The translations under genes and the position numbers were made by a program. From Bacteroidales bacterium (lineage in GTDB: Bacteria > Bacteroidota > Bacteroidia > Bacteroidales > VadinHA17), in contig JBEKDR010000010.1 in NCBI GenBank assembly GCA_050014255.1, positions 587 through 64,586 on the forward strand: a DNA stretch of 64,000 nt. Reading direction: 5' to 3'. Below, one piece after another: positions 1 through 64,000 of the stretch (the first letter of the stretch is position 1; every line of letters begins with the position of its first letter). The notes beneath the pieces are model-generated. The model had not been told where the DNA came from. It searched no databases and worked only from the letters and a program-made list of their open reading frames with translations.

Positions 1-1065
1 AAAGTTCACCTTTGTGCCTAAATCATTAATTGCCAAAGTGAAACTTTTCGTTAGATTCGGTGTTGATGAGTACTTTATTTCAATAGATGCCACCGGTTTC
101 AGTCCTTTCACTAATACAATATCACACTCAGTGCCGTGATGGGTTCTATAATAATACATTTCCAGTTTCCTTCCCACCAATTGTTTCACCTGTTCAACCA
201 CATATCCCTCCCATGAGGCTCCGACAATAATGTGAACCGGCAATAATGATGGATCAAGAGTATTTGTAAGGCAATGCAATACTCCGCTGTCTCGTATATA
301 TACCTTAGGCGATTTAACCAGACGCTTTTTTGTATTGTAATAGAACGGCATGAGCCGGTTTATGAGAAAAGCCTCGTCAAGAAAATGCAGATACCTTGTA
401 ATTGTAGGTGAAGATACCCCAAGTGACCTGGCAAAATTACTGGCATTAAATATGTTGCCATGGTTATGAGCCAGCATCGTCCAGAGATTTGCCAGTGTCA
501 CTGATGATGCATCCAAACCAATGACAGGCAAATCTCTTTCTATATACGTGGTAACAAAATTCTCGAGCCAGATTTTAGTGCGATCAATATTCTGCTGTTT
601 GTAAGCGTCAGGGAATCCCCCATGAAGCCAATGTTTCTTAAGATTTTCAAACCCTATTTCCGATATATTGAACGGATAAAGTTCCTTATAAGCAATTCTT
701 CCAGCCAGTGATTCAGAAGAATCTTTAATGATGCCAGGATTGGCTGAACCAAGAATTATGAAACGGCCTGGGATTCTATGTTTATCAATAACTGACCTTA
801 ACAATGGAAACAGCTGCGGCAATCTTTGTATTTCATCCAGAACCACACAATTATCTTTATTATCCTCAAAAAAGTATTCTGGTTCTGTCAGTTTATTCCT
901 GTCTGTCGGTGATTCCAAATCGAGGTAAACACTCTTTTTACTGTTTCGTTCCATCAGTATTCTGGCAAGAGTGGTTTTTCCCGATTGTCTTGGACCAATG
1001 ATCCCGACTGCAGGGAAGAAGGTGAGAAATTCTAACAGTTCTTTCTCTAAGATTCGTTTTACCAT
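1..1065 (-). CDS. AAA+ ATPase with DUF4143-type C-terminal region (COG1373-like); C-terminus cut by the window edge
   Basis: Hand translation of the reverse strand from the ATG at 1065-1063 gives MVKRILEKELLEFLTFFPAVGIIGPRQSGKTTLARILMERNSKKSVYLDLESPTD...NCVVLDEIQRLPQLFPLLRSVIDK. Walker A is GPRQSGKT and Walker B is VVLDE. The frame stays open down to nt 1 (355 codons), which is why it is absent from the ORF track. Confidence 0.8.
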   Translation of the reverse strand, partial: MVKRILEKELLEFLTFFPAVGIIGPRQSGKTTLARILMERNSKKSVYLDLESPTDRNKLTEPEYFFEDNKDNCVVLDEIQRLPQLFPLLRSVIDKHRIPGRFIILGSANPGIIKDSSESLAGRIAYKELYPFNISEIGFENLKKHWLHGGFPDAYKQQNIDRTKIWLENFVTTYIERDLPVIGLDASSVTLANLWTMLAHNHGNIFNASNFARSLGVSSPTITRYLHFLDEAFLINRLMPFYYNTKKRLVKSPKVYIRDSGVLHCLTNTLDPSLLPVHIIVGASWEGYVVEQVKQLVGRKLEMYYYRTHHGTECDIVLVKGLKPVASIEIKYSSTPNLTKSFTLAINDLGTKVNF

Positions 1066-1177
1066 ATATTAAATTAGTTCATAGTAAAATTAATGTTTAT
1101 TCGTGAAATATTAATATATAATTTTAATTTTTCACGCAAACAGGATTCAAAATTGAGGTGATGCCTGATGCCTCGCC

Positions 1178-1560
1178 TCACACCTCAACACCTCCTATTG
1201 CTGACATTAGTACCTTATATTCTTCCAGCAATATATTATAGTTGCTCAGAGATCTCAGATCGCACTTTTCTGTCACTTCTGTTCCGAGATACATTAAATG
1301 TCCGTTTCTGTATTTTGTGTACATAAAGATATCTTTCCTTAATTCAAATTTCTCTTTTGCATCAATTGTTTCCCCGTTTGTATCAATTATCAGAGGAGAG
1401 AGATTAAGGTATTCGTCGAACGATTTAATTGATTTCATCAGAAGCACAGATTGGCTGTCGGAGAATTTTGTCTCATCAAATTCCTGTCCTTTAGAATCAG
1501 GTCTTCATTTATTGCAGCGATGTTCAGGAAATTTTAGTAATGAATATGCCTTATAAATTT
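1178..1560 (-). pseudogene. Truncated, frameshifted relic of a paralog of the 348-aa gene at 3465-4511 (C-terminal ~90-aa domain only)
   Basis: The 89-aa ORF 1178-1447 aligns with the last ~90 aa of the 348-aa protein (LLMKSIKSFDEYLNLSPLIIDTNGETIDAKEKFELRKDIFMYTKYRNGHLMYLGTEVTEKCDLRSL vs LLMKSLKTMDDYLNLSPLIIDTNCEIIDNKEKFDIKKDIFMYTKFRDDHLMYIGTEVTEKCDLRSL). Similarity continues upstream of the Met (DSKGQEFDETKFSDSQSV) to an in-frame TGA at 1505-1507. It then seems to resume in another frame (NFLNIAAINEDLI vs VVDILNSSDSDFI). The N-terminal ~230 aa are missing. Confidence 0.6.
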
Positions 1561-1898
1561 ATAGTCTCTGATTGTGATAAATGTAAAGTTATTAGATATT
1601 TACACTAATAGCAATTTAATTTTTGAGCAATAATTTGATTTTGAGTCAGGATTTTTTAAAAAATTAAGATGACCCTACTCCTGAACGAAATTTACAAATG
1701 CACTATATCATTATTTGCGGCAGGAAGGAAATTGGGAATAATAATTCGAATACTCATTGTATTTTATTTATTTTTGAGTGAATTTTCAAATTTGCCAATA
1801 AAAGATAAAATTTATGATAGAAGAAAAGGATGAAATATTGCCAATCTGTCAAGTGTGTGGAGAATTGACTCTGTAAGAATCTAAGGATAAATCATTTA

Positions 1899-3383
1899 TT
1901 GTCATTGGATATAAACTATTTTCACGTGAAGAAGATTAAATTAGAAAAAGGAATTATCAATCTTATTCTGCCTTTTCGTTTAGGTTCCGAATGGGTATTT
2001 GATCCCTCTGGTATTGACAATGATATCTGGACGAAAACCGATGAGGATATTCCACGACTTGATTTTCTTCTTGAGCATGTTAAAAAGTTCTTTGCTCAGA
2101 ATGTCCAAATAGGGAAGGAGGATGAATCTGCAAGTTTTATAATGAAACTGAAAAATGAGGCTCTTCCTGTTAAAATGTTTAATAATAAAACTTACTGGCT
2201 GAGCAATAAGTCTTTCGATACACAAAATATAAAAAAGAAATTGTTGAAGTTTTCAGTTTATATTGATCCCGGAGAATTCAGAATTATTTTCCATCCATTC
2301 ACAAGAATTGCTATTTTGCTTTTCAGCGTAGAGTTAATTAAATCTGTTAAGAACGATGATCAGCCGAATCTGGCCGACTTCATCGAAATGAATTATCTTC
2401 TGCGATTATTCAACCGGAATGATGAGGCATTTTTCATTTCACAGAATGAGAGAACTGAGGAACGTAGTAAAGCCTCCCTGCTCTTAGTTGATAAAAGCTC
2501 TGATTTGTCCGGTAAAGATGATCCGGGAAAGATTGAACTGACTGGCTGGCGGCCAAGACAATTACTTGATTACCTTCTTCATGGGCTGAATTCCAGATAC
2601 AAAGTTGAATTCTTTGATCATTACCGCTTCTGCCCTGTCTGTTATGTGCAGCCAAAAGAAGAGATCGGGGACGAAGAAATAATCCATCGCGCTTTGTTCT
2701 TCCTGCGAAAGGTATATGATTTTGACTATACACCTGCATCAGATATTCTTCAGCGTGAGGGAGAACTTCTTCATCCGTACAAACAAATCTACTATGCATC
2801 AAGTCTTGAAGGTGCAGTAGTATTTAATAACTGCAGTTCTTCAGACCCTGAATTTATAAAGACCTTTTATTCAAATTCGTTCCATAAAAGCCTTTGGTTG
2901 ACTATCCTTGGCTTCTTACAGCGTTCCATTTTTCTTCAACTTATGAAAGAGGTGTCTGATATTGATCCTGATGACCATCAAAAGGTAAAAGAATACCTCA
3001 GGAGATATACAAGTATATCATTAAAAGCTATTTTTTCGAAAGTATCGGTTTATCACCAGCATAATGATTATTATGATCTTATAATTCATAATCTCCAGAT
3101 AAATGAATTGCAGACCGAGCTAAAAGATGAATTGCACGAACTGAATAATCTGCAACGTCAGTTTCATGAAGATGAGGTAGAAAGGCATGAAGAGATTGAA
3201 AAGCAATATGACAATAAGCTTAATATGATCCTGTTTGCCCTCTCAGTTTTTGGTCTGACACAGGTAACATATGCAGTTATGGCAAACAAAGAATTGCCGC
3301 TTTTTCAGCATGTACTGGCCATGGGTGTACCTATCGTTCTAGGATTGATCTTCTGGAAGACCCTGTTTTTTCGTAAGAAATAA
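1899..3383 (+). CDS. Hypothetical protein, 494 aa: large soluble N-terminal region, long coiled coil, two C-terminal TM helices (CorA-like topology)
   Basis: Long ORF with a non-ATG start (TTG at 1899; the exact start is uncertain). The C-terminus reads LQINELQTELKDELHELNNLQRQFHEDEVERHEEIEKQYDNK (coiled coil), then LNMILFALSVFGLTQVTYAVMA and HVLAMGVPIVLGLIFWKTLFF (two TM helices), then the basic tail RKK. I recognise no family. Confidence 0.65.
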   Translation: MSLDINYFHVKKIKLEKGIINLILPFRLGSEWVFDPSGIDNDIWTKTDEDIPRLDFLLEHVKKFFAQNVQIGKEDESASFIMKLKNEALPVKMFNNKTYWLSNKSFDTQNIKKKLLKFSVYIDPGEFRIIFHPFTRIAILLFSVELIKSVKNDDQPNLADFIEMNYLLRLFNRNDEAFFISQNERTEERSKASLLLVDKSSDLSGKDDPGKIELTGWRPRQLLDYLLHGLNSRYKVEFFDHYRFCPVCYVQPKEEIGDEEIIHRALFFLRKVYDFDYTPASDILQREGELLHPYKQIYYASSLEGAVVFNNCSSSDPEFIKTFYSNSFHKSLWLTILGFLQRSIFLQLMKEVSDIDPDDHQKVKEYLRRYTSISLKAIFSKVSVYHQHNDYYDLIIHNLQINELQTELKDELHELNNLQRQFHEDEVERHEEIEKQYDNKLNMILFALSVFGLTQVTYAVMANKELPLFQHVLAMGVPIVLGLIFWKTLFFRKK

Positions 3384-3464
3384 TTTAAGAATGGCTTTGG
3401 GCGACGGACATCAGGTAACAGGCTTTCTACTATCGAGGAATTTGAATGGAGTCTTCATATTGAA

Positions 3465-4511
3465 TTATAATGTAATCTCATTTCCTGAAATAGTCATTAT
3501 CATATCTTTAAACTGACTTAGGAGAAGGTGGTAGTTATGAAGGCTTCTGAGGTCACATTTTTCAGTAACCTCTGTTCCGATGTACATCAGATGATCATCC
3601 CTGAATTTGGTGTACATGAAGATATCTTTCTTAATATCAAACTTTTCTTTATTATCAATTATTTCGCAGTTGGTGTCTATTATTAGTGGCGAAAGGTTAA
3701 GATAATCATCCATTGTCTTAAGTGACTTCATAAGCAAAATAGAATGACTTTCAGAATAATTCTCTTCTTCCAGTTCTTTTGCAATAAAATCGGAGTCAGA
3801 GCTATTCAGAATATCCACAACATGGTCGAATTTCGCAGGCTGGTTCTTTGGATGAATAACCTTTATCTCCCGCACAGATACGAGCTTGTATTTGCATAGG
3901 AAAGCAATGCGCTGAAGGATATAAGTAAGTTTTTCTTCATACTCTACACAGCGTCGCTGGATCTCTTCCTGTGTCAGATTTATCTGGTAATGACCCACAT
4001 CATTCCTTTCAGGTACCCAGAAATCGAGAGCAGCAAAGAATCTATTATCAAAGTTTTCTCCCATTTCAGGGAGGAACCAGGGTGATGATTTTTCATTAAT
4101 AAGTCTTCCTATAGCCCTTATAAGCCAGGTATAATTGCCCATACTCAAAACCAGCATTCTGCTCTGGAAATCCTTTGCTACGTTTTCGGAGATTTCAAGT
4201 TTATTCTCCTTTCTATCTTTCCATATCTGGCAGATCATAACGAAACTTATGAACTGCACAGTCCGCTCAATAGTCTTGAATATCTGATCCAGACGCATAC
4301 GATCGGGTTGACGCATCGAGGCAGAGAATAACCTCCGAAGCTCAATTCCAATAGGCCAGGGAAAGTTTTTAATTACCACATCACCAAGCAGACGGGGATC
4401 TAATGTTTCCTCCTCTTCTTCTTCAGCAACCAGCATTTTTTGGAGGGAAGGTTTATAATTCAGCATTTCCTGAAAAACCTTCTTTATGAGAATCTCATTT
4501 GTTGATACCAT
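3465..4511 (-). CDS. Hypothetical protein, 348 aa, with an RNDVGH (Rx4H, HEPN-like) motif and a C-terminal domain that is duplicated as a relic at 1178-1560
   Basis: Clean ATG-started ORF. Codons at 4007-3990 read AGG AAT GAT GTG GGT CAT = R169-N-D-V-G-H174, embedded in a predicted helical region (FFAALDFWVPERNDVGHYQINLTQEEIQRR). There is an acidic run EEEEEE near the N-terminus. Confidence 0.7.
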   Translation of the reverse strand: MVSTNEILIKKVFQEMLNYKPSLQKMLVAEEEEEETLDPRLLGDVVIKNFPWPIGIELRRLFSASMRQPDRMRLDQIFKTIERTVQFISFVMICQIWKDRKENKLEISENVAKDFQSRMLVLSMGNYTWLIRAIGRLINEKSSPWFLPEMGENFDNRFFAALDFWVPERNDVGHYQINLTQEEIQRRCVEYEEKLTYILQRIAFLCKYKLVSVREIKVIHPKNQPAKFDHVVDILNSSDSDFIAKELEEENYSESHSILLMKSLKTMDDYLNLSPLIIDTNCEIIDNKEKFDIKKDIFMYTKFRDDHLMYIGTEVTEKCDLRSLHNYHLLLSQFKDMIMTISGNEITL

Positions 4512-4892
4512 TGTCTGAAATATCAGGAGATAATATTCTAATTGATCTCTATATGATTATTATTTTAATCTAAAGGCATAATTTACAACAAATTTATCTT
4601 TTACACAATAATTTGTAATGGATGGATGTGCAATTGGTTGCTTGTCACTTGTTCATTATAGTGAGTTTTATGATACCCTTATTCATTTCCAAAAATTAGT
4701 TATATTACCCGGAAGTTTTTTTGAATTTGCTTATAAAAACTGATATAATGTCTCAAGAGTTTTATATGGTTCAGGCAGCTGCATGTACTACCTGCACCGA
4801 ATTTGCTGCAAAAAGGGAAAGATAGAGATATTATTTTTTATTTTTGCGGTCGTAAAATGGCTGTTTAATTGGATTTAAATTCTACAAATCAT

Positions 4893-4900
4893 TATTTTTG
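4893..4900 (+). promoter_or_regulatory. Candidate Bacteroidota -7 box (TATTTTTG, fits TAnnTTTG) upstream of the hyf-like operon
   Basis: Exact match to TAnnTTTG ~90 nt upstream of the ATG at 4990. A second identical box lies at 4839-4846. This is a motif match only. Confidence 0.25.
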
Positions 4901-4989
4901 AGCTAGTTACGATTATAAAGATGTTACCTTAAAGAAATTTGCCAGAACCAACCAAGAAAACTATAACGAATTTACTTTAATTACAATTA

Positions 4990-6984
4990 ATGAACAACAC
5001 ATTATTATTTCTTATTTTATTACTCCTGACATTCCCTGTTTTTTTTATCCCCCGGTCACTAAAGTATTTCTATAGCCTTTTTTTGCTTGCAAGTGGAATT
5101 GTACTAAGCTCTATATGGTGTTTTGAATTGGTTTCATCTGATAGACAAATACTTGAAATACAGTTAGTATTGCCCTTCCAGCAAAACAGCTTTGCGTTTA
5201 TAATTGATAAGCTTTCTGCATTCTTCATTGTGGTAATTAATATAACTGTATTTGTTGGGTTTCTTTATGCCTGGGGATATCTGCAACCATATTACAGAAG
5301 CAAAAATGCATTACGTTTTTCGATACATTACTTCTCGTACCTGTGGCTCTACTTCTCTATGATAATGGTAGTTATGATCCGCGATGGCCTGGCTTTTTTA
5401 ATTGTCTGGGAATTGATGGCCCTGTCATCATTTCTTCTTGTGATTTTTGATGCGGAAGACCGCACTATTATGAAAACGGGTATCAGTTACCTTATTCAGA
5501 TGCACGTAGGCATGTTTTTTCTCCTGATAAGCTTTTTAATTGTCGAAAAAGCTACCGGGAGAATGAGTTTTGATGCCCTTGGATCTTATTTCTTAAACCA
5601 CTCTAATTTATTGCTTTTTATCCTCTTCTTTATCGGGTTTGGCATAAAAGCCGGGTTTATTCCCATGCATACATGGCTCCCTGAAGCTCACCCTGCAGCT
5701 CCGTCGCATGTATCTGGAGTTATGTCAGGTGTCATGATAAAAATGGGCATTTATGGTATATTGCGGGTACTTATATCGGTACAAAGCGATTTGCTTTTAA
5801 TTGGTGTGATAATATTAGCGGTTTCGCTGATATCCGGGGTACTAGGTGTGATGATGGCTATCGTTCAGCATGATCTTAAGCGTTTATTGGCATATCATAG
5901 CATTGAGAATATTGGAATCATAGGCATCGGAATTGGTCTGGGCATGATTGGAATATCAACAAATAATACTGCATTAAGTCTGCTTGGCTTCGGTGGAGGT
6001 TTACTTCATGTGATGAATCATTCGCTATTCAAATCGCTTCTTTTCTTTAATGCCGGATCGGTATATCAGGCCACGCATACACGAAACATTGAACAACTTG
6101 GTGGTTTGATGAAGAAAATGCCTTATACTTCGGTTCTCTTCTTAATAGGTTCATTGGCTATCTGTGGCCTGCCTCCCTTTAATGGTTTTATCTCGGAATA
6201 TCTCATCTATATTGGCATGTTTAAAAGCCTGTCGGCGGCTAATCTATATCAATCCATAGTTCTGCTTTCAAGCATTGTCGGACTATCACTTATAGGAGGA
6301 CTGGCAATTTTTTGTTTTACAAAAGCTTTTGGAATAGTATTTCTTGGAGAGCCCCGTTCGGAAAAAGCATCCAGGGCTGAAGAGGTTAGCAAATTAATGA
6401 TTTTTCCTCAATTTATCACAATAGCTTTTATTATGATGATAGGATTAGTGTCTGTCTTCTTTGTGAAACCTGTATTTAACATAGTATACCAGTCATTCAG
6501 AATCCATGATTTGAATCTGGTAGCAGACTCCTCCATAAAGAACCTTACACAAATAAGTATTCTGAGCGGCATTTTTGTTGTCACAATAATTATTTTTCTC
6601 GTTTACAGGCATTTTCATCTTAAGAATAAACAAATTGACATAGGGCCCACATGGGGTTGCGGTTATACAGCCGGAAGCAGTAAACAACAATATACTGCCA
6701 CATCCTATGCATATAATTATAACCATCTGGCAAAGCCGGTGCTCCAGACAAAAAAAATCATGGATGAAATACGCGACGATGAAATATTTCCAGGTAAAAG
6801 GTCCTTTGAGTCGCACAGTGACGATATATTCAAAAAGCTTTTTATTGACAAGCCGATAGATTGGTTTTCAAGCGTTCTTAAAAGGATTGCAGTAATGCAG
6901 ACCGGACAGATTCAACATTACATTTTATATGCATTTGTCTTTATGCTATTTGTCTTCTTATTAACCTATTTTAACCTTATCTGA
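4990..6984 (+). CDS. HyfB/NuoL-like antiporter-type membrane subunit of a group-4-hydrogenase-related (Ehr-like) complex
   Basis: 664 aa and polytopic. It has Mrp/NuoL signatures VWELMALSSFLLV and GIKAGFIPMHTWLPEAHPAAPSHVSGVMSG, plus a HyfB-type C-terminal extension with GPTWGCGYTAG. Confidence 0.85.
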   Translation: MNNTLLFLILLLLTFPVFFIPRSLKYFYSLFLLASGIVLSSIWCFELVSSDRQILEIQLVLPFQQNSFAFIIDKLSAFFIVVINITVFVGFLYAWGYLQPYYRSKNALRFSIHYFSYLWLYFSMIMVVMIRDGLAFLIVWELMALSSFLLVIFDAEDRTIMKTGISYLIQMHVGMFFLLISFLIVEKATGRMSFDALGSYFLNHSNLLLFILFFIGFGIKAGFIPMHTWLPEAHPAAPSHVSGVMSGVMIKMGIYGILRVLISVQSDLLLIGVIILAVSLISGVLGVMMAIVQHDLKRLLAYHSIENIGIIGIGIGLGMIGISTNNTALSLLGFGGGLLHVMNHSLFKSLLFFNAGSVYQATHTRNIEQLGGLMKKMPYTSVLFLIGSLAICGLPPFNGFISEYLIYIGMFKSLSAANLYQSIVLLSSIVGLSLIGGLAIFCFTKAFGIVFLGEPRSEKASRAEEVSKLMIFPQFITIAFIMMIGLVSVFFVKPVFNIVYQSFRIHDLNLVADSSIKNLTQISILSGIFVVTIIIFLVYRHFHLKNKQIDIGPTWGCGYTAGSSKQQYTATSYAYNYNHLAKPVLQTKKIMDEIRDDEIFPGKRSFESHSDDIFKKLFIDKPIDWFSSVLKRIAVMQTGQIQHYILYAFVFMLFVFLLTYFNLI

Positions 6985-6986
6985 AT

Positions 6987-7898
6987 ATGTTAGGATTTGT
7001 TCTGATTCTAATTGTAGCTTTCTTTTTTCCAGGTGTTATATTACGAACAAAAAGCATTTTTTCAGGTCGTAAAGGGCCGGGCATACTTCAACCTGTCAAG
7101 GATATTGGTGTTTTAATGAGAAAAGGAAGCGTTTTCAGTAAGACAACGGGAATAATATTTCAGATGGCACCTGTTGTTGCATTGTCAGCTATTTTGTGTG
7201 CTTTACTGGTGATCCCATTCGCAAATCAGAGTGCAATTATTTCATTTGAAGGAGATTTTGTTTTCTTCTCTTATCTGCTCGCATTCGGAAAGTTTTTTAC
7301 TATTCTTGCTGCTCTCGATACAGGTAGCAGCTTCGAGGGAATGGGGGCTAATCGTGAAGCATTCTTCTCGATGCTGATAGAACCGGCTTTTTTTATTTTG
7401 CTGGCTACTTTTGCAATGTTCACCGGGTTTACTTCTTTCTCAGATATCTTTAATCATTTCTTTCTTACAGGAAACAATTATGTGTTGATATACAGTATAT
7501 TAGGATTTTATTTGTTTATTCAAATTGCTATGATCGAGAACAGCAGGCTACCTGTTGATGACCCGAAAACACATCTCGAACTCACGATGATACATGAAGT
7601 GATGATCCTGGACAATAGTGGTTTTGATAAAGCATTAATTCATATTGGTTCATACCTGAAATTTGCAATTTATGGTTTATTGATGTATAATGTTATAGTG
7701 CCAGCCAGATGGAACATATTTCTGCAAACTGTTTTATTCCTGGTAGTTCAGGTGGTATTTGCCATGATCATTGGACTGATTGAATCATTCAGGGCCAGAA
7801 ACAAGATGAATAAAAATCCAAAATTCATTCTTTCAATCTCAGCAATTGCATGGATCGCTTTTGTGATAATTTTAATATTAACGGATAAATTAATTTAA
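6987..7898 (+). CDS. HyfC/HycD/NuoH-like membrane subunit
   Basis: 303 aa and polytopic. It starts 3 nt after the preceding stop. It contains GSSFEGMGANRE and a RLPVDDPKTHLELTM loop typical of HycD/NuoH-type subunits. Confidence 0.8.
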   Translation: MLGFVLILIVAFFFPGVILRTKSIFSGRKGPGILQPVKDIGVLMRKGSVFSKTTGIIFQMAPVVALSAILCALLVIPFANQSAIISFEGDFVFFSYLLAFGKFFTILAALDTGSSFEGMGANREAFFSMLIEPAFFILLATFAMFTGFTSFSDIFNHFFLTGNNYVLIYSILGFYLFIQIAMIENSRLPVDDPKTHLELTMIHEVMILDNSGFDKALIHIGSYLKFAIYGLLMYNVIVPARWNIFLQTVLFLVVQVVFAMIIGLIESFRARNKMNKNPKFILSISAIAWIAFVIILILTDKLI

Positions 7899-7905
7899 AT
7901 ACAAT

Positions 7906-8520
7906 ATGGTAAATTACCTGATAGTATTATTTGCAATTACCCTGGTTTATTTTTGCTCTGCGGAGCGATTAATCATATGTATCAAACTGATTGGGATCCA
8001 GGGCCTAATACTGTGCGGAATTGCATTATTTGAGCTTAAAGAAATCAATACTGCAAATCTTCTGTTTATTGCTTCCGAAACGTTGATTTTTAAAACAATA
8101 TTAATTCCGTACCTGCTTTTTCGGATAATTAACCGGTCTGGTGTATCTAAAATTCACCGGCAGGCGATGCCGGGATTTTATTTAATCATATTATCAATTT
8201 TCGCATTGTTGATAAGCGTTCTTCTGGCAAACTCCCTGATAAATAATTATATAAATACGATTTATATGGCTATTGCTCTTTTTACTCTTTTCACAGGACT
8301 TTTGCTTATAGTAACTCACAAACTGATAATCTCCCATTTGATAGGGTTTTTAATTATTGAAAATTCGGTTTTTATGTTTTCTATTGCTGTCGGAAATAAA
8401 ATGCCAATGCTGATCAACGTTGGAATATTGCTGGACATTTTTGTGGGAGTATTAATACTTGGTTTTTTTGGATTGCGACTTAAACCGCACACTAACGAAT
8501 TAACCATGTTAAAAGATTAA
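7906..8520 (+). CDS. HyfE-like small membrane subunit
   Basis: 204 aa, about 6 TM helices, with a GFLIIENSVFMF motif (HyfE-type ENG/ENS helix). Its position between the HyfC-like and HyfF-like genes matches hyf operons. Confidence 0.7.
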   Translation: MVNYLIVLFAITLVYFCSAERLIICIKLIGIQGLILCGIALFELKEINTANLLFIASETLIFKTILIPYLLFRIINRSGVSKIHRQAMPGFYLIILSIFALLISVLLANSLINNYINTIYMAIALFTLFTGLLLIVTHKLIISHLIGFLIIENSVFMFSIAVGNKMPMLINVGILLDIFVGVLILGFFGLRLKPHTNELTMLKD

Positions 8521-8526
8521 AAGATT

Positions 8527-9951
8527 ATGCTTTTGTTATTTTTTATTATTTCAGCCATTTCAGCTATCTCAATAGTCTTACTAAAGAACAAAACTATAAC
8601 TAAGATTATAACAATCTTCTATGCATTAGTACATATTTGGTTTACAATATATTGCTGGAACAACTTAAACAAAACCGAATTGAGTTATTTCACTTTTAAC
8701 GGCCCTGGTGTGTTACTTCTTTCAGTTTTGTCATTTTTAGCTCTGCCAACTATTTATCATGGATTTATATATGCAGCCGGGGACGAGGTGAAGAAATTTA
8801 ATATTTACCACGCCGCATTGATAGCTTTAATAACTTTTATGTCAGGTGCATACATGGCAAACGGAATGACGGTCCTTTGGATTTTTGTAGAAGCTACAAC
8901 CCTTGCCGTTGCAGCTCTTATATATCATGATCGTACCGAAATGGCATTGGAAGCAACATGGAAGTATGTGTTTATCTGTTCCACCGGTATAGCTCTGGCC
9001 TATTTGGGCATTTTATTTTTAGGATTTATTTACGGCCGTGGAGATGCCGCGAATCTGTCATTTACATCATTAGCCAATATTATTAATGAAGCTAATCCGA
9101 TGTACCTGAAAATTGCATTTATATTTGTCTTAGTTGGCTTTAGCACAAAGATGGGGCTTTTTCCCATGCATACGGTAACAATTGATGCTCATTCTGTCGC
9201 TCCACCTCCTATCAGTGCTTTGATCTCGACCACTTTAATGAACGTTGGCTTTTTGGCTATTTTCAGAGTTTATTATATGTTTTCTTCGTCCTCAATATTT
9301 AATTTTATGAATCATGTTTTGATCCTGTCGGGATTGTTGTCTTTGTTGATAGCTGCTGGTTATATGCTTAAAGCAAAACATCTTAAGAGAATGCTTGCTT
9401 ATTCAAGTCTTGAAAATATGGGACTGGTAGCTATTGCGATAGGAGTAGGAGGCGCGGGTTATTTCGCAGCATTTTTTCTGCTGGTACTTCATTCTTTATC
9501 CAAATCAAGTCTTTTTTATCAAATGGGTCAGCTTTCAAGGGTACTCCATACTTTCAAATTAGATGAATCTGGCAGATATATGGAACTTTATCCAGCAGGT
9601 GCTTTAGTACTTATTACCGGAATGTTCTGCATACTTGCCATTCCTCCGTCAGGATTATTTATTAGTGAGTTTATGATATTTAAAGCAATGGTTTTCAAAA
9701 ACCTGTGGTTTGTACTTTGTGCTGTAATATTACTGCTGTGCTTTGTGATTTACGCCATGAGTACCAGAATTATGCATATTGTATTTTCTAATCCCCGGAT
9801 CGAAAACAATCAAAAATCCCCGGAAAAAATTAGTCCGGTTGAGACTGTAAGTCAATTTATATTTCTTGTTGTTGTGATCATTATGTGTTTCTATCAACCT
9901 CCCTTTTTGGTGGATCTTATTAACCAGAGTATTTCCATTTTTACTAAATAG
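8527..9951 (+). CDS. HyfF/NuoN-M-like antiporter-type membrane subunit
   Basis: 474 aa and polytopic. It has the signatures WIFVEATTLAVAALIY, STKMGLFPMHTVTIDAHSVAPPPISALIS and KRMLAYSSLENMG. Confidence 0.85.
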   Translation: MLLLFFIISAISAISIVLLKNKTITKIITIFYALVHIWFTIYCWNNLNKTELSYFTFNGPGVLLLSVLSFLALPTIYHGFIYAAGDEVKKFNIYHAALIALITFMSGAYMANGMTVLWIFVEATTLAVAALIYHDRTEMALEATWKYVFICSTGIALAYLGILFLGFIYGRGDAANLSFTSLANIINEANPMYLKIAFIFVLVGFSTKMGLFPMHTVTIDAHSVAPPPISALISTTLMNVGFLAIFRVYYMFSSSSIFNFMNHVLILSGLLSLLIAAGYMLKAKHLKRMLAYSSLENMGLVAIAIGVGGAGYFAAFFLLVLHSLSKSSLFYQMGQLSRVLHTFKLDESGRYMELYPAGALVLITGMFCILAIPPSGLFISEFMIFKAMVFKNLWFVLCAVILLLCFVIYAMSTRIMHIVFSNPRIENNQKSPEKISPVETVSQFIFLVVVIIMCFYQPPFLVDLINQSISIFTK

Positions 9952-9959
9952 ACATTATC

Positions 9960-11480
9960 ATGGATCAAAAACCATATATAGAAATAAAAAACAATTCATT
10001 ATCAGAAGAAATTGACGAAATACCGGTTTTAAAATATGATAAATTTTATGATCAGGTTGTCGGGTTTTTAAAAGATGAAGCAAAACATTGTATAGCCTAT
10101 TACTGTTTCGAGTCATCGGATAAACTGAAATTTTTTTGTTGCATAGCAGATGACAATGAGAGTAGCATTGCAATATTCGCGCACGAGCTTAATAAGGATC
10201 AACGAAGATTAATATCTCTTACTCCTATATGTCCTCCGATTCATATTTTTGAACGCGAGATTCATGAAAATTCCGGAGTAGAATTCGAAGGTCATCCATG
10301 GCTGAAGCCCATAAGATATTCATATAACCGGATAGACAAATCAAAGATTATGGATAATTATCCTTTCTATAATATTGATAGTGAAGAATTGCATGAGGTG
10401 GGCGTTGGACCTGTTCATGCCGGTTTAATTGAGCCGGGTCATTTCAGGTTTATCTGTAACGGTGAAAAGGTTCTGCATCTTGAAATTCAACTTGGATACC
10501 AACATCGTGGAATTGAAGAGTTGTTTATTACAAAAAATACTCCATTACAGAGATGTATTCTTTCAGAGAGTATAGCTGGTGATTCTTCAGTTGGACATGC
10601 ATTGGCTCACTCACAGCTTATTGAGTCGTTAATTGGGATGGAAGCAGATGAAAAATTACAGGTAGAGCGATGTATTGCCCTGGAATTGGAAAAGCTGGCT
10701 GTTTGTATCGGCGATACTGCTGCTTTATGTGGCGATGTTGCTTATCAGCTTGGGCAAGTAGCCTGTGAAGCGCTCAGAACTACAATAATCAACACCACTC
10801 AACTTTGGTGTGGGAATCGCTTCGGCAAGGGCCTTGTCCGCCCAGGTGGCAGTAATTACCCCCTTGGTAATGATATAGCTGATGAGATATTAAAAATACT
10901 TGATAATTCAGGCGAACGGTTTAGTAAGATTGCCGATCGTGTCTATTCCCTGCCAAGTGTTCTTTCACGGTTTGATGATATCGGAATACTTACGAAACAA
11001 CAAGGTTTGGCAATTGGTGTCGTAGGTCCATCTGCTCGATCCTCCGGTATTTTGCGTGATGTGCGCAATACGCATCCGTTTCAATATTATAAAAAGTATT
11101 CCTTAAAACCGATAGTACTTGAAACTGGTGATGTACTTGCCCGTGGAATGATGCGTTGTCTTGAAGCCAGTGAATCGGTGAAAATCATTCGTGAACTTAT
11201 TGAAATTTGGCGCAAGAAAACTAGTAATAGTGAAAAACCGGTTTATGATTATAAGCTAAAACCCAATCGCTTTGCCATTTCGATGGTCGAAGGCTGGAGG
11301 GGTGAAATCTGCCACCTGGCTACCACTGATAAAAATGGAAATATCAGCAAGTACAAAGTGAAAGATCCTTCAATGCACAATTGGATGGCACTTGCACTTG
11401 CAGTACGTAATCAGGAAATATCGGATTTCCCGATTTGCAACAAAAGTTTTAACCTGAGCTATTGCGGGCATGATTTATAA
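9960..11480 (+). CDS. HycE/HyfG-like (NuoC-NuoD fusion) large subunit lacking the NiFe-binding cysteine pairs
   Basis: 506 aa with GVGPVHAGLIEPGHFRFICNGEKVLHLEIQLGYQHRGIE, typical of group 4 large subunits. The L1 position reads SESIAGDSSVGHALAH (nt 10566-10598) where hydrogenases have E-R-x-C-G-x-C-x-x-x-H. The C-terminus is FPICNKSFNLSYCGHDL instead of DPCxxCxxR. Confidence 0.85.
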   Translation: MDQKPYIEIKNNSLSEEIDEIPVLKYDKFYDQVVGFLKDEAKHCIAYYCFESSDKLKFFCCIADDNESSIAIFAHELNKDQRRLISLTPICPPIHIFEREIHENSGVEFEGHPWLKPIRYSYNRIDKSKIMDNYPFYNIDSEELHEVGVGPVHAGLIEPGHFRFICNGEKVLHLEIQLGYQHRGIEELFITKNTPLQRCILSESIAGDSSVGHALAHSQLIESLIGMEADEKLQVERCIALELEKLAVCIGDTAALCGDVAYQLGQVACEALRTTIINTTQLWCGNRFGKGLVRPGGSNYPLGNDIADEILKILDNSGERFSKIADRVYSLPSVLSRFDDIGILTKQQGLAIGVVGPSARSSGILRDVRNTHPFQYYKKYSLKPIVLETGDVLARGMMRCLEASESVKIIRELIEIWRKKTSNSEKPVYDYKLKPNRFAISMVEGWRGEICHLATTDKNGNISKYKVKDPSMHNWMALALAVRNQEISDFPICNKSFNLSYCGHDL

Positions 11481-11504
11481 ATCATTTATTGACAGTTTGT
11501 TACG

Positions 11505-12260
11505 ATGTTTAAAGAGGTAAAAGTATTGGTTAGTCACGGTCGACAGTATATAAAGAATTTACGTGCTCAAAATGTTTCGGACCTGTTCATGGGTCGTCCT
11601 GTAATTTCAGAAAATATTACAGATGAAGAAATAAAAGCCGTTTCCGAATTGTGTCCTGTAAAAGCCATTGATAGTAAATCAGGTTCAATAGATTTGGGAA
11701 AATGCATATTTTGCAAAGAATGTCACTTCATGTTGCCTCAAAGGATAGTGTTTACAAATGACTACCGTATTGCAGGAAACAGCCGTGAAGGACTAATTAT
11801 TAACCCTGGAGTTGAAAATCCCGTCAGACTTGATGAAACTCAGGTAAGAAGTGAAATAAGGAAACTTTTTAAAGGCGCATTAAAGCTTCGCGAGGTATCT
11901 GCCGGAGGAGATAATTCCTGCGAAATTGAACTAGCCGCTACCGGGAATGTAAATTTCGATATGGGACGTTATGGAATTGAATTTGTTGCATCTCCACGTC
12001 ATGCTGACGGGATCGTAATTACCGGCCCCATCTCCGGGAATATGGCTGAACCACTTGAGATTACTTATAAAGCAACTCCTTCACCTAAAATCATCATTCT
12101 TGCCGGTACTGATGCTATCAGCGGAGGTATCTTTGAAGGCAGCCCTGCTCTTGACAGAAGATTTATTGAACAAAATCATATAGATCTTTACCTACCAGGA
12201 AACCCGGTCCATCCGCTTACATTTATTAATGGCGTATTGGATCTGCTGGGGATAAAGTAG
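11505..12260 (+). CDS. HyfI/HycG/NuoB-like small subunit fused to a ferredoxin remnant; proximal-cluster cysteines largely lost
   Basis: 251 aa. The NuoB-like core is YGIEFVASPRHADGIVITGP. The cluster motifs read AGGDNSC (11901-11921), AGTDAISGG (12102-12128) and LPGNPV (12192-12209), so 1 of 4 Cys is retained. The N-terminal part has CP...CIFCKEC (11652-11723). Confidence 0.8.
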   Translation: MFKEVKVLVSHGRQYIKNLRAQNVSDLFMGRPVISENITDEEIKAVSELCPVKAIDSKSGSIDLGKCIFCKECHFMLPQRIVFTNDYRIAGNSREGLIINPGVENPVRLDETQVRSEIRKLFKGALKLREVSAGGDNSCEIELAATGNVNFDMGRYGIEFVASPRHADGIVITGPISGNMAEPLEITYKATPSPKIIILAGTDAISGGIFEGSPALDRRFIEQNHIDLYLPGNPVHPLTFINGVLDLLGIK

Positions 12261-12274
12261 TATTTACTTTTTGT

Positions 12275-12352
12275 CCTGCGCCCTGCGCCCTACGCCCTGC
12301 GCCCTGTGCCCTGCGCCCTACGCCCTGTGCCCTACGCCCTGCGCCCTGCGCC
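12275..12352. repeat. Tandem heptamer array (CCCTGCG and variants CCCTACG/CCCTGTG), about 11 copies
   Basis: Read directly: cctgcgccctgcgccctacgccctgcgccctgtgccctgcgccctacgccctgtgccctacgccctgcgccctgcgcc. It fills most of the 93-nt spacer between convergent stops at 12260 and 12354. The minus strand reads (GGGNNNN)n. Confidence 0.95.
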
Positions 12353-12353
12353 A

Positions 12354-14042
12354 TTAGTACCCCGCAGCCTGCCCGTCTTTTCGTGATTCAGAGGCTCCGA
12401 ACCATACTTTATTCTTATCATCCCACATGATAGCCTGATAACCTCCATAGCCTCCCAGGTCCCATTGTATTGTATGACCCATAGACATAAGTTTTTGAAT
12501 GACTTCTGTTCGAAAACCACTTTCAAGCAGTAAAATGCCGCCATTTGTCATTTGCTGGCCGGTTGGTTCTGATGATCCTATATGATGCATCCTCGGGGCA
12601 TCCCCGGCTTCCTGCAGATTCATTTTAAAATCAATGAGGTTAACCACTATCTGAACATGTCCCTGCGGCTGCATATCACCGCCCATTACTCCGAAACTGA
12701 TCCATGGCTTTTTATTTTTTGTTATAAATGCCGGTATTATTGTATGAAATGGCCTCTTACCCGGAGCATACACATTGTTATGACCTTCTTCAAGACTGAA
12801 CATTTCACCCCTGTCCTGAAGAACAAAGCCCAGTCCGGTCGGACACATACCTGAACCCATTCCGCGGTAATTGCTCTGGATGAGTGAAACCATATTGCCA
12901 TATCTGTCGGCAACTGTAAGATATATAGTATTTGAGGCTTCTATTTTACCCGGATCATAAATCTTTGCAGCTTTCTCCCTGTTTATAAGTTTGCGCCTTT
13001 CCGCGGCATATTTTTTTGAGAGAAGCTCTGATACCGGTATTTTACTGAAAAGAGGATCAGCGTAATATTTGGCGCGATCTTCGAAGGCTAATTTTTTAGC
13101 TTCAGTGAAAACATGAATATAATCAGCTGAGCCAAAGCCCATTGAAGCAATATCGAATCCTTCCAGAATATTAAGCATTTGAAGCGCTGCTATTCCCTGA
13201 CCGTTTGGAGGCAGTTCCCAGACCTCGTAACCCCGGTAGGTTGTGCTTACAGGTTCAACCCATTCTGAATGATGACGATACATATCATCATAGGTGAGGA
13301 ATCCTCCCTGTTTTTTCATAAATGAAGCTATCACTTTAGCAATTGATCCCTTGTAAAATTCAAATCGCCCCCCTTTTACAATTTTCTCCAGGGTGTTTGC
13401 TAATAGAGGGTTTTTGAAGATTTCACCTTTTGACGGAGTCTTTCCATGAGGCATATAAACCTCTTTTATATTCGGATATTCTTTTAAGAGATCAGTCCCT
13501 TGTTTGAGGGCATATGCAATAACCTCTGTAACGGGAAATCCCTCCCTTGCATAAGCAATTGCCGGTTGAAGGATATCCTTCATAGGAAGGTGCCCGAACA
13601 TATCGTGCATTTCAAACCATCCGTCAACACAGCCGGGAACTGAAACAGGCAGAGGACCATACGATGGAATAAATTCATATCCGTTTTCCTTAAAATATGC
13701 GAGTTTAAGAGAACGTGGAGATCTTCCGCTTCCATTCAATCCGTATAATTTCCCTTTATCAGCACTCCATATTATTGCAAAGAGATCTCCTCCGATACCG
13801 GCTCCGGTAGGTTCCACAACTCCCAGAACTGCATCAGCTGCTATTGCAGCATCAATAGCTGTGCCCCCTTTTTTCAGAATATCCAGAGCAACCTGGGTTG
13901 CCAGAGGCTGACTTGTCGCAGCCATTCCGTTACGTGCTATAACCTCTGACCTTGTGGCAAAATCGTGCCCGGTTATCCTATCCTGCGAATATACAGCAGC
14001 CGTTATCAGAATGGAAATAATAATTGATGCAATTCTTCTCAT
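12354..14042 (-). CDS. ggt: Gamma-glutamyltransferase family protein (secreted/periplasmic)
   Basis: GGT-family signatures: FGVMGGDMQPQGHVQ, TIYLTVADRYGNMVSLIQSN, GIGGDLFA. I prefer the start at MRRIASIIISILITAAVYSQ (ATG at 14042, signal peptide) over the ORF-track start at 14102, which would overlap the upstream gene. Confidence 0.85.
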   Translation of the reverse strand: MRRIASIIISILITAAVYSQDRITGHDFATRSEVIARNGMAATSQPLATQVALDILKKGGTAIDAAIAADAVLGVVEPTGAGIGGDLFAIIWSADKGKLYGLNGSGRSPRSLKLAYFKENGYEFIPSYGPLPVSVPGCVDGWFEMHDMFGHLPMKDILQPAIAYAREGFPVTEVIAYALKQGTDLLKEYPNIKEVYMPHGKTPSKGEIFKNPLLANTLEKIVKGGRFEFYKGSIAKVIASFMKKQGGFLTYDDMYRHHSEWVEPVSTTYRGYEVWELPPNGQGIAALQMLNILEGFDIASMGFGSADYIHVFTEAKKLAFEDRAKYYADPLFSKIPVSELLSKKYAAERRKLINREKAAKIYDPGKIEASNTIYLTVADRYGNMVSLIQSNYRGMGSGMCPTGLGFVLQDRGEMFSLEEGHNNVYAPGKRPFHTIIPAFITKNKKPWISFGVMGGDMQPQGHVQIVVNLIDFKMNLQEAGDAPRMHHIGSSEPTGQQMTNGGILLLESGFRTEVIQKLMSMGHTIQWDLGGYGGYQAIMWDDKNKVWFGASESRKDGQAAGY

Positions 14043-14085
14043 TACATAATCATTTAATAATACAAAGGTAAAAAAACCGTGCGTA

Positions 14086-14793
14086 CTATTTTGCCATTGC
14101 AAGGGCTTTTAATTCAGAGGGCATTTTCTCGATTGCATATCTTAATGAAGTCCTGGGCATTGTAGTTTTTTTATTCATAACATAATTGAAGACATCTTTC
14201 TGGTGAGCCTGGCTTGCAGCTTTGAGCATCCATCCATATCCTTTTTGAACCATATCGTCCTTATCGGAATGCAGGATATCAGCTATTTCGAAAATGTCGT
14301 TCAGAAACTTCCCTTTCCTGGCTGGTATAATCAGGGATACAGCCGAAGCACGCTTTACCCAGCGGTTCTGCGACTGAGCCCATTTTTTTAAACCCGATAT
14401 ATATTCGGGGTACATTTCTACAAAAGTTCCTATTGTATGATTACTTAGCGTATCGCAGGATGCCCAGTTTCCAATATAAGTGTTCACCCATTTTTCAAAT
14501 ATATCAAAATCACCAGGCTCATATTGTTTGTGTAAATTATATGACCAATTACAAGCTACAAATGATTCTTCCATATAACCCGACTTCCATAGCTCATTAC
14601 ATAGAAAGAAAATATGTTGCTTGCTCTTGTCTCCAACAGCTTTGAAATGTTCTTTGCTTATCCGGCTTACATCAGCCGATTTAAGTCCGTATATTTTAAC
14701 GTTTTCCTTGAAGAATCTTTCACCTGATGTCTTCGTCTTCGCATCAGCATTAAGAATCAATTCCTGCCTTATGCTTTCAATAATTTTATTCAT
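14086..14793 (-). CDS. DNA alkylation repair protein (AlkD-like HEAT-repeat family)
   Basis: MNKIIESIRQELILNADAKTKTSGERFFKENVKIYGLKSADV...NRWVKRASAVSLI resembles the PF08713-type family. I prefer the ATG at 14793 to the upstream in-frame start at 14817. Confidence 0.7.
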   Translation of the reverse strand: MNKIIESIRQELILNADAKTKTSGERFFKENVKIYGLKSADVSRISKEHFKAVGDKSKQHIFFLCNELWKSGYMEESFVACNWSYNLHKQYEPGDFDIFEKWVNTYIGNWASCDTLSNHTIGTFVEMYPEYISGLKKWAQSQNRWVKRASAVSLIIPARKGKFLNDIFEIADILHSDKDDMVQKGYGWMLKAASQAHQKDVFNYVMNKKTTMPRTSLRYAIEKMPSELKALAMAK

Positions 14794-14807
14794 GTTTTGT
14801 ACCCTTT

Positions 14808-14912
14808 TTAACCGCAAAGTACTCTAAGTAGCGCAAAGTACGCTAAGTTAATGCCGTATTTTTTTAGTTCTCTGCGATCTTTGCGAAAAATCTTTGCGAC
14901 CTTTGCGGTTAA
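14808..14912. repeat. 105-bp element bounded by perfect 12-bp inverted repeats TTAACCGCAAAG / CTTTGCGGTTAA and built of CGCAAAG/CTTTGCG words
   Basis: Read directly. Left arm: ttaaccgcaaagtactctaagtagcgcaaagtacgctaagt. Right arm: tctctgcgatctttgcgaaaaatctttgcgacctttgcggttaa. It occupies the divergent spacer between the AlkD-like and DPP-III genes. Confidence 0.85.
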
Positions 14913-14963
14913 TGGAATTCTAAGTTTTTAATAATATTGAATCCTGATTCCTTTATAATTAAT

Positions 14964-16937
14964 ATGAAGCATACCACTTTAAATACTGACGACTTTGAAT
15001 ATTTCGTAGAACAGTTTGAGGATATTAGGGTATTGAAGTATAAACTTCCCGGGTTCGAATCGCTCACCCTTCAGCAAAAAACATTCATATATTATCTTAG
15101 CCAGGCAGCTCTTTCAGGAAGGGATATTATATGGGATCAGAATTTCAGGTTTAATTTACAGATCAGGAAAACCCTTGAAGCCATTTTGGAATCCTATACC
15201 GAAGATAAAACTTGCGATGAATACAGATCTTTTCTGGTTTATGCAAAGAGGATGTTTTTTGCAAATGGAATTCATCATCATTATTCGAATGACAAATTAA
15301 AACCGGGTTTTACAGAAAGTTATTTTGCGAAACTTATAAAGAGAATTGATAAGCATAAACTTCCTCTTAAAAATGGGCAAACTAAGGATGAGCTGATTTC
15401 ACAACTTTCCCCGATTATTTTTGATGAGAGGCTTTTTGGACGAAAAGTTGAAAAGAGAGAAGGTGCTGATATGATTGAAGAATCAGCGATAAACCTGTAT
15501 GAAGATGTGAATCAGAAAGAAGCTGAAGCTTTCTATTCAGGTAAAAATGATCCAAATGACCCTTGCCCTGTTTCACTGGGACTTAATTCCAAAGTTGCAA
15601 AGAAAGATGGTGAAATTGTTGAAGAAGTTTATAGATCAGGAGGTCTCTATGGCGCGGCAATTGATCAGATAATTATGTGGCTTGAAAAAGCAATAATTGT
15701 TGCAGAATCGGAAATGCAGAGGCAAGAGTTACGACTTCTCATTGACTTCTACAGGTCAGGGGATCTTAAAAAATGGGATGAATTCAATGTGCTTTGGGCA
15801 CAGGACAGTGAAGCTGAGGTGGATTATAATAATGGTTTTATAGAAACATACTCCGACCCACTGGGAAGGAAGGCAACATGGGAAGCGATTGTGAATTATA
15901 GAGATATTGAAGCCACTAAGCGAACGAAGATAATTACGGCCAATGCACAGTGGTTTGAGGACAATTCTCCGATTCAACCTCAATACAGGAAAGAAAAAGT
16001 CATAGGGGTAGCCGCAAAGGTTATTAACATTGCAATACTGGGAGGTGATTGTTATCCTGTTTCACCACTTGGAATTAATCTTCCCAATGCTAGCTGGATC
16101 AGGAAAGATGTCGGATCGAAATCAGTTACACTGGCAAATATAACCAATGCATATGATATCACTTCACAGGGAAATGGCTTCCTTGAAGAATTTGCAGCTG
16201 ATCGATCTGAAGTTGACCGGATTAAAAAGTACGGACCATTAGCTGATGCTTTACATACTGATCTCCACGAGTGTGTCGGGCATGCCAGTGGTAAGCTTGC
16301 AGATGGGACTGACCCCAATGCGCTTAAGAACTATGCTTCTCCTCTTGAAGAGGCACGCGCAGATCTTTTTGCTCTGTATTATATGATGGATAATAAAATA
16401 ATAGAACTTGGTCTGCTTCCTGAAGTGGATGCTGCGAAAGCTTCCTATGATACATATCTTCGAAATGGTTTGCTGACACAGATCGTAAGGATAAAACCCG
16501 GAAAAGATATTGAGGAAGCTCATATGCGAAACAGGTCCGCAATATCTAACTGGGTCTTTGAGAAAGGAAGGCAGGGAAATATTGTTGAATTATTCAAACG
16601 GGGCCGGAAAAGCTATGTCAGAATCAATGATTATTACGGACTCAGACAGTTGTTTGGGGAGTTACTTAAAGAGATTCAACGAGTTAAGTCTGAGGGTGAT
16701 TATGAAGCAGGGAAGAGGATAATCGAAAATTTCGGAGTAAAAGTTGATCCGCATTTTCATGCCGAGATTCTGGAACGCTACGAAAAGCTTAACCTGGCGC
16801 CATACACAGGTTTTGTTAACCCGAATCTTTTACCTCTTTATGATGCAAATGGTGAAATAACCGATGTAAAAGTCGAATACGAAAATGATTTCCTGGGTCA
16901 GATGTTATATTATGGACGGAATTATGCGTTTCTATAA
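14964..16937 (+). CDS. Dipeptidyl-peptidase III-like zinc metallopeptidase (family M49)
   Basis: It has the HECVGH (HExxGH) and EEARADL (EExRAE/D) motifs with M49 spacing, at ~657-666 aa. The start is ATG 14964 (MKHTTL) or TTG 14937. Confidence 0.8.
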   Translation: MKHTTLNTDDFEYFVEQFEDIRVLKYKLPGFESLTLQQKTFIYYLSQAALSGRDIIWDQNFRFNLQIRKTLEAILESYTEDKTCDEYRSFLVYAKRMFFANGIHHHYSNDKLKPGFTESYFAKLIKRIDKHKLPLKNGQTKDELISQLSPIIFDERLFGRKVEKREGADMIEESAINLYEDVNQKEAEAFYSGKNDPNDPCPVSLGLNSKVAKKDGEIVEEVYRSGGLYGAAIDQIIMWLEKAIIVAESEMQRQELRLLIDFYRSGDLKKWDEFNVLWAQDSEAEVDYNNGFIETYSDPLGRKATWEAIVNYRDIEATKRTKIITANAQWFEDNSPIQPQYRKEKVIGVAAKVINIAILGGDCYPVSPLGINLPNASWIRKDVGSKSVTLANITNAYDITSQGNGFLEEFAADRSEVDRIKKYGPLADALHTDLHECVGHASGKLADGTDPNALKNYASPLEEARADLFALYYMMDNKIIELGLLPEVDAAKASYDTYLRNGLLTQIVRIKPGKDIEEAHMRNRSAISNWVFEKGRQGNIVELFKRGRKSYVRINDYYGLRQLFGELLKEIQRVKSEGDYEAGKRIIENFGVKVDPHFHAEILERYEKLNLAPYTGFVNPNLLPLYDANGEITDVKVEYENDFLGQMLYYGRNYAFL

Positions 16938-16943
16938 TATGTA

Positions 16944-17040
16944 GGCCCCCCATCCCCCCTAAAGGGGGGCTAATACACGATTTTTTAGAATCTTTTCTTA
17001 GTATGCGGGAATTAACCCCCCTTTAGGGGGGCAGGGGGGC
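16944..17040. repeat. Inverted pair of C6-N4-G6 hairpin elements between convergent genes (candidate bidirectional terminators)
   Basis: The hairpin cccccctaaagggggg lies at 16954-16969 and cccccctttagggggg at 17016-17031. The flanking ggcccccca / caggggggc make the two ~24-nt units reverse complements of each other. A T-run follows the first hairpin. Confidence 0.7.
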
Positions 17041-17061
17041 AAGAAATCAGGGGAACAAATA

Positions 17062-18306
17062 TCACTTCATATTCTTCCAGAACTTCTCTTCCGATCTTTG
17101 CATCTCTCTTCTTTTTTTATTCTCAAGAAGAGCATAAAAAACTATCCCGATAGTTCCAAAGATTAAAAGACCCAGAAGAAGGTATTTAATTATTTCTGAA
17201 ACATTGCTCTGGCCATACATTGCCATATTGTTTACCTGATCGTAAGAACCGGTTGATTCATCAACTTTTGATCCTACATTTATACCGAATATATTCTTCA
17301 TGAAAAAGAGAAGGAAGAATGTCAACAGACCTGATGCAACCGGAGAAATAATCCAACCGAGACCAATTTCACCTAACACTCTGAAATTGATATTTCTTGC
17401 ACCTTTATACAGGCCAATTCCCAGAATGCATCCGACAACAACCTGCGAACTTGAAACCGGGACCATTGGAATAGGAGGGAGACCTGTTTTTGCAATTAAA
17501 TTGGAAAGTCCGGTTGATGAAAAGATAAACAGAACAAGCGATTGAGCCAGAACTACAACAAGAGCAGCTTCCGATGAAAGTTCCAGAATATTGCTTCCAA
17601 CAGTTTCCATAACTTTCCATGAATATGTGATAATCCCTGAGGCGATAGCAAGGCCTCCGAGGAGAAATAACTGCTGACTTGAATCAAGAGTAATGATCCA
17701 GAGATTAAGATCATGGAGATTAAAGGCCGGTACAAAAACTCCCATGACGTTTGCAATATTGTTTGCACCAAGACTATAAGCTCCAAAAGCTCCGACAACG
17801 ATCAGACCTGTTTTGATATAAGACTCAAACCTGATGAGATGAATCCTTGCTGATTTCTTAAATCTTTTCAGTAAAATATACAAAAGAATAGCAAAGAATG
17901 CTCCGATTATTGGACCTGCAATCCATGCTGCTACTATTGTTCCCAGGGTTGAACTGTCTGTCTGGTTCCCTGTAAAAAAATTCCATCCGATTATTGCACC
18001 AACAATCGCCTGGGTTGTTGAAACAGGAATTGCAAATTTTAAAGTCATGTAAATGGTAAGAGCTGCAGCCAGGGCAACCGTGAAGGACCCCCCGATCGCA
18101 TTTACGGCGCCTAGTCTACTAAGCGTATGCGATGTTCCCGATCCCTGAATGACTGCACCAAGGATAAAAAAAAATGAAGCAATAATGGCTGCTTTCCTGA
18201 AACTCACCATTTTAGAACCCACGGCTGAGCCAAAAACATTAGAAGCATCATTTGCCCCTAGTGACCAACCCAGAAAGAGACCGCTGGTTAAGAAGAATAA
18301 AATCAT
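17062..18306 (-). CDS. Inorganic phosphate transporter, PiT family
   Basis: 414 aa and polytopic. The duplicated PiT signature GANDASNVFG appears near the N-terminus and GANNIANVMG in the second half. Confidence 0.85.
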   Translation of the reverse strand: MILFFLTSGLFLGWSLGANDASNVFGSAVGSKMVSFRKAAIIASFFFILGAVIQGSGTSHTLSRLGAVNAIGGSFTVALAAALTIYMTLKFAIPVSTTQAIVGAIIGWNFFTGNQTDSSTLGTIVAAWIAGPIIGAFFAILLYILLKRFKKSARIHLIRFESYIKTGLIVVGAFGAYSLGANNIANVMGVFVPAFNLHDLNLWIITLDSSQQLFLLGGLAIASGIITYSWKVMETVGSNILELSSEAALVVVLAQSLVLFIFSSTGLSNLIAKTGLPPIPMVPVSSSQVVVGCILGIGLYKGARNINFRVLGEIGLGWIISPVASGLLTFFLLFFMKNIFGINVGSKVDESTGSYDQVNNMAMYGQSNVSEIIKYLLLGLLIFGTIGIVFYALLENKKRREMQRSEEKFWKNMK

Positions 18307-18356
18307 TTCTCTTGGATAACTCCTGTACTTTAAATAAATTCCTTATGTTATTTAAT

Positions 18357-18496
18357 GTTGCTCGTTGCTAGTTCCTTGTTACCAGTTTCTTGTTTCTTGC
18401 ACTTACAAGTTTCTTTTTACTTTTATCTTTTTACTTTTGTCTTTTGTCTTTGACTAACCAGCAACCAGCAACCAGCAACCAGCAACCAGCAACCAG
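18357..18496. repeat. Phase-locked array of 20 heptamers in three blocks: (GTTNNNN)x6, 2 transitional, (CTTTTNN)x6, (CAACCAG)x6
   Basis: Parsed by hand from 18357: gttgctc gttgcta gttcctt gttacca gtttctt gtttctt gcactta caagttt cttttta cttttat cttttta cttttgt cttttgt ctttgac taaccag caaccag x5. It lies between the DUF47 stop (18504) and the PiT start (18306). Confidence 0.9.
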
Positions 18497-18503
18497 TTCC
18501 TGG

Positions 18504-19154
18504 TTACATTACAATCTTTATCGCCATTCCCGAGAGCAGATCCGCTGCCTTCTGGGCCAGATCGGAAATGTTTTCAATATGATGGATTATATATCTTAAA
18601 TGTGCCTTATGTGCAAGGTCCATCTCGTCAGTCTCCTGGAAAATAATTTTTTTAATGCTTAATGAAAGTTTATCGGTTTCACTTTCAAAATAATAGACTT
18701 TTAGCAGTTTTTCCCTTACCGTATATGGCGCTTTGAAATAAGCCCTAGCAGCAGGAATTAGTTCTTCTGCCGCACTTACAGAAGTTTCTGTAAGACCGAT
18801 AAGGCTTTTGTTAAGTGAAGAAGGAATTTCAGGCAATTCAATGTTAATTTCATTTAGCGAGCTCTTAAGAGCATCTATAATTTCGTCGAGTTCATCGATA
18901 AGTGTACTGACTTCAGATCTGTGCTGCGGCAAAATTGAATGAGTAATCATTTCATTTTCAATTTCCCGCTGAAGCCTGTCTGCATTGTTTTCAAGATTAT
19001 CAACTTTCTGAAGATGCCTGTTGAAAGCACCAGTATCTTTATCCAGATATGCTTTTATACCTTCTCTGAAAACCAGAAGCCCAAGATCTATATCGTCAAA
19101 AAACTCATCGATCTTAATTATCAGGTTCTTAGTCGTTCTTGTAAAAACTGGCAT
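18504..19154 (-). CDS. DUF47 / PhoU-like phosphate transport regulator (TIGR00153-type), partner of PiT
   Basis: The helical ~216-aa protein sits directly upstream of PiT on the same strand, which is the classic DUF47-PiT pair. I prefer the start at MPVFTRTTKN (19154) over 19181. Confidence 0.7.
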   Translation of the reverse strand: MPVFTRTTKNLIIKIDEFFDDIDLGLLVFREGIKAYLDKDTGAFNRHLQKVDNLENNADRLQREIENEMITHSILPQHRSEVSTLIDELDEIIDALKSSLNEINIELPEIPSSLNKSLIGLTETSVSAAEELIPAARAYFKAPYTVREKLLKVYYFESETDKLSLSIKKIIFQETDEMDLAHKAHLRYIIHHIENISDLAQKAADLLSGMAIKIVM

Positions 19155-19314
19155 TTTTATAAATTTTGGTTGGATAAACAAATATAAAACGAATAATGTT
19201 ATTGTCGTTCGAATGTTCTAAGATTTAAAGGAACAAGACTCATTTCCCTGTGTCTCTTTATAAAATCTTTATATTATTTTGAACAAACTTTATAGATTCC
19301 TAACGGACTTTAAT

Positions 19315-19322
19315 TAATTTTG
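19315..19322 (+). promoter_or_regulatory. Candidate -7 box TAATTTTG (TAnnTTTG) upstream of the APC permease gene
   Basis: Exact motif match ~67 nt upstream of the start at 19389. Motif only. Confidence 0.25.
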
Positions 19323-19388
19323 CGCGATTTATTTCATGTATAGTTCAAATGGTAAAAGACTTCAGTTGAATAAATGAGTTAAGGGATT

Positions 19389-21410
19389 ATGAAGAGGACA
19401 CATATGGAGAAATCTGCTGAAGTATTTTCGTTTAATGAAAAACTAAAAAATACATTTATTGGCAAGGCCAAAGCCCTTCAGGACAAAAGAATATTCCATA
19501 AATTAACTTTAGTTGCATTTTTTGCATGGATCGGTCTTGGGGCAGATGGAATATCATCATCATGCTACGGGCCGGAGGAAGCATACCGGAACCTGCAGGG
19601 ACATCCAGCCTTAGCAATTTTTGTTGCTCTTGGAACCGTATTTACTATTGTTATTATAAGTTCAAGTTACAACCAGATAGTGCGCCTGTTCCCGCATGGT
19701 GGAGGTGGATATCTGGTCGGAAGCAAATTATTGTCGCCAACAACCGGAATGATATCCGGTTCTGCCCTTATAATAGACTATGTACTTACAATAACACTTT
19801 CCGTATCGAGTGGAGCTGATGCTATTTTTAGTTATTTTCCTGTCGGATTCCAACCCTATAAACTGCCTTTTGCCTTGATGGGGGTATGTTTCCTGATTCT
19901 GTTGAACCTTAGAGGAGTGAAAGAATCGGTAGTTTCTCTGACTCCGATATTTGTAATATTCATCACTACTCATGTAATTGCCATTTTATATGGGATTTTA
20001 ATTCATTCCTCCAATTTTGCTGCTGTTGCCAGTCAGACAACAAATGAAATCCATTCAACTGTAAATCAATTTGGTTTTTTTGCCACATTCCTTATAATCC
20101 TCCGGGCATACAGTATGGGTGCTGGAACCTACACGGGAATTGAGGCCGTAAGTAACGGCATGCCCATTTTGCGCGAGCCTAAAGTAGCAACTGCCCGGAA
20201 AACTATGTTTTTGATGACAATTTCGTTATCATTTATGGTTTTGGGTCTTATGGTTTGTTACATGTTATTTAATGTACAACTTAATACTCACAAAACTTTA
20301 AATGCGGTATTATTTGATAACCTGACGATTGGGTGGGGACCCTTCTGGTCCAGAAGCTTTGTTCTGATTACTCTGATATCGGAAGCGGCATTGTTGTTTG
20401 TTGCTGCACAAACAGGATTTATAGATGGCCCGAGAATTATGGCAAATATGGCAATCGATCATTGGTTCCCAAAAAGATTTGCGTCCCTCAGCGATCGCCT
20501 GGTAACAATGAACGGAGTTTTGTTAATGGGTACCGGATCTCTTATTATAATGGCTATATCCAAAGGTTCAGTTGCATTACTGGTTGTTCTCTATAGTATA
20601 AACGTGTTCATTACGTTTACAATCTCTCAGGTGGGAATGGTGAAGCATTGGTGGCAGATGAGAGATAAAAAGTTTCCATGGAAACGTAAATTAGCTATAA
20701 ACGGAATAGGCCTTGTACTTACATCTTTTATACTGATCTCCGTAATCATTATTAAATTTGGACAAGGAGGCTGGGTTACCTTAATTATTACCGGTTTACT
20801 CATCTTATTAGCTGTTAATATTAAGCGACATTATTTTAAAACTGCAGTAAAACTTCAGAAGCTTAGATTAAAAGCTTTCAAAGAAATTGAAATGCTGATC
20901 CATCAGCGTCCCTGTGAAGACAGAAACCTGAAAAAAGTCAAGTTTAAAAAGGATGGCAAAACTGCAATTATATTAGTGAGCGGTTTTGGCGGAACAGGAT
21001 TATACACATTTTTGCGAATTCTCGAAAACTTTAAAGGGGTATATGACAATATAGTTTTTGTCAGGATTGGCATAATTAATTCCAAAATTTACAGAGGAAC
21101 TGTTGAACTGGAACATTTTAAAAAACAGGTAAAAGAGGACGGTGAAAAGTATGTAAATGTGGCCAATCAATTTGGTTTATATGGAAAAAGTCTCTGGACA
21201 ATTGGAACAGACCCTGTAAACGAAATATATCGTATCGTTAAAAGATTAATGCCCCGATTGTCGGGTGCAGCTTTCTTTGGCGGGCAATTGGTTTTCTCCA
21301 AAACATTTTACCTTTCCAAGTTATTGCATAACCATACCATTTTTTCAATTCAGAAGAGATTCTTCAAATTTGGCATCCCAATAGTTATTTTCCCGATCAG
21401 GGTTGAATAA
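19389..21410 (+). CDS. APC-superfamily permease with ~200-aa cytoplasmic C-terminal domain
   Basis: 673 aa. There are about 12 TM helices in the first ~470 aa with amino acid/polyamine permease-like composition, followed by a soluble C-terminal domain of unknown function. An alternative start is MEKS at 19404. Confidence 0.7.
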   Translation: MKRTHMEKSAEVFSFNEKLKNTFIGKAKALQDKRIFHKLTLVAFFAWIGLGADGISSSCYGPEEAYRNLQGHPALAIFVALGTVFTIVIISSSYNQIVRLFPHGGGGYLVGSKLLSPTTGMISGSALIIDYVLTITLSVSSGADAIFSYFPVGFQPYKLPFALMGVCFLILLNLRGVKESVVSLTPIFVIFITTHVIAILYGILIHSSNFAAVASQTTNEIHSTVNQFGFFATFLIILRAYSMGAGTYTGIEAVSNGMPILREPKVATARKTMFLMTISLSFMVLGLMVCYMLFNVQLNTHKTLNAVLFDNLTIGWGPFWSRSFVLITLISEAALLFVAAQTGFIDGPRIMANMAIDHWFPKRFASLSDRLVTMNGVLLMGTGSLIIMAISKGSVALLVVLYSINVFITFTISQVGMVKHWWQMRDKKFPWKRKLAINGIGLVLTSFILISVIIIKFGQGGWVTLIITGLLILLAVNIKRHYFKTAVKLQKLRLKAFKEIEMLIHQRPCEDRNLKKVKFKKDGKTAIILVSGFGGTGLYTFLRILENFKGVYDNIVFVRIGIINSKIYRGTVELEHFKKQVKEDGEKYVNVANQFGLYGKSLWTIGTDPVNEIYRIVKRLMPRLSGAAFFGGQLVFSKTFYLSKLLHNHTIFSIQKRFFKFGIPIVIFPIRVE

Positions 21411-21586
21411 CAAGGAATAAATTCAAAGCGTACCTTTGGTACATTCTCATTAGTTATCACTGAGATTTTACTTTCAATCGAGTATTATGCTTTCATATTT
21501 ATAAAATCTTTATGGTTTAAATCTCCATTTTTACAAAACCTTTATAAGTTTCCGTGCAATTTTGTACCGTTTGAAATTTTATAAAA

Positions 21587-21763
21587 ATGACTGATCTTTT
21601 ACTTATATTAAAGCTATTCGGTGATTTAATTCTTCTCTTCATACTTGGACGCATAGTTGGTCATCTTTTTAAATTAGACAAATATTATGAAGATATTCAC
21701 AAGTATAAAAACGAAAATATTAAAAGGTGCGGAAATGAAGATGATCAAAATTATGGCAATTAA
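21587..21763 (+). CDS. Possible small membrane protein (58 aa)
   Basis: The ATG-started ORF MTDLLLILKLFGDLILLFILGRIVGHLFKLDKYYEDIHKYKNENIKRCGNEDDQNYGN falls just below the ORF-track cutoff. It has one hydrophobic helix and lies 20 nt upstream of the porin gene. There is no homology evidence. Confidence 0.3.
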   Translation: MTDLLLILKLFGDLILLFILGRIVGHLFKLDKYYEDIHKYKNENIKRCGNEDDQNYGN

Positions 21764-21783
21764 GTAATAAATAATAATATACA

Positions 21784-22860
21784 GTGAGAAACTTTTTTAT
21801 AGCAACATTTTTGCTGATAACATCAACATCATTTGCTCAAGCAGACAGTAGTAAATCTTCACTTACGTTATCAGGTTACACTGAAGTGTATTATAGTTAT
21901 GATTTCGGAAATCCCGGTAATCACGAGCGACCATCTTTCTTTTACAATTTCAACAGACATAATGAAGTGAATCTGAATCTTGGGTTCATCAATGCGAGTT
22001 ATGCTACAAAAAATGTCCGGGCAAATTTCGGATTGATGGAGGGAACCTGGGCTCAGTATAACTCATCTGCAGAACAACCCTTACTCAAAAATTTATGGCA
22101 GGCAAATGTTGGGGTGAAATTGTCCAAAAAGAAAAATTTCTGGTTAGATGCAGGAGTATTTCCATCACATATTGGATTTGAAAGTCCTATTGGAAAAAGT
22201 TGCGATGCACTTACACGTTGCATTATAGGCGACAACACACCAAGTTGGGAAAGTGGAATTAAAATTGGTTACACATCCGACAACGGAAAATGGTTTCTCT
22301 CTGGATTAGTTGTGAATGGCTGGCAGAGGATTGCTCGTGTCAATGGAAACAATACCCCTGCTTTCGGAACACAAATTACATTTACTCCAAACGGGAAAGT
22401 TACATTTAACTATAGCACATTTATCGGAAATGATAAACCGGAGAGTGTTTCTCAAATGCGCTACTACCATAATTTCTACGCATTACTTAATGCAACAGAT
22501 AAATTCAGGATCACCCTAGGTTTTGATTATGGCATGGAACAAATAAGTAAAGGCAGCAGTAAGTATAACACACTATACAGCCCTGTAATGATTTTTCGCT
22601 ATCAGTGCTGTAATAAGCTGGCAGTTGCTATACGAGGAGAATATTATAATGACAAAAATGGAATTATCATTACCACAGGCACTCCCAACGGATTCCAAAC
22701 TTTCGGTTATTCATTAAATTTCGATTACAAAATTAGTGACAATGTAATGTGGCGAATAGAAGGAAGGGGACTTAGCAGCAAAGACAAGATATTCACCTTA
22801 GACAATAAAGTTTCCAATCAAAACTATTTTGTGACTACATCATTAGCTATTGCTTTTTAA
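21784..22860 (+). CDS. Outer-membrane beta-barrel porin associated with the kdp locus
   Basis: It has the signal peptide MRNFFIATFLLITSTSFAQA, an alternating beta-strand pattern, a C-terminal aromatic residue (LAIAF) and a GTG start. Porin genes of this type accompany kdp operons in Bacteroidota (from memory). Confidence 0.6.
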   Translation: MRNFFIATFLLITSTSFAQADSSKSSLTLSGYTEVYYSYDFGNPGNHERPSFFYNFNRHNEVNLNLGFINASYATKNVRANFGLMEGTWAQYNSSAEQPLLKNLWQANVGVKLSKKKNFWLDAGVFPSHIGFESPIGKSCDALTRCIIGDNTPSWESGIKIGYTSDNGKWFLSGLVVNGWQRIARVNGNNTPAFGTQITFTPNGKVTFNYSTFIGNDKPESVSQMRYYHNFYALLNATDKFRITLGFDYGMEQISKGSSKYNTLYSPVMIFRYQCCNKLAVAIRGEYYNDKNGIIITTGTPNGFQTFGYSLNFDYKISDNVMWRIEGRGLSSKDKIFTLDNKVSNQNYFVTTSLAIAF

Positions 22861-23059
22861 TGAACAACAAACAATATGACCATTGCACTGCAGATAGGAA
22901 TAGTTAAGTACAAAGAGCATCATTTCATTGAACCTTATAATTTTTTACTTTGTCATACCTTTTTATCTTAAATTTATAGTTCCTGAAAATATAAATGTGT
23001 TCTTTAAAATTTTTATATCTCTTCATTGTTTTTTTATAATTTCTTTATATCCTGCTGCT

Positions 23060-23067
23060 TATTTTTG
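23060..23067 (+). promoter_or_regulatory. Candidate -7 box TATTTTTG (TAnnTTTG) for the kdpFABC operon
   Basis: Exact motif match 25 nt upstream of the ATG at 23092. Confidence 0.3.
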
Positions 23068-23091
23068 CAACATGATCAAAACAGAAACAAA

Positions 23092-23256
23092 ATGAAAACA
23101 AAAATTGCAAAATCTTTTATGTCTCTTGCAGTTGTACCTGTTCACTCTGATGCAGCTGTCTCTAATAGTCCTTTAAGTTACCTTATCGGAGGTATTATAG
23201 CCCTGCTTATATTGGGTTATTTAATATACACTTTATTACGTCCTGATAAATTTTAA
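23092..23256 (+). CDS. kdpF: K+-transporting ATPase subunit F (KdpF) with N-terminal extension
   Basis: The C-terminal 28 aa LSYLIGGIIALLILGYLIYTLLRPDKF match the KdpF single-TM peptide. It ends 12 nt before kdpA. The start is uncertain (ATG 23092 or 23119). Confidence 0.65.
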   Translation: MKTKIAKSFMSLAVVPVHSDAAVSNSPLSYLIGGIIALLILGYLIYTLLRPDKF

Positions 23257-23268
23257 TACTTCGAAAAC

Positions 23269-24954
23269 ATGAATGAAGCGATTCAATTAGTCCTTTTCCT
23301 GGTATTACTGGCCGTGTTATCGCCATTGTTAGGTAAATACATGGCAAAGGTCTTCATGGGTGAAAAACATCTTATAAAGCCGGTTTTTGGCTGGCTTGAA
23401 AAACTTGTTTACAGAGCATTAGGAATCAAAAGCGAGGAGGAAATGAACTGGAAGACCTATATGTTTGGAGTCCTTCTTTTCAACCTGTTTGGCTTCGTAT
23501 TTTTGTTTCTTTTGCAAATGGTGCAGGCATATCTGCCTCTGAACACGGAGAAATTGCCAAATGTCTCATGGCATCTTGCATTCAATACTGCTATGAGTTT
23601 CACAACTAACACTAACTGGCAGTCATACAACGGTGAAAATACATTGAGTTACCTGGTACAGATGTTAGGGTTGACTGTTCAGAATTTTGTCAGTGCAGCA
23701 ACCGGTATTGCTGTTGTTCTGGCCCTGATACGCGGGTTGACCCGTAAAACAACTGATGCTCTGGGTAATTTCTGGGCTGATATGACACGGAGCGTGCTTT
23801 ATGTACTGTTACCACTCGCAATTATTCTAAGTATTGCTTTGGTTGGACAGGGAGCAGTACAGACATTTTCACATTATGTCAAAGCAACCACTTTACAGGG
23901 ACCTGAACAGATTATTCCGCTTGGTCCGGCTGCATCGCAAATTGCAATTAAACAACTAGGTACAAACGGAGGTGGCTTCTTTGGTGCAAACAGTGCACAT
24001 CCCTTCGAAAATCCAACGCCATTTTCCAACTTTCTGGAAATGTTTGCCCTTATAATAATATCAGCCGGTTTAGTTTTTACTTTCGGATATTATATGAAAT
24101 CCAAACGCCAGGCACGTGCAATATTTATTACAATGTTTATCCTCTTTGCGGTAGGCATTGCAATATCTCTCTGGTCTGAATACAGTCATAACAATGTATT
24201 GAATGTCTCTGGTGCAATGGAAGGAAAAGAGACCCGTTTTGGAGTAATGAACAGCATCCTGTGGTCAGTTACTACAACAGTTACATCAAATGGTTCAGTT
24301 AATGCCATGCATGATAGTTTATCACCATTGTCAGGATTGGTAGCGATGTTCAACCTGATGCTGGGTGAAATCATTTTTGGAGGTGTAGGATCGGGATTAT
24401 ATGGGATAATTATCTTTATCATACTTACTGTTTTTATTGCAGGACTAATGGTTGGCCGTACTCCGGAGTACCTGGGTAAAAAGATTGAAGCCTATGAGAT
24501 GAAAATGGCCATTCTGGCAGTTTTAGCTCCCAGTATCGTCATCAAATTATTTTCAGCGATTGCTTGCTCGGTACCTGCAGGATTATCAAGTCTTAATAAT
24601 GCGGGGCCCCATGGTCTTTCAGAAATATTATACGCATTCAGTTCGGCTGCCGGGAATAATGGCAGCGCTTTTGGAGGGCTTAACGCAAACACCGTTTTTT
24701 ATAACCTTATGATCGGATTCGGAATGCTGATAGGCCGTTTTGGAATAATCGTTCCTGTAATGGCTATCGCAGGAAGCATGGCTAAGAAAAAGATTACCCC
24801 GGTTTCTTCGGGCACTTTCAGGACTGACAACTGGTTATTTGTTATGTTATTGATAAGTGTTATTCTTATTGTTGGAGGATTGACCTTTTTTCCTCCTCTG
24901 GCCCTTGGTCCTATAGTCGAGCATTTCTTAATGAATCTGGGTGTTACTTTTTAA
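23269..24954 (+). CDS. kdpA: Potassium-transporting ATPase subunit A
   Basis: 561 aa. It contains typical KdpA segments (NTNWQSYNGENTLSYL, QLGTNGGGFFGANSAHPFENPT, GRTPEYLGKKIE). Confidence 0.95.
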   Translation: MNEAIQLVLFLVLLAVLSPLLGKYMAKVFMGEKHLIKPVFGWLEKLVYRALGIKSEEEMNWKTYMFGVLLFNLFGFVFLFLLQMVQAYLPLNTEKLPNVSWHLAFNTAMSFTTNTNWQSYNGENTLSYLVQMLGLTVQNFVSAATGIAVVLALIRGLTRKTTDALGNFWADMTRSVLYVLLPLAIILSIALVGQGAVQTFSHYVKATTLQGPEQIIPLGPAASQIAIKQLGTNGGGFFGANSAHPFENPTPFSNFLEMFALIIISAGLVFTFGYYMKSKRQARAIFITMFILFAVGIAISLWSEYSHNNVLNVSGAMEGKETRFGVMNSILWSVTTTVTSNGSVNAMHDSLSPLSGLVAMFNLMLGEIIFGGVGSGLYGIIIFIILTVFIAGLMVGRTPEYLGKKIEAYEMKMAILAVLAPSIVIKLFSAIACSVPAGLSSLNNAGPHGLSEILYAFSSAAGNNGSAFGGLNANTVFYNLMIGFGMLIGRFGIIVPVMAIAGSMAKKKITPVSSGTFRTDNWLFVMLLISVILIVGGLTFFPPLALGPIVEHFLMNLGVTF

Positions 24955-24972
24955 TTTTTAAAAATTAATAGT

Positions 24973-27060
24973 ATGGAAAAACGAAATATGAATCTGTTTA
25001 CCAGGGAAATTGGTTTACAGGCATTAAAAGATTCTTTTATAAAGTTGAATCCGGCAGCTCTCATAAAAAACCCGGTTATTTTCATCGTCGGAATAGGGGC
25101 ACTTATAACAACTGTGGTTGTATTTGCTGATGTTTTAAAGAGTCACTTTTCTAACTTTGACCTTCAGATCACACTCTGGCTTTGGTTTACTGTCTTGTTT
25201 GCTAATTTTGCAGAAGCCGTTGCTGAAGGTCGTGGAAAGGCTCAGGCAGATAGTTTACGCAAAAGCCGTACTCTGACAAAAGCCCGTAAGCTGGTTCATA
25301 AGAAAGAGGAAATTGTTTTGGCTACTGATCTGAGAAAAGGAGATATCGTCATTTGCGATGCAGGAGAGATTATTCCTGCAGATGGAGATGTAATCGATGG
25401 AATTGCGAGTGTTGATGAATCGGCTATTACGGGTGAATCAGCGCCTGTAATCCGTGAAAGCGGTGGCGATCGTTGTGCTGTGACTGGAGGCACTAAAGTT
25501 ATCAGTGACCAGATTACCATTAAAATAACTTCTGAACCAGGGTTTACATTTTTAGACCGTATAATTGCTTTGGTGGAAGGAGCTAAGCGTCAGAAAACGC
25601 CGAATGAAATTGCATTGATTATCCTTCTGTCGGGTCTTACTATTATCTTCCTTTTAGTAGTTGTTGCTTTGCCGGCTTATTTTGGTTATAGTCTGAAAGC
25701 TTCAGGTGTATCAGCAAATCATAACCTCACTTTGCCTGTACTGATTTCTCTTCTTGTCTGTCTTATTCCCACAACAATCGGAGGTTTGTTGAGTGCTATT
25801 GGTATAAGTGGAATGGACAGACTATTAAGGAAGAATGTTATTGCAACCAGCGGGAAAGCTATAGAAGCAGCAGGAGATACTGATGTACTTCTTCTTGACA
25901 AAACAGGAACTATCACATTAGGAAACCGGATGGCCACTGAGTTTATTCCGGCAGAAGGCTCTACGGTCGAGCAACTGGCCGATGCTTCTCAATTAGCATC
26001 ACTTGCTGATGAAACGCCGGAAGGACGATCGATTGTAGTGTTAGCCAAAGAGCAGTTTAATATCAGGGCGAGAGAGATGCAAAGTTTGGATACGGTATTT
26101 ATCCCATTTACTGCACAGACAAGTATGAGTGGAATAGATTTAAAAAGTCCCGATGGTCAGCTTCGTAGTATCCGGAAAGGATCTTCTTCTGCAATAAGAA
26201 AATTCATTGAAAACAATAATGGATTTTTCCCAAAAAACGTGGAAGAAATTGTTTACGATCTCTCCCGTCAGGGTGCCACACCACTGGTTGTTGCAGAAAA
26301 TAATCAGGTACTAGGTGTCATTCACCTAAAGGATATAGTGAAGGGAGGTATCAAGCAGCGTTTTGCTCAACTCCGGATGATGGGTATCCGTACAATTATG
26401 ATCACAGGCGACAATCCACAAACTGCTGCTGCGATAGCTGCTGAGTCCGGTGTCGATGACTTTCTGGCTGAAGCAAAACCTGAAGACAAACTCCACAGGA
26501 TAAGAGAAGAACAGACTAATGGTCATCTTGTTGGAATGATAGGCGATGGCACAAATGACGCACCTGCCCTGGCCCAGGCTGATGTTGGCCTGGCGATGAA
26601 TACAGGTACACAGGCTGCCCGTGAAGCAGGGAACATGGTTGACCTGGATAGTAACCCCACCAAACTAATTGAAGTAGTTGAAACAGGTAAACAATTGCTG
26701 ATGACCCGTGGTGCTCTGACTACATTCAGTATTGCGAATGATGTTGCTAAATATTTTGCCATAATTCCAGCTATAGCTACATTATTATATGTAACATCAT
26801 CAGGAGTAGCTCCTTTAAGTGTTCTCAATATAATGAAACTTACTTCTCCTGAAAGTGCTATATTAAGTGCGGTCATATTCAATGCCTTAATCATTGTGGC
26901 TCTTATTCCGCTTGCCCTGCGGGGAGTTAAATACAGGCCAATATCAGCTAACAGGGTTCTTGCACTGAATATTGTTATCTATGGCATAGGAGGAATTATA
27001 GTTCCGTTTATAGGAATCAAGCTGATCGATATGCTGCTTGTTTCCATACACATGATTTAA
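24973..27060 (+). CDS. kdpB: Potassium-transporting P-type ATPase subunit B
   Basis: 695 aa. It has the DKTGTIT phosphorylation motif, the TGDN and [10 protein letters not shown] hinge motifs and the TGES actuator motif. Confidence 0.95.
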
Positions 27061-27095
27061 AAATCATAACAATTAATAAATTTGTAGAGATTATT

Positions 27096-27668
27096 ATGAA
27101 AACACAAACGATTATAGCTTTAAAATTTTTACTGGTTATGACCATCCTGACTGGAATTATCTATCCACTCTTTATGACAGCCGTTGCACAATTGAGTTTC
27201 CACTCCAAGGCAAACGGGAGTCTGATAATGAACGGTGGTAAAGTTATTGGCTCAGAGCTCATTGGCCAGAAGTTCGATACTAGTATCTATTTCTGGTCGA
27301 GACCATCGGCTATTGGTTATAACCCAATTCCCTCAGGAGCGTCGAACTACGGTCCTACCAGCGATACCTTAAAAAAGCAGGTTACGGCTCGACGGATATT
27401 ATTTGCGAAAATGAATTCAATACCAGACCCCTTATCGACTCCAAAAGAAATGGCATTTGCATCGGGAAGCGGGCTCGACCCGCATATTTCCCCTGAAGCA
27501 GCATTAATGCAGGTGGACCGTATAGCCCTGTCGAGGCGTTTTGACAGCAGTCAAAAAGAAAAACTTCTGAAAAAAATAAACGAAATGACGGAATCACCTC
27601 AGTTTTTATGTTTAGGTGAACGGCGAATCAATGTATTAATGTTAAATTTAGAACTTGATAAAATATAG
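27096..27668 (+). CDS. kdpC: Potassium-transporting ATPase subunit C
   Basis: 190 aa with an N-terminal TM helix. It has KdpC motifs (GSELIGQ, SGASNYGPTS, SGSGLDPHISP). Confidence 0.9.
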   Translation: MKTQTIIALKFLLVMTILTGIIYPLFMTAVAQLSFHSKANGSLIMNGGKVIGSELIGQKFDTSIYFWSRPSAIGYNPIPSGASNYGPTSDTLKKQVTARRILFAKMNSIPDPLSTPKEMAFASGSGLDPHISPEAALMQVDRIALSRRFDSSQKEKLLKKINEMTESPQFLCLGERRINVLMLNLELDKI

Positions 27669-27702
27669 GGCAGAAAACTGATAATCGCTAAAGTACTTCA
27701 TC

Positions 27703-28593
27703 ATGAAACATTCAATCCGCACAAGATTTACTCTCGGTATGATTTTTTTATTTCTGATCATTTTAGTGTTATCAGTTTTTTCTGGTTATTATATGAATAA
27801 ACTATCAAATAAAACCAGTGCAATCCTCAAGGAAAACTATCTATCAGTGGTTTATGCCCGCGAAATGTCGGAAGGTATAATGAATATAAACCAGGAACTT
27901 ACAACCAGCTTTCTAATGAAAAGAAATCCAGATAGCTTAAGAATTATGAAAGAACTTAACTCTATAAATATATCGCTTTCAGCAGAAAAAAACAATATAA
28001 CAGAACCTGGTGAGGACAAACTTGTTGCAAGTATAGAAACAGGTTTTGTTGAATACAGGGATGCTGCAATGCACTATGCAAAATATCCAAAATCTGAAAA
28101 CGAAATGCTATATCTGCAGAATAAATCCGGCGATCTGTATCAGCAGTTGTTGCTATTATCCCAGATGAACGGAAAAGCTCTTGAAGTTAAAACTGATGAT
28201 GCGAAGGCTTCATCAAAAAATGCCCTGACTAAAATGACTTTTCTGGCAACCTTATGTTTTTTGATAGGCATGAGTTTTGCTTTTAGTTTTGCATCATATT
28301 TCAACAGGAGGTTTTTCCAATTATACTATGGGATAAAAGAAATTGTTTCAAGCAACTTTGATGAACGCCTTTTTTTCGATGGGAAAGATGAATTCTACGA
28401 AATTTCGTTAGTTATTAATGAAATGGCTGAGAAATTAAAGAAAAGCAAACAAAAAACGCCTGTAACTTTACTGGATGATCATGCAAATGATCTGGCTTAT
28501 AATGACGTTGAGGAGCTGAAAAAGATGCTCTTCAGGATAAAAAGTATGGAAGAACAGGCAGCAGCGCTAATATCAAAATTCGAAAAAAAGTAA
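27703..28593 (+). CDS. Membrane sensor-like protein: TM - periplasmic four-helix-bundle (4HB_MCP-like) - TM - HAMP-like segment, with no output domain
   Basis: 296 aa. TM1 is LGMIFLFLIILVLSVFSGYYM and TM2 is MTFLATLCFLIGMSFAFSFASYF. The HAMP-like stretch is FQLYYGIKEIVSSNFDERLFFDGKDEFYEISLVINEMAEKL, followed by a short coiled coil and then the stop. Confidence 0.65.
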   Translation: MKHSIRTRFTLGMIFLFLIILVLSVFSGYYMNKLSNKTSAILKENYLSVVYAREMSEGIMNINQELTTSFLMKRNPDSLRIMKELNSINISLSAEKNNITEPGEDKLVASIETGFVEYRDAAMHYAKYPKSENEMLYLQNKSGDLYQQLLLLSQMNGKALEVKTDDAKASSKNALTKMTFLATLCFLIGMSFAFSFASYFNRRFFQLYYGIKEIVSSNFDERLFFDGKDEFYEISLVINEMAEKLKKSKQKTPVTLLDDHANDLAYNDVEELKKMLFRIKSMEEQAAALISKFEKK

Positions 28594-28599
28594 GATTAT

Positions 28600-31272
28600 A
28601 TGGATTTTACAGACAGCCGCCCGGATCCCGATGAACTTTTGGCTTCCTTAAAGTTACAGGAAGAAAAAAGTAAACGTGGCAAGCTGAAGATATTCTTTGG
28701 AATGTGTGCCGGCGTTGGTAAGACTTATACAATGCTTCAAACAGCACAAGCTGAGAAGTCTAAAGGGTGCGATATTATTATTGGTTATGTTGAAACTCAT
28801 AACCGGAAGGAGACGGCCGAACTGGCAAAGGGATTTGATTTGATTCCCCGCAAAACCTATCAATACAAATCAACCATTGTGGAGGAGATGGATCTCGATG
28901 CAATAATAGCACGAAAACCACAACTTGTTCTCGTTGACGAACTTGCACATACAAATGCTCCTGATAGCCGGCATACAAAAAGGTATCAGGACGTTTTAGA
29001 GATACTGGATAATGGCATTAATGTGTATACTACAGTTAATGTTCAGCATCTCGAGAGCCGTTCAGATACCGTTGCCCAGATTACAGGTATAATTGTCCGG
29101 GAAACCGTGCCGGATGAAATCTTTGAAAATGCCGATGAAATTGAAGTTATAGACCTTACTCCTGATGAACTGTTACAAAGACTTTCAGAGGGGAAGGTAT
29201 ATACTCCGGAACGATCAAAAGAGGCCATCGAAAGTTTTTTTCGCAAAGGAAACATCACAGCTTTACGTGAAATGGCGTTGCGAATAGTTGCCGACAGAGT
29301 GGACAAGCAGCTGCATGAATATATGCAGCTCAAACGCATAAGAGGACCGTGGAAATCTGGGTTACATTTGTTAGTTGCAGTAAGTCATACGCAGCAGTCT
29401 GCTAAATTACTCCGATGGGCTAAAAACCTTTCTTATACTATGGGTGCAGATCTGCAGGCAATCTATGTTGAGACTTCGTACAGACCTGACACTAAAGAAA
29501 GTGAACAACTGAATAAGAATATCAACCTTGCCAGGCAGCTTGGAATTAAGTTCCGTTTTATTACCAATAATGACATGGTTAAAGCAATTGTGGATTTCGC
29601 CCAGAAAGAAAATATTACACATATCATAATTGGAAAGCCAAGGGTGCGTAACCTTTTGACCCTGCTTCGGCTTGGAAACTTTGTAAACAGACTTATTCGT
29701 TACAGCGGTAATATAGATGTGTATATATTAGGTTCCGATATTCAGGCGAAAGACAAGTTTAAAGAAAAAGTCTCTTTGCCGTCCTTCACTTCAAATATAC
29801 GGCAATATTTATTAGCTTCATTAATTGTCATTCTTACCGCAACAATTTGTTTTTCGATAAAAGAAATTATTGTTTACCAGGTTGTTTCTTATGTATTATT
29901 GTTTGTTGTGTCAGCCCTGGCATTTTTCTTTGGTACCGGGCCAATTTTATTATCTGCAACGTTGAGCGCACTCATCTGGGATTTCTTTTTTATACCACCA
30001 GCCTATACTTTTCATGTTAATAAGCCGGAAGATATGCTTATGCTTATAATGTTTTTCATTATTGCATTGCTAAGCGGAGTGCTGACATCAAGAATAAAGA
30101 GGCAGGAAATGAAGATCAGGATACGTGAGGAGCGCACAAATGCTCTGTACCAGCTTACCAGGGAGCTCTCTACAGCCACAGGTATCCAGGAAGTTATAAG
30201 TATTGCAAAAAACGACATTAAGAAATATTTTAATCTTAATTGCCGGATATTACTTAAAAATGATGAAAATCAGCTTGAATACTCAAGTAAAAAAGATACA
30301 AGCTTTACCATTTCAAAAAATGATATGAGTGTCGCGGCCTGGACATTTCAACACTCTACCAAGGCAGGAAAGCATACTGATACTTTGCCCTCAGCCAATT
30401 TTACCTTTTACCCTTTAAAAGGAAATCAGATGAACCTGGGAGTAATTGCGATTCAACAGGAAATTGTATTTACTCAGGGAGAAGAACAATTCTGGGAGGC
30501 ATTTATTTCCCAGATATCAGGAAAGTTCGAAAGGGAATATCTGAGAGATATGGCTAAACAGGCTTTTTTATTAAACGAATCAGATAAGCTTTATAAAACG
30601 CTTTTTAATTCCATATCGCACGAACTGAGGATACCTGTTGCAACAATTATGGGTGCTTCTGACTCTTTGCTTATAACACAACATACGGAGGAAATACGTA
30701 ATGAACTTTCTAATGAAATATTCAAGGCCTCTAAAAGACTAAACCGCCTTATAGAAAATCTTCTGAACATGTCGAGACTGGAAAGCGGACGGATAACTCC
30801 GCGACTTGACTGGTGCGACATACATGACCTTGTTAACAAAGTCATTGAAAGCCTTCAGGATGAACTTAAACCATTTAACCTTCATATTGTTATACCTGAT
30901 GATATGCCTTTTGTCAAGATTGACTTCGGACTAATGGAACAGGTGCTATATAATCTGATTCATAATGCAACTCAGTATGCTGCCTCCTCAACAAATCTGA
31001 GGGTTAAGGCATTCTATGACAATGGAATAATGACTCTGCAGGTAATGGACAGAGGTCCGGGTTTTCCTGCAAAGGAAATATCACTTATATTTAACAAGTT
31101 CTACAGAGTCGAAGGATCAAAAGCAGGAGGTACAGGTCTGGGGCTCTCAATTGCAAAAGGCTTTACTGAAGCTCACAAGGGAACAATAACTGTAGAAAAC
31201 CGGCAAAACGGAGGAGCAAAATTTACTATTAAAATACCAACAGAAATTCCACAGGCAGAATTAAAAGTATAA
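28600..31272 (+). CDS. kdpD: Sensor histidine kinase KdpD (full length: KdpD N-domain, USP, TM block, GAF-like, HisKA, HATPase)
   Basis: 890 aa. It has the N-terminal GKLKIFFGMCAGVGKTYTML, the H-box FNSISHELRIPV and the G-boxes DRGPGF / GGTGLGLSIAKG. Confidence 0.9.
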   Translation: MDFTDSRPDPDELLASLKLQEEKSKRGKLKIFFGMCAGVGKTYTMLQTAQAEKSKGCDIIIGYVETHNRKETAELAKGFDLIPRKTYQYKSTIVEEMDLDAIIARKPQLVLVDELAHTNAPDSRHTKRYQDVLEILDNGINVYTTVNVQHLESRSDTVAQITGIIVRETVPDEIFENADEIEVIDLTPDELLQRLSEGKVYTPERSKEAIESFFRKGNITALREMALRIVADRVDKQLHEYMQLKRIRGPWKSGLHLLVAVSHTQQSAKLLRWAKNLSYTMGADLQAIYVETSYRPDTKESEQLNKNINLARQLGIKFRFITNNDMVKAIVDFAQKENITHIIIGKPRVRNLLTLLRLGNFVNRLIRYSGNIDVYILGSDIQAKDKFKEKVSLPSFTSNIRQYLLASLIVILTATICFSIKEIIVYQVVSYVLLFVVSALAFFFGTGPILLSATLSALIWDFFFIPPAYTFHVNKPEDMLMLIMFFIIALLSGVLTSRIKRQEMKIRIREERTNALYQLTRELSTATGIQEVISIAKNDIKKYFNLNCRILLKNDENQLEYSSKKDTSFTISKNDMSVAAWTFQHSTKAGKHTDTLPSANFTFYPLKGNQMNLGVIAIQQEIVFTQGEEQFWEAFISQISGKFEREYLRDMAKQAFLLNESDKLYKTLFNSISHELRIPVATIMGASDSLLITQHTEEIRNELSNEIFKASKRLNRLIENLLNMSRLESGRITPRLDWCDIHDLVNKVIESLQDELKPFNLHIVIPDDMPFVKIDFGLMEQVLYNLIHNATQYAASSTNLRVKAFYDNGIMTLQVMDRGPGFPAKEISLIFNKFYRVEGSKAGGTGLGLSIAKGFTEAHKGTITVENRQNGGAKFTIKIPTEIPQAELKV

Positions 31273-31283
31273 ACCACTGATAA

Positions 31284-31967
31284 ATGAATCTACCCGACAC
31301 AATACTGGTTATTGACGATGAAGTACAGATTCGCCGTTTACTTGAAATAACACTTTCATCAAATGGGTTTAAGATTTCTGAAGCTGGTACAGGTAAAGAA
31401 GGACTTATTTCTGCTGCAACATATAACCCGACACTTATTATTCTTGATCTTGGCTTGCCAGATATAAATGGTTTTGAAATTCTGAAAAAAATCAGGGAGT
31501 GGTACCAGAAGCCCATCATAATTCTTTCTGTAAAGAATTCTGAGGAAGATATAATTAATGCTCTTGACAACGGTGCAAATGATTTCCTTACTAAACCCTT
31601 CAGAACGGGAGAACTTCTTGCACGCATCAGGGCGGCTCTAAGGCATATCCCCGGAAGCGAAATTGATCCAAATCTAACCTTTGGCAATCTCACTATTGAT
31701 CTGGTAAATCATATCGCCCGGAAGAATGATGATATTTTAAAATTAACATCCACTGAGTTTTCATTGCTGGCGCTCCTGGCGAAGAATTCAGGAAGGGTAT
31801 TGACCCATCAAACCATTTTAAAGGAAATATGGGGTTTCGGATATTTGGGACAGACACAAATTTTAAGAGTATTTGTAGCTCAGCTCCGGAAAAAGATCGA
31901 GGACGATCCGGCTAAACCAAAGTTTCTGATTACCGAATCCGGAATAGGATACCGGTTTCATGAATAG
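31284..31967 (+). CDS. kdpE: OmpR-family response regulator KdpE
   Basis: 227 aa. It has a receiver domain (VIDDE, IILDLGLPDINGF, SVKNSE) and a winged-helix domain ending GIGYRF. It lies immediately after kdpD. Confidence 0.9.
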   Translation: MNLPDTILVIDDEVQIRRLLEITLSSNGFKISEAGTGKEGLISAATYNPTLIILDLGLPDINGFEILKKIREWYQKPIIILSVKNSEEDIINALDNGANDFLTKPFRTGELLARIRAALRHIPGSEIDPNLTFGNLTIDLVNHIARKNDDILKLTSTEFSLLALLAKNSGRVLTHQTILKEIWGFGYLGQTQILRVFVAQLRKKIEDDPAKPKFLITESGIGYRFHE

Positions 31968-31976
31968 GGGGGCAAA

Positions 31977-33347
31977 TCAGAACTCAATTATCTTCTCCAC
32001 CCTATTGCTCCTAAGATACTGTTTCAGAATAACCTGGATATCACTGTTATCAAATGAAGGTTTTATACATTCATGAACTGCGGCAAGACCGAACCCCATA
32101 TCATTAATGTTAAAATATCCATAACCGGCATATTTTCCATTTACGATCTTAACAGCGCAACGTTCTTCCTCATCACGTCCCTTATCAATAATAAAAAAAT
32201 TACGTCTCATAAAAATGAATTCTTCAGTTGCTTTTGATACCCGTTCATTATATTCCTCCGGAGACTCCTTTCCAATGCAAGCTCCCTTACAGATTCCGAC
32301 CTGATAATGGAAACAGGCTCCTTCAGTTTCGTACAGACCTGAAAGCTTCTGACAAAGAGCGTATGTTTCAACAAGTGAGCTTAATTTAGATTTCGTTTTT
32401 TCCTTTGAGGTGAATACTGAAACAGGAACTTCATCATCGTTAATCTGTCCGTAACGGTAATTGATGTAACCATTCTGATCGACAAAACTAAAAATGCCCC
32501 ATTGAAACCCGGTTCTCCGTTGCGCCCTGTTATATACAGGTTTGTTAAACTTAATTTCAAAAGATTCCTTGAGTAGTGCAATGAGTTCACTTCCGGTTGT
32601 TTCCCAGTCAATATCGGCTATCAGATCGCGCATTTCCATAGCACGGTTTGTGGAGTTGTTCGAGAGATGTGTGCTGATTCTCTGCTGTAGATTACGACTC
32701 TTTCCAATATAAATCAGATCACCCTTCTCATTATAGAAATAGTATATTCCGGGTTCTTCAGGGATCTTTTCGATTTTAGTGATATCGAGCTTCGGATTTA
32801 GTTTTGATATTCTGGTGTTTTTCAGAAGAGAAGATTTGCTGCCGTTGAGCTCAATGTCTTTAGCAATAAGAATCTCGAAGAGCTTCACTGTAGCCAGCGC
32901 ATCGCCTGAAGCCCTGTGTCTCCCATTAATTGAAATGCTCAGATCCTTGCAGATATTGCCTAAACTGTACGACCCGTGTCCGGGAAGAAGTTTTCTGCTG
33001 AGCGCTACTGTATCAAGAATACTTCTTTTAAAATTAAAGCCAAGAGATTTATATTCCTGCCTGATAAATGAATAATCAAACCGTGCGTTGTGTGCAACAA
33101 AAATTCTTCCTTCAGTAAGTTCAATTATCTTTTTCGCAATCTCATAAAAACATGGAGCGTCTTCAACCATTTCGTTGGTTATCCCTGTGAGGCTGGTAAT
33201 GAAATACGGGATATTCCTTTCCGGGTTAACAAGTGATATAAATTCTCCGGTTATCTCATTTCCATCATGAAGATAAATAGCGATTTCAGTGATTTTTTCA
33301 ATAAGTGCACTACCTCCAGTGGTCTCAATATCAACAATCGCATACAT
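31977..33347 (-). CDS. DEDD 3'-5' exonuclease (DnaQ/epsilon-like) fused to a GIY-YIG nuclease domain and a Cys-rich segment
   Basis: It has the N-terminal MYAIVDIETTGG (Exo I) and HNARFDYSF, then GIYYFYNEKGDLIYIGKSRNLQQRISTH (GIY-YIG), then CFHYQVGICKGACIG. Confidence 0.8.
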   Translation of the reverse strand: MYAIVDIETTGGSALIEKITEIAIYLHDGNEITGEFISLVNPERNIPYFITSLTGITNEMVEDAPCFYEIAKKIIELTEGRIFVAHNARFDYSFIRQEYKSLGFNFKRSILDTVALSRKLLPGHGSYSLGNICKDLSISINGRHRASGDALATVKLFEILIAKDIELNGSKSSLLKNTRISKLNPKLDITKIEKIPEEPGIYYFYNEKGDLIYIGKSRNLQQRISTHLSNNSTNRAMEMRDLIADIDWETTGSELIALLKESFEIKFNKPVYNRAQRRTGFQWGIFSFVDQNGYINYRYGQINDDEVPVSVFTSKEKTKSKLSSLVETYALCQKLSGLYETEGACFHYQVGICKGACIGKESPEEYNERVSKATEEFIFMRRNFFIIDKGRDEEERCAVKIVNGKYAGYGYFNINDMGFGLAAVHECIKPSFDNSDIQVILKQYLRSNRVEKIIEF

Positions 33348-33417
33348 ACCTTGAAGTTTCCCTTGAATTGTGACTACGAATATAATGAGAATTGAGTGTA
33401 GTCTGGCTGATAGTTAG

Positions 33418-33425
33418 TATTTTTG
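33418..33425 (+). promoter_or_regulatory. Candidate -7 box TATTTTTG (TAnnTTTG)
   Basis: Exact motif match 22 nt upstream of the ATG at 33447. Confidence 0.3.
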
Positions 33426-33446
33426 TGATGACATTGACTTTTTATC

Positions 33447-34271
33447 ATGAATGAATGTTACGGAAAGAAATTCATACTTAACGGGACCCTTCAACCGTGT
33501 GAAACATTCGATAATTCACTGGTCTACGATGGTGATTCTGTGTACGAGGTCTTAAGGATGTTTAAAGGCAATCCGATCTTTTTTACTGATCATATGGAAC
33601 GCCTGGCAACAAGCCTGAAACTGCAGAGAAAGGAATTGCTTGCAGATATACCGACACTCAGAAAGGATATTATCAGCCTTACAAGGTCAGATAAAAAACG
33701 CGAGACAAACCTGAAGATAGTTTTTAATTTTAATAATGGTGCTACAAATTATCTTGTCTATTTTATTGAACCTATATATCCCTCTGAAATACAGTATCAA
33801 AAAGGAGTAAAGGGCATCCTGTTTTTTGCTGAACGGAAAGATCCTGAATCTAAAGTAATAAATCATAGATTAAGATCATCAATATATCATAAGCTGATTC
33901 TCGAAAGCGCTTACGAGGCTATCCTGGTGAATGAAAATAATTTAATTACTGAAGGAAGCCGCTCCAATATCTTTTTTATCAGAGACGAAACACTTATTAC
34001 TGCACCGGATAATGTTATTCTGAATGGAATCACAAGAAAACATATCCTTGAAATCTGCCTGGAAAACAAAGTCAGAGTGGAATTTATCTGTGTGAATGCC
34101 GATAAAATCAAAGAGTATGACGCAGTGTTTATGACAGGAACTTCGCCGTTAGTTCTTCCCTTTTATTGTGTTGGAGAGAATTTCTTTAATGTTAAACTCT
34201 CATTGATTGAAGGGTTAAGAAAACTATATTTGAGAAAAGCGGAAGAGAGTATCATCTTGTTCCGGTCTTAA
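33447..34271 (+). CDS. Class IV (fold type IV) PLP aminotransferase / aminodeoxychorismate lyase-like
   Basis: 274 aa with EGSRSNIFFIRDETLITAPDNVILNGITRK, the typical class IV motif. Confidence 0.7.
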   Translation: MNECYGKKFILNGTLQPCETFDNSLVYDGDSVYEVLRMFKGNPIFFTDHMERLATSLKLQRKELLADIPTLRKDIISLTRSDKKRETNLKIVFNFNNGATNYLVYFIEPIYPSEIQYQKGVKGILFFAERKDPESKVINHRLRSSIYHKLILESAYEAILVNENNLITEGSRSNIFFIRDETLITAPDNVILNGITRKHILEICLENKVRVEFICVNADKIKEYDAVFMTGTSPLVLPFYCVGENFFNVKLSLIEGLRKLYLRKAEESIILFRS

Positions 34272-34344
34272 AATGTAGCTGTTTAAAACAGACTGAAAGA
34301 TAAATTGTTATATTTGTACTCTCATTAATTCAAAGAAGTATAAT

Positions 34345-34638
34345 ATGGCAAGTGTAAGAGAACTGAAAAAAAATATTGATTATCTAATTTTTGAAGTGAT
34401 TTCTGACTGTTTTGTATTTTCAAATATTCATCCGGAAAATAAAACTGATGAGGTATCAGCATTAATTTCTGATGCAGTTGAATTCAGAAACGACCTGATC
34501 GCACGGGTTAATCATCCTGATGGCAAGGATAATCCTAAAATTGTGAAAGCTTATTATAAAACTGTTGAAAAAGACCTTATTGCAGGCGTTGACAAATTAT
34601 TTCAAAGACTGAGCACTGTTTCTTCTAAAGAAAAATAA
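34345..34638 (+). CDS. Hypothetical protein (97 aa)
   Basis: ATG-started ORF with normal composition. Its 3' end overlaps the convergent radical SAM gene by 14 nt. I recognise no family. Confidence 0.45.
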   Translation: MASVRELKKNIDYLIFEVISDCFVFSNIHPENKTDEVSALISDAVEFRNDLIARVNHPDGKDNPKIVKAYYKTVEKDLIAGVDKLFQRLSTVSSKEK

Positions 34639-35626
34639 AATTTCTGTACACCATCTCACCACAACAGGTACATTTCCCTTTTTCATCAAGGTTTACAAGT
34701 CTTGTATTATATCCTGATCTTATTGTCACTTCAGTTCCGCACCTGTGACATATAGTATTCTGGCCGATATTTGAATGGCTGTTACCCAGGTAAACATAAT
34801 CGAGATTTTCTGATGCTATATCAAAAAGTTTATTCAGCAATCCTTCCGGTGTGGGAGGAGTGTCTCTTTTGTAAGTGGGGAAGTACGCGCTGAGATGAAA
34901 TGGAATATCCCTGCCAAGCTCACCCGCCATCCATTCTGACTGTAATGCCATTTCCTTTTCATCATCATTCTGTCCGGGTATAATAAGCGTGGTTATTTCC
35001 AGATGTTTTCCCGACTTCGCGATCTGTTTCAGGTTTTTTTTAACAGGTTCTAATTCTGCCCCTGTCAATTTCCTGTAAAAATTATTGTTAAATGCTTTAA
35101 GATCAATATTAAATGCATCTATGAATTGCATTATTTCTATTAAAGGTTCACTATTGACATATCCATTGCTTACCATGACAGTAAACAACCCCTCCTTTTT
35201 AGCAATTTCAGCAACCTCCTTCACATACTCAAACCATATAACCGGCTCATTATAAGTGAATGCAATTCCAATATTCCTTTCAACGGACAGAGCGTCATTG
35301 ATTATTTTGTTTATGGTGACTTCAGGAATAAGACTCTCAGGTACTTTCTGAGATATGTGGAAATTCTGGCAAAAATCACATTTCATATTACAACCGAATG
35401 ACCCTATTGATAGAATATTATGCCCCGGGAAGAAATGATACAGAGGCTTTTTTTCAACAGGATCGAGAGAATAACCTGAAATGACGCCGTATGTCATCAG
35501 CTCGATTTTTTCACCAATATTTTTTCTGACACCGCAAATTCCTGTTTTGCCATAAGCTAATTTGCAGAAGTGAGGGCAAAGCAGGCATTCGAGCTTATTG
35601 TTGCTTCTTTTAAAAAGTGGTACCAT
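34625..35626 (-). CDS. Radical SAM enzyme, PflA-like / AmmeMemoRadiSam-system type
   Basis: 333 aa. It has the CNMKCDFCQN (CxxxCxxC) radical SAM motif, an N-terminal Cys cluster (CLLCPHFCKL...CGV) and a C-terminal zinc-ribbon-like CHRCG...CTCCG. Confidence 0.75.
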   Translation of the reverse strand: MVPLFKRSNNKLECLLCPHFCKLAYGKTGICGVRKNIGEKIELMTYGVISGYSLDPVEKKPLYHFFPGHNILSIGSFGCNMKCDFCQNFHISQKVPESLIPEVTINKIINDALSVERNIGIAFTYNEPVIWFEYVKEVAEIAKKEGLFTVMVSNGYVNSEPLIEIMQFIDAFNIDLKAFNNNFYRKLTGAELEPVKKNLKQIAKSGKHLEITTLIIPGQNDDEKEMALQSEWMAGELGRDIPFHLSAYFPTYKRDTPPTPEGLLNKLFDIASENLDYVYLGNSHSNIGQNTICHRCGTEVTIRSGYNTRLVNLDEKGKCTCCGEMVYRNFIFL

Positions 35627-35745
35627 TCCCTTTTCTTACTTAATGTCAAATATCAGATTTTTCTAATCGTAATATACGAATAAACTATTTTTATTCTGAT
35701 ATGTTTAATATAGCAGGTTAATCATAAATTTAATATTCTTATACA

Positions 35746-36069
35746 ATGGACTTAAGCAGTAAAAAATGTGTGCCATGTGAAGGTGGTGTGCCTCCTTTAG
35801 ATGAAAAACAGATAAAAGAATATAAAAAACAAATTTCATCCGGCTGGAAAGTTATAGATAACAATAAATTAACTAAGGAGTTTTTTTTTGTCAGCTATCG
35901 CCAGACTATAGATTTCGTAAACAAAGTGGCGGATATTGCTGAAACTGAAGGTCATCACCCTGTTTTGCATATTTATTTCGGAAGGGCTGTGGCCGAATTA
36001 TGGACTCACTCTGTTAATGGATTATCTGAGAATGATTTTATTCTTGCTGCCAAGATTGATAAATTATAA
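35746..36069 (+). CDS. Pterin-4a-carbinolamine dehydratase (PCD/DCoH family)
   Basis: 107 aa. It has ETEGHHPVLHIYFGRAVAELWTHS with the family-typical HHP and TH motifs. Confidence 0.8.
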   Translation: MDLSSKKCVPCEGGVPPLDEKQIKEYKKQISSGWKVIDNNKLTKEFFFVSYRQTIDFVNKVADIAETEGHHPVLHIYFGRAVAELWTHSVNGLSENDFILAAKIDKL

Positions 36070-36078
36070 TAGGGAAGC

Positions 36079-36750
36079 ATGGAAGAGCATGTTGTTAAAA
36101 TCCTGAATATTGAAGAAGTAACTCACAATGTGAAGAGTTTTAAAATTGAGAAGCCTGAGGGATATTCATTTATACCCGGTCATGCAACAGATGTATCTAT
36201 TAATGTTTCCGGATTAAAGGATGAAAAAAGGCCCTTCACTTTTACAAGTCTGAATTCTTCAGGTTATCTCGAATTCACGATTAAGATTTATTCTGATCAC
36301 AACGGAATAACCAATGAACTGGGAAAACTAAAACCAGGAGCAGAACTGATCATCCGGGATGTCTGGGGCGATATTTCATATAAAGGAGAAGGAGTATTTA
36401 TAGCCGGCGGCGCAGGAATTACTCCGTTTATTTCAATTTTCAGGGAACTTCATTACTGGAAGAAAATCGGCTCAAATCTGCTCATCTTTGCAAATAAAAC
36501 AAAAGATGACATAATTCTTGAAAGTGAGCTGAGGTGGCTGTTGGGTGATTTATTTATAAATATATTATCTGATGAAGATAGTCAAGGTTATGCTCATGGA
36601 TTTATCACTGAAGAATTTCTTAAGACCAATATTCCTGCTCTTTATAATAACTATTATTTATGCGGTCCGCCTCCAATGATGGAGGCAGTTCTTGGATTCC
36701 TTAACAATATTGGTATCAGCTCTGATTTAATAACGATGGAAAAAATGTAG
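36079..36750 (+). CDS. FNR-like FAD/NAD(P)-binding oxidoreductase
   Basis: 223 aa. It has RPFTFTS (the RxYS-type FAD motif), GGAGITPFISIFREL (NAD(P) binding) and YYLCGPPPMMEAV. Confidence 0.75.
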   Translation: MEEHVVKILNIEEVTHNVKSFKIEKPEGYSFIPGHATDVSINVSGLKDEKRPFTFTSLNSSGYLEFTIKIYSDHNGITNELGKLKPGAELIIRDVWGDISYKGEGVFIAGGAGITPFISIFRELHYWKKIGSNLLIFANKTKDDIILESELRWLLGDLFINILSDEDSQGYAHGFITEEFLKTNIPALYNNYYLCGPPPMMEAVLGFLNNIGISSDLITMEKM

Positions 36751-36751
36751 A

Positions 36752-37549
36752 ATGGAGGGCAGACTTATGGAGAACAAAACAACTAGCCGGACGATTGTAT
36801 TTATTCATGGCCTTTTCATGAATCCGGCAAGCTGGACGGAATGGGTCAAATATTTCAGGGGAGAAGGTTTTATTTGCTATTCCCCGGCCTATCCTTTCCA
36901 TGAGGGCAATCCTGTCGAACTGAGAGACAACTTTAACGAGGATCTGGGTAAATTGAGGTTTAGTCAGGTTATTAAACATTTGTCTGATTTTATTGAAACT
37001 CTCGGCGAGAAACCGATTCTGATTGGTCATTCCATGGGCGGGTTGGCTGTTCAGAAGTTGATTGAAATGAATAAAGGGATTGCAGGAATATGTATTGATC
37101 CTGCCCCTCCTTCGGGACTATTTTCATTCAAATGGAGTTTTCTGAAAGCTAATCTTTCTACAATAAATCCATTGAAAGGAGATTCAGTCTTTCTTCCTGG
37201 TCTGAACTGGTTTCACTACGCTTTCTGCAATACAATGAAAATGGAACAAGCTGAATCAGAGTATAATAAATATGTAGTTCCGGAAAGCAGGAATATAGCC
37301 CGGAGCAGTACAGGACCAGATGGTAAAATTGACTTCAAAAAACCACATAATCCTCTCTTGATTATTGCCGGCGCGAAAGATAACATAGTTCCTTCCTCAC
37401 TTATTAAGAAAAATTTTGAAGCCTACAAAGATAAAAACAGCAGAATTGAATTCCGGGAATTTAAAGACAGGACACACTATATATGCGGACAAGCAAACTG
37501 GGAAGAGGTGGCATCGTTTATAGGCAGTTGGATTGCAAGTTTGAGATAA
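36752..37549 (+). CDS. Alpha/beta-fold hydrolase
   Basis: 265 aa. It has FIHGLF (oxyanion region), the GHSMGG nucleophile elbow and a late D...H. It starts 2 nt after the previous stop. Confidence 0.7.
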   Translation: MEGRLMENKTTSRTIVFIHGLFMNPASWTEWVKYFRGEGFICYSPAYPFHEGNPVELRDNFNEDLGKLRFSQVIKHLSDFIETLGEKPILIGHSMGGLAVQKLIEMNKGIAGICIDPAPPSGLFSFKWSFLKANLSTINPLKGDSVFLPGLNWFHYAFCNTMKMEQAESEYNKYVVPESRNIARSSTGPDGKIDFKKPHNPLLIIAGAKDNIVPSSLIKKNFEAYKDKNSRIEFREFKDRTHYICGQANWEEVASFIGSWIASLR

Positions 37550-37579
37550 AGTATATATATCATTATAGAGAATCTGAAA

Positions 37580-38695
37580 TTATTCATCAAAATTAATATT
37601 CTTGAAGTCGGCCAGTTTTAAAGCAAGTTTACGATAAAATTCCGCTTTATCTTCATCACCATTAATCTTGCTGATACGGCTAAGTCCAAAATATGCATAT
37701 GCTGCAAATTCATTCCCATAACTTCTGAAAATTGAAATGTCTTTTATACCCTTCAGGTAGAATTGCTGAGCCTTAATATAGTCGTGGTACTTTTTTTCCT
37801 GTAATATACCGTTAAAAATTGCGACCTGAGCCTGAAAAAAAGTGTTTCCTATGTTTGAAATTGATAATGTAATCTCCTTTTCAGCTTCATTATATTCTTT
37901 TATCAGCAGTAGATTTTTTATATAAATACCCAGATATTCAGGATTGTCAGGATAAACTGCATGAAGGTTCTTGCTATAGAAAGTAGCTTTCTGATAATCA
38001 TTTTCAAAACTCAGGAATATCTGAGTCAGGAAAGTATAGGCTTCAGCTTTAAGCATAATAGAATTTTTAGCAACTACATGCAATTCCTCCAGACCATTAG
38101 TTTTGCTTCCTTTTGGAAAAAGAAATGCCAGGGTCTTATAAATGGGATGCGCATCGGGATATGCTTCGCGATAGTAATTGTAAACTCCTGTAAAAAAATA
38201 AAAATCGGAATATTGTGCCGTAAAATTGAAAGAGCGCCTTATGCACTGATAAGTACTTGCCGCAATTGGAAATACTTCTAAACTAAGATAATTATCGGTA
38301 TAATACAGCAATAGAAGACCTCTGGCGCAAAGGTTGACAAGCAGTATTTCAGCTTCATTGGCAGGATTTTTATAGTCATCGCATTCCTCGATGCATCTTT
38401 TCAATAGCTCTTCGAAAATCTCCCGTTTTCCTGAAGTTGTGATAAGCGGGTAATTTTCCCAATAAGTTATCATCCCGTTAAAAAGATAATTTACAGGATG
38501 TCCTGGATACAATTTACTTAGCTCCGAACTTACCTTATATGCTTCATCGAATTGAAAGTTATATACTTTGTCGATACCCTTTTTAATCAGACGTATGGAA
38601 GTTGAGTCCTTAAGTATTTGACCGTTTAATACGGATAAATTCAAAAATATGGCGGCAGCAAAAACCAGTAATGATATTTTGTATCTTGTGTTCAA
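37580..38695 (-). CDS. Secreted helical-repeat (TPR-like) hypothetical protein
   Basis: 371 aa with an N-terminal signal-like segment ISLLVFAAAIFLNLSVLNG. It is all-helical and rich in Y/A/L repeats. Confidence 0.5.
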   Translation of the reverse strand: MNTRYKISLLVFAAAIFLNLSVLNGQILKDSTSIRLIKKGIDKVYNFQFDEAYKVSSELSKLYPGHPVNYLFNGMITYWENYPLITTSGKREIFEELLKRCIEECDDYKNPANEAEILLVNLCARGLLLLYYTDNYLSLEVFPIAASTYQCIRRSFNFTAQYSDFYFFTGVYNYYREAYPDAHPIYKTLAFLFPKGSKTNGLEELHVVAKNSIMLKAEAYTFLTQIFLSFENDYQKATFYSKNLHAVYPDNPEYLGIYIKNLLLIKEYNEAEKEITLSISNIGNTFFQAQVAIFNGILQEKKYHDYIKAQQFYLKGIKDISIFRSYGNEFAAYAYFGLSRISKINGDEDKAEFYRKLALKLADFKNINFDE

Positions 38696-38792
38696 TTAGT
38701 TGATCTAAAACTTTATTGTTAATATTTTGTTCTTTAGTTTGAAATTATATCAACATATTGTTTATAACAAATTTAACAATTAACCATAAAGG

Positions 38793-40196
38793 ATGTTCAA
38801 TTACACAGCAACATATACCGACAAGTACCAGCTGACTATGTCTCAGGTCTATTTTCTTAAAGGACAAAAAGACACGAAAGCCATATTCGACTATTTCTTC
38901 CGTAGGTTACCCTTCAATGGAGGATACGCAATTTTTGCAGGATTGGAGGATCTGCTTGCCGCACTGAATGATTTAAGATTTGATGATCAGGATCTTGACT
39001 ATTTAAAGGAGCAGGGATTCCATCCTGATTTTATCAGATATCTTGAAAAATTCAGGTTTACAGGCAATGTCTATAGTTCACTCGAAGGAGATTTAGTATT
39101 TCCTGTTCGCCCTGTACTTCAGATCGAAGCAAATATAATTGAAGGGCAGATTATTGAAACGCTTCTTTTGAACATTCTAAATTTTCAGACACTCATAGCT
39201 ACAAAAGCGAGCCGGATGCGTCAGGCAGCCGGAGGGCGAAGTTTAATAGATTTTGGTTTGCGAAGGGCACAGGGCCCGGGAGGATATTATGCCAGCAGGG
39301 CTGCCTTTATAGGAGGATTTAACAGCACAAGCAATGTGAGGGCAGGTCGCGATTATGACATCCCGGTTTCGGGCACCATGGCACATTCATTTGTAGAAAG
39401 CTATGATGATGAATTATCTGCCTTTGCAGATTTCGCTGAAGTATACCCAAATAATTGTGTTTTGGTTGTGGATACTTATGATACCCTGAAAAGCGGGTTA
39501 CCCAATGCTATCACTGTGGCAAAAAAAATGGAAGGGAAAGGATTGCGGCTCAATGGAATCAGGCTCGATAGCGGGGACCTGGCTTACCTTGCAAAAGAGT
39601 GCCGGAAAAGATTGGATTCTGCAGGGCTTGAATATGTGAAAATTTCTGTTTCCAACCAGTTGGATGAGCACATAATAAAAAGCCTTCTGGATCAACAGGC
39701 TCCAATAGATGCATTTGGTGTGGGGACAAGTCTTACTACAGGTCAACCCGATGCTGCTCTGGATGGAGTATATAAACTATCCTGTGCAAATGGAAAACCG
39801 CGGATAAAATTGTCTGAGAATGTAAGTAAAATAACACTGCCTCATAAAAAACAAGTATTCAGGATCATCGACACCGATGGTAAATTCTTTGGTGCAGATG
39901 CTATAACCATGAATGATGAAAAAGAAGTGGATGTCATGTATCACCCTGTGTATCCTCTTAAATCACTATCTTTAGTAAAATATATTAAGGAACCGCTCTT
40001 GCATAAAGTAATGGAGAACGGTTTGATATTGAACAATCCTGAGTCGCTTTCAGAAATTGCAGAATACAGCAGGGACAGGTTGGGAAATCTTACCGAAGAA
40101 TTTAAACGGTTTGACAACCCTCACATTTATAAAGTTGGAATCAGCAATAAATTACAAGTTGAACGTGACAGGCTCATTGATGAGTTTAAAAAATAG
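38793..40196 (+). CDS. pncB: Nicotinate phosphoribosyltransferase
   Basis: 467 aa. It has the N-terminal TDKYQLTMSQVYF, FGLRRAQGPGG, SGTMAHSFV and IRLDSGDL. Confidence 0.85.
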   Translation: MFNYTATYTDKYQLTMSQVYFLKGQKDTKAIFDYFFRRLPFNGGYAIFAGLEDLLAALNDLRFDDQDLDYLKEQGFHPDFIRYLEKFRFTGNVYSSLEGDLVFPVRPVLQIEANIIEGQIIETLLLNILNFQTLIATKASRMRQAAGGRSLIDFGLRRAQGPGGYYASRAAFIGGFNSTSNVRAGRDYDIPVSGTMAHSFVESYDDELSAFADFAEVYPNNCVLVVDTYDTLKSGLPNAITVAKKMEGKGLRLNGIRLDSGDLAYLAKECRKRLDSAGLEYVKISVSNQLDEHIIKSLLDQQAPIDAFGVGTSLTTGQPDAALDGVYKLSCANGKPRIKLSENVSKITLPHKKQVFRIIDTDGKFFGADAITMNDEKEVDVMYHPVYPLKSLSLVKYIKEPLLHKVMENGLILNNPESLSEIAEYSRDRLGNLTEEFKRFDNPHIYKVGISNKLQVERDRLIDEFKK

Positions 40197-40202
40197 TTTT
40201 TA

Positions 40203-40817
40203 ATGAAAACGCTTATCCTTGTCGATGTCCAGAATGATTTTATGCCTGGAGGTCCTCTTGAAGTGCCTCAGGGTAATAAGATTGTACCTGTAATTAATAA
40301 GGTTCAGGAATACTTTGATCTTGTAGTAGCTACGCAGGACTGGCATCCAAAAAACCATAAGAGTTTTGCTTCGAATCATTCAAACAAAAAGCCATTTGAC
40401 AATATTGTACTTAATGGAGTACAACAAACCCTGTGGCCGGATCATTGTATACAGGGCTCATTGGGGGCTGAGTTACATGAGGATATTGAAATGAAAAGAA
40501 TTGCGGCCATTTTCCGTAAGGGTATGGATCCTGAAATTGACAGTTACAGCGGATTTTACGACAATAATCATTGGTTGAGAACGGGTCTGTCCGGGTATCT
40601 TAAGGAAAAGGGATCTTCCGAAATTCATTTTTGCGGACTGGCTTCTGACATCTGTGTTTATTACACAATACTTGATTCAATACAGGAAGGATTCTCTGCT
40701 ACGCTCATTGAAGATGCTTCCAGACCATTGTTCCCGGATAAATTTGATGATATGAAAGGCGAATTAACAAAATTGGGAGTACATATTATCAATAGCATTG
40801 ACCTCCATCCAAAATAA
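40203..40817 (+). CDS. pncA: Nicotinamidase/pyrazinamidase (isochorismatase family)
   Basis: 204 aa. It has LILVDVQNDFMPGG, DWHP and the catalytic Cys in CGLASDICV. It lies 6 nt after pncB. Confidence 0.85.
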   Translation: MKTLILVDVQNDFMPGGPLEVPQGNKIVPVINKVQEYFDLVVATQDWHPKNHKSFASNHSNKKPFDNIVLNGVQQTLWPDHCIQGSLGAELHEDIEMKRIAAIFRKGMDPEIDSYSGFYDNNHWLRTGLSGYLKEKGSSEIHFCGLASDICVYYTILDSIQEGFSATLIEDASRPLFPDKFDDMKGELTKLGVHIINSIDLHPK

Positions 40818-40900
40818 TTTAGTAAGAAATTTCTGGTTCCCAAATATTGATAAATTTGTGAATAGTTCTTTTTTTTAACTGATTATAAAAATAATATAGA

Positions 40901-42169
40901 ATGATGCGTGGAAGAGATTTTCTTAAAAGAGCAAGTATTGCATTGCCAATATTAATATTCTATCAGATTACAACTGTTTTAGCTCAGGGAGATAATGGAT
41001 GGCATGCCAATCCCATGACGATCGAAAAACTATCAAAAGAGAGACCATCGTCAAATTATTATGAGGATAAAGTTCCTTCATATACTTTACCTGATATATT
41101 TACTTCAAATGATGGTATAAATATCACTTCAGCAGACTTGTGGAATAAGTTGCGGCGACCTGAAATTATTGAGTTGTTTCGTAAAAATGTATTCGGAAGA
41201 GTACCCGAAACACCTTATGAAATGAGTTTCAATGTCATAAACCTCGATAGGCATGCAATAGATGGAACCGCCACACTTAAACAGGTTGATATCACAATTA
41301 TAGCTAACGGCAAGTCGCTGGTAATACACCTGACTCTTTTTACACCTAACAAATCACAGAAATCTGTTCCAACATTCCTTCTGATTGACAACAGGGGACC
41401 TGCGAATACTGATCCTTTAAGAAAGGTAAAGAGTGAATTCTGGCCTGTCGAAGAGGCTATTGAGAGGGGATATGGAATGGCAGTATTCAGTAATTCCGAT
41501 GTAGATCCTGATAATTTCGATAATTTTAAGAACGGAATTCATGGTGTTCTTGATAAAAATCCTCGTCCGGATGATGCGTGGGGAACACTTGCTGCATGGG
41601 CCTGGGGAGCTAGCCGTTGTATGGATTATCTTGAAACAGATAGCGATGTTGCACGCGATAAAGTAGCGATTGTTGGTCATTCACGCGGAGGAAAGACTGC
41701 TTTATGGGCGGGAGCTGAAGACACTCGTTTTGCTATGGTTGTATCCAATGAATCGGGATGTGGCGGAGCAGCTTTAGCAAGACGTCGCTATGGAGAAACA
41801 ATAGATAGAATAAATACAGCTTTTCCTCACTGGTTTTGTTCAAATTATAAAAAGTACAGTAATAGGGAAGATTCACTTCCTGTTGATATGCACATGATAC
41901 TGGCTCTGATTGCGCCCAGACCTCTTTACATCGATTGTGCTGACGAGGATCTTTGGGGTGATCCGCGAGGAACATACATTTCACTTTACAATGCGGTTCC
42001 TGTATTTAACCTGTTAGGCTGGAATTCAGATATTCCGGAATCTATGCCGGCTCTTAATAAACAGGTAATCAGTGGGAGAGTTGGTTTTCATATAAGGGAT
42101 GGCGAACATAACCTGCTTTTGAGAGACTGGAACTGGTTTATGGATTTCGCAGACAAGGTTCTGAGATAA
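40901..42169 (+). CDS. Glucuronoyl esterase-like carbohydrate esterase (CE15-like), secreted
   Basis: 422 aa with a signal peptide. It has GHSRGGKTALWAG (the CE15 G-x-S-R-x-GK nucleophile motif) and a C-terminal FHIRDGEHNLLLRDW. Confidence 0.7.
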   Translation: MMRGRDFLKRASIALPILIFYQITTVLAQGDNGWHANPMTIEKLSKERPSSNYYEDKVPSYTLPDIFTSNDGINITSADLWNKLRRPEIIELFRKNVFGRVPETPYEMSFNVINLDRHAIDGTATLKQVDITIIANGKSLVIHLTLFTPNKSQKSVPTFLLIDNRGPANTDPLRKVKSEFWPVEEAIERGYGMAVFSNSDVDPDNFDNFKNGIHGVLDKNPRPDDAWGTLAAWAWGASRCMDYLETDSDVARDKVAIVGHSRGGKTALWAGAEDTRFAMVVSNESGCGGAALARRRYGETIDRINTAFPHWFCSNYKKYSNREDSLPVDMHMILALIAPRPLYIDCADEDLWGDPRGTYISLYNAVPVFNLLGWNSDIPESMPALNKQVISGRVGFHIRDGEHNLLLRDWNWFMDFADKVLR

Positions 42170-42199
42170 TTATTTATTAATTAATTTGATGTTTCGCTT

Positions 42200-43231
42200 A
42201 TGGTGACCAATGAACAAACAATACGAATTCCGTGCGATAAAATGAAATCTGAATTTATCAGGATTCTTTTAAAAATTGGTTTCTCAGAACCGAAGGCAGA
42301 AAAATGTGCTGAAATATTCACGATGAATAGTGTGGATGGAGTCAACTCTCATGGAATAAACAGGTTCCCACGATTTGTCAAGACTACTCTGCAGGGCTTT
42401 GTTAAACCGGAGGTTGTTCCCACGCTCTTGCACCGCACTGGTTCCCTGGAACAATGGAACGGCAATCTTGGTCCCGGACCATTGAATGCAACTTTTGCAA
42501 CTGACAGGGCAATGGAACTTGCACTGGAAAACGGTATTGGCATGGTAGCTCTGGCTAACACTAACCACTGGATGCGTGGAGGAACCTATGGCTGGCAGGC
42601 CGCAAAAAAGGGATTTGTTTTTATCTGCTGGACTAATACCTGTCCGAATATGCCTGCCTGGGGAGCTACAGATCCGCGTATCGGGAACAATCCTTTCGTA
42701 ATTGCTGTACCTTATAAGGATGAAGCAATTGTTCTTGATTTTGCTATGTCGCAATATTCTTACGGGAAGATGGAAGCACTAAAGAATGAGGGTAAAAAAC
42801 TTCCATACTCTGGAGGATTCAATAAAAATGGCCAGATAACTACTGATCCGGGGGAGATACTTGAATCATGGAGAGTTTTGCCGGCTGGATACTGGAAGGG
42901 AGCAGGGTTGTCATTGTTGCTGGATATTCTTGCAACAATTCTTTCAGGGGGAATATCTACTCATCAGATCAAAAGTTGCAGTTCAGAGCATGATGTATCA
43001 CAGGTCTTTATAGCAATTAATATAAAAGCGCTGTATAATTTTCCTGCTATCGGAAATTCAATAAATCAGATAATAGAAGATCTGCATAAATCAAATCCGG
43101 AGAATTCCTTTGCTAAAATCCGGTATCCCGGAGAGAATGTACTTCAGACCAGAAAAGAAAACCTTGAAAACGGGATACCTGTAAACAGGCAGGTCTGGGG
43201 TAAAATATTGAGTTTTACGGGGAGAGAATAA
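42200..43231 (+). CDS. dlgD: Ldh_2-family dehydrogenase, 3-dehydro-L-gulonate 2-dehydrogenase (YiaK/DlgD)-like
   Basis: 343 aa. From memory it closely parallels E. coli YiaK: GVNSHGINRFPRFV, ANTNHWMRGGTYGWQAA, ICWTNT, GNNPFVIAVP, GYWKGAGLSLLLD, SQVFIAI. Confidence 0.7.
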   Translation: MVTNEQTIRIPCDKMKSEFIRILLKIGFSEPKAEKCAEIFTMNSVDGVNSHGINRFPRFVKTTLQGFVKPEVVPTLLHRTGSLEQWNGNLGPGPLNATFATDRAMELALENGIGMVALANTNHWMRGGTYGWQAAKKGFVFICWTNTCPNMPAWGATDPRIGNNPFVIAVPYKDEAIVLDFAMSQYSYGKMEALKNEGKKLPYSGGFNKNGQITTDPGEILESWRVLPAGYWKGAGLSLLLDILATILSGGISTHQIKSCSSEHDVSQVFIAINIKALYNFPAIGNSINQIIEDLHKSNPENSFAKIRYPGENVLQTRKENLENGIPVNRQVWGKILSFTGRE

Positions 43232-43256
43232 AATGAACTCCGTGGTTAAGAGTAAA

Positions 43257-43730
43257 TTATAGCTTTTCCTCAACTATTTCAGCATTTATTGCGTTTAATT
43301 CAGCGAAACTCAGAATTTCATCCTTAATCTTTTCATTAGTTTCATAATAAGTAGTACTGAACCTGAGAAGTATTCTTTTTTTTGTTTTTAAGAAGAAGAT
43401 AAGATTAAAAGGGAATATTTCGATCTTTTGAATTTCGCTGACCTGCATTTCAAGAGCTGAAATCAGAATAGTCTTTTTAAGCCGTATTTTGTCAGAGCTT
43501 ATCTCAATGAATCTGGTTGCTTTGCCCAATCCGGCCCAGATCATGTAAAAACCAAATCCTGAAAGGAATATAATTGTAATCCAGAGTGTTCGATCGGCTT
43601 TTAATGACCTTATATTAAAAATCAGCCAGAAGATTGCAACAGCCAGGCAGACTATTCCGAACACTATCTGGATTATTTTTACAATCCTGTTATTCTCAAC
43701 TGAACCCAGCGAAAAATATTTTGTTTCCAT
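43257..43730 (-). CDS. Hypothetical membrane protein (2 TM helices + small cytoplasmic domain)
   Basis: 157 aa. It has two hydrophobic helices (IVFGIVCLAVAIFWLIF and ITIIFLSGFGFYMIWAGL). Confidence 0.5.
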   Translation of the reverse strand: METKYFSLGSVENNRIVKIIQIVFGIVCLAVAIFWLIFNIRSLKADRTLWITIIFLSGFGFYMIWAGLGKATRFIEISSDKIRLKKTILISALEMQVSEIQKIEIFPFNLIFFLKTKKRILLRFSTTYYETNEKIKDEILSFAELNAINAEIVEEKL

Positions 43731-43916
43731 CTGATCTGATTTTTAATTTTAACTCAAAAGACCACAAAGTTATCGCAAAGTAACTCAAAGGAATTCAAAA
43801 TAGAAATTGTTGAATACATAATCGTTATTTAAATGGCCACATTGCAAAATATTTCTATTTTTATAGGCCGTTGTTCTTTTTATGAATAAGATTGTAAAAC
43901 ACCTTATAAGTTTTTC

Positions 43917-45167
43917 ATGAAACGAAATTACTACCTCGTCATTCTTATTTTCTTCATATTCTTTGCCATATCTTTTCTGACTAATATTTTGGGTTCAATT
44001 AATCCAAACGTAAGCGACAGTTTTTCCTTGAATGGAACAATGACCGGGTTGCTTCCGTTCTCATTTTTTATTGCTTATGCTTTAATGTCAATTCCTTCGG
44101 GAATGATAGTTCAGAAATATGATGAAAAGAAAAGCCTGGTTTTTGCCTGGGTTCTTGCCTTTTGCGGTGCTCTTTTGTTTTCATTCTTTCCGGTTTTTCC
44201 TGTGTTCTTATGTTCACTTTTTCTGATCGGATGCGGGATGGCCCTTTTACAGGTGGCTTTATTCCCTTTATTGAGAGTGACAGGAGGAGAGGAGCACTTT
44301 GCATTTAACAACCTTATTGTTCAGCTGGTTTTCGGAGGCGCCTCTTTCCTCAGCCCTTTTGTATATTCCTATCTGGTATCAAATCTTAATAATCAGCGTA
44401 TTGGTCAGGGATTCTTTATAAATTTCATGGCATGGCTCACGCCACATCACTTGCCGTGGGTTTCAATCTACTGGATTTTTGCTTTTATAAGTTTCCTGAT
44501 GATAGCAATTATTTTCCTGGTGCGTTTTCCAAAGGTTATAAGAATAGAAGATGAAATTGTAGGAGCATGGGAAACACACGTTGAGCTATTCGGACAAAAG
44601 ACTATATTATTATTTTTCCTTGGGATCTTTGCTTATGTCGGAACAGAACAAGGAATTGCAAACTGGATCTCCGAGTTCTTACGTACATATCATGGTTTTA
44701 AACCCGAAACAGAAGGAGCTGCGACAGTTGGCCTGTTCTGGGGCATGATGACTGTCGGTTGCGTTCTCGGATTAGTGCTGTTAAAAATTATTGACAGTAA
44801 GATTGTCCTGCGTATTTTTACATCTGCCGCGCTTGTCGTGCTGACATTTACCCTTTTTGGAAATGCAAAAATTGCTTTGTTTGGCTTCCCGGCCCTGGGT
44901 TTTTGCCTTTCGGTAATGTACGGGATCATTTTTTCACTTGCTCTTAACAGTGTTACCCGTTTTCATGGTTCCTTTGCCGGAATATTATGTACCGCAATCG
45001 CCGGAGGTGCAATATTCTCATTGCTTATCGGCAAGTTGAAAGATATGATAGGATTGCAGACAGGAATGATGATTTTGTATATACCTTTGGCATATATTCT
45101 GAGTTTAAGCTTCTGGGCAAAACCAATTGTTCAGAACGCTACAATAAGAAAAAAAATCACTAATTAA
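43917..45167 (+). CDS. MFS sugar transporter (FucP-like)
   Basis: 416 aa with 12 predicted TM helices. The context is sugar catabolism. Confidence 0.75.
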   Translation: MKRNYYLVILIFFIFFAISFLTNILGSINPNVSDSFSLNGTMTGLLPFSFFIAYALMSIPSGMIVQKYDEKKSLVFAWVLAFCGALLFSFFPVFPVFLCSLFLIGCGMALLQVALFPLLRVTGGEEHFAFNNLIVQLVFGGASFLSPFVYSYLVSNLNNQRIGQGFFINFMAWLTPHHLPWVSIYWIFAFISFLMIAIIFLVRFPKVIRIEDEIVGAWETHVELFGQKTILLFFLGIFAYVGTEQGIANWISEFLRTYHGFKPETEGAATVGLFWGMMTVGCVLGLVLLKIIDSKIVLRIFTSAALVVLTFTLFGNAKIALFGFPALGFCLSVMYGIIFSLALNSVTRFHGSFAGILCTAIAGGAIFSLLIGKLKDMIGLQTGMMILYIPLAYILSLSFWAKPIVQNATIRKKITN

Positions 45168-45184
45168 TTTAAAAATTAAAAACT

Positions 45185-45925
45185 ATGGAAAAAAAACTAG
45201 TTGACAGGCAAAAAAGGCCTTTCGTAACCGTCTCTGCTAAATTCTTTTTAATGTTTAGCATGATTGTGTGTTTGTTATTTCTTATGACAAAAAGCCTTTC
45301 AGCAGGTGCTGCTGATACAACTCAATGGAGACAATTGTTCAATGGGAAAGATCTGACTGGCTGGAAACAGGCAGGGCCTGGTTCTCACTATGTAGAAGAT
45401 GGATTTATTAAGTCAAAAGGAGGGATGGGATTACTATATTGGACAGGCGAGAAATTTGGAAATTGTGTTATCCGCGTTGTCTTCAGAATGCGTGATGAAA
45501 ACAGTAACTCCGGCGTTTTTATCCGGATCCCCTCAGTGCCAACTGAAGATAATATGATGCCAGTGAATACTGGTTACGAGGTTCAGATTGACAATAAACC
45601 TGAACTTTCAGGTGAAGATGATTATCACTACACAGGAATGTTATATTCACTTACAAAGCCTTTAGCAAAAACAGGGAAACCTGGACCTCAATGGAATACT
45701 ATGGAAATTACTTTGGACGGACCAAGGACAATTGTTTATCTGAACGGTGTGAAAGTAACTGATTTTAAAGAGGGGGATCCTGTACCAGCGAAGAAGTTCC
45801 CCTTCGAACCTGAACGTGGACCTCGTCCTGAATCAGGCTATATGGGTCTTCAGAATCACAGCGATAAAGATGTTGTATTTTTCAAGGAAGTTGCTGTAAG
45901 ACCTCTGAAAAAGGCAACAAAATAG
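45185..45925 (+). CDS. DUF1080 (3-keto-disaccharide hydrolase-like, concanavalin fold) secreted protein
   Basis: It has a signal peptide, then WRQLFNGKDLTGWK...YEVQIDN...GLQNHSDKDVVFFKEV, the hallmark DUF1080 pattern. Confidence 0.75.
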   Translation: MEKKLVDRQKRPFVTVSAKFFLMFSMIVCLLFLMTKSLSAGAADTTQWRQLFNGKDLTGWKQAGPGSHYVEDGFIKSKGGMGLLYWTGEKFGNCVIRVVFRMRDENSNSGVFIRIPSVPTEDNMMPVNTGYEVQIDNKPELSGEDDYHYTGMLYSLTKPLAKTGKPGPQWNTMEITLDGPRTIVYLNGVKVTDFKEGDPVPAKKFPFEPERGPRPESGYMGLQNHSDKDVVFFKEVAVRPLKKATK

Positions 45926-45973
45926 TTTACTGTGAGGGGTTAACTAAAAATTTAACCGACTAAAATAAAAACA

Positions 45974-47509
45974 ATGAAACATAAGACCAGGATATCCAAT
46001 GAGATTTCCAGACGGAATTTTGTAAAAACGGCTGCCTCCGGGGCAGCCGCTTTAACTATTCTTCCAAATTTCACAATAAGCGGACTGGGACATGTCAATC
46101 CCAGCGACAAACTGCTTATTGCAGCAGTAGGATGTGGCGGGGAGGCAGCCGATGACATCCGTCATTATGCAATCGCCCCTAAAAAAAATGCTGAAATTGC
46201 TTTTCTCTGCGATGTTGATGACAGACAGGCAGCGCCCCGGATCAAACAATTTCCGAAAGCCTCTTTCTATCACGACTGGCGCGAAATGTTCGATAAAGAG
46301 AGCAAAAATTTTGATGCGGTTACAGTAGCTATTCCTGACCACAATCATGCAATTGTAGGACTTAGTGCGATGCAGCTTAAGAAACACCTATATCTTCAAA
46401 AACCTCTTACTCACGATATCTATGAAGCAAGAATTCTGACGCAGGCCTCGGAGAAGTATAAAGTTGTTACTCAAATGGGTGATCAGGGTGCATCGTGCGA
46501 CGGTATGCGAACTCTGAGGGAGTGGATTGAAGCAGATGTGCTTGGTCAGATCGAAAAAGTCTTTTGCTGGACAGACCGGCCGGTATGGCCACAGGGAATT
46601 CCATGGCCGACTGTACGTCCTGCTGTGCCAAAGGAACTTAACTGGGACCTGTGGCTGGGTACTGCTGAAGAAACCAATTTTATTGATAATCTGGTTCCGT
46701 TTAACTGGCGAGGCTGGTGGCGGTTTGGTACGGGAGCCCTTGGCGATATGGGTTGCCATATTATCGGACCACCATTTAAATTACTTAATCTTGGATATCC
46801 TACAGAGGTATCGTGCAGCGCAAGCACTGTTTATAACGGTATTTTTAGGGAAGGACTTTATCCCGACAGCGGGCCTGTATCTAGTTCAATCCGTTTCAGA
46901 TATAAACTGAAAAATGGTAAAGATCTGGACCTTTACTGGATGGACGGAGGCATAACTCCGGAACGCCCAAATGAGATTGATCCTGATGTTAATATGAATG
47001 AAATACTCTGTGATTATCCGCTGGGGCTGAATGATTATGAAGGAGGAACATTGTTCATCGGAACAAAGGGTAAGGCAGCATGCGGCTGGGGCGGACGTAA
47101 TCCAGTACTTTTGCCACTATCGAGAAATAAAGAAATTTCTGTTCCGCAAAAATATGCTCGTATTGCAGGTGATATGGATGGTCACTGGTGGCAATGGATT
47201 GATGCATGCATTGCCGGCTATGGAAATGCAGAAGTTGATTCGCCTTTCGTAGGATATGCCGGTCCTTTGACAGAAACTGTTCTTATGGGGAATTTACTCC
47301 TGAGAAGTTTCAATATCCGTGAAAAAATAAGCAGAAAAGACCCGGTTTATGGCGAAATGGAAGGGTACACATTTCCCGGCAGATATATCAATTACAAATG
47401 GGATGGCGAAAATATGCGAATAACAAATTTTGAAAAGGCCAACCAGTTCGTAAAAAGAGAATACCGGAAAGGCTGGGGGGAAATAAAACTCAGAAGAATT
47501 TCTCGCTAA
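45974..47509 (+). CDS. Gfo/Idh/MocA-family oxidoreductase with twin-arginine (TAT) signal
   Basis: It has SRRNFVKTAASGAAALTILP (TAT signal), IAAVGCGGEA (Rossmann motif) and EKPLTH-type LQKPLTH. Confidence 0.8.
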   Translation: MKHKTRISNEISRRNFVKTAASGAAALTILPNFTISGLGHVNPSDKLLIAAVGCGGEAADDIRHYAIAPKKNAEIAFLCDVDDRQAAPRIKQFPKASFYHDWREMFDKESKNFDAVTVAIPDHNHAIVGLSAMQLKKHLYLQKPLTHDIYEARILTQASEKYKVVTQMGDQGASCDGMRTLREWIEADVLGQIEKVFCWTDRPVWPQGIPWPTVRPAVPKELNWDLWLGTAEETNFIDNLVPFNWRGWWRFGTGALGDMGCHIIGPPFKLLNLGYPTEVSCSASTVYNGIFREGLYPDSGPVSSSIRFRYKLKNGKDLDLYWMDGGITPERPNEIDPDVNMNEILCDYPLGLNDYEGGTLFIGTKGKAACGWGGRNPVLLPLSRNKEISVPQKYARIAGDMDGHWWQWIDACIAGYGNAEVDSPFVGYAGPLTETVLMGNLLLRSFNIREKISRKDPVYGEMEGYTFPGRYINYKWDGENMRITNFEKANQFVKREYRKGWGEIKLRRISR

Positions 47510-47631
47510 GTCGCAGAGACGCAAAGAATACCTTGAAGGCTTTGCGGCTTTGCGGCTTTGCGCGAAAAAATGTAAAAAATCCAATTGATTCTTTGCGACC
47601 TTTGCGCCTGCTTTGTGTACTTTGCGGTTAA
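47504..47631. repeat. CGCAAAG/CTTTGCG word-repeat block (second locus), ending in TACTTTGCGGTTAA 28 nt before the next start codon
   Basis: Read directly: cgctaagtcgcagagacgcaaagaataccttgaaggctttgcggctttgcggctttgcgcg...ttctttgcgacctttgcgcctgctttgtgtactttgcggttaa. Confidence 0.85.
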
Positions 47632-47659
47632 AAGGAATTTACTTTTAAATCAGTTTTAA

Positions 47660-48382
47660 ATGAAACAAATAATTTATAACGACTATACAGAATTATCAGT
47701 CAAAACTGCAGAGCAGATTGCAGCTATAATATCGAAAAAGCCCGCGGCTTTGCTATGTTTTCCTGCCGGTGAAACATCAGTAGGCACATTTAAGCATCTG
47801 ATTGAACTCAATGAGAAAGGAAAAATCAGTTTTAAGAAATCCAGAATAGTCGGCCTCGACGAATGGGCAAACATAGGATCAATGAAAAGCGAAAACTGTT
47901 TTTCATTCCTGAAAAAACATTTCTTTGATCATATTGACTTTTCAGAAGAGAATCTATGCTTTTTCGACGGCGAGTCTGCAGATCTTAAGAAGGAGTGCAT
48001 CAGGACTGATAATTTTATAAAGAGATATGGCCCAATCGATATGATTTTACTCGGAGCCGGAATGAACGGGCATCTCGGATTAAATGAACCGGGAACCTCA
48101 TTTGATCTTTATTCCCATATAGTGAATCTTGATGAGACTACTAAAATTGTAGGCCAAAAATATTTTTCAGGTAAAGTAAATCTTTTCAAAGGCGTCACCC
48201 TGGGATTAAAATATATGATGGAAGCTAAAACTGTGATTTTGCAGTTGAATGGCCACAGAAAAGCCGAGGTCGTCAAGCGATTGATAGATAGTGAAGCTTC
48301 TCCTGCTTTTCCTGCATCAGCCATAAAATTACACAAAAATTCCTTCTTGCTGCTTGATAAGGAAGCGGCTAAATTTCTTTAA
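47660..48382 (+). CDS. Glucosamine-6-phosphate deaminase / 6-phosphogluconolactonase family (NagB-like) protein
   Basis: 240 aa. It has CFPAGETSVGTF, GLDEWAN and LLGAGMNGHLGLNEPG, which parallel the NagB motifs. Confidence 0.7.
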   Translation: MKQIIYNDYTELSVKTAEQIAAIISKKPAALLCFPAGETSVGTFKHLIELNEKGKISFKKSRIVGLDEWANIGSMKSENCFSFLKKHFFDHIDFSEENLCFFDGESADLKKECIRTDNFIKRYGPIDMILLGAGMNGHLGLNEPGTSFDLYSHIVNLDETTKIVGQKYFSGKVNLFKGVTLGLKYMMEAKTVILQLNGHRKAEVVKRLIDSEASPAFPASAIKLHKNSFLLLDKEAAKFL

Positions 48383-48392
48383 TCCTTAGAAG

Positions 48393-49505
48393 GTGAATAA
48401 AAAAACCACTGATGCAATCCCTGAAATAGTATCTCATATTGGTCGGAACACGAGCACAGATATCAAAGCTTTTCTGGGGTTTGACGCTTGTATTGACTAT
48501 ATTATCCGTATTGTCAGAGAGAAAAAAGACAATGAGATAAGTGGTTATTTTACCAAAAGCAGCCAGTTTGGAGAGTTTCTGATCGGCCTCAATAATAAAA
48601 GTTGTGGAGTTGAGCTGCAGACCAAGCTATCCAAGATAGGCGGAAATATGGTTATCACGGCGAATGCCCTGGGTAATCTTGGTATTAATGTGGAATGCGT
48701 AGGAACCTTTGGCCTGCCGGATATTCTTCCGGTCTTCAGAAAAATGTCTGCGAACTGTTCACTTCATACTATAGCAGATACTATTTCAGCGACAGCTCTT
48801 GAATTTAATACTTCAAAGGTTATAATGTTTGATCCGGGGCCTTATAATAATCTTACCTGGGAAGGGATTAAAAGTATTTTGGGCCTTGAAAACATTAAAT
48901 CCTTGATTTCGGAGAAACAATTGATTGCATTTCTAAACTGGAGTGAGATAGAGCATTCTTCCCGGATATGGGATGGAATTCTGGAAGAGGTAATTCCTTC
49001 AGTTGTGAAGACCGGTCAAAAACCATTTTTTTTCACTGATTTTTCAGATTGCACCCGCAGATCGAAAAAGGATATTCAATATGCAATAAATCTCTTAGGC
49101 AGGTTCAGAAACTATTTTAAAGTCATATTAAGCCTGAACCAGAATGAAGCTGATCTGATTTCTAAAGCGCTGAATATGCCGGAACAAAGGTCTGATGAAG
49201 AATTTGTTAAAGAGATGTTCAAATTGTGTAATACCGATTTATTGATTATACATCGTACAAAAGATGCCCTTGGATATGATGGCTCGGCTTATGAGAAATG
49301 TGATACATTTTTCTGTAAAGAACCCAGGATACTAACCGGGGGAGGGGATAATTTCAATGCAGGATTCTGTTACTCGCTACTTAAAGATTTGAATCTCTTT
49401 CAATCCTTATTACTGGCAAATGCGGTTTCCGGATCCTATGTAGAAACAGGTATCAGTCCGGATGCAGAACAACTTAAAAAATTTCTTGAACAGGAATTGA
49501 AATAG
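48393..49505 (+). CDS. Ribokinase-superfamily sugar kinase, ADP-dependent-kinase-like
   Basis: 370 aa with a GTG start. It has GFDACIDY, IGGNMVITANALGNLG and TGGGDNFNAGF, which resemble ADP-PFK/GK family motifs. The substrate is unknown. Confidence 0.55.
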   Translation: MNKKTTDAIPEIVSHIGRNTSTDIKAFLGFDACIDYIIRIVREKKDNEISGYFTKSSQFGEFLIGLNNKSCGVELQTKLSKIGGNMVITANALGNLGINVECVGTFGLPDILPVFRKMSANCSLHTIADTISATALEFNTSKVIMFDPGPYNNLTWEGIKSILGLENIKSLISEKQLIAFLNWSEIEHSSRIWDGILEEVIPSVVKTGQKPFFFTDFSDCTRRSKKDIQYAINLLGRFRNYFKVILSLNQNEADLISKALNMPEQRSDEEFVKEMFKLCNTDLLIIHRTKDALGYDGSAYEKCDTFFCKEPRILTGGGDNFNAGFCYSLLKDLNLFQSLLLANAVSGSYVETGISPDAEQLKKFLEQELK

Positions 49506-49514
49506 GCAAGAATA

Positions 49515-49555
49515 GTTAGAAATACATTGAAATAAGTTGAAATACATTGAAATAA
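49515..49555. repeat. Two tandem copies of GTT(A)GAAATACATTGAAATAA in the spacer between convergent genes
   Basis: Read directly (49515-49535 and 49536-49555). GAAATAAGT (49529-49537) is complementary to ACTTATTTC (49563-49571). Confidence 0.8.
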
Positions 49556-49597
49556 AATTTCTACTTATTTCCACATATTTTTATTTATTTCTTCTCT

Positions 49598-52486
49598 TTA
49601 GAAAACAACATTCACACCAAAAGTAAACGACCTTGTTCTGGGCCATGAACTCAACCTGTCGACGCCAGGTACGAGAGGATTATTATAAGTTCCCATATCT
49701 GTTGCACTATCAACGTACCTTGGATTTGGATCTGAGCCTTTATATTTTGTAATATAAAATAAATTATTTCCTGCAAAATACACCCTGAGATTACTGAACA
49801 CTGAACCCTCAGGTAAACTAAAGTTATATCCTAAACTCATATTATCGAGAGAAACAAAAGAAGCATTCTCGACATCTAAATTGGTCATAGTCCCTGATGA
49901 GGAGGTCATCAGCGCACCCGTCGCAGCATTTCTCATTTCCATTACAGTATTTGGAACGTTATAAGAATAGATCATATTCGGCGCTTCATAAATGGCTCGA
50001 TAGGAGTTTATAAGGCTGTGTCCGAACACGCCACGGAAGAAAACATTCAAATCCCAATTTTTGAAGATAACCGTATTGCCAAATCCAAAAAGAAACTTCG
50101 GCAGTCCATTGCCAACTACCTGCATATCCCTGTTATCAATATAACCGTCACCATTTTTATCTGTCAATATCATTCTTCCGCTTTGATCAATTTCCTTGAA
50201 TACGTATGCCAGTATCTGACCTATCGGTTTGCCTTCCTCTACTCTTATCAACGGCATCCCGTTCCAACCGGGAGAACCTATACTGCCAAGATCCTGTATT
50301 CCAAATTTGAGGTCCGTCCCGTTATAAGTGCCTGAAAGAGAGACCAGTATATTCTTTAAGTTGACCGAAGGTGAAAGTGTTATGTTATAAGAAAGATCTG
50401 ATTTCTTAATTACATTATAGTTAATTGTGAACTCCAGGCCGCTGCTTCTTATTTTGCCAATATTCATCCATGCAGTATTATAAAGATTCGGAGGGACAGG
50501 GACAGGATATTGATACAATAAATCGGTTGTTGTGCTTGCATAGAAATCAAATGAACCGGATAGCCTGGATTTTAAAAGTGAAAAATCAAAACCCGCATCA
50601 AATTCACCTGTCTTTTCCCGCTTAAGATCGGGATTAGCATTATTTACAACTCCAAATTGCGGAATAATTTTCCCGTTGTAATTGTACGAGCTGTAACTGT
50701 TAAAACCGTTAAAAGTTCCCAAATTATCAAGGCGTTCCAGCGAGAGATAACTTTCCATGGGCTGATTTCCGGTTACCCCATAGCCTGCACGTATTTTCAG
50801 GTTATCAATAAAACTGACATTTTTAGCGATATTTAAGCCACCGCTAAATGCCGGGAACAATGTCCACTTATTGTTTGTACTAAACCTTGAAGAACCTTCT
50901 TTTCTTAAACTTACACTTAGGAACCATTTTTTGTTGAACTCAAGATTTGCACGTCCGAAAAAAGCAATAAGCTTATTTGAGTTTTTATAACTTGTCACTG
51001 TGCCTTTTCCGTTAGAAAAGTCCAGGGCAGCGCTCAGATTGTTGAAAGAAAATGCGTCTGTAAGAAAATTGCCTCCCTGTGCATAGAAACCTTCATTGGT
51101 AAAATCCTGGTACGAATAGCCACCCATAAGGTTGATGTTTAGGTTAAGGTTGAGGTTGAGAGGGGAGTCTATTTCTTTGTTAAACTGAGCAGTTGATTCA
51201 AAAAGACGGCTGACTGAATTATCTTCCTGCCTTGAAGCTAATCCATTTCTCCAAATTCCTCCCCAATAATCGTGGCTATCATAATATTGTCCGTCCAGGA
51301 TACCGTTATTCTCAGTGGAGTATAAAGCATCGAGGGTCAATCCATGCAGGATTTCATATGTACCCTTTACCGACAGGCTCATTATCCTGCTTTTTCCTTC
51401 ATTCTTATTTAATTCAATGATAGAAACGGGGTTATAATAATCGAATAAAGGCAGTTGAAAATAGCCATCATAATTTGAATATGCCGGATCACTGCTCTTT
51501 ACAGGAGCCGTAGGATTGTATATTGCGGCATATTTAAATGCAGCAGGAAAACCTAATTGAGATTCCCTTTCAGTGGCCCCAAGGTTCATATCCAGGGTAA
51601 ACCTGTCATTTAATGCCTTTTGAGTCAGATTTATCCTTCCATTGAGCTGAGTGTAACCGGTATTAATCTCAACACCTTCACCCTGACGATAATTGACTGA
51701 AGCCCGGTAACTCGTCTTGTCAGTCCCACCTGACAACGAAATATTGTGTACCTGCGAAACGGCTGTCTGTTCTATCTGATTGAACCAGTTGGTACTTGTT
51801 CCAAAATCAGTACCATAACCTGTTTCTGCAGACAATGCCCTCCATTCTTTTGCAGTCATTGCAGGTTCATTTTTGGCGACCATCTCTGCCGTTGCATAAA
51901 TATTATATTCAATGACAGCTGTTCCTTTTTTGGCCTTTTTGGTAGTTATCAGAATTACACCTTCTGAACCTCTTACTCCATATATTGCCGCAGCAGAACC
52001 ATCCTTCAAAACAGTTATAGATTCTATATCATTAGGATCCACGTTATCAGGAGAGGCTCCAACAGCACCATCAATTACCACTAAAGGCTGAGTATTTTCA
52101 TTAATAGTGTTCAAACCTCTTAAACGCATATAATATGATCCGTTCGGGTCGCCTCCGGCTTTGCTTATTGATAAACCTGCCACTTTACCCTGGATCAGCT
52201 GTAACGGATCGTTTATATTCCCTTTGTTGAACTGGTCAGACATAACCCTTGTTACTGAACTGGTAACTTCTCTTTGCTTCTGTATTCCATATCCAATATT
52301 CACAATTTCATCCGGGGTAACTTTGACTAATATGCGATCACCCGGGAGTGATTCATTCACTTCAGAAGTCAACCTGGCTGTAACTGATTTTTGCTGAGCT
52401 ATTACTAAAACAATAGGGGAGAAAATAAAAATAAAAGATAAGATGTATCTCTTTATCAGATAGACAGAATTCATAAGTGAACCCAT
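49598..52486 (-). CDS. SusC/RagA-like TonB-dependent outer-membrane receptor (paralog 3)
   Basis: 962 aa. It has a signal peptide, the TonB-box-like EIVNIGYG, the plug LIQGKVAGLSI...LRLRGLNTI...VIDG...VLKDGSAAAIYG and the C-terminal SWPRTRSFTFGVNVVF. Confidence 0.85.
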   Translation of the reverse strand: MGSLMNSVYLIKRYILSFIFIFSPIVLVIAQQKSVTARLTSEVNESLPGDRILVKVTPDEIVNIGYGIQKQREVTSSVTRVMSDQFNKGNINDPLQLIQGKVAGLSISKAGGDPNGSYYMRLRGLNTINENTQPLVVIDGAVGASPDNVDPNDIESITVLKDGSAAAIYGVRGSEGVILITTKKAKKGTAVIEYNIYATAEMVAKNEPAMTAKEWRALSAETGYGTDFGTSTNWFNQIEQTAVSQVHNISLSGGTDKTSYRASVNYRQGEGVEINTGYTQLNGRINLTQKALNDRFTLDMNLGATERESQLGFPAAFKYAAIYNPTAPVKSSDPAYSNYDGYFQLPLFDYYNPVSIIELNKNEGKSRIMSLSVKGTYEILHGLTLDALYSTENNGILDGQYYDSHDYWGGIWRNGLASRQEDNSVSRLFESTAQFNKEIDSPLNLNLNLNINLMGGYSYQDFTNEGFYAQGGNFLTDAFSFNNLSAALDFSNGKGTVTSYKNSNKLIAFFGRANLEFNKKWFLSVSLRKEGSSRFSTNNKWTLFPAFSGGLNIAKNVSFIDNLKIRAGYGVTGNQPMESYLSLERLDNLGTFNGFNSYSSYNYNGKIIPQFGVVNNANPDLKREKTGEFDAGFDFSLLKSRLSGSFDFYASTTTDLLYQYPVPVPPNLYNTAWMNIGKIRSSGLEFTINYNVIKKSDLSYNITLSPSVNLKNILVSLSGTYNGTDLKFGIQDLGSIGSPGWNGMPLIRVEEGKPIGQILAYVFKEIDQSGRMILTDKNGDGYIDNRDMQVVGNGLPKFLFGFGNTVIFKNWDLNVFFRGVFGHSLINSYRAIYEAPNMIYSYNVPNTVMEMRNAATGALMTSSSGTMTNLDVENASFVSLDNMSLGYNFSLPEGSVFSNLRVYFAGNNLFYITKYKGSDPNPRYVDSATDMGTYNNPLVPGVDRLSSWPRTRSFTFGVNVVF

Positions 52487-52600
52487 ATCCCGGTTTATTA
52501 GGTTTTATTTATCAGGCTATTCTAACGAAAACAAATGATCAACTTTATATCAGGAAAAGTTTAGTAGTTCACTAAGTTAATATTTTTTTTCTTTTCCAGA

Positions 52601-55423
52601 TTAAAAAACGACATTCGCGCCAACAGTAAAGGATCTGGTTCTGGGCCATGAGTCCATTCTGTCTATACCCGGAACCAGAGGAGTATATGCAGAATATTCA
52701 CTATCTCCATATCTGGGATTTGGATCCGATCCTTTGTATTTTGTGATGTAGAACAAATTATTGCCGGCAAGATACACCCTGATTTTACTGATTTGGGAGT
52801 TTTCAGGTAATCTGAAGCTATAGCCCAAACTAAAGTTATCAAGGGATACAAATGATGCATTCTCAATATCTGTGCTCGAAAACATTTGACCGGCAAACAC
52901 CTGGTTTGTCGTAGTTATCATATTAGCAGCTGTTTTTGGAACGTTATATGAAATGATCAGATTTGGCGATTCATAAAGAGCCCTGAAGGAATTGATCAGA
53001 TCATGACCGAAAACTCCGCGGAAGAATACATTTAAATCCCAGTTTTTATAGGTTACCATATTGCCGAATCCAATGAGGAATTTCGGCAAACCGTTGCCAA
53101 CGACCGTCAAGTCTCTCTGATCAATATATCCGTCATTATTCTGATCTACAAGGATCAGATTTCCTGATTCATCGATACCCTTGAAAACCAATGCCTGTAT
53201 TTGTCCTATTGGTTTACCCTCCTCAACTTTTATCAGTTCATCATTGCGGCCCGGCAGGAATCCCATCTGCTGGGTCCCAAAGTCCAGAGCTTCTCCATTA
53301 TAATTTTCTGAAAGGGAAACCAGAATATTTTTTGAATTGTATGAAGGTGATAAGGTTATACTATATGACAAATCTGATTTCCTGATCACGTTATAATTCA
53401 GAGTTAATTCAAGGCCACTGCTTCTTATTTTTCCAATATTAAGCCAGATCTCATTAGTAACGTTTGGCGGGGCTGATACAAAACATTGATATAATATATC
53501 TGAAGCTGTTTGAACATATACATCAAATGAACCGGTAAGCCTTGATTTGAAAAGTGAAAAATCTATACCGGCATCAAATTCACTTTTCTTTTCCCATTTA
53601 AGGTCTGGATTTGCATTTCTTGAAGGAAAATATTCAGGAATATGTGAACCTTGATATAAAAAGGTGTAATAGTCATACAATTGATAGTTAATTGGATGCT
53701 CCAGGATTTGCAGTGACAGGTAACTGTCTTTTGGTTGATTTCCTGTTATTCCATAATCCATACGAAATTTGAGGTTATCAATAAAACTGATGTTTTTAGC
53801 TATGTTCACGCCTGTTCCAAAAGCCGGGAATAATCCCCATTTATTGTTCGCTCCAAACCTTGATGAACCTTCATTTCTAAGACTGGCAGTTGCAAACCAC
53901 CTGTTGTTGAAGTTCAGGTTTACCCTTCCAAAAAATGCTGCCAGTTTATTTGAGTTTTTATAGCTTGTGATTGTTCCTTTTCCATTTTTAAACTCCTGGG
54001 CTGCACCAAGATTATTAAAAGAAAAGGCATCGGTGAGGAAATCACCGCCCTGTGCAGAAAAACCTTCATTGGTAAAATCCTGGTAAGAGTAACCACCCAT
54101 AAGGTTGAGGTTCAGGTTAAGGTTGAGGTTAAGAGGGGAGTTTATTTCTTTGTTAAATTGAGCGGTTGATTCAAAAAGACGGCTCAAGGAATTATCTTCC
54201 TGCCTCGAAGCTAAACCATTTCTGTTCATGCCACCCCAATAATCATTCTTACCAAAATACTGTCCTCCTAATTCACCACTGGTCTGAACGGAATAAAATG
54301 CATCAACATTTAATCCTTTTAGGATTTCATAAGTGGCTTTCAGGGAGAGGTTCAATATTCTGCTTTTTCCTTCAGATTTATTTTCCTCTGCAATTGAAAC
54401 CGGGTTATAATAATCCCATATTATCTGTTGAAAATAACCATCGTATTTTACAAATTCCGGATCACTGCTTCTGACCGGAGCCGTTGGATTGTATATTGAA
54501 GCATAGGTAAATGCATCGGCAAAACCATATTTTGATTCTCTCTGTGTTGTCCCCATGTTCAGATCAAGAATGAACTTATCATTTAATGCCTTTTGTGTGA
54601 TATTAATTCTTCCGTTAAACTGATCATATCCCGTATTGATCATAATGCCATTTCCGCTGCGGTAATTGATTGAAGCACGGTAACTTGTCTTATCAGTCCC
54701 GCCTGACATTGAAATATTATGCACCTGCGACAATGCTGTCTGTTCTATTTCCTTAAACCAGTCAGTACTGGTTCCATAATCTGTTCCAATACCTGTTTTC
54801 GCGGACAATGCCCTCCATTCTTTTGCAGTCATTGAAGGATTATTTTTAGCAACCATTTCTGCGGATGAATAGACATTATACTCTATGACAGTTTTTCCCG
54901 GCTTTCCTCTTCTTGTTGAAACCAGAATAACACCACCGGAACCTCTTGTTCCATAGATAGCAGCAGCAGAAGCATCCTTTAGAACGTCAATGGATTCAAT
55001 ATCTTCCGGATCAACATTATTGAGAGATGCATCAATCACTCCATCTACAATAATAAGAGGCGAGAGATTTCCAAAAATCGTATTCAGGCCTCTCAGGCGT
55101 ACTTCAAAAGTTCCGTTTGGGTCACCACCCGGCTTATTGATAGATAATCCGGCCACTTTGCCCTGGATCAGTTGAAGCGGGTTTTGGATATTTCCTTTAT
55201 TAAACTCATCTCTGTTCAAAGAAGCTATGGAACTTGTAATTTCTCTTTTCTTCTGTGTGCCATAGCCAATATTCACAATTTCATCTTCGGCACTTTTTGA
55301 AGGTATTGTATCAGTAACTATCTTTTGCTGGGAGAATGCTAAGCTGAAAGCCAGGAAAAGAAGGAATAACGTTAAAGACCCTCTTCTCCAATCTCGAATT
55401 TCAGTACTCACGAAGTTAAACAT
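52601..55423 (-). CDS. SusC/RagA-like TonB-dependent outer-membrane receptor (paralog 2)
   Basis: It has the same architecture as paralogs 1 and 3. I prefer the start MFNFVSTEIRDWRRGSLTLFLLFLAFSLAFSQ (ATG at 55423), 13 nt after the stop of paralog 1. The ORF-track start at 55624 would overlap paralog 1. Confidence 0.85.
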   Translation of the reverse strand: MFNFVSTEIRDWRRGSLTLFLLFLAFSLAFSQQKIVTDTIPSKSAEDEIVNIGYGTQKKREITSSIASLNRDEFNKGNIQNPLQLIQGKVAGLSINKPGGDPNGTFEVRLRGLNTIFGNLSPLIIVDGVIDASLNNVDPEDIESIDVLKDASAAAIYGTRGSGGVILVSTRRGKPGKTVIEYNVYSSAEMVAKNNPSMTAKEWRALSAKTGIGTDYGTSTDWFKEIEQTALSQVHNISMSGGTDKTSYRASINYRSGNGIMINTGYDQFNGRINITQKALNDKFILDLNMGTTQRESKYGFADAFTYASIYNPTAPVRSSDPEFVKYDGYFQQIIWDYYNPVSIAEENKSEGKSRILNLSLKATYEILKGLNVDAFYSVQTSGELGGQYFGKNDYWGGMNRNGLASRQEDNSLSRLFESTAQFNKEINSPLNLNLNLNLNLMGGYSYQDFTNEGFSAQGGDFLTDAFSFNNLGAAQEFKNGKGTITSYKNSNKLAAFFGRVNLNFNNRWFATASLRNEGSSRFGANNKWGLFPAFGTGVNIAKNISFIDNLKFRMDYGITGNQPKDSYLSLQILEHPINYQLYDYYTFLYQGSHIPEYFPSRNANPDLKWEKKSEFDAGIDFSLFKSRLTGSFDVYVQTASDILYQCFVSAPPNVTNEIWLNIGKIRSSGLELTLNYNVIRKSDLSYSITLSPSYNSKNILVSLSENYNGEALDFGTQQMGFLPGRNDELIKVEEGKPIGQIQALVFKGIDESGNLILVDQNNDGYIDQRDLTVVGNGLPKFLIGFGNMVTYKNWDLNVFFRGVFGHDLINSFRALYESPNLIISYNVPKTAANMITTTNQVFAGQMFSSTDIENASFVSLDNFSLGYSFRLPENSQISKIRVYLAGNNLFYITKYKGSDPNPRYGDSEYSAYTPLVPGIDRMDSWPRTRSFTVGANVVF

Positions 55424-55436
55424 GATAGAGAATTTA

Positions 55437-58352
55437 TTAAAAAACAACATTCGCGCCAACAGTAAAGGATCTGGTTCTGGGCCATTCTGTCCTTCTGTCG
55501 ATACCCGGAGCAAGGGTAGGTGTACCATTAAGAGTTCCATAGTAATAGTTTTCGCTATCCACATATCTGGGGTTCGGATCAGGGCCTTTGTATCTTGTAA
55601 TATAGAATAAATTGTTACCGGCAAGATATAACTTTAGCTTGCTGATTCGTGAACCCTCAGGTAAACTGAAAGTATATCCAAAACTCAGGTTGTCGAGACA
55701 AACAAATGAAGCATTCTCTACATCCAGATTAGTGACTGTTCCACCATAGGAATTCATTAGCACACCGGTTGTTGCGTTTCTCATATCCATGGCTGTCAAT
55801 GGCAGGTTGTACGTACTGATAAAACTTGGTGTTTCATAAAAAGCGCGGTAAGAATTGATTAGGGAATGTCCTGTTATACCGCGAAAGAAAAGGTTAAGAT
55901 CCCAGTTCCTGTAAGTTATCATATTTCCAAATCCGAAAAGAGATTTTGGCAAACCATTTCCAGTCACAATCCTGTCTCTGGAATCTTGATATCCATCATT
56001 GTTTTCATCTACAACTACCAGGTTGCCAGTTTCATCAATTTCCTTGAAAACATAACCCAGCAGCTGCCCGATCGGCTTACCTTCCTGCAATAATACCAAA
56101 GACTGCTGACCCATCCCAGGTGATCCCATATCTGCAATTTCCTGCCTTCCAAAATTTAAATCTGTGCCGTTATAGTTGCCTGACAGAGATACCAGAGTAT
56201 TTTCTGAGCAGTGTGAATAGTTAAAGGATATATTATAAGAGAAATGTGATTTCTTAATTATATTATAATCAAGAGTAAACTCCATACCATGACTTTTTAT
56301 AATGCCTGTATTAATCCATACCTGGGGATAAAAGTAATCCCCGGGTACGGAGTACATGAATATCAAATCAGATGCTTTCCGGGTGTATAGATCAAATGAT
56401 CCGGTTAACCTTGAATTGAAGAGTGAAAAATCCAGGCCAATATCAAATTCTCTGTTCTTTTCGCTTTTAAGATCAGGATTTGCATCAAGGCCAACTCCAT
56501 ATAACGGAATAGATTGACCATTGTAATAGATATTGCCCATCTGATCGTAATGTTCCATTGACAGATAGCTCTCTGATGGCTGATTTCCGGTTATGCCATA
56601 ATCAACCCTCAATTTCAGGTTGTTTAAAGAAGTGACATTTATTAGTTTAGAAAAATCTAATGTAGTTCCCAAAGCGGGAAACAAACCCCATTTATGTGCC
56701 GAACCTAGCCGTGATGATCCTTCATACCTGGCACTTGCAGAAATAAACCAAAGATTATTGAAATTCAGGTTAATTCTTCCGAAAAATGCACTAAGCCTGT
56801 TTGAATTTTTATAACTGTTAAGAGTGCCTGTGCCATTCTTGAAATCAAGGGCAGCCGCAAGGTTATTAAAAGAAAAAGCGTCTGTCAGGAAGTCTCCTCC
56901 CTGTGCCGAAAAACCCTCATTGGTAAAATCCTGGTAAGAGTAACCACCCATAAGGTTGAGGTTGAGGTTAAGAGGGGAGTTTATTTCTTTGTTAAATTGA
57001 GCGGTCGATTCAAAAAGCCGGCTTGAAGAATTATCCTGCTGCCTTGATGCTGAACCGTTAGGGTTGTAATAATAATTGTTGCCGCCACCCCATAGATCGT
57101 ACCTGCTGTAATACTGACCACTTAATAAACCATTACTCTGAACAGAATAGAACGCATCAACGTTCAACCCTTTGAGAATTTCATAAGTGCCTTTCAATGA
57201 CATATTTAAAATTCTGTTTTTCCCTTCATTTTTATCTTCCCTGGCAATCTGAACCGGGTTATAATAGTCGAAGTAAGGCTTCTGAAAATAACCATCATAT
57301 TTTGAAAATTCAGGATCATCGCTTTTTACAGGAGAAGTAGGATTGTAGATAGAAGCATAGCGAAATGCTTCAGCAAAACCATATTGCGATTCCCGTTGGG
57401 TAGCCCTCAGGTCAATATCCAGAGTAAACTTACCGTTCATCGCCTTTTGCTTAATATTAATCCTCCCGTTAAGCTGATTGTATCCTGTGTTTATCAGAAC
57501 CCCGTTTCCCGTACGATAGTTAACCGAAGCATAATAACTTGTTTTATCATTCCCACCCGACATCGATATATTATGTGCCTGAGAGAGAGCTGTCTGTTCT
57601 ATCTCCCTGAACCAGTTTGTATTTGATCCGAAATCTGTTCCCATACCCATCTCTGCAGACAATGACCTCCACTGTGTTGCATTCATTACAGGTTCATTTT
57701 TTGCAACTATTTCTGCAGTTGCATAAACATTGTATTCAATTTGAGTTTTGCCAGCTTTCCCCTTTTTTGTTGTTACCAGAATTACACCTCCTGACCCTCT
57801 TACTCCATAAATTGCTGAAGCAGAAGCATCTTTTAACACGACGAAGGATGCAATATCGTTGGGATCTACATTATCAAGAGATGCTCCCGCTGCACCATCA
57901 ATGACAATCAGGGGACCGTCAATCCCTGCTATAGTATTCATCCCTCTCATACGCAGATAATAAGATCCGTTCAGGTCACCTCCATATTTATTTATGGATA
58001 ATCCGGCCACCCTGCCCTGGATCAGCTGTATCGGATCGTTTATATTCCCTTTGTTGAACTGGTCAGACATAACCCTTGTTATTGAACCGGTAACTTCTCT
58101 TTGCTTCAATGTGCCATATCCAATATTCACAACTTCACCTGGGGTTTTGACTAAAAGGCTATCGATGTTGAGAGATCTCTCAGATTCAGAAGTTGTTTTG
58201 GCACCAATGGTTTTTTCCTGAGCAATGGCTAAACCTATTGCGATATAAATGAGTAGAAATGTTAATAGATAACTTCTCCAATTATTTCTCCAGGCAACCA
58301 TTTTAGCTAGGCGTTTCAAGACAGTAGAACAAAAAGATTCTGGCAACTTCAA
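55437..58352 (-). CDS. SusC/RagA-like TonB-dependent outer-membrane receptor (paralog 1)
   Basis: 971 aa (or 954 aa from the ATG at 58301, MVAWRNNW). It has the same plug and barrel motifs and ends EWPRTRSFTVGANVVF. Confidence 0.85.
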   Translation of the reverse strand: MKLPESFCSTVLKRLAKMVAWRNNWRSYLLTFLLIYIAIGLAIAQEKTIGAKTTSESERSLNIDSLLVKTPGEVVNIGYGTLKQREVTGSITRVMSDQFNKGNINDPIQLIQGRVAGLSINKYGGDLNGSYYLRMRGMNTIAGIDGPLIVIDGAAGASLDNVDPNDIASFVVLKDASASAIYGVRGSGGVILVTTKKGKAGKTQIEYNVYATAEIVAKNEPVMNATQWRSLSAEMGMGTDFGSNTNWFREIEQTALSQAHNISMSGGNDKTSYYASVNYRTGNGVLINTGYNQLNGRINIKQKAMNGKFTLDIDLRATQRESQYGFAEAFRYASIYNPTSPVKSDDPEFSKYDGYFQKPYFDYYNPVQIAREDKNEGKNRILNMSLKGTYEILKGLNVDAFYSVQSNGLLSGQYYSRYDLWGGGNNYYYNPNGSASRQQDNSSSRLFESTAQFNKEINSPLNLNLNLMGGYSYQDFTNEGFSAQGGDFLTDAFSFNNLAAALDFKNGTGTLNSYKNSNRLSAFFGRINLNFNNLWFISASARYEGSSRLGSAHKWGLFPALGTTLDFSKLINVTSLNNLKLRVDYGITGNQPSESYLSMEHYDQMGNIYYNGQSIPLYGVGLDANPDLKSEKNREFDIGLDFSLFNSRLTGSFDLYTRKASDLIFMYSVPGDYFYPQVWINTGIIKSHGMEFTLDYNIIKKSHFSYNISFNYSHCSENTLVSLSGNYNGTDLNFGRQEIADMGSPGMGQQSLVLLQEGKPIGQLLGYVFKEIDETGNLVVVDENNDGYQDSRDRIVTGNGLPKSLFGFGNMITYRNWDLNLFFRGITGHSLINSYRAFYETPSFISTYNLPLTAMDMRNATTGVLMNSYGGTVTNLDVENASFVCLDNLSFGYTFSLPEGSRISKLKLYLAGNNLFYITRYKGPDPNPRYVDSENYYYGTLNGTPTLAPGIDRRTEWPRTRSFTVGANVVF

Positions 58353-58507
58353 TTACTAAAAATACATTAATTATTAGTAGAAAACAATAGAAAGCTACCA
58401 CTTCTTTCTTCGCCACAAAGACGCCAAGGCGCGAAGAATCATCGAGCATAAGTATTGATTCCTGTTCTTTCTTGTTTTTGCGAAAGACGTTCTGCTGAAC
58501 CCCGGGG

Positions 58508-58539
58508 ATTCCTCATCCGCCAGCCGGCGGATTCGGAAT
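58508..58539 (-). terminator. Candidate stem-loop (ATTCC-TC-ATCCGCC / loop / GGCGGAT-TC-GGAAT) downstream of the FG-GAP gene
   Basis: A perfect 7-bp stem lies at 58515-58532 with a 4-nt loop, extended by a 5-bp outer stem. It sits ~70 nt after the stop at 58608 in the direction of transcription. A CCCCGGGG palindrome is adjacent, and there is no clear U-tract. Confidence 0.3.
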
Positions 58540-58607
58540 TTATCTTGATTTATTCAGGCAGGTTTGTGCCCTGGTTCCAATGAAAATAAAGTTGAATTTT
58601 TCTCTGA

Positions 58608-61600
58608 TTACTTCAGGATTTGGAAAACCTGCAGTTCTCCGTTATTAACTGCAGCTATTATGTAATGTTTTCCTGCTATGTCGATCGGAACTAACTTCCT
58701 TGCATCGCCAACAATTTTTAATCCGCTTTTTAACGGCATGAGCGCTTTGAATCTATTATCTGCCTCACCCAGTAAACACCAGCCATAACTGGCATCATAA
58801 CGTCCATAAGATGGTCTGACGGCATAATCATTTCCTGCCAGAACCAGGTCCTGCTTTCCATCCTTGTTAATATCCCTGACCAGGATATTGCGAACCGGTG
58901 AGAATTGTGCTTCAATGGGAAGCTTATAAGGTTTAAAAGTTCCGTTTCCATTATTCAGGAACAGACAACTTTCAAACATTACAGCTTTTTTTACTGTGGA
59001 TTGGTCAATCATCTTCTTACCGAAAATATCCTTTACCGTTTTGCCCCCGAAATCAGAATAATTCGGATACTTTTTATCTAAACCAGCAATCTGGCTTGAT
59101 AGCTCATCGAGAGATGCCACCGGGTAACTAATGCCATTCTGATAAGAACAGATAACCTGATCAAGCGATCCGTTATTATCGAAATCGTTCAGGTACATTT
59201 CTACCGGCTCTTTAATTGAAGCTTTCAGGATAGAATTTAGTCCCAGATTTCCTCCAATCAGATCCATATTTCCATCACCGTCTACATCAGCAACACGAAT
59301 ACAGTTCCACCATCCCGATGTTTCATCCAGACCGGCAATATCGGTTACGTCTTTAAAATATCCTTTATCATTCCTGAATATGCATACCTTCATCCATTCG
59401 CCAACCAACACCAGATCAGGGTGTCCGTCTTTGTCCCAATCCATCCAGGCTGCATCGGTCACCATACCTATATTCTTAAAAGCCTTGATTCTGTCATCGG
59501 ATACAATCTTAAAATGACCGTATCCATCGTTTTCAAGCAGATACTGATCTGGCGATAACCCGTAAGCACCAGGTACAGATCTTGAGCCAACAAACAAATC
59601 GATGTCACCGTCACCGTCAAAGTCGCAAGGCCTGACGCATGATCCATTATGAGACATAAAAGGTAATTCTCCTTTTGTAAAAGATCCCTTTCCATCATTA
59701 ATCAGCAATAAGTCAGTAAGCAGTGGATTACCAATTGCTAGCTCATTGCCCCCCCTTACAATATAAAGATCCAGATCGCCATCTCCATCTGCATCAAAAA
59801 AGGCAGCATCCACATCATCGGCCCAACACTCTGTTTTAAGGACAGGTACATCCAAAGGACTGAAAGATCCATCCTTCTGCTGAATAAGAATCATGGCTGG
59901 CTGACCTTTTGCCCCTCCCACAAATACATCCTGTAACCCGTCTCCATTGACATCTCCAACGGCTATGGCTGGTCCTTCTGCAGACAGACTGTGCGGGATC
60001 AGTCGCTCGCGATAAAAATCAACCCAATCATCTTCTTTGTGAGTGAACTTCAGTCCTGGAATCAGGGCAGGGGAGAACAATTTTGTGTTTTCATTTTCCT
60101 TCATTTTTCCTGCAACAGGTTTCACTGCATTTTTTATTTCTAAAGTGATAGTCGTATCGGCAGGAATATTTTTAATTAGTTGTATTGAAAGATCGGGCCA
60201 GCGCACAATAATTGAATCGATCATTTTTGCCTTTCCCAATCCAAAATGCACAATGTCGGAAGTGGCAGATAAAAATCCACGCGTAGGGAATTGTTCGGCA
60301 ACCTGTTCCTGCCCGCCACTGTAAATAGTGACACGAGCTCCGATTCCACGGGTATTCATCCCTTTCCCTTTTAATGCAACTGACAGAAAATGATTGCCCG
60401 ACAGCTTTTCAGCATTGTTCCTGTATATAAATGCCGGAGCATTAATATTATTGACGATCAGATCGAGGTCACCATCATTATCTAAATCCGCATAAGTGGC
60501 TCCATTAGAATAGGAACGGGTGTTAAAACCCCATTCCCTTGCCATATTCGTAAATGTGAGATCCCCATTATTTCTATAGATATAACTTACATTTGGATAC
60601 AGTGGCATCTTTTCATATAAATCCTTGTCTGAAACTCCACTATTATCCTTTAAGGGAAAACTTCTGTTTCCGCCGGTTAAAAACTTAACATAATCCAGAT
60701 CATTTGCTCTCCTGTATATTCCGCTGGTAACAAAAAGATCTTTCCATCCATCATTATCTACGTCGCAAAACAGAGGCGACCAGCTCCAGTCAGTTGAGGA
60801 AACACCTGACAACTGTCCTATTTCACTGAACATATCTCCACCCAGATTTAGCTGCAGTGTATTACGTACAAACTGATGATTATAACCATATTTTAATTTC
60901 AATTCAGAGAGCTCATAGTCATCTTCTCCTCCTGATTGTTTCCGGATTTTTTCATCATCCGGTAACATATCGAGCACCATCACATCCAAAAGGCCATCGT
61001 TATTAATATCTCCGACATCATTGCCCATTGATGATCTGCTTGTATGCGCAATAAAATCTGTCAGTCGCTCTGAAAAAGTGCCATTGCCATTGTTGATATA
61101 GAGATAGTCATTCTCGTGGAAATCATTTGATACATAAATATCGGGAAGACCATCATTGTTAATGTCGCAAATATTTACCCCGAGACCGTAACCAATCTGG
61201 CTGCTGTAAATACCCGCTTCCCTTGAAACATCGTGAAACACATGCCTACCATTTACGACATCATTTCTGAATAACCTGCCGCCGGCGAGAGAATCGCGAT
61301 CTGATCGCAAAGATACATTTCCATAACTACGTGATGTATGTACCGAATGGTTGAGAAGGTACATATCAAGATCTCCGTCCATATCATAATCAAAGAAAGC
61401 TGCCTGTGTGGAAAAACCCTGAAAATCAAGTCCATAATCATGTGCTTCATCTTTGAAGGTCAGGTTACCCTGATTAATAAAGAGTTGGTTTTTACCATGA
61501 AAGTTTTTGTATTTTCCTACCTCACAAACGTAAATATCCAATAATCCGTCACCATTTACATCTGCCATTGTAACACCGGTCTTCCAATCACCGGTTCCGG

Positions 61601-61919
61601 CTACTCCCGCAGCATCGGTGATATCCTCAAATTTAAGGCCTCCCTTGTTAAGGTATAATTTATTTGGTCCCTGATTTGAGGTAAAATATAAATCTATCAG
61701 GCCATCATTATTAATGTCTCCGGCTGCAACACCTCCACCGTTATTGAAGTACAGGTATTCAATGATGTTAGACTGGTCTGTTTCTGTGAGCTGGTTTTTA
61801 AAATCGACGTGAGTGGAGAAGGGGGGAAGCAAAGTAAACAACTGGTCCTTTTTCCCCTTCTCAGGTTTACAGGCAAACGCCAATAGTAATACGGGAATAA
61901 TTAGAGCAGATTTTTTCAT
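58608..61919 (-). CDS. FG-GAP/VCBS-repeat lipoprotein with ASPIC/UnbV domain (CRTAC1-like)
   Basis: 1103 aa. It has the lipobox LLAFAC, many DxDxDGxxD FG-GAP calcium motifs (DINNDGLIDLY, DVNGDGLLDIY...) and a central GIGARVTIYSGGQEQVAEQFPTRGFLSATSDIVHFGLG (UnbV/ASPIC). Confidence 0.85.
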   Translation of the reverse strand: MKKSALIIPVLLLAFACKPEKGKKDQLFTLLPPFSTHVDFKNQLTETDQSNIIEYLYFNNGGGVAAGDINNDGLIDLYFTSNQGPNKLYLNKGGLKFEDITDAAGVAGTGDWKTGVTMADVNGDGLLDIYVCEVGKYKNFHGKNQLFINQGNLTFKDEAHDYGLDFQGFSTQAAFFDYDMDGDLDMYLLNHSVHTSRSYGNVSLRSDRDSLAGGRLFRNDVVNGRHVFHDVSREAGIYSSQIGYGLGVNICDINNDGLPDIYVSNDFHENDYLYINNGNGTFSERLTDFIAHTSRSSMGNDVGDINNDGLLDVMVLDMLPDDEKIRKQSGGEDDYELSELKLKYGYNHQFVRNTLQLNLGGDMFSEIGQLSGVSSTDWSWSPLFCDVDNDGWKDLFVTSGIYRRANDLDYVKFLTGGNRSFPLKDNSGVSDKDLYEKMPLYPNVSYIYRNNGDLTFTNMAREWGFNTRSYSNGATYADLDNDGDLDLIVNNINAPAFIYRNNAEKLSGNHFLSVALKGKGMNTRGIGARVTIYSGGQEQVAEQFPTRGFLSATSDIVHFGLGKAKMIDSIIVRWPDLSIQLIKNIPADTTITLEIKNAVKPVAGKMKENENTKLFSPALIPGLKFTHKEDDWVDFYRERLIPHSLSAEGPAIAVGDVNGDGLQDVFVGGAKGQPAMILIQQKDGSFSPLDVPVLKTECWADDVDAAFFDADGDGDLDLYIVRGGNELAIGNPLLTDLLLINDGKGSFTKGELPFMSHNGSCVRPCDFDGDGDIDLFVGSRSVPGAYGLSPDQYLLENDGYGHFKIVSDDRIKAFKNIGMVTDAAWMDWDKDGHPDLVLVGEWMKVCIFRNDKGYFKDVTDIAGLDETSGWWNCIRVADVDGDGNMDLIGGNLGLNSILKASIKEPVEMYLNDFDNNGSLDQVICSYQNGISYPVASLDELSSQIAGLDKKYPNYSDFGGKTVKDIFGKKMIDQSTVKKAVMFESCLFLNNGNGTFKPYKLPIEAQFSPVRNILVRDINKDGKQDLVLAGNDYAVRPSYGRYDASYGWCLLGEADNRFKALMPLKSGLKIVGDARKLVPIDIAGKHYIIAAVNNGELQVFQILK

Positions 61920-61928
61920 AAGAAAGCT

Positions 61929-64000
61929 TCACGGGCTTAATACTTTGAAAACCTGTAATGGATCATTGCTACGGGCGACGACAATTATTTTATCTTTTGA
62001 GGTGTTCACCTCCTTTATATCCCGTATCTCTCCGTCAAGATGAAAGCCGGATATTCTTGCCGGTACATAGCTGAAATTTCCATGCCCGTCACCCAATAAT
62101 AATGTTCCATAGCTGGCATCATACCGACCTACCTCGGGTTTTACATTGAACAGATTTCCGCCAAGCAGGATATCCGGATTACCATCATGATTATAATCTC
62201 CAATTGCAGCAGCATATACAGGTGAAAACTGCACCTCAACCGGTAAAGGCTTTCTGGTGAAATGCCCGTTACCATCATTAATAAATAACGAGGTTTCCAG
62301 GAGATTTACATCTAATCTGATTGCATTCTTTAACTGTTCAGGTGTAAAAATATCTGTGATCTGCTGGTCTTTGTACATATCATATTTCGGGTACTTCTTT
62401 AACAGCGCCGGAATCTGTCTGGTCAGATCATGCTTTAAAGCAAGCGGATACGATTTGTCCCCATCGTAAGTACATATAATCTGTTCTACTGATCCATTCA
62501 GATCAAAATCGCTTACGTACATGCTCACAGGTTTTTCCGGCGAGGCTTTGAATCTTGAGTTCAAGCCATGATTACCTGCTATAAAATCGATTTTCCCATC
62601 TCCATTAAAATCGCCGGCAGCCAGGCAGTTCCACCATCCAGCTGTTTTATCAGAGCCGAATGCATCTTTTTTTTCTTTAAATCTGCCATTTTCATTTATG
62701 AACACTTTTAAAGGCATCCAGTCTCCTGCAATAATCATATCCAGGTCTCCGTCACCATCAACATCAGCCCAGATCATATCGCGGATCATACCGATATTCA
62801 TCAATTCCGGGGCGACCTGAGCAGTTATATTCCTGAAATTTCCATTGCCGTCGTACTTGAGTAAATATCCATTGCAAGGAACTCCGTATTCAAAAGGTTT
62901 GAGACGGATACCAACAAATAATTCCATTTTACCATCTTTATCGAAGTCAGCAGGCCTGACGCATGAAGTACTTTCATATTTACCTGCTGGCAATATCTGG
63001 GCAGATTTGGTAAAATTTCCTTTACCATCGTTAATATAAAAACGATCTGCAAGAGCTGATGAGCTTTCCGGAAATTCATTTCCGCCGCATGCAACATACA
63101 GATCGAGATCGCCATCTCCGTCTGCATCAAACATTGCGCAATCCGTCTCTTCAGAAGCCTTATCCTCCTCAAATAAAGATTTTTCGACAGAGATAAATGT
63201 GCCATCCTTCTGTTGTATCAACAGGGCGCCGGGTTGTCCTTTTGCACCACATATATAGATATCTTCGAGCCCATCACCGTTTACATCACCTTTGCACATT
63301 CGCGGACCTTCGGTCGATAACATGTGAAAAAGCAGGGGTTCGCGTTCAAAATCATTAAAATCATCCTCTTTATGAACGAAATCTATCCTATTGTCTTTGC
63401 TGATATCCTTAAAATAAATATTTTTTGAATTTACAGGATCAACCGCATGAAATGACATTTTCCTGGCATCTTTCTGATATAAAGTAAGAATCTGATCCGT
63501 TTTTACATCAGTCAGAATTGTGACCCGGTCATCAGGCCATTCAACAATGAGCGAATCTACCATTGTCAACGGGCCCAGGCCAAGATTAGGTCGGGGATCA
63601 ACAGTTGAAAGATAACCTCGCATCGGCATTTGTTCGAGATAGACAAATTTGCCTTTATTTTTGACAGTCACCTTGGCACCTATAGCTTCTGTGTTCTTTG
63701 GTTCTCCCTTTAAAATGACTTTCAGAAAATGATTATCAGGCAATTGATGATTGGTTTCATTACGGTATATCGACATGGGTAAATTTACGTTGTTTACTAC
63801 CAGGTCGAGATCTCCATCGTTATCAAGATCACCATAGGCAGCGCCATTTGAAAAGCCTGGATTGCCAAGCCCCCATGGTATCGCCATATTCTGAAACGTG
63901 TAATTTCCCATGTTTTTGAAAGCATAACTCGGGATCTTGACAGAAGGAATAGCATCAATCAGCTTTTTATAGTCTACCTTATTACCTGTAACAATCGACA
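61929..64000 (-). CDS. Second FG-GAP/ASPIC (CRTAC1-like) protein; N-terminal part lies beyond the window
   Basis: The visible part aligns with residues ~455-1103 of the neighbouring paralog (YGDLDNDGDLDLVVNN, AIGAKVTVKNKGKFVYLEQMPMRGYLSTVDPRPNLGLG). The frame remains open upstream of the Met at 63911 to the window end. Confidence 0.8.
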   Translation of the reverse strand, partial: SIVTGNKVDYKKLIDAIPSVKIPSYAFKNMGNYTFQNMAIPWGLGNPGFSNGAAYGDLDNDGDLDLVVNNVNLPMSIYRNETNHQLPDNHFLKVILKGEPKNTEAIGAKVTVKNKGKFVYLEQMPMRGYLSTVDPRPNLGLGPLTMVDSLIVEWPDDRVTILTDVKTDQILTLYQKDARKMSFHAVDPVNSKNIYFKDISKDNRIDFVHKEDDFNDFEREPLLFHMLSTEGPRMCKGDVNGDGLEDIYICGAKGQPGALLIQQKDGTFISVEKSLFEEDKASEETDCAMFDADGDGDLDLYVACGGNEFPESSSALADRFYINDGKGNFTKSAQILPAGKYESTSCVRPADFDKDGKMELFVGIRLKPFEYGVPCNGYLLKYDGNGNFRNITAQVAPELMNIGMIRDMIWADVDGDGDLDMIIAGDWMPLKVFINENGRFKEKKDAFGSDKTAGWWNCLAAGDFNGDGKIDFIAGNHGLNSRFKASPEKPVSMYVSDFDLNGSVEQIICTYDGDKSYPLALKHDLTRQIPALLKKYPKYDMYKDQQITDIFTPEQLKNAIRLDVNLLETSLFINDGNGHFTRKPLPVEVQFSPVYAAAIGDYNHDGNPDILLGGNLFNVKPEVGRYDASYGTLLLGDGHGNFSYVPARISGFHLDGEIRDIKEVNTSKDKIIVVARSNDPLQVFKVLSP

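Follow-up and report, generated by a model that had tools for sequence, protein, structure and literature searches.

The energy-converting hydrogenase related (Ehr) class of complexes was reportedly defined in 2013. The class is in use in several reports (PMC6349859; PMC10284858; PMC7304191) and in HydDB (PMC5037454), and, as a preliminary description of the present locus had stated, the literature gives no function for it (PMC6349859; PMC10284858; PMC6728331). Across subunits, the closest solved relatives of the cassette described here are E. coli hydrogenase-4 and formate hydrogenlyase (FHL) (Hyf, Hyc; PDB 7Z0S). In this study, we analyzed a six-gene cassette in a window of 64 kb, that is, the whole stretch of Bacteroidales DNA under analysis. 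The subunit order of the cassette resembles hyfB-C-(D)-E-F-G-(H)-I, with antiporter and E-channel residues as in Hyf/Hyc. Unlike Hyf/Hyc, the cassette has neither the NiFe site nor the proximal cluster, its HyfH survives as a single-cluster domain joined to HyfI, and it lacks HyfA, HyfD, HyfJ, FdhF, and maturation genes. Like the Ehr class, it has NuoH-like and Mrp/NuoL-like partner subunits. In contrast to described Ehr complexes, its small subunit is a HyfH-HyfI fusion in which the proximal and one ferredoxin-type cluster are also lost and one is kept. No description of such a one-cluster state was found in the accessible literature, a scope to which the original 2013 Ehr paper does not belong. 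The "FDH-Ehr" complex proposed in Margulisbacteria has a FdhA/NuoEF partner, whereas the window cassette has none.

The six genes are co-directional and lie on the plus strand at 4990-12260, as do all features given below, with intergenic gaps of 2, 7, 6, 8, and 24 nt; coordinates and lengths agree exactly with the operon proposed in the preliminary description. Their products are, in order, HyfB-, HyfC-, HyfE-, HyfF-, HyfG-, and HyfH/I-like. Pfam and NCBIfam calls, with all NCBIfam matches of the six subunits falling under the curated cutoffs, identified a HyfB/HycC/NuoL-like antiporter-like subunit of 664 aa (4990-6984; Proton_antipo_M, PF00361, 1e-52; NCBIfam hydrogenase 4 subunit B, 3e-163), a HyfC/HycD/NuoH-like subunit of 303 aa (6987-7898; NADHdh, PF00146, 2e-28), a small HyfE-like membrane subunit of 204 aa (7906-8520; NCBIfam hydrogenase 4 membrane subunit, 9e-13; no Pfam match), a HyfF/NuoN-like antiporter-like subunit of 474 aa (8527-9951; Proton_antipo_M, PF00361, 4e-40; NCBIfam hydrogenase 4 subunit F, 2e-70), a fused NuoC+NuoD/HycE-like large subunit of 506 aa (9960-11480; Complex1_30kDa plus 49kDa, PF00329 and PF00346), and a fused HyfH-remnant and HyfI/HycG/NuoB-like small subunit of 251 aa (11505-12260; Oxidored_q6, PF01058, 5e-18). 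Among solved structures, the 664-aa subunit matches HycC (7z0s_C, 7e-68), the 303-aa subunit HycD (7z0s_D, 9e-24), the 506-aa subunit HycE (7z0s_E, 7e-35) and MbhL (3e-29), and the 251-aa protein MbhJ (2e-21) and HycG (2e-19). Residues 57-100 of the 251-aa protein give a NuoI-type match, and its AF2 model (pLDDT 92.4, pTM 0.89) retrieved HycG/MbhJ with Foldseek (TM 0.84). Upstream of the cassette, two candidate Bacteroidota-type -7 elements were found by pattern match only, as TAnnTTTG boxes at 4839-4846 and 4893-4900 (151 and 97 nt from the first ATG), which follow the established consensus of Bacteroidetes promoters. No Rfam elements were detected in 4300-5200.

The membrane arm retains its ion-translocation signatures, as the preliminary description had proposed. 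The motifs VWELMALSS and GIKAGFIPMHTWLPEAH of the 664-aa protein and FVEATTLAV and STKMGLFPMHT of the 474-aa protein are all present, and the canonical charged membrane residues are conserved in nearly 100% of the orthologues. Conservation is complete for E141, K220, K251, K348, and E403 of the HyfB-like subunit (65 orthologues) and for E58, K63, E152, and D177 of the HyfE-like subunit (69 orthologues). It is also complete for E184, R187, D191, D192, H196, E198, H203, E204, and D209 of the HyfC-like subunit (66 orthologues), whose E184-D209 stretch (7536-7613) forms the E-channel/TM5-6 loop. In the HyfF-like subunit, E122, K208, and K326 are conserved in 100% and E381 in 98% of 67 orthologues.

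The pocket that once held the NiFe site has been rebuilt. Alignment of the 506-aa protein with the solved HycE and MbhL places A206/S209 at the L1 CxxC and S500/G503 at the L2 CxxC, and none of 79 large-subunit orthologues carries the four ligand cysteines. At L1, the HycE motif RVCGICGFAH aligns with IAGDSSVGH (I205-H213; 10572-10598), in which a new D208 is invariant (79/79) and H213 is retained (77/79). The L2 motif of HycE aligns with NLSYCGHDL (N498-L506; 11451-11477), where L499, S500, Y501, G503, and D505 occur in all 79 proteins and C502 in 70. The beta1-beta2 loop GVGPVHAGLIEPGHFR (G148-R163; 10401-10448), which aligns with the same loop of HycE, MbhL, and Nqo4, is almost invariant and ranks among the best-conserved regions of the large subunit, with E158 in 79/79. 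The protein stops three residues past G503, leaving no C-terminal extension that a maturation protease could cleave. Moreover, A206 and I157 occupy the positions of Tyr87 and His38 of T. thermophilus Nqo4, the quinone ligands of complex I.

The preliminary description held that the redox-cofactor ligands were lost, and this stands for the NiFe ligands and for three of the four proximal-cluster cysteines. However, a complete four-Cys site of the [4Fe-4S] type remains in the HyfH remnant (11652-11723), made up of C50-P51 (11652-11657) and C67-I-F-C70-K-E-C73 (11703-11723). This site is conserved in 74/74 genome-locus orthologues, 123/123 proteins of a second set, and 193/193 of the tree set, so that not all redox cofactors have been lost. 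The CP...CxxCxxC pattern also occurs in the LctC ferredoxin domain (7qh2_A, E 0.011), which presumably holds a single cluster. On the basis of the Nqo9 ligand assignments, we tentatively label the retained cluster as the neighbor of the proximal site. At the former proximal, N2-type site (11910-12203), alignment with MbhJ and HycG replaces the four cysteines by D136, C139, D203, and N233, encoded within D136-N-S138-C139 (11910-11921) and at 12111-12113 and 12201-12203. C139 is variable (46/74 orthologues); overall, the proximal ligands have become D/x/D/N in 72/74 orthologues and the distal ligands hydrophobic residues, giving the window protein the pattern TIVL/CCCC/DCDN (distal/retained/proximal). 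The segment that formerly bound the distal cluster is poorly conserved, and no conserved docking surface is thus evident. With only one of the three [4Fe-4S] sites left, the electron wire no longer runs unbroken from the cytoplasmic surface to the old active-site pocket. Rather than having no visible redox input, as first described, the complex is better described as holding an isolated cluster whose two neighbors in the electron wire are gone.

The family to which this cassette belongs spans the Bacteroidota; at least 590 species genomes carry it, and its gene order is fixed in about 70 of 80 loci. In the tree set, the 95 one-cluster proteins fall on one side of a single split and the 97 three-cluster proteins on the other; the loss of two clusters therefore arose once. 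The window protein falls in the derived one-cluster clade as we define it here, with fused HyfH-HyfI, CP...CxxCxxC kept, hydrophobic distal positions, and proximal D/x/D/N. Within this clade, D136 is found in 86/95, S138 in 84/95, and D203 and N233 in 95/95 proteins; this Asp/Ser/Asp/Asn site is near-fixed and uncompensated. The three-cluster sister clade (Bacteroidota/Ignavibacteriota; e.g., loci L043, L060, L081, and L083) shares the six genes and their order, the Cys-less pocket, and the fused small subunit. It differs in keeping all 12 cysteines of the distal, medial, and proximal clusters (97/97), with C, G, C, and C at the positions of D136, S138, D203, and N233 (Cys 97/97; G 89/97). Fixed clade-specific differences are confined to S138 and the proximal ligands; the large subunit has none. 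At least one bacterium in culture, Arcticibacter eurypsychrophilus MJ9-5, has the one-cluster form. The dN/dS ratios are 0.095, 0.068, 0.050, and 0.063 for the HyfB-, HyfC-, HyfE-, and HyfF-like subunits, 0.086 for the large subunit, and 0.083 for the small subunit, pointing to a functional cassette under strong selection.

In the neighborhoods of more than 80 loci, we found no linked redox partner. The commonest neighbor family reaches at most 11 of 80 loci, and none is a redox protein. The sole recurrent neighbor is a SulP anion transporter, restricted to some clades (9/80 loci) and not found in the window. Several independent arrangements place SulP/STAS genes beside the cassette; in one of them the overlap is 4 nt, and two survive a gene-order rearrangement. 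In locus L034, a Pro_CA-like ORF adjoins SulP; it is sub-threshold (E 1e-4), and the CxDxR/HxxC zinc motifs are absent by inspection.

As to class, the preliminary assignment to Ehr holds. The Cys-less signature [AS]GD[ST]...SY[CSA]GxDL, the mark of a large superfamily, is common to most of the 150 closest 50%-identity representatives, with [AS]GD[ST] at L1, and only 6 of the 150 keep all four NiFe cysteines. The large subunit is homologous to group 4 hydrogenases without their NiFe-binding cysteines, and is encoded with NuoB-, NuoH-, and NuoL/M/N-like subunits in about 70/80 loci. On sequence grounds, we assign the locus to a Hyf-type, Cys-less Ehr complex of six subunits descended from hydrogen-producing enzymes. 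The best PDB and NCBIfam matches are to FHL/Hyf subunits, as a bona fide group 4 [NiFe] hydrogenase or formate hydrogenlyase-type enzyme would give, but this is extremely improbable: the four NiFe cysteines are missing in 79/79 orthologues, the proximal cluster and the C-terminal extension are missing too, and true hydrogenases start at 33-35% identity with another motif. Furthermore, no hyp, hycI, fdhF, or hycB/hyfA gene occurs among the ORFs scanned in the 64-kb window (minimum length 80 aa in the first 20 kb and 120 aa in the remainder, ORFs nested in longer ones excluded), as initially noted. With the L1/L2 CxxC pairs and the proximal four-Cys cluster absent, the sequence itself rules out a [NiFe] hydrogenase. 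A hydrogenase operon in decay, no longer functional, would account for the lost cofactor ligands and for scores under the NCBIfam cutoffs; yet the six ORFs are intact with dN/dS of 0.05-0.10, the replacement residues are invariant, and the cassette is present in at least 590 species genomes with fixed gene order. The selection data refute decay, which we regard as very improbable. Respiratory complex I (Nuo) was rejected, as the N2 and quinone ligands are lost or replaced and, instead of a NuoA/J/K set and a separate two-cluster NuoI, there are one HyfE-like protein and a one-cluster NuoI-like domain fused to the NuoB-like one. In place of the seven-subunit MrpA-G set of an Mrp antiporter, the cassette has two PF00361 proteins, a NuoH-like and a HyfE-like subunit, and a two-protein peripheral arm, and no further small membrane ORFs were found in it. 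An MBS/MBX-type sulfur or ferredoxin oxidoreductase was also discarded, with two clusters lost and six subunits against about 13 and a three-cluster wire.

Loss of the hydrogen-making metal site and of two of three clusters suggests that the complex probably moves ions without electrons. Our preferred reading, with a probability of roughly 0.4, is a redox-independent ion translocator whose old hydrogenase arm serves as a structural or regulatory cap. On this view, the complex would work with no electron transfer through the chain. It would be a secondary translocator of ions, for cation/proton exchange or for the control of ion leak, along a path formed by the two antiporter-like subunits and the HyfC/HyfE channel. 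The cap would hold or regulate a coupling network of large-subunit E158, D208, H213, Y501, and D505, the Asp136/Ser138/Asp203/Asn233 site, and the acidic HyfC loop, while the remaining [4Fe-4S] cluster could be structural or a redox/O2 sensor. A redox-driven pump with a shortened wire seems unlikely to us. In such a pump, housekeeping ferredoxin or flavodoxin, donors that need no nearby gene, would feed single electrons to the surviving cluster, and a substrate (menaquinone or a small molecule) would sit in the vacated proximal space lined by D136, S138, D203, and N233. The four cysteines kept in 193/193 proteins, the polar, near-fixed, non-random ex-proximal residues, and the pattern shared with LctC would fit; the missing complex I quinone ligands, the poorly conserved ex-distal segment, and the lack of any linked redox gene in more than 80 loci would not. 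We also know of no precedent for a fully Cys-ligated cluster beside carboxylates acting as a catalytic pair. Antiporter-like modules do power non-redox chemistry in DAB2 (PMC13144422) and NDH-1MS (PMC6981117), and a gradient-driven, non-redox catalytic or transport machine like DAB2 or NDH-1 CupA might likewise use ion flow to drive a step at the remodeled pocket or the Asp/Asp/Asn site, e.g., anion or inorganic-carbon handling with SulP. D208, invariant in the old NiFe site superfamily-wide, the uncompensated acidic site replacing N2, and the repeated SulP/STAS linkage agree with this idea. Nevertheless, we consider it distinctly improbable, because neither a carbonic-anhydrase-like or other catalytic domain (the L034 ORF being sub-threshold) nor a metal-binding motif is demonstrable, and SulP is missing from the window and most loci.

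For the redox-independent translocator, the gradient handled may in some clades serve the adjacent SulP-type anion symporter; the absence of SulP from the window and from all but 9 of 80 loci speaks against this link. Other observations also run against the translocator. The strict conservation of the arm's pocket residues and of the four-Cys site goes far beyond what a passive cap would seem to require. As the sister clade keeps all 12 cluster cysteines, the ancestral machine was probably electron-using. In addition, the rest of the complex is unchanged on the loss of two clusters, which would fit a function still relying on the remaining one.

How a charge change near cluster N2 leads to ion pumping is debated for complex I and membrane-bound hydrogenases. 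The two sister clades form a matched natural pair of one six-subunit machine, differing only by two iron-sulfur clusters. Conceivably, though this is rather doubtful, the one-cluster clade could represent a "complex I without electrons". In it, the coupling network and the antiporter-like subunits would be driven or gated by a charge change that comes from proton or cation binding at the Asp/Ser/Asp/Asn site, not from electron arrival; the machine would be wired to SulP in some lineages, and the three-cluster sister would be the electron-driven control. Because the one-cluster form is widespread, under selection, and present in a cultured bacterium, the need for electrons, and what replaces them, is directly testable by biochemistry, cryo-EM, and genetics. 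In metabolic reconstructions of Bacteroidota, database labels of these genes as "hydrogenase 4" or "NADH-quinone oxidoreductase subunit C" give a misleading picture.

Several known systems frame this proposal. DAB2 (DabAB; PMC13144422) and CupA of cyanobacterial NDH-1MS (PMC6981117) couple complex-I-type proton-conducting subunits to non-redox chemistry, with a dedicated carbonic-anhydrase-like Zn-site subunit that has no counterpart in the cassette. Pyrococcus MBS/MBX (PDB 6U8Y) and complex I, like the cassette, have a hydrogenase-derived arm in which the NiFe site was replaced and ion translocation kept. Unlike the cassette, they retain the proximal/N2 cluster and the full electron wire, and complex I has the Tyr/His quinone ligands. 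The Mrp Na+/H+ antiporters (PDB 6Z16, 7QRU, 7D3U) work free of redox chemistry; their antiporter-like subunits are homologous to those of the cassette and bear the same Glu/Lys signatures. The antiporters possess MrpB/C/E/F/G and lack a NuoH-like subunit and a peripheral arm, whereas the cassette is devoid of MrpE/F/G and of the fused MrpA C-terminal domain. That Mrp antiporters manage without an arm but with MrpE/F/G also weighs against the translocator reading. Mrp is the working model for the mechanism proposed here.

The six genes of the hyfBCEFGI-like cassette lie exactly where the preliminary description placed them, all on the forward strand, and the motifs that it cited were found in the encoded proteins. 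They code for a HyfB-like antiporter-like subunit of 664 aa (4990-6984; Pfam Proton_antipo_M), a HyfC-like subunit of 303 aa (6987-7898; NADHdh), a HyfE-like subunit of 204 aa (7906-8520), a HyfF-like antiporter-like subunit of 474 aa (8527-9951; Proton_antipo_M), a large subunit of 506 aa (9960-11480; Complex1_30kDa and Complex1_49kDa) and a small subunit of 251 aa (11505-12260; Oxidored_q6), with intergenic gaps of 2, 7, 6, 8 and 24 nt. The best NCBIfam matches were hydrogenase-4 subunits B, E and F plus NuoD and NuoB; all of them fell under the curated cutoffs, hence the cassette proteins are divergent. The membrane subunits are nearest to FHL (HycC, 7e-68; HycD, 9e-24). Moreover, the canonical charged residues of the membrane arm are all conserved at or near 100% among 65-69 orthologues per subunit, namely E141, K220, K251, K348 and E403 in the HyfB-like subunit, E122, K208, K326 and E381 in the HyfF-like subunit, E184, R187, D191, D192, H196, E198, H203, E204 and D209 in the HyfC-like subunit, and E58, K63, E152 and D177 in the HyfE-like subunit. 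The membrane arm and the coupling loops of this complex are intact.

The catalytic arm was described as lacking its NiFe ligands. When the large subunit was aligned with HycE of E. coli (7Z0S) and MbhL of P. furiosus (6CFW), both Cys pairs were indeed gone. At L1, SIAGDSSVGH stands opposite RVCGICGFAH of HycE, with the His retained; at L2, NLSYCG stands opposite the C-terminal DPCYSC, with an unrelated Cys one position off. The protein ends three residues past the L2 alignment and therefore has no extension for a maturation protease. In addition, A206 and I157 are aligned with Tyr87 and His38 of Nqo4, which we take to be the quinone ligands of complex I, so these ligands are also missing. Altogether, the complex is no hydrogenase, and the defining features of complex I, cluster N2 and the quinone-ligand residues, are missing from it.

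The large subunit was searched exhaustively against 1.84 billion representatives; this gave 548 matches at E<=1e-30, and the best 150 of them were classified. Only 6 of these best 150 carry all four NiFe Cys (ERICGxC...ELCYSCxDR), at 33-35% identity, and most of the others display the same Cys-less signature as the window protein, [AS]GD[ST]xxxxH ... NKSFxLSY[CSA]GxDL. Thus, the large subunit is typical of the energy-converting hydrogenase related (Ehr) class, in agreement with its original assignment. The large Ehr superfamily has D208 as a hallmark; in its Bacteroidota family, E158, D208, L499, S500, Y501, G503 and D505 are present in 79/79 large subunits and H213 in 77/79. Ehr complexes are treated as non-hydrogenases of unknown function (PMC6349859, PMC10284858, PMC7304191, PMC6728331, PMC5037454), and no structural or functional study of an Ehr was found in the accessible literature.

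The family comprises more than 120 large-subunit clusters at >=68% identity, the named ones being mostly Bacteroidales MAGs, and has relatives in at least 590 species-level genomes. These span Bacteroidales, Rikenellaceae, Prolixibacteraceae, Cytophagales, Saprospiraceae, Chitinophagales, Flavobacteriales and Sphingobacteriales, and include a cultured carrier, Arcticibacter eurypsychrophilus MJ9-5. The gene order antiporter-like (~665 aa), HyfC-like, HyfE-like, antiporter-like (~475 aa), large and small subunit is fixed in about 70 of 80 genome loci with related cassettes (numbered with an L). An extra HyfB-like gene precedes the cassette in 15 loci; this seven-gene variant, headed by a second antiporter-like gene of ~670 aa, occurs in L030, L041, L049, L056, L057, L059, L063, L072, L074, L075, L078, L079 and L080, and in the truncated L052 and L076. 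In L039 (10001-19508) and L048 (10007-20295), the large-subunit gene has been transferred to the head of the cassette, with the order of the others unchanged.

The small subunit was aligned with MbhJ and HycG. D136, C139, D203 and N233 stand opposite the four proximal-cluster Cys of these proteins, so that only C139 is a Cys, as the reported deficit at this site had implied. The N-terminal HyfH remnant of the same protein carries C50-P51 and C67-x2-C70-x2-C73. In the 2x[4Fe-4S] ferredoxin fold, each cluster is bound by three Cys of one motif and the "CP" Cys of the other, and C50/C67/C70/C73 therefore make up one complete four-Cys site. The proposed loss of redox ligands thus stands for the NiFe site and the proximal cluster, but one cluster site is kept in the HyfH remnant. 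All four Cys are kept in 74/74 genome-locus orthologues, in 123/123 proteins of a second set and in all 193 proteins used for the tree. The segment can be aligned with motif 2 of NuoI/TYKY, and it shares its Cys pattern, in a weak alignment (E 0.011), with the ferredoxin domain of LctC, presumably a single-cluster carrier. The AF2 model of the small subunit is confident throughout (pLDDT 92.4; 96-98 over the four-Cys domain), and its C-terminal half superposes on MbhJ, HycG and NuoB in Foldseek; with the whole model as query, the NuoB-like half alone was matched, which tells nothing about the N-terminal domain. We take C63 and C98/C101/C104 of Nqo9 to bind N6b and, by these assignments, the retained cluster would be the one adjoining the proximal site. 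Of the cluster assignments in NuoI, the accessible literature confirmed only the order N5-N6a-N6b-N2. Whichever cluster is retained, the electron wire to the pocket is interrupted.

Small subunits of this family occur in two forms. Of the 120 closest relatives of the L043 protein, 97 have all 12 Cys, as do L043 and L060; in these proteins, a full two-cluster HyfH-like domain is fused to a four-Cys HyfI domain, and the partner large subunit is also Cys-less in the 4/4 readable cases (L043, L060, L081 and L083). The window protein belongs to the other form, with hydrophobic replacements of the distal ligands (V/T, gap/A/I, L/V, F/L) and D/x/D/N at the proximal site. In a neighbour-joining tree with all 12 ligand columns masked, one split separated 95/95 one-cluster from 97/97 three-cluster proteins, and therefore the cluster loss defines a single clade. 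The small-subunit protein P0206 is intermediate, as it has both distal and medial four-Cys sites, already carries DCDN at the proximal site and is placed with the one-cluster clade by the tree, suggesting that the proximal cluster was the first to be lost. This single such intermediate comes from a 3-kb contig of JGI sample 3300050046. The fixed differences that discriminate the clades are confined to the proximal site: C to D136 (86/95), G to S138 (84/95), C to D203 (95/95) and C to N233 (95/95), with none in the large subunit. Basic residues that would compensate the Asp/Asp/Asn site, and so mark it as a simple filling of the cavity, were looked for, and none is fixed in the small or the large subunit.

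No redox partner emerged from the genomic context. When the 1303 ORFs of 80 genome loci were clustered, none of the families other than those of the cassette was found in more than 11 loci, and none was a redox protein. A GH109-like oxidoreductase, GGT, PHO4/PhoU_div and an M49 peptidase were discarded as partners, since they reflect mere local synteny among close relatives. Nor was a partner found beside the three-cluster cassettes, whose neighbours are aquaporin, M20 peptidase, OTCase, CstA, OEP and aldehyde dehydrogenase. In keeping with the preliminary description, no hyp, hycI, fdhF or hycB/hyfA gene was detected among the window ORFs scanned (>=80 aa up to 20 kb, >=120 aa beyond, excluding ORFs nested in longer ones). 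No known RNA or riboswitch was found at E<=1 in 4300-5200 or, at gathering score, anywhere in the window, and scans for sigma-70 promoters and terminators gave no useful excess over shuffled expectation.

The window also carries PHO4/PhoU_div, GGT and sugar metabolism genes. Some 9.5 kb downstream of the cassette, at 21784-31967, lies a complete Kdp locus for potassium uptake (BBP2 porin, KdpA, KdpB, KdpC, a 4HB/HAMP protein, KdpD sensor kinase and response regulator). Two ORFs, of 494 aa (1899-3383, +) and 348 aa (3465-4511, -), immediately precede the cassette; neither has a Pfam or NCBIfam match, and close relatives have a TAT-signal GH109/Gfo-Idh-MocA oxidoreductase in their place. The strongest tandem array of the window, 11.1 copies of the GC-rich heptamer CCTGCGC (12275-12352; TRF score 121), fills the gap between the convergent stops of the small-subunit and gamma-glutamyltranspeptidase genes and is not found in 84 related loci. 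Several adjacent heptamer arrays (TGTTGCT x6.3, TCTTTTG x5.7, and AACCAGC x5.9 with 100% identity) lie at 18356-18496, between the PHO4 phosphate transporter and PhoU_div genes. The stretch 49598-63911 (-) holds three tandem TonB-dependent receptor genes, each with a short internal array of the hexamer AGGTTG, and after them two FG-GAP/ASPIC-UnbV proteins.

The sole recurrent functional neighbour of the cassettes is a SulP/STAS anion transporter. In loci of Cytophagales, Cyclobacteriaceae and Saprospiraceae, its gene has the same orientation as the small-subunit gene and comes one or two genes after it; the two overlap by 4 nt in L038, and in L039 and L048 SulP persists downstream of the small-subunit gene despite the relocated large-subunit gene. 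In a Draconibacterium locus, SulP is upstream on the opposite strand. In L081 (1009-10750, Ignavibacteriaceae), SulP/STAS and then an HTH+PTS_EIIA_2 gene directly precede the three-cluster cassette on the same strand, and a Chitinophagales locus has a borderline STAS-only protein after the cassette. The window has no SulP gene, and we regard this association as a lead, not proof. A Pro_CA-like ORF beside SulP in L034 was dismissed as evidence for chemistry on inorganic carbon, being sub-threshold and, by inspection, devoid of zinc motifs. In Cytophagales and Cyclobacteriaceae, proteins of ~113-125 aa without a Pfam match flank the cassette or separate it from SulP (L030, 2551-2919; L046, 4572-4913 and 12429-12797; L048, 17502-17879; L049, 2576-2938). 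They make up a genuine small family, sharing a hydrophobic N-terminal helix, an acidic middle and similar C-terminal ends, and are absent from the window.

The complex has an interrupted electron wire, no linked redox partner and an intact membrane arm. The best-supported model, to which we give a probability of about 0.4, is that of a redox-independent ion translocator in which the old hydrogenase arm would cap or regulate the coupling network. The single retained cluster would then be structural or act as a sensor, and the complex may support SulP-type symport in some lineages. A redox enzyme with a shortened wire, binding its substrate at the former proximal site, is a distinctly less probable reading; the invariant four-Cys site speaks for it, and the lack of a redox protein among the neighbours against it. 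Somewhat more doubtful still is a non-redox machine for catalysis or anion handling that is driven by a gradient, by analogy with DAB2 and CupA (PMC13144422, PMC6981117); the recurrent SulP genes speak for it, and their absence from the window against it.

A decaying remnant is highly improbable: the median dN/dS of all six genes is 0.05-0.10, an approximate range because dS is partly saturated, and the complex is functional, under strong purifying selection and no relic. Least credible of all is a true hydrogenase, a negligible prospect for a complex that has hydrogenase-4 matches in NCBIfam but whose L1 and L2 Cys pairs are gone. The remaining probability belongs to functions that we did not consider.

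The Ehr class was already known, and this cassette is not categorically new. In the accessible literature, outside which the founding 2013 Ehr paper falls, we found no description of the one-cluster state and its single origin, of the nearly fixed Asp/Ser/Asp/Asn that took the place of the proximal cluster, or of the otherwise identical three-cluster sister clade. Together, the two clades offer a natural pair, with and without the wire, for asking what drives ion translocation of the complex I type, and a cultured host is on hand for testing this question.
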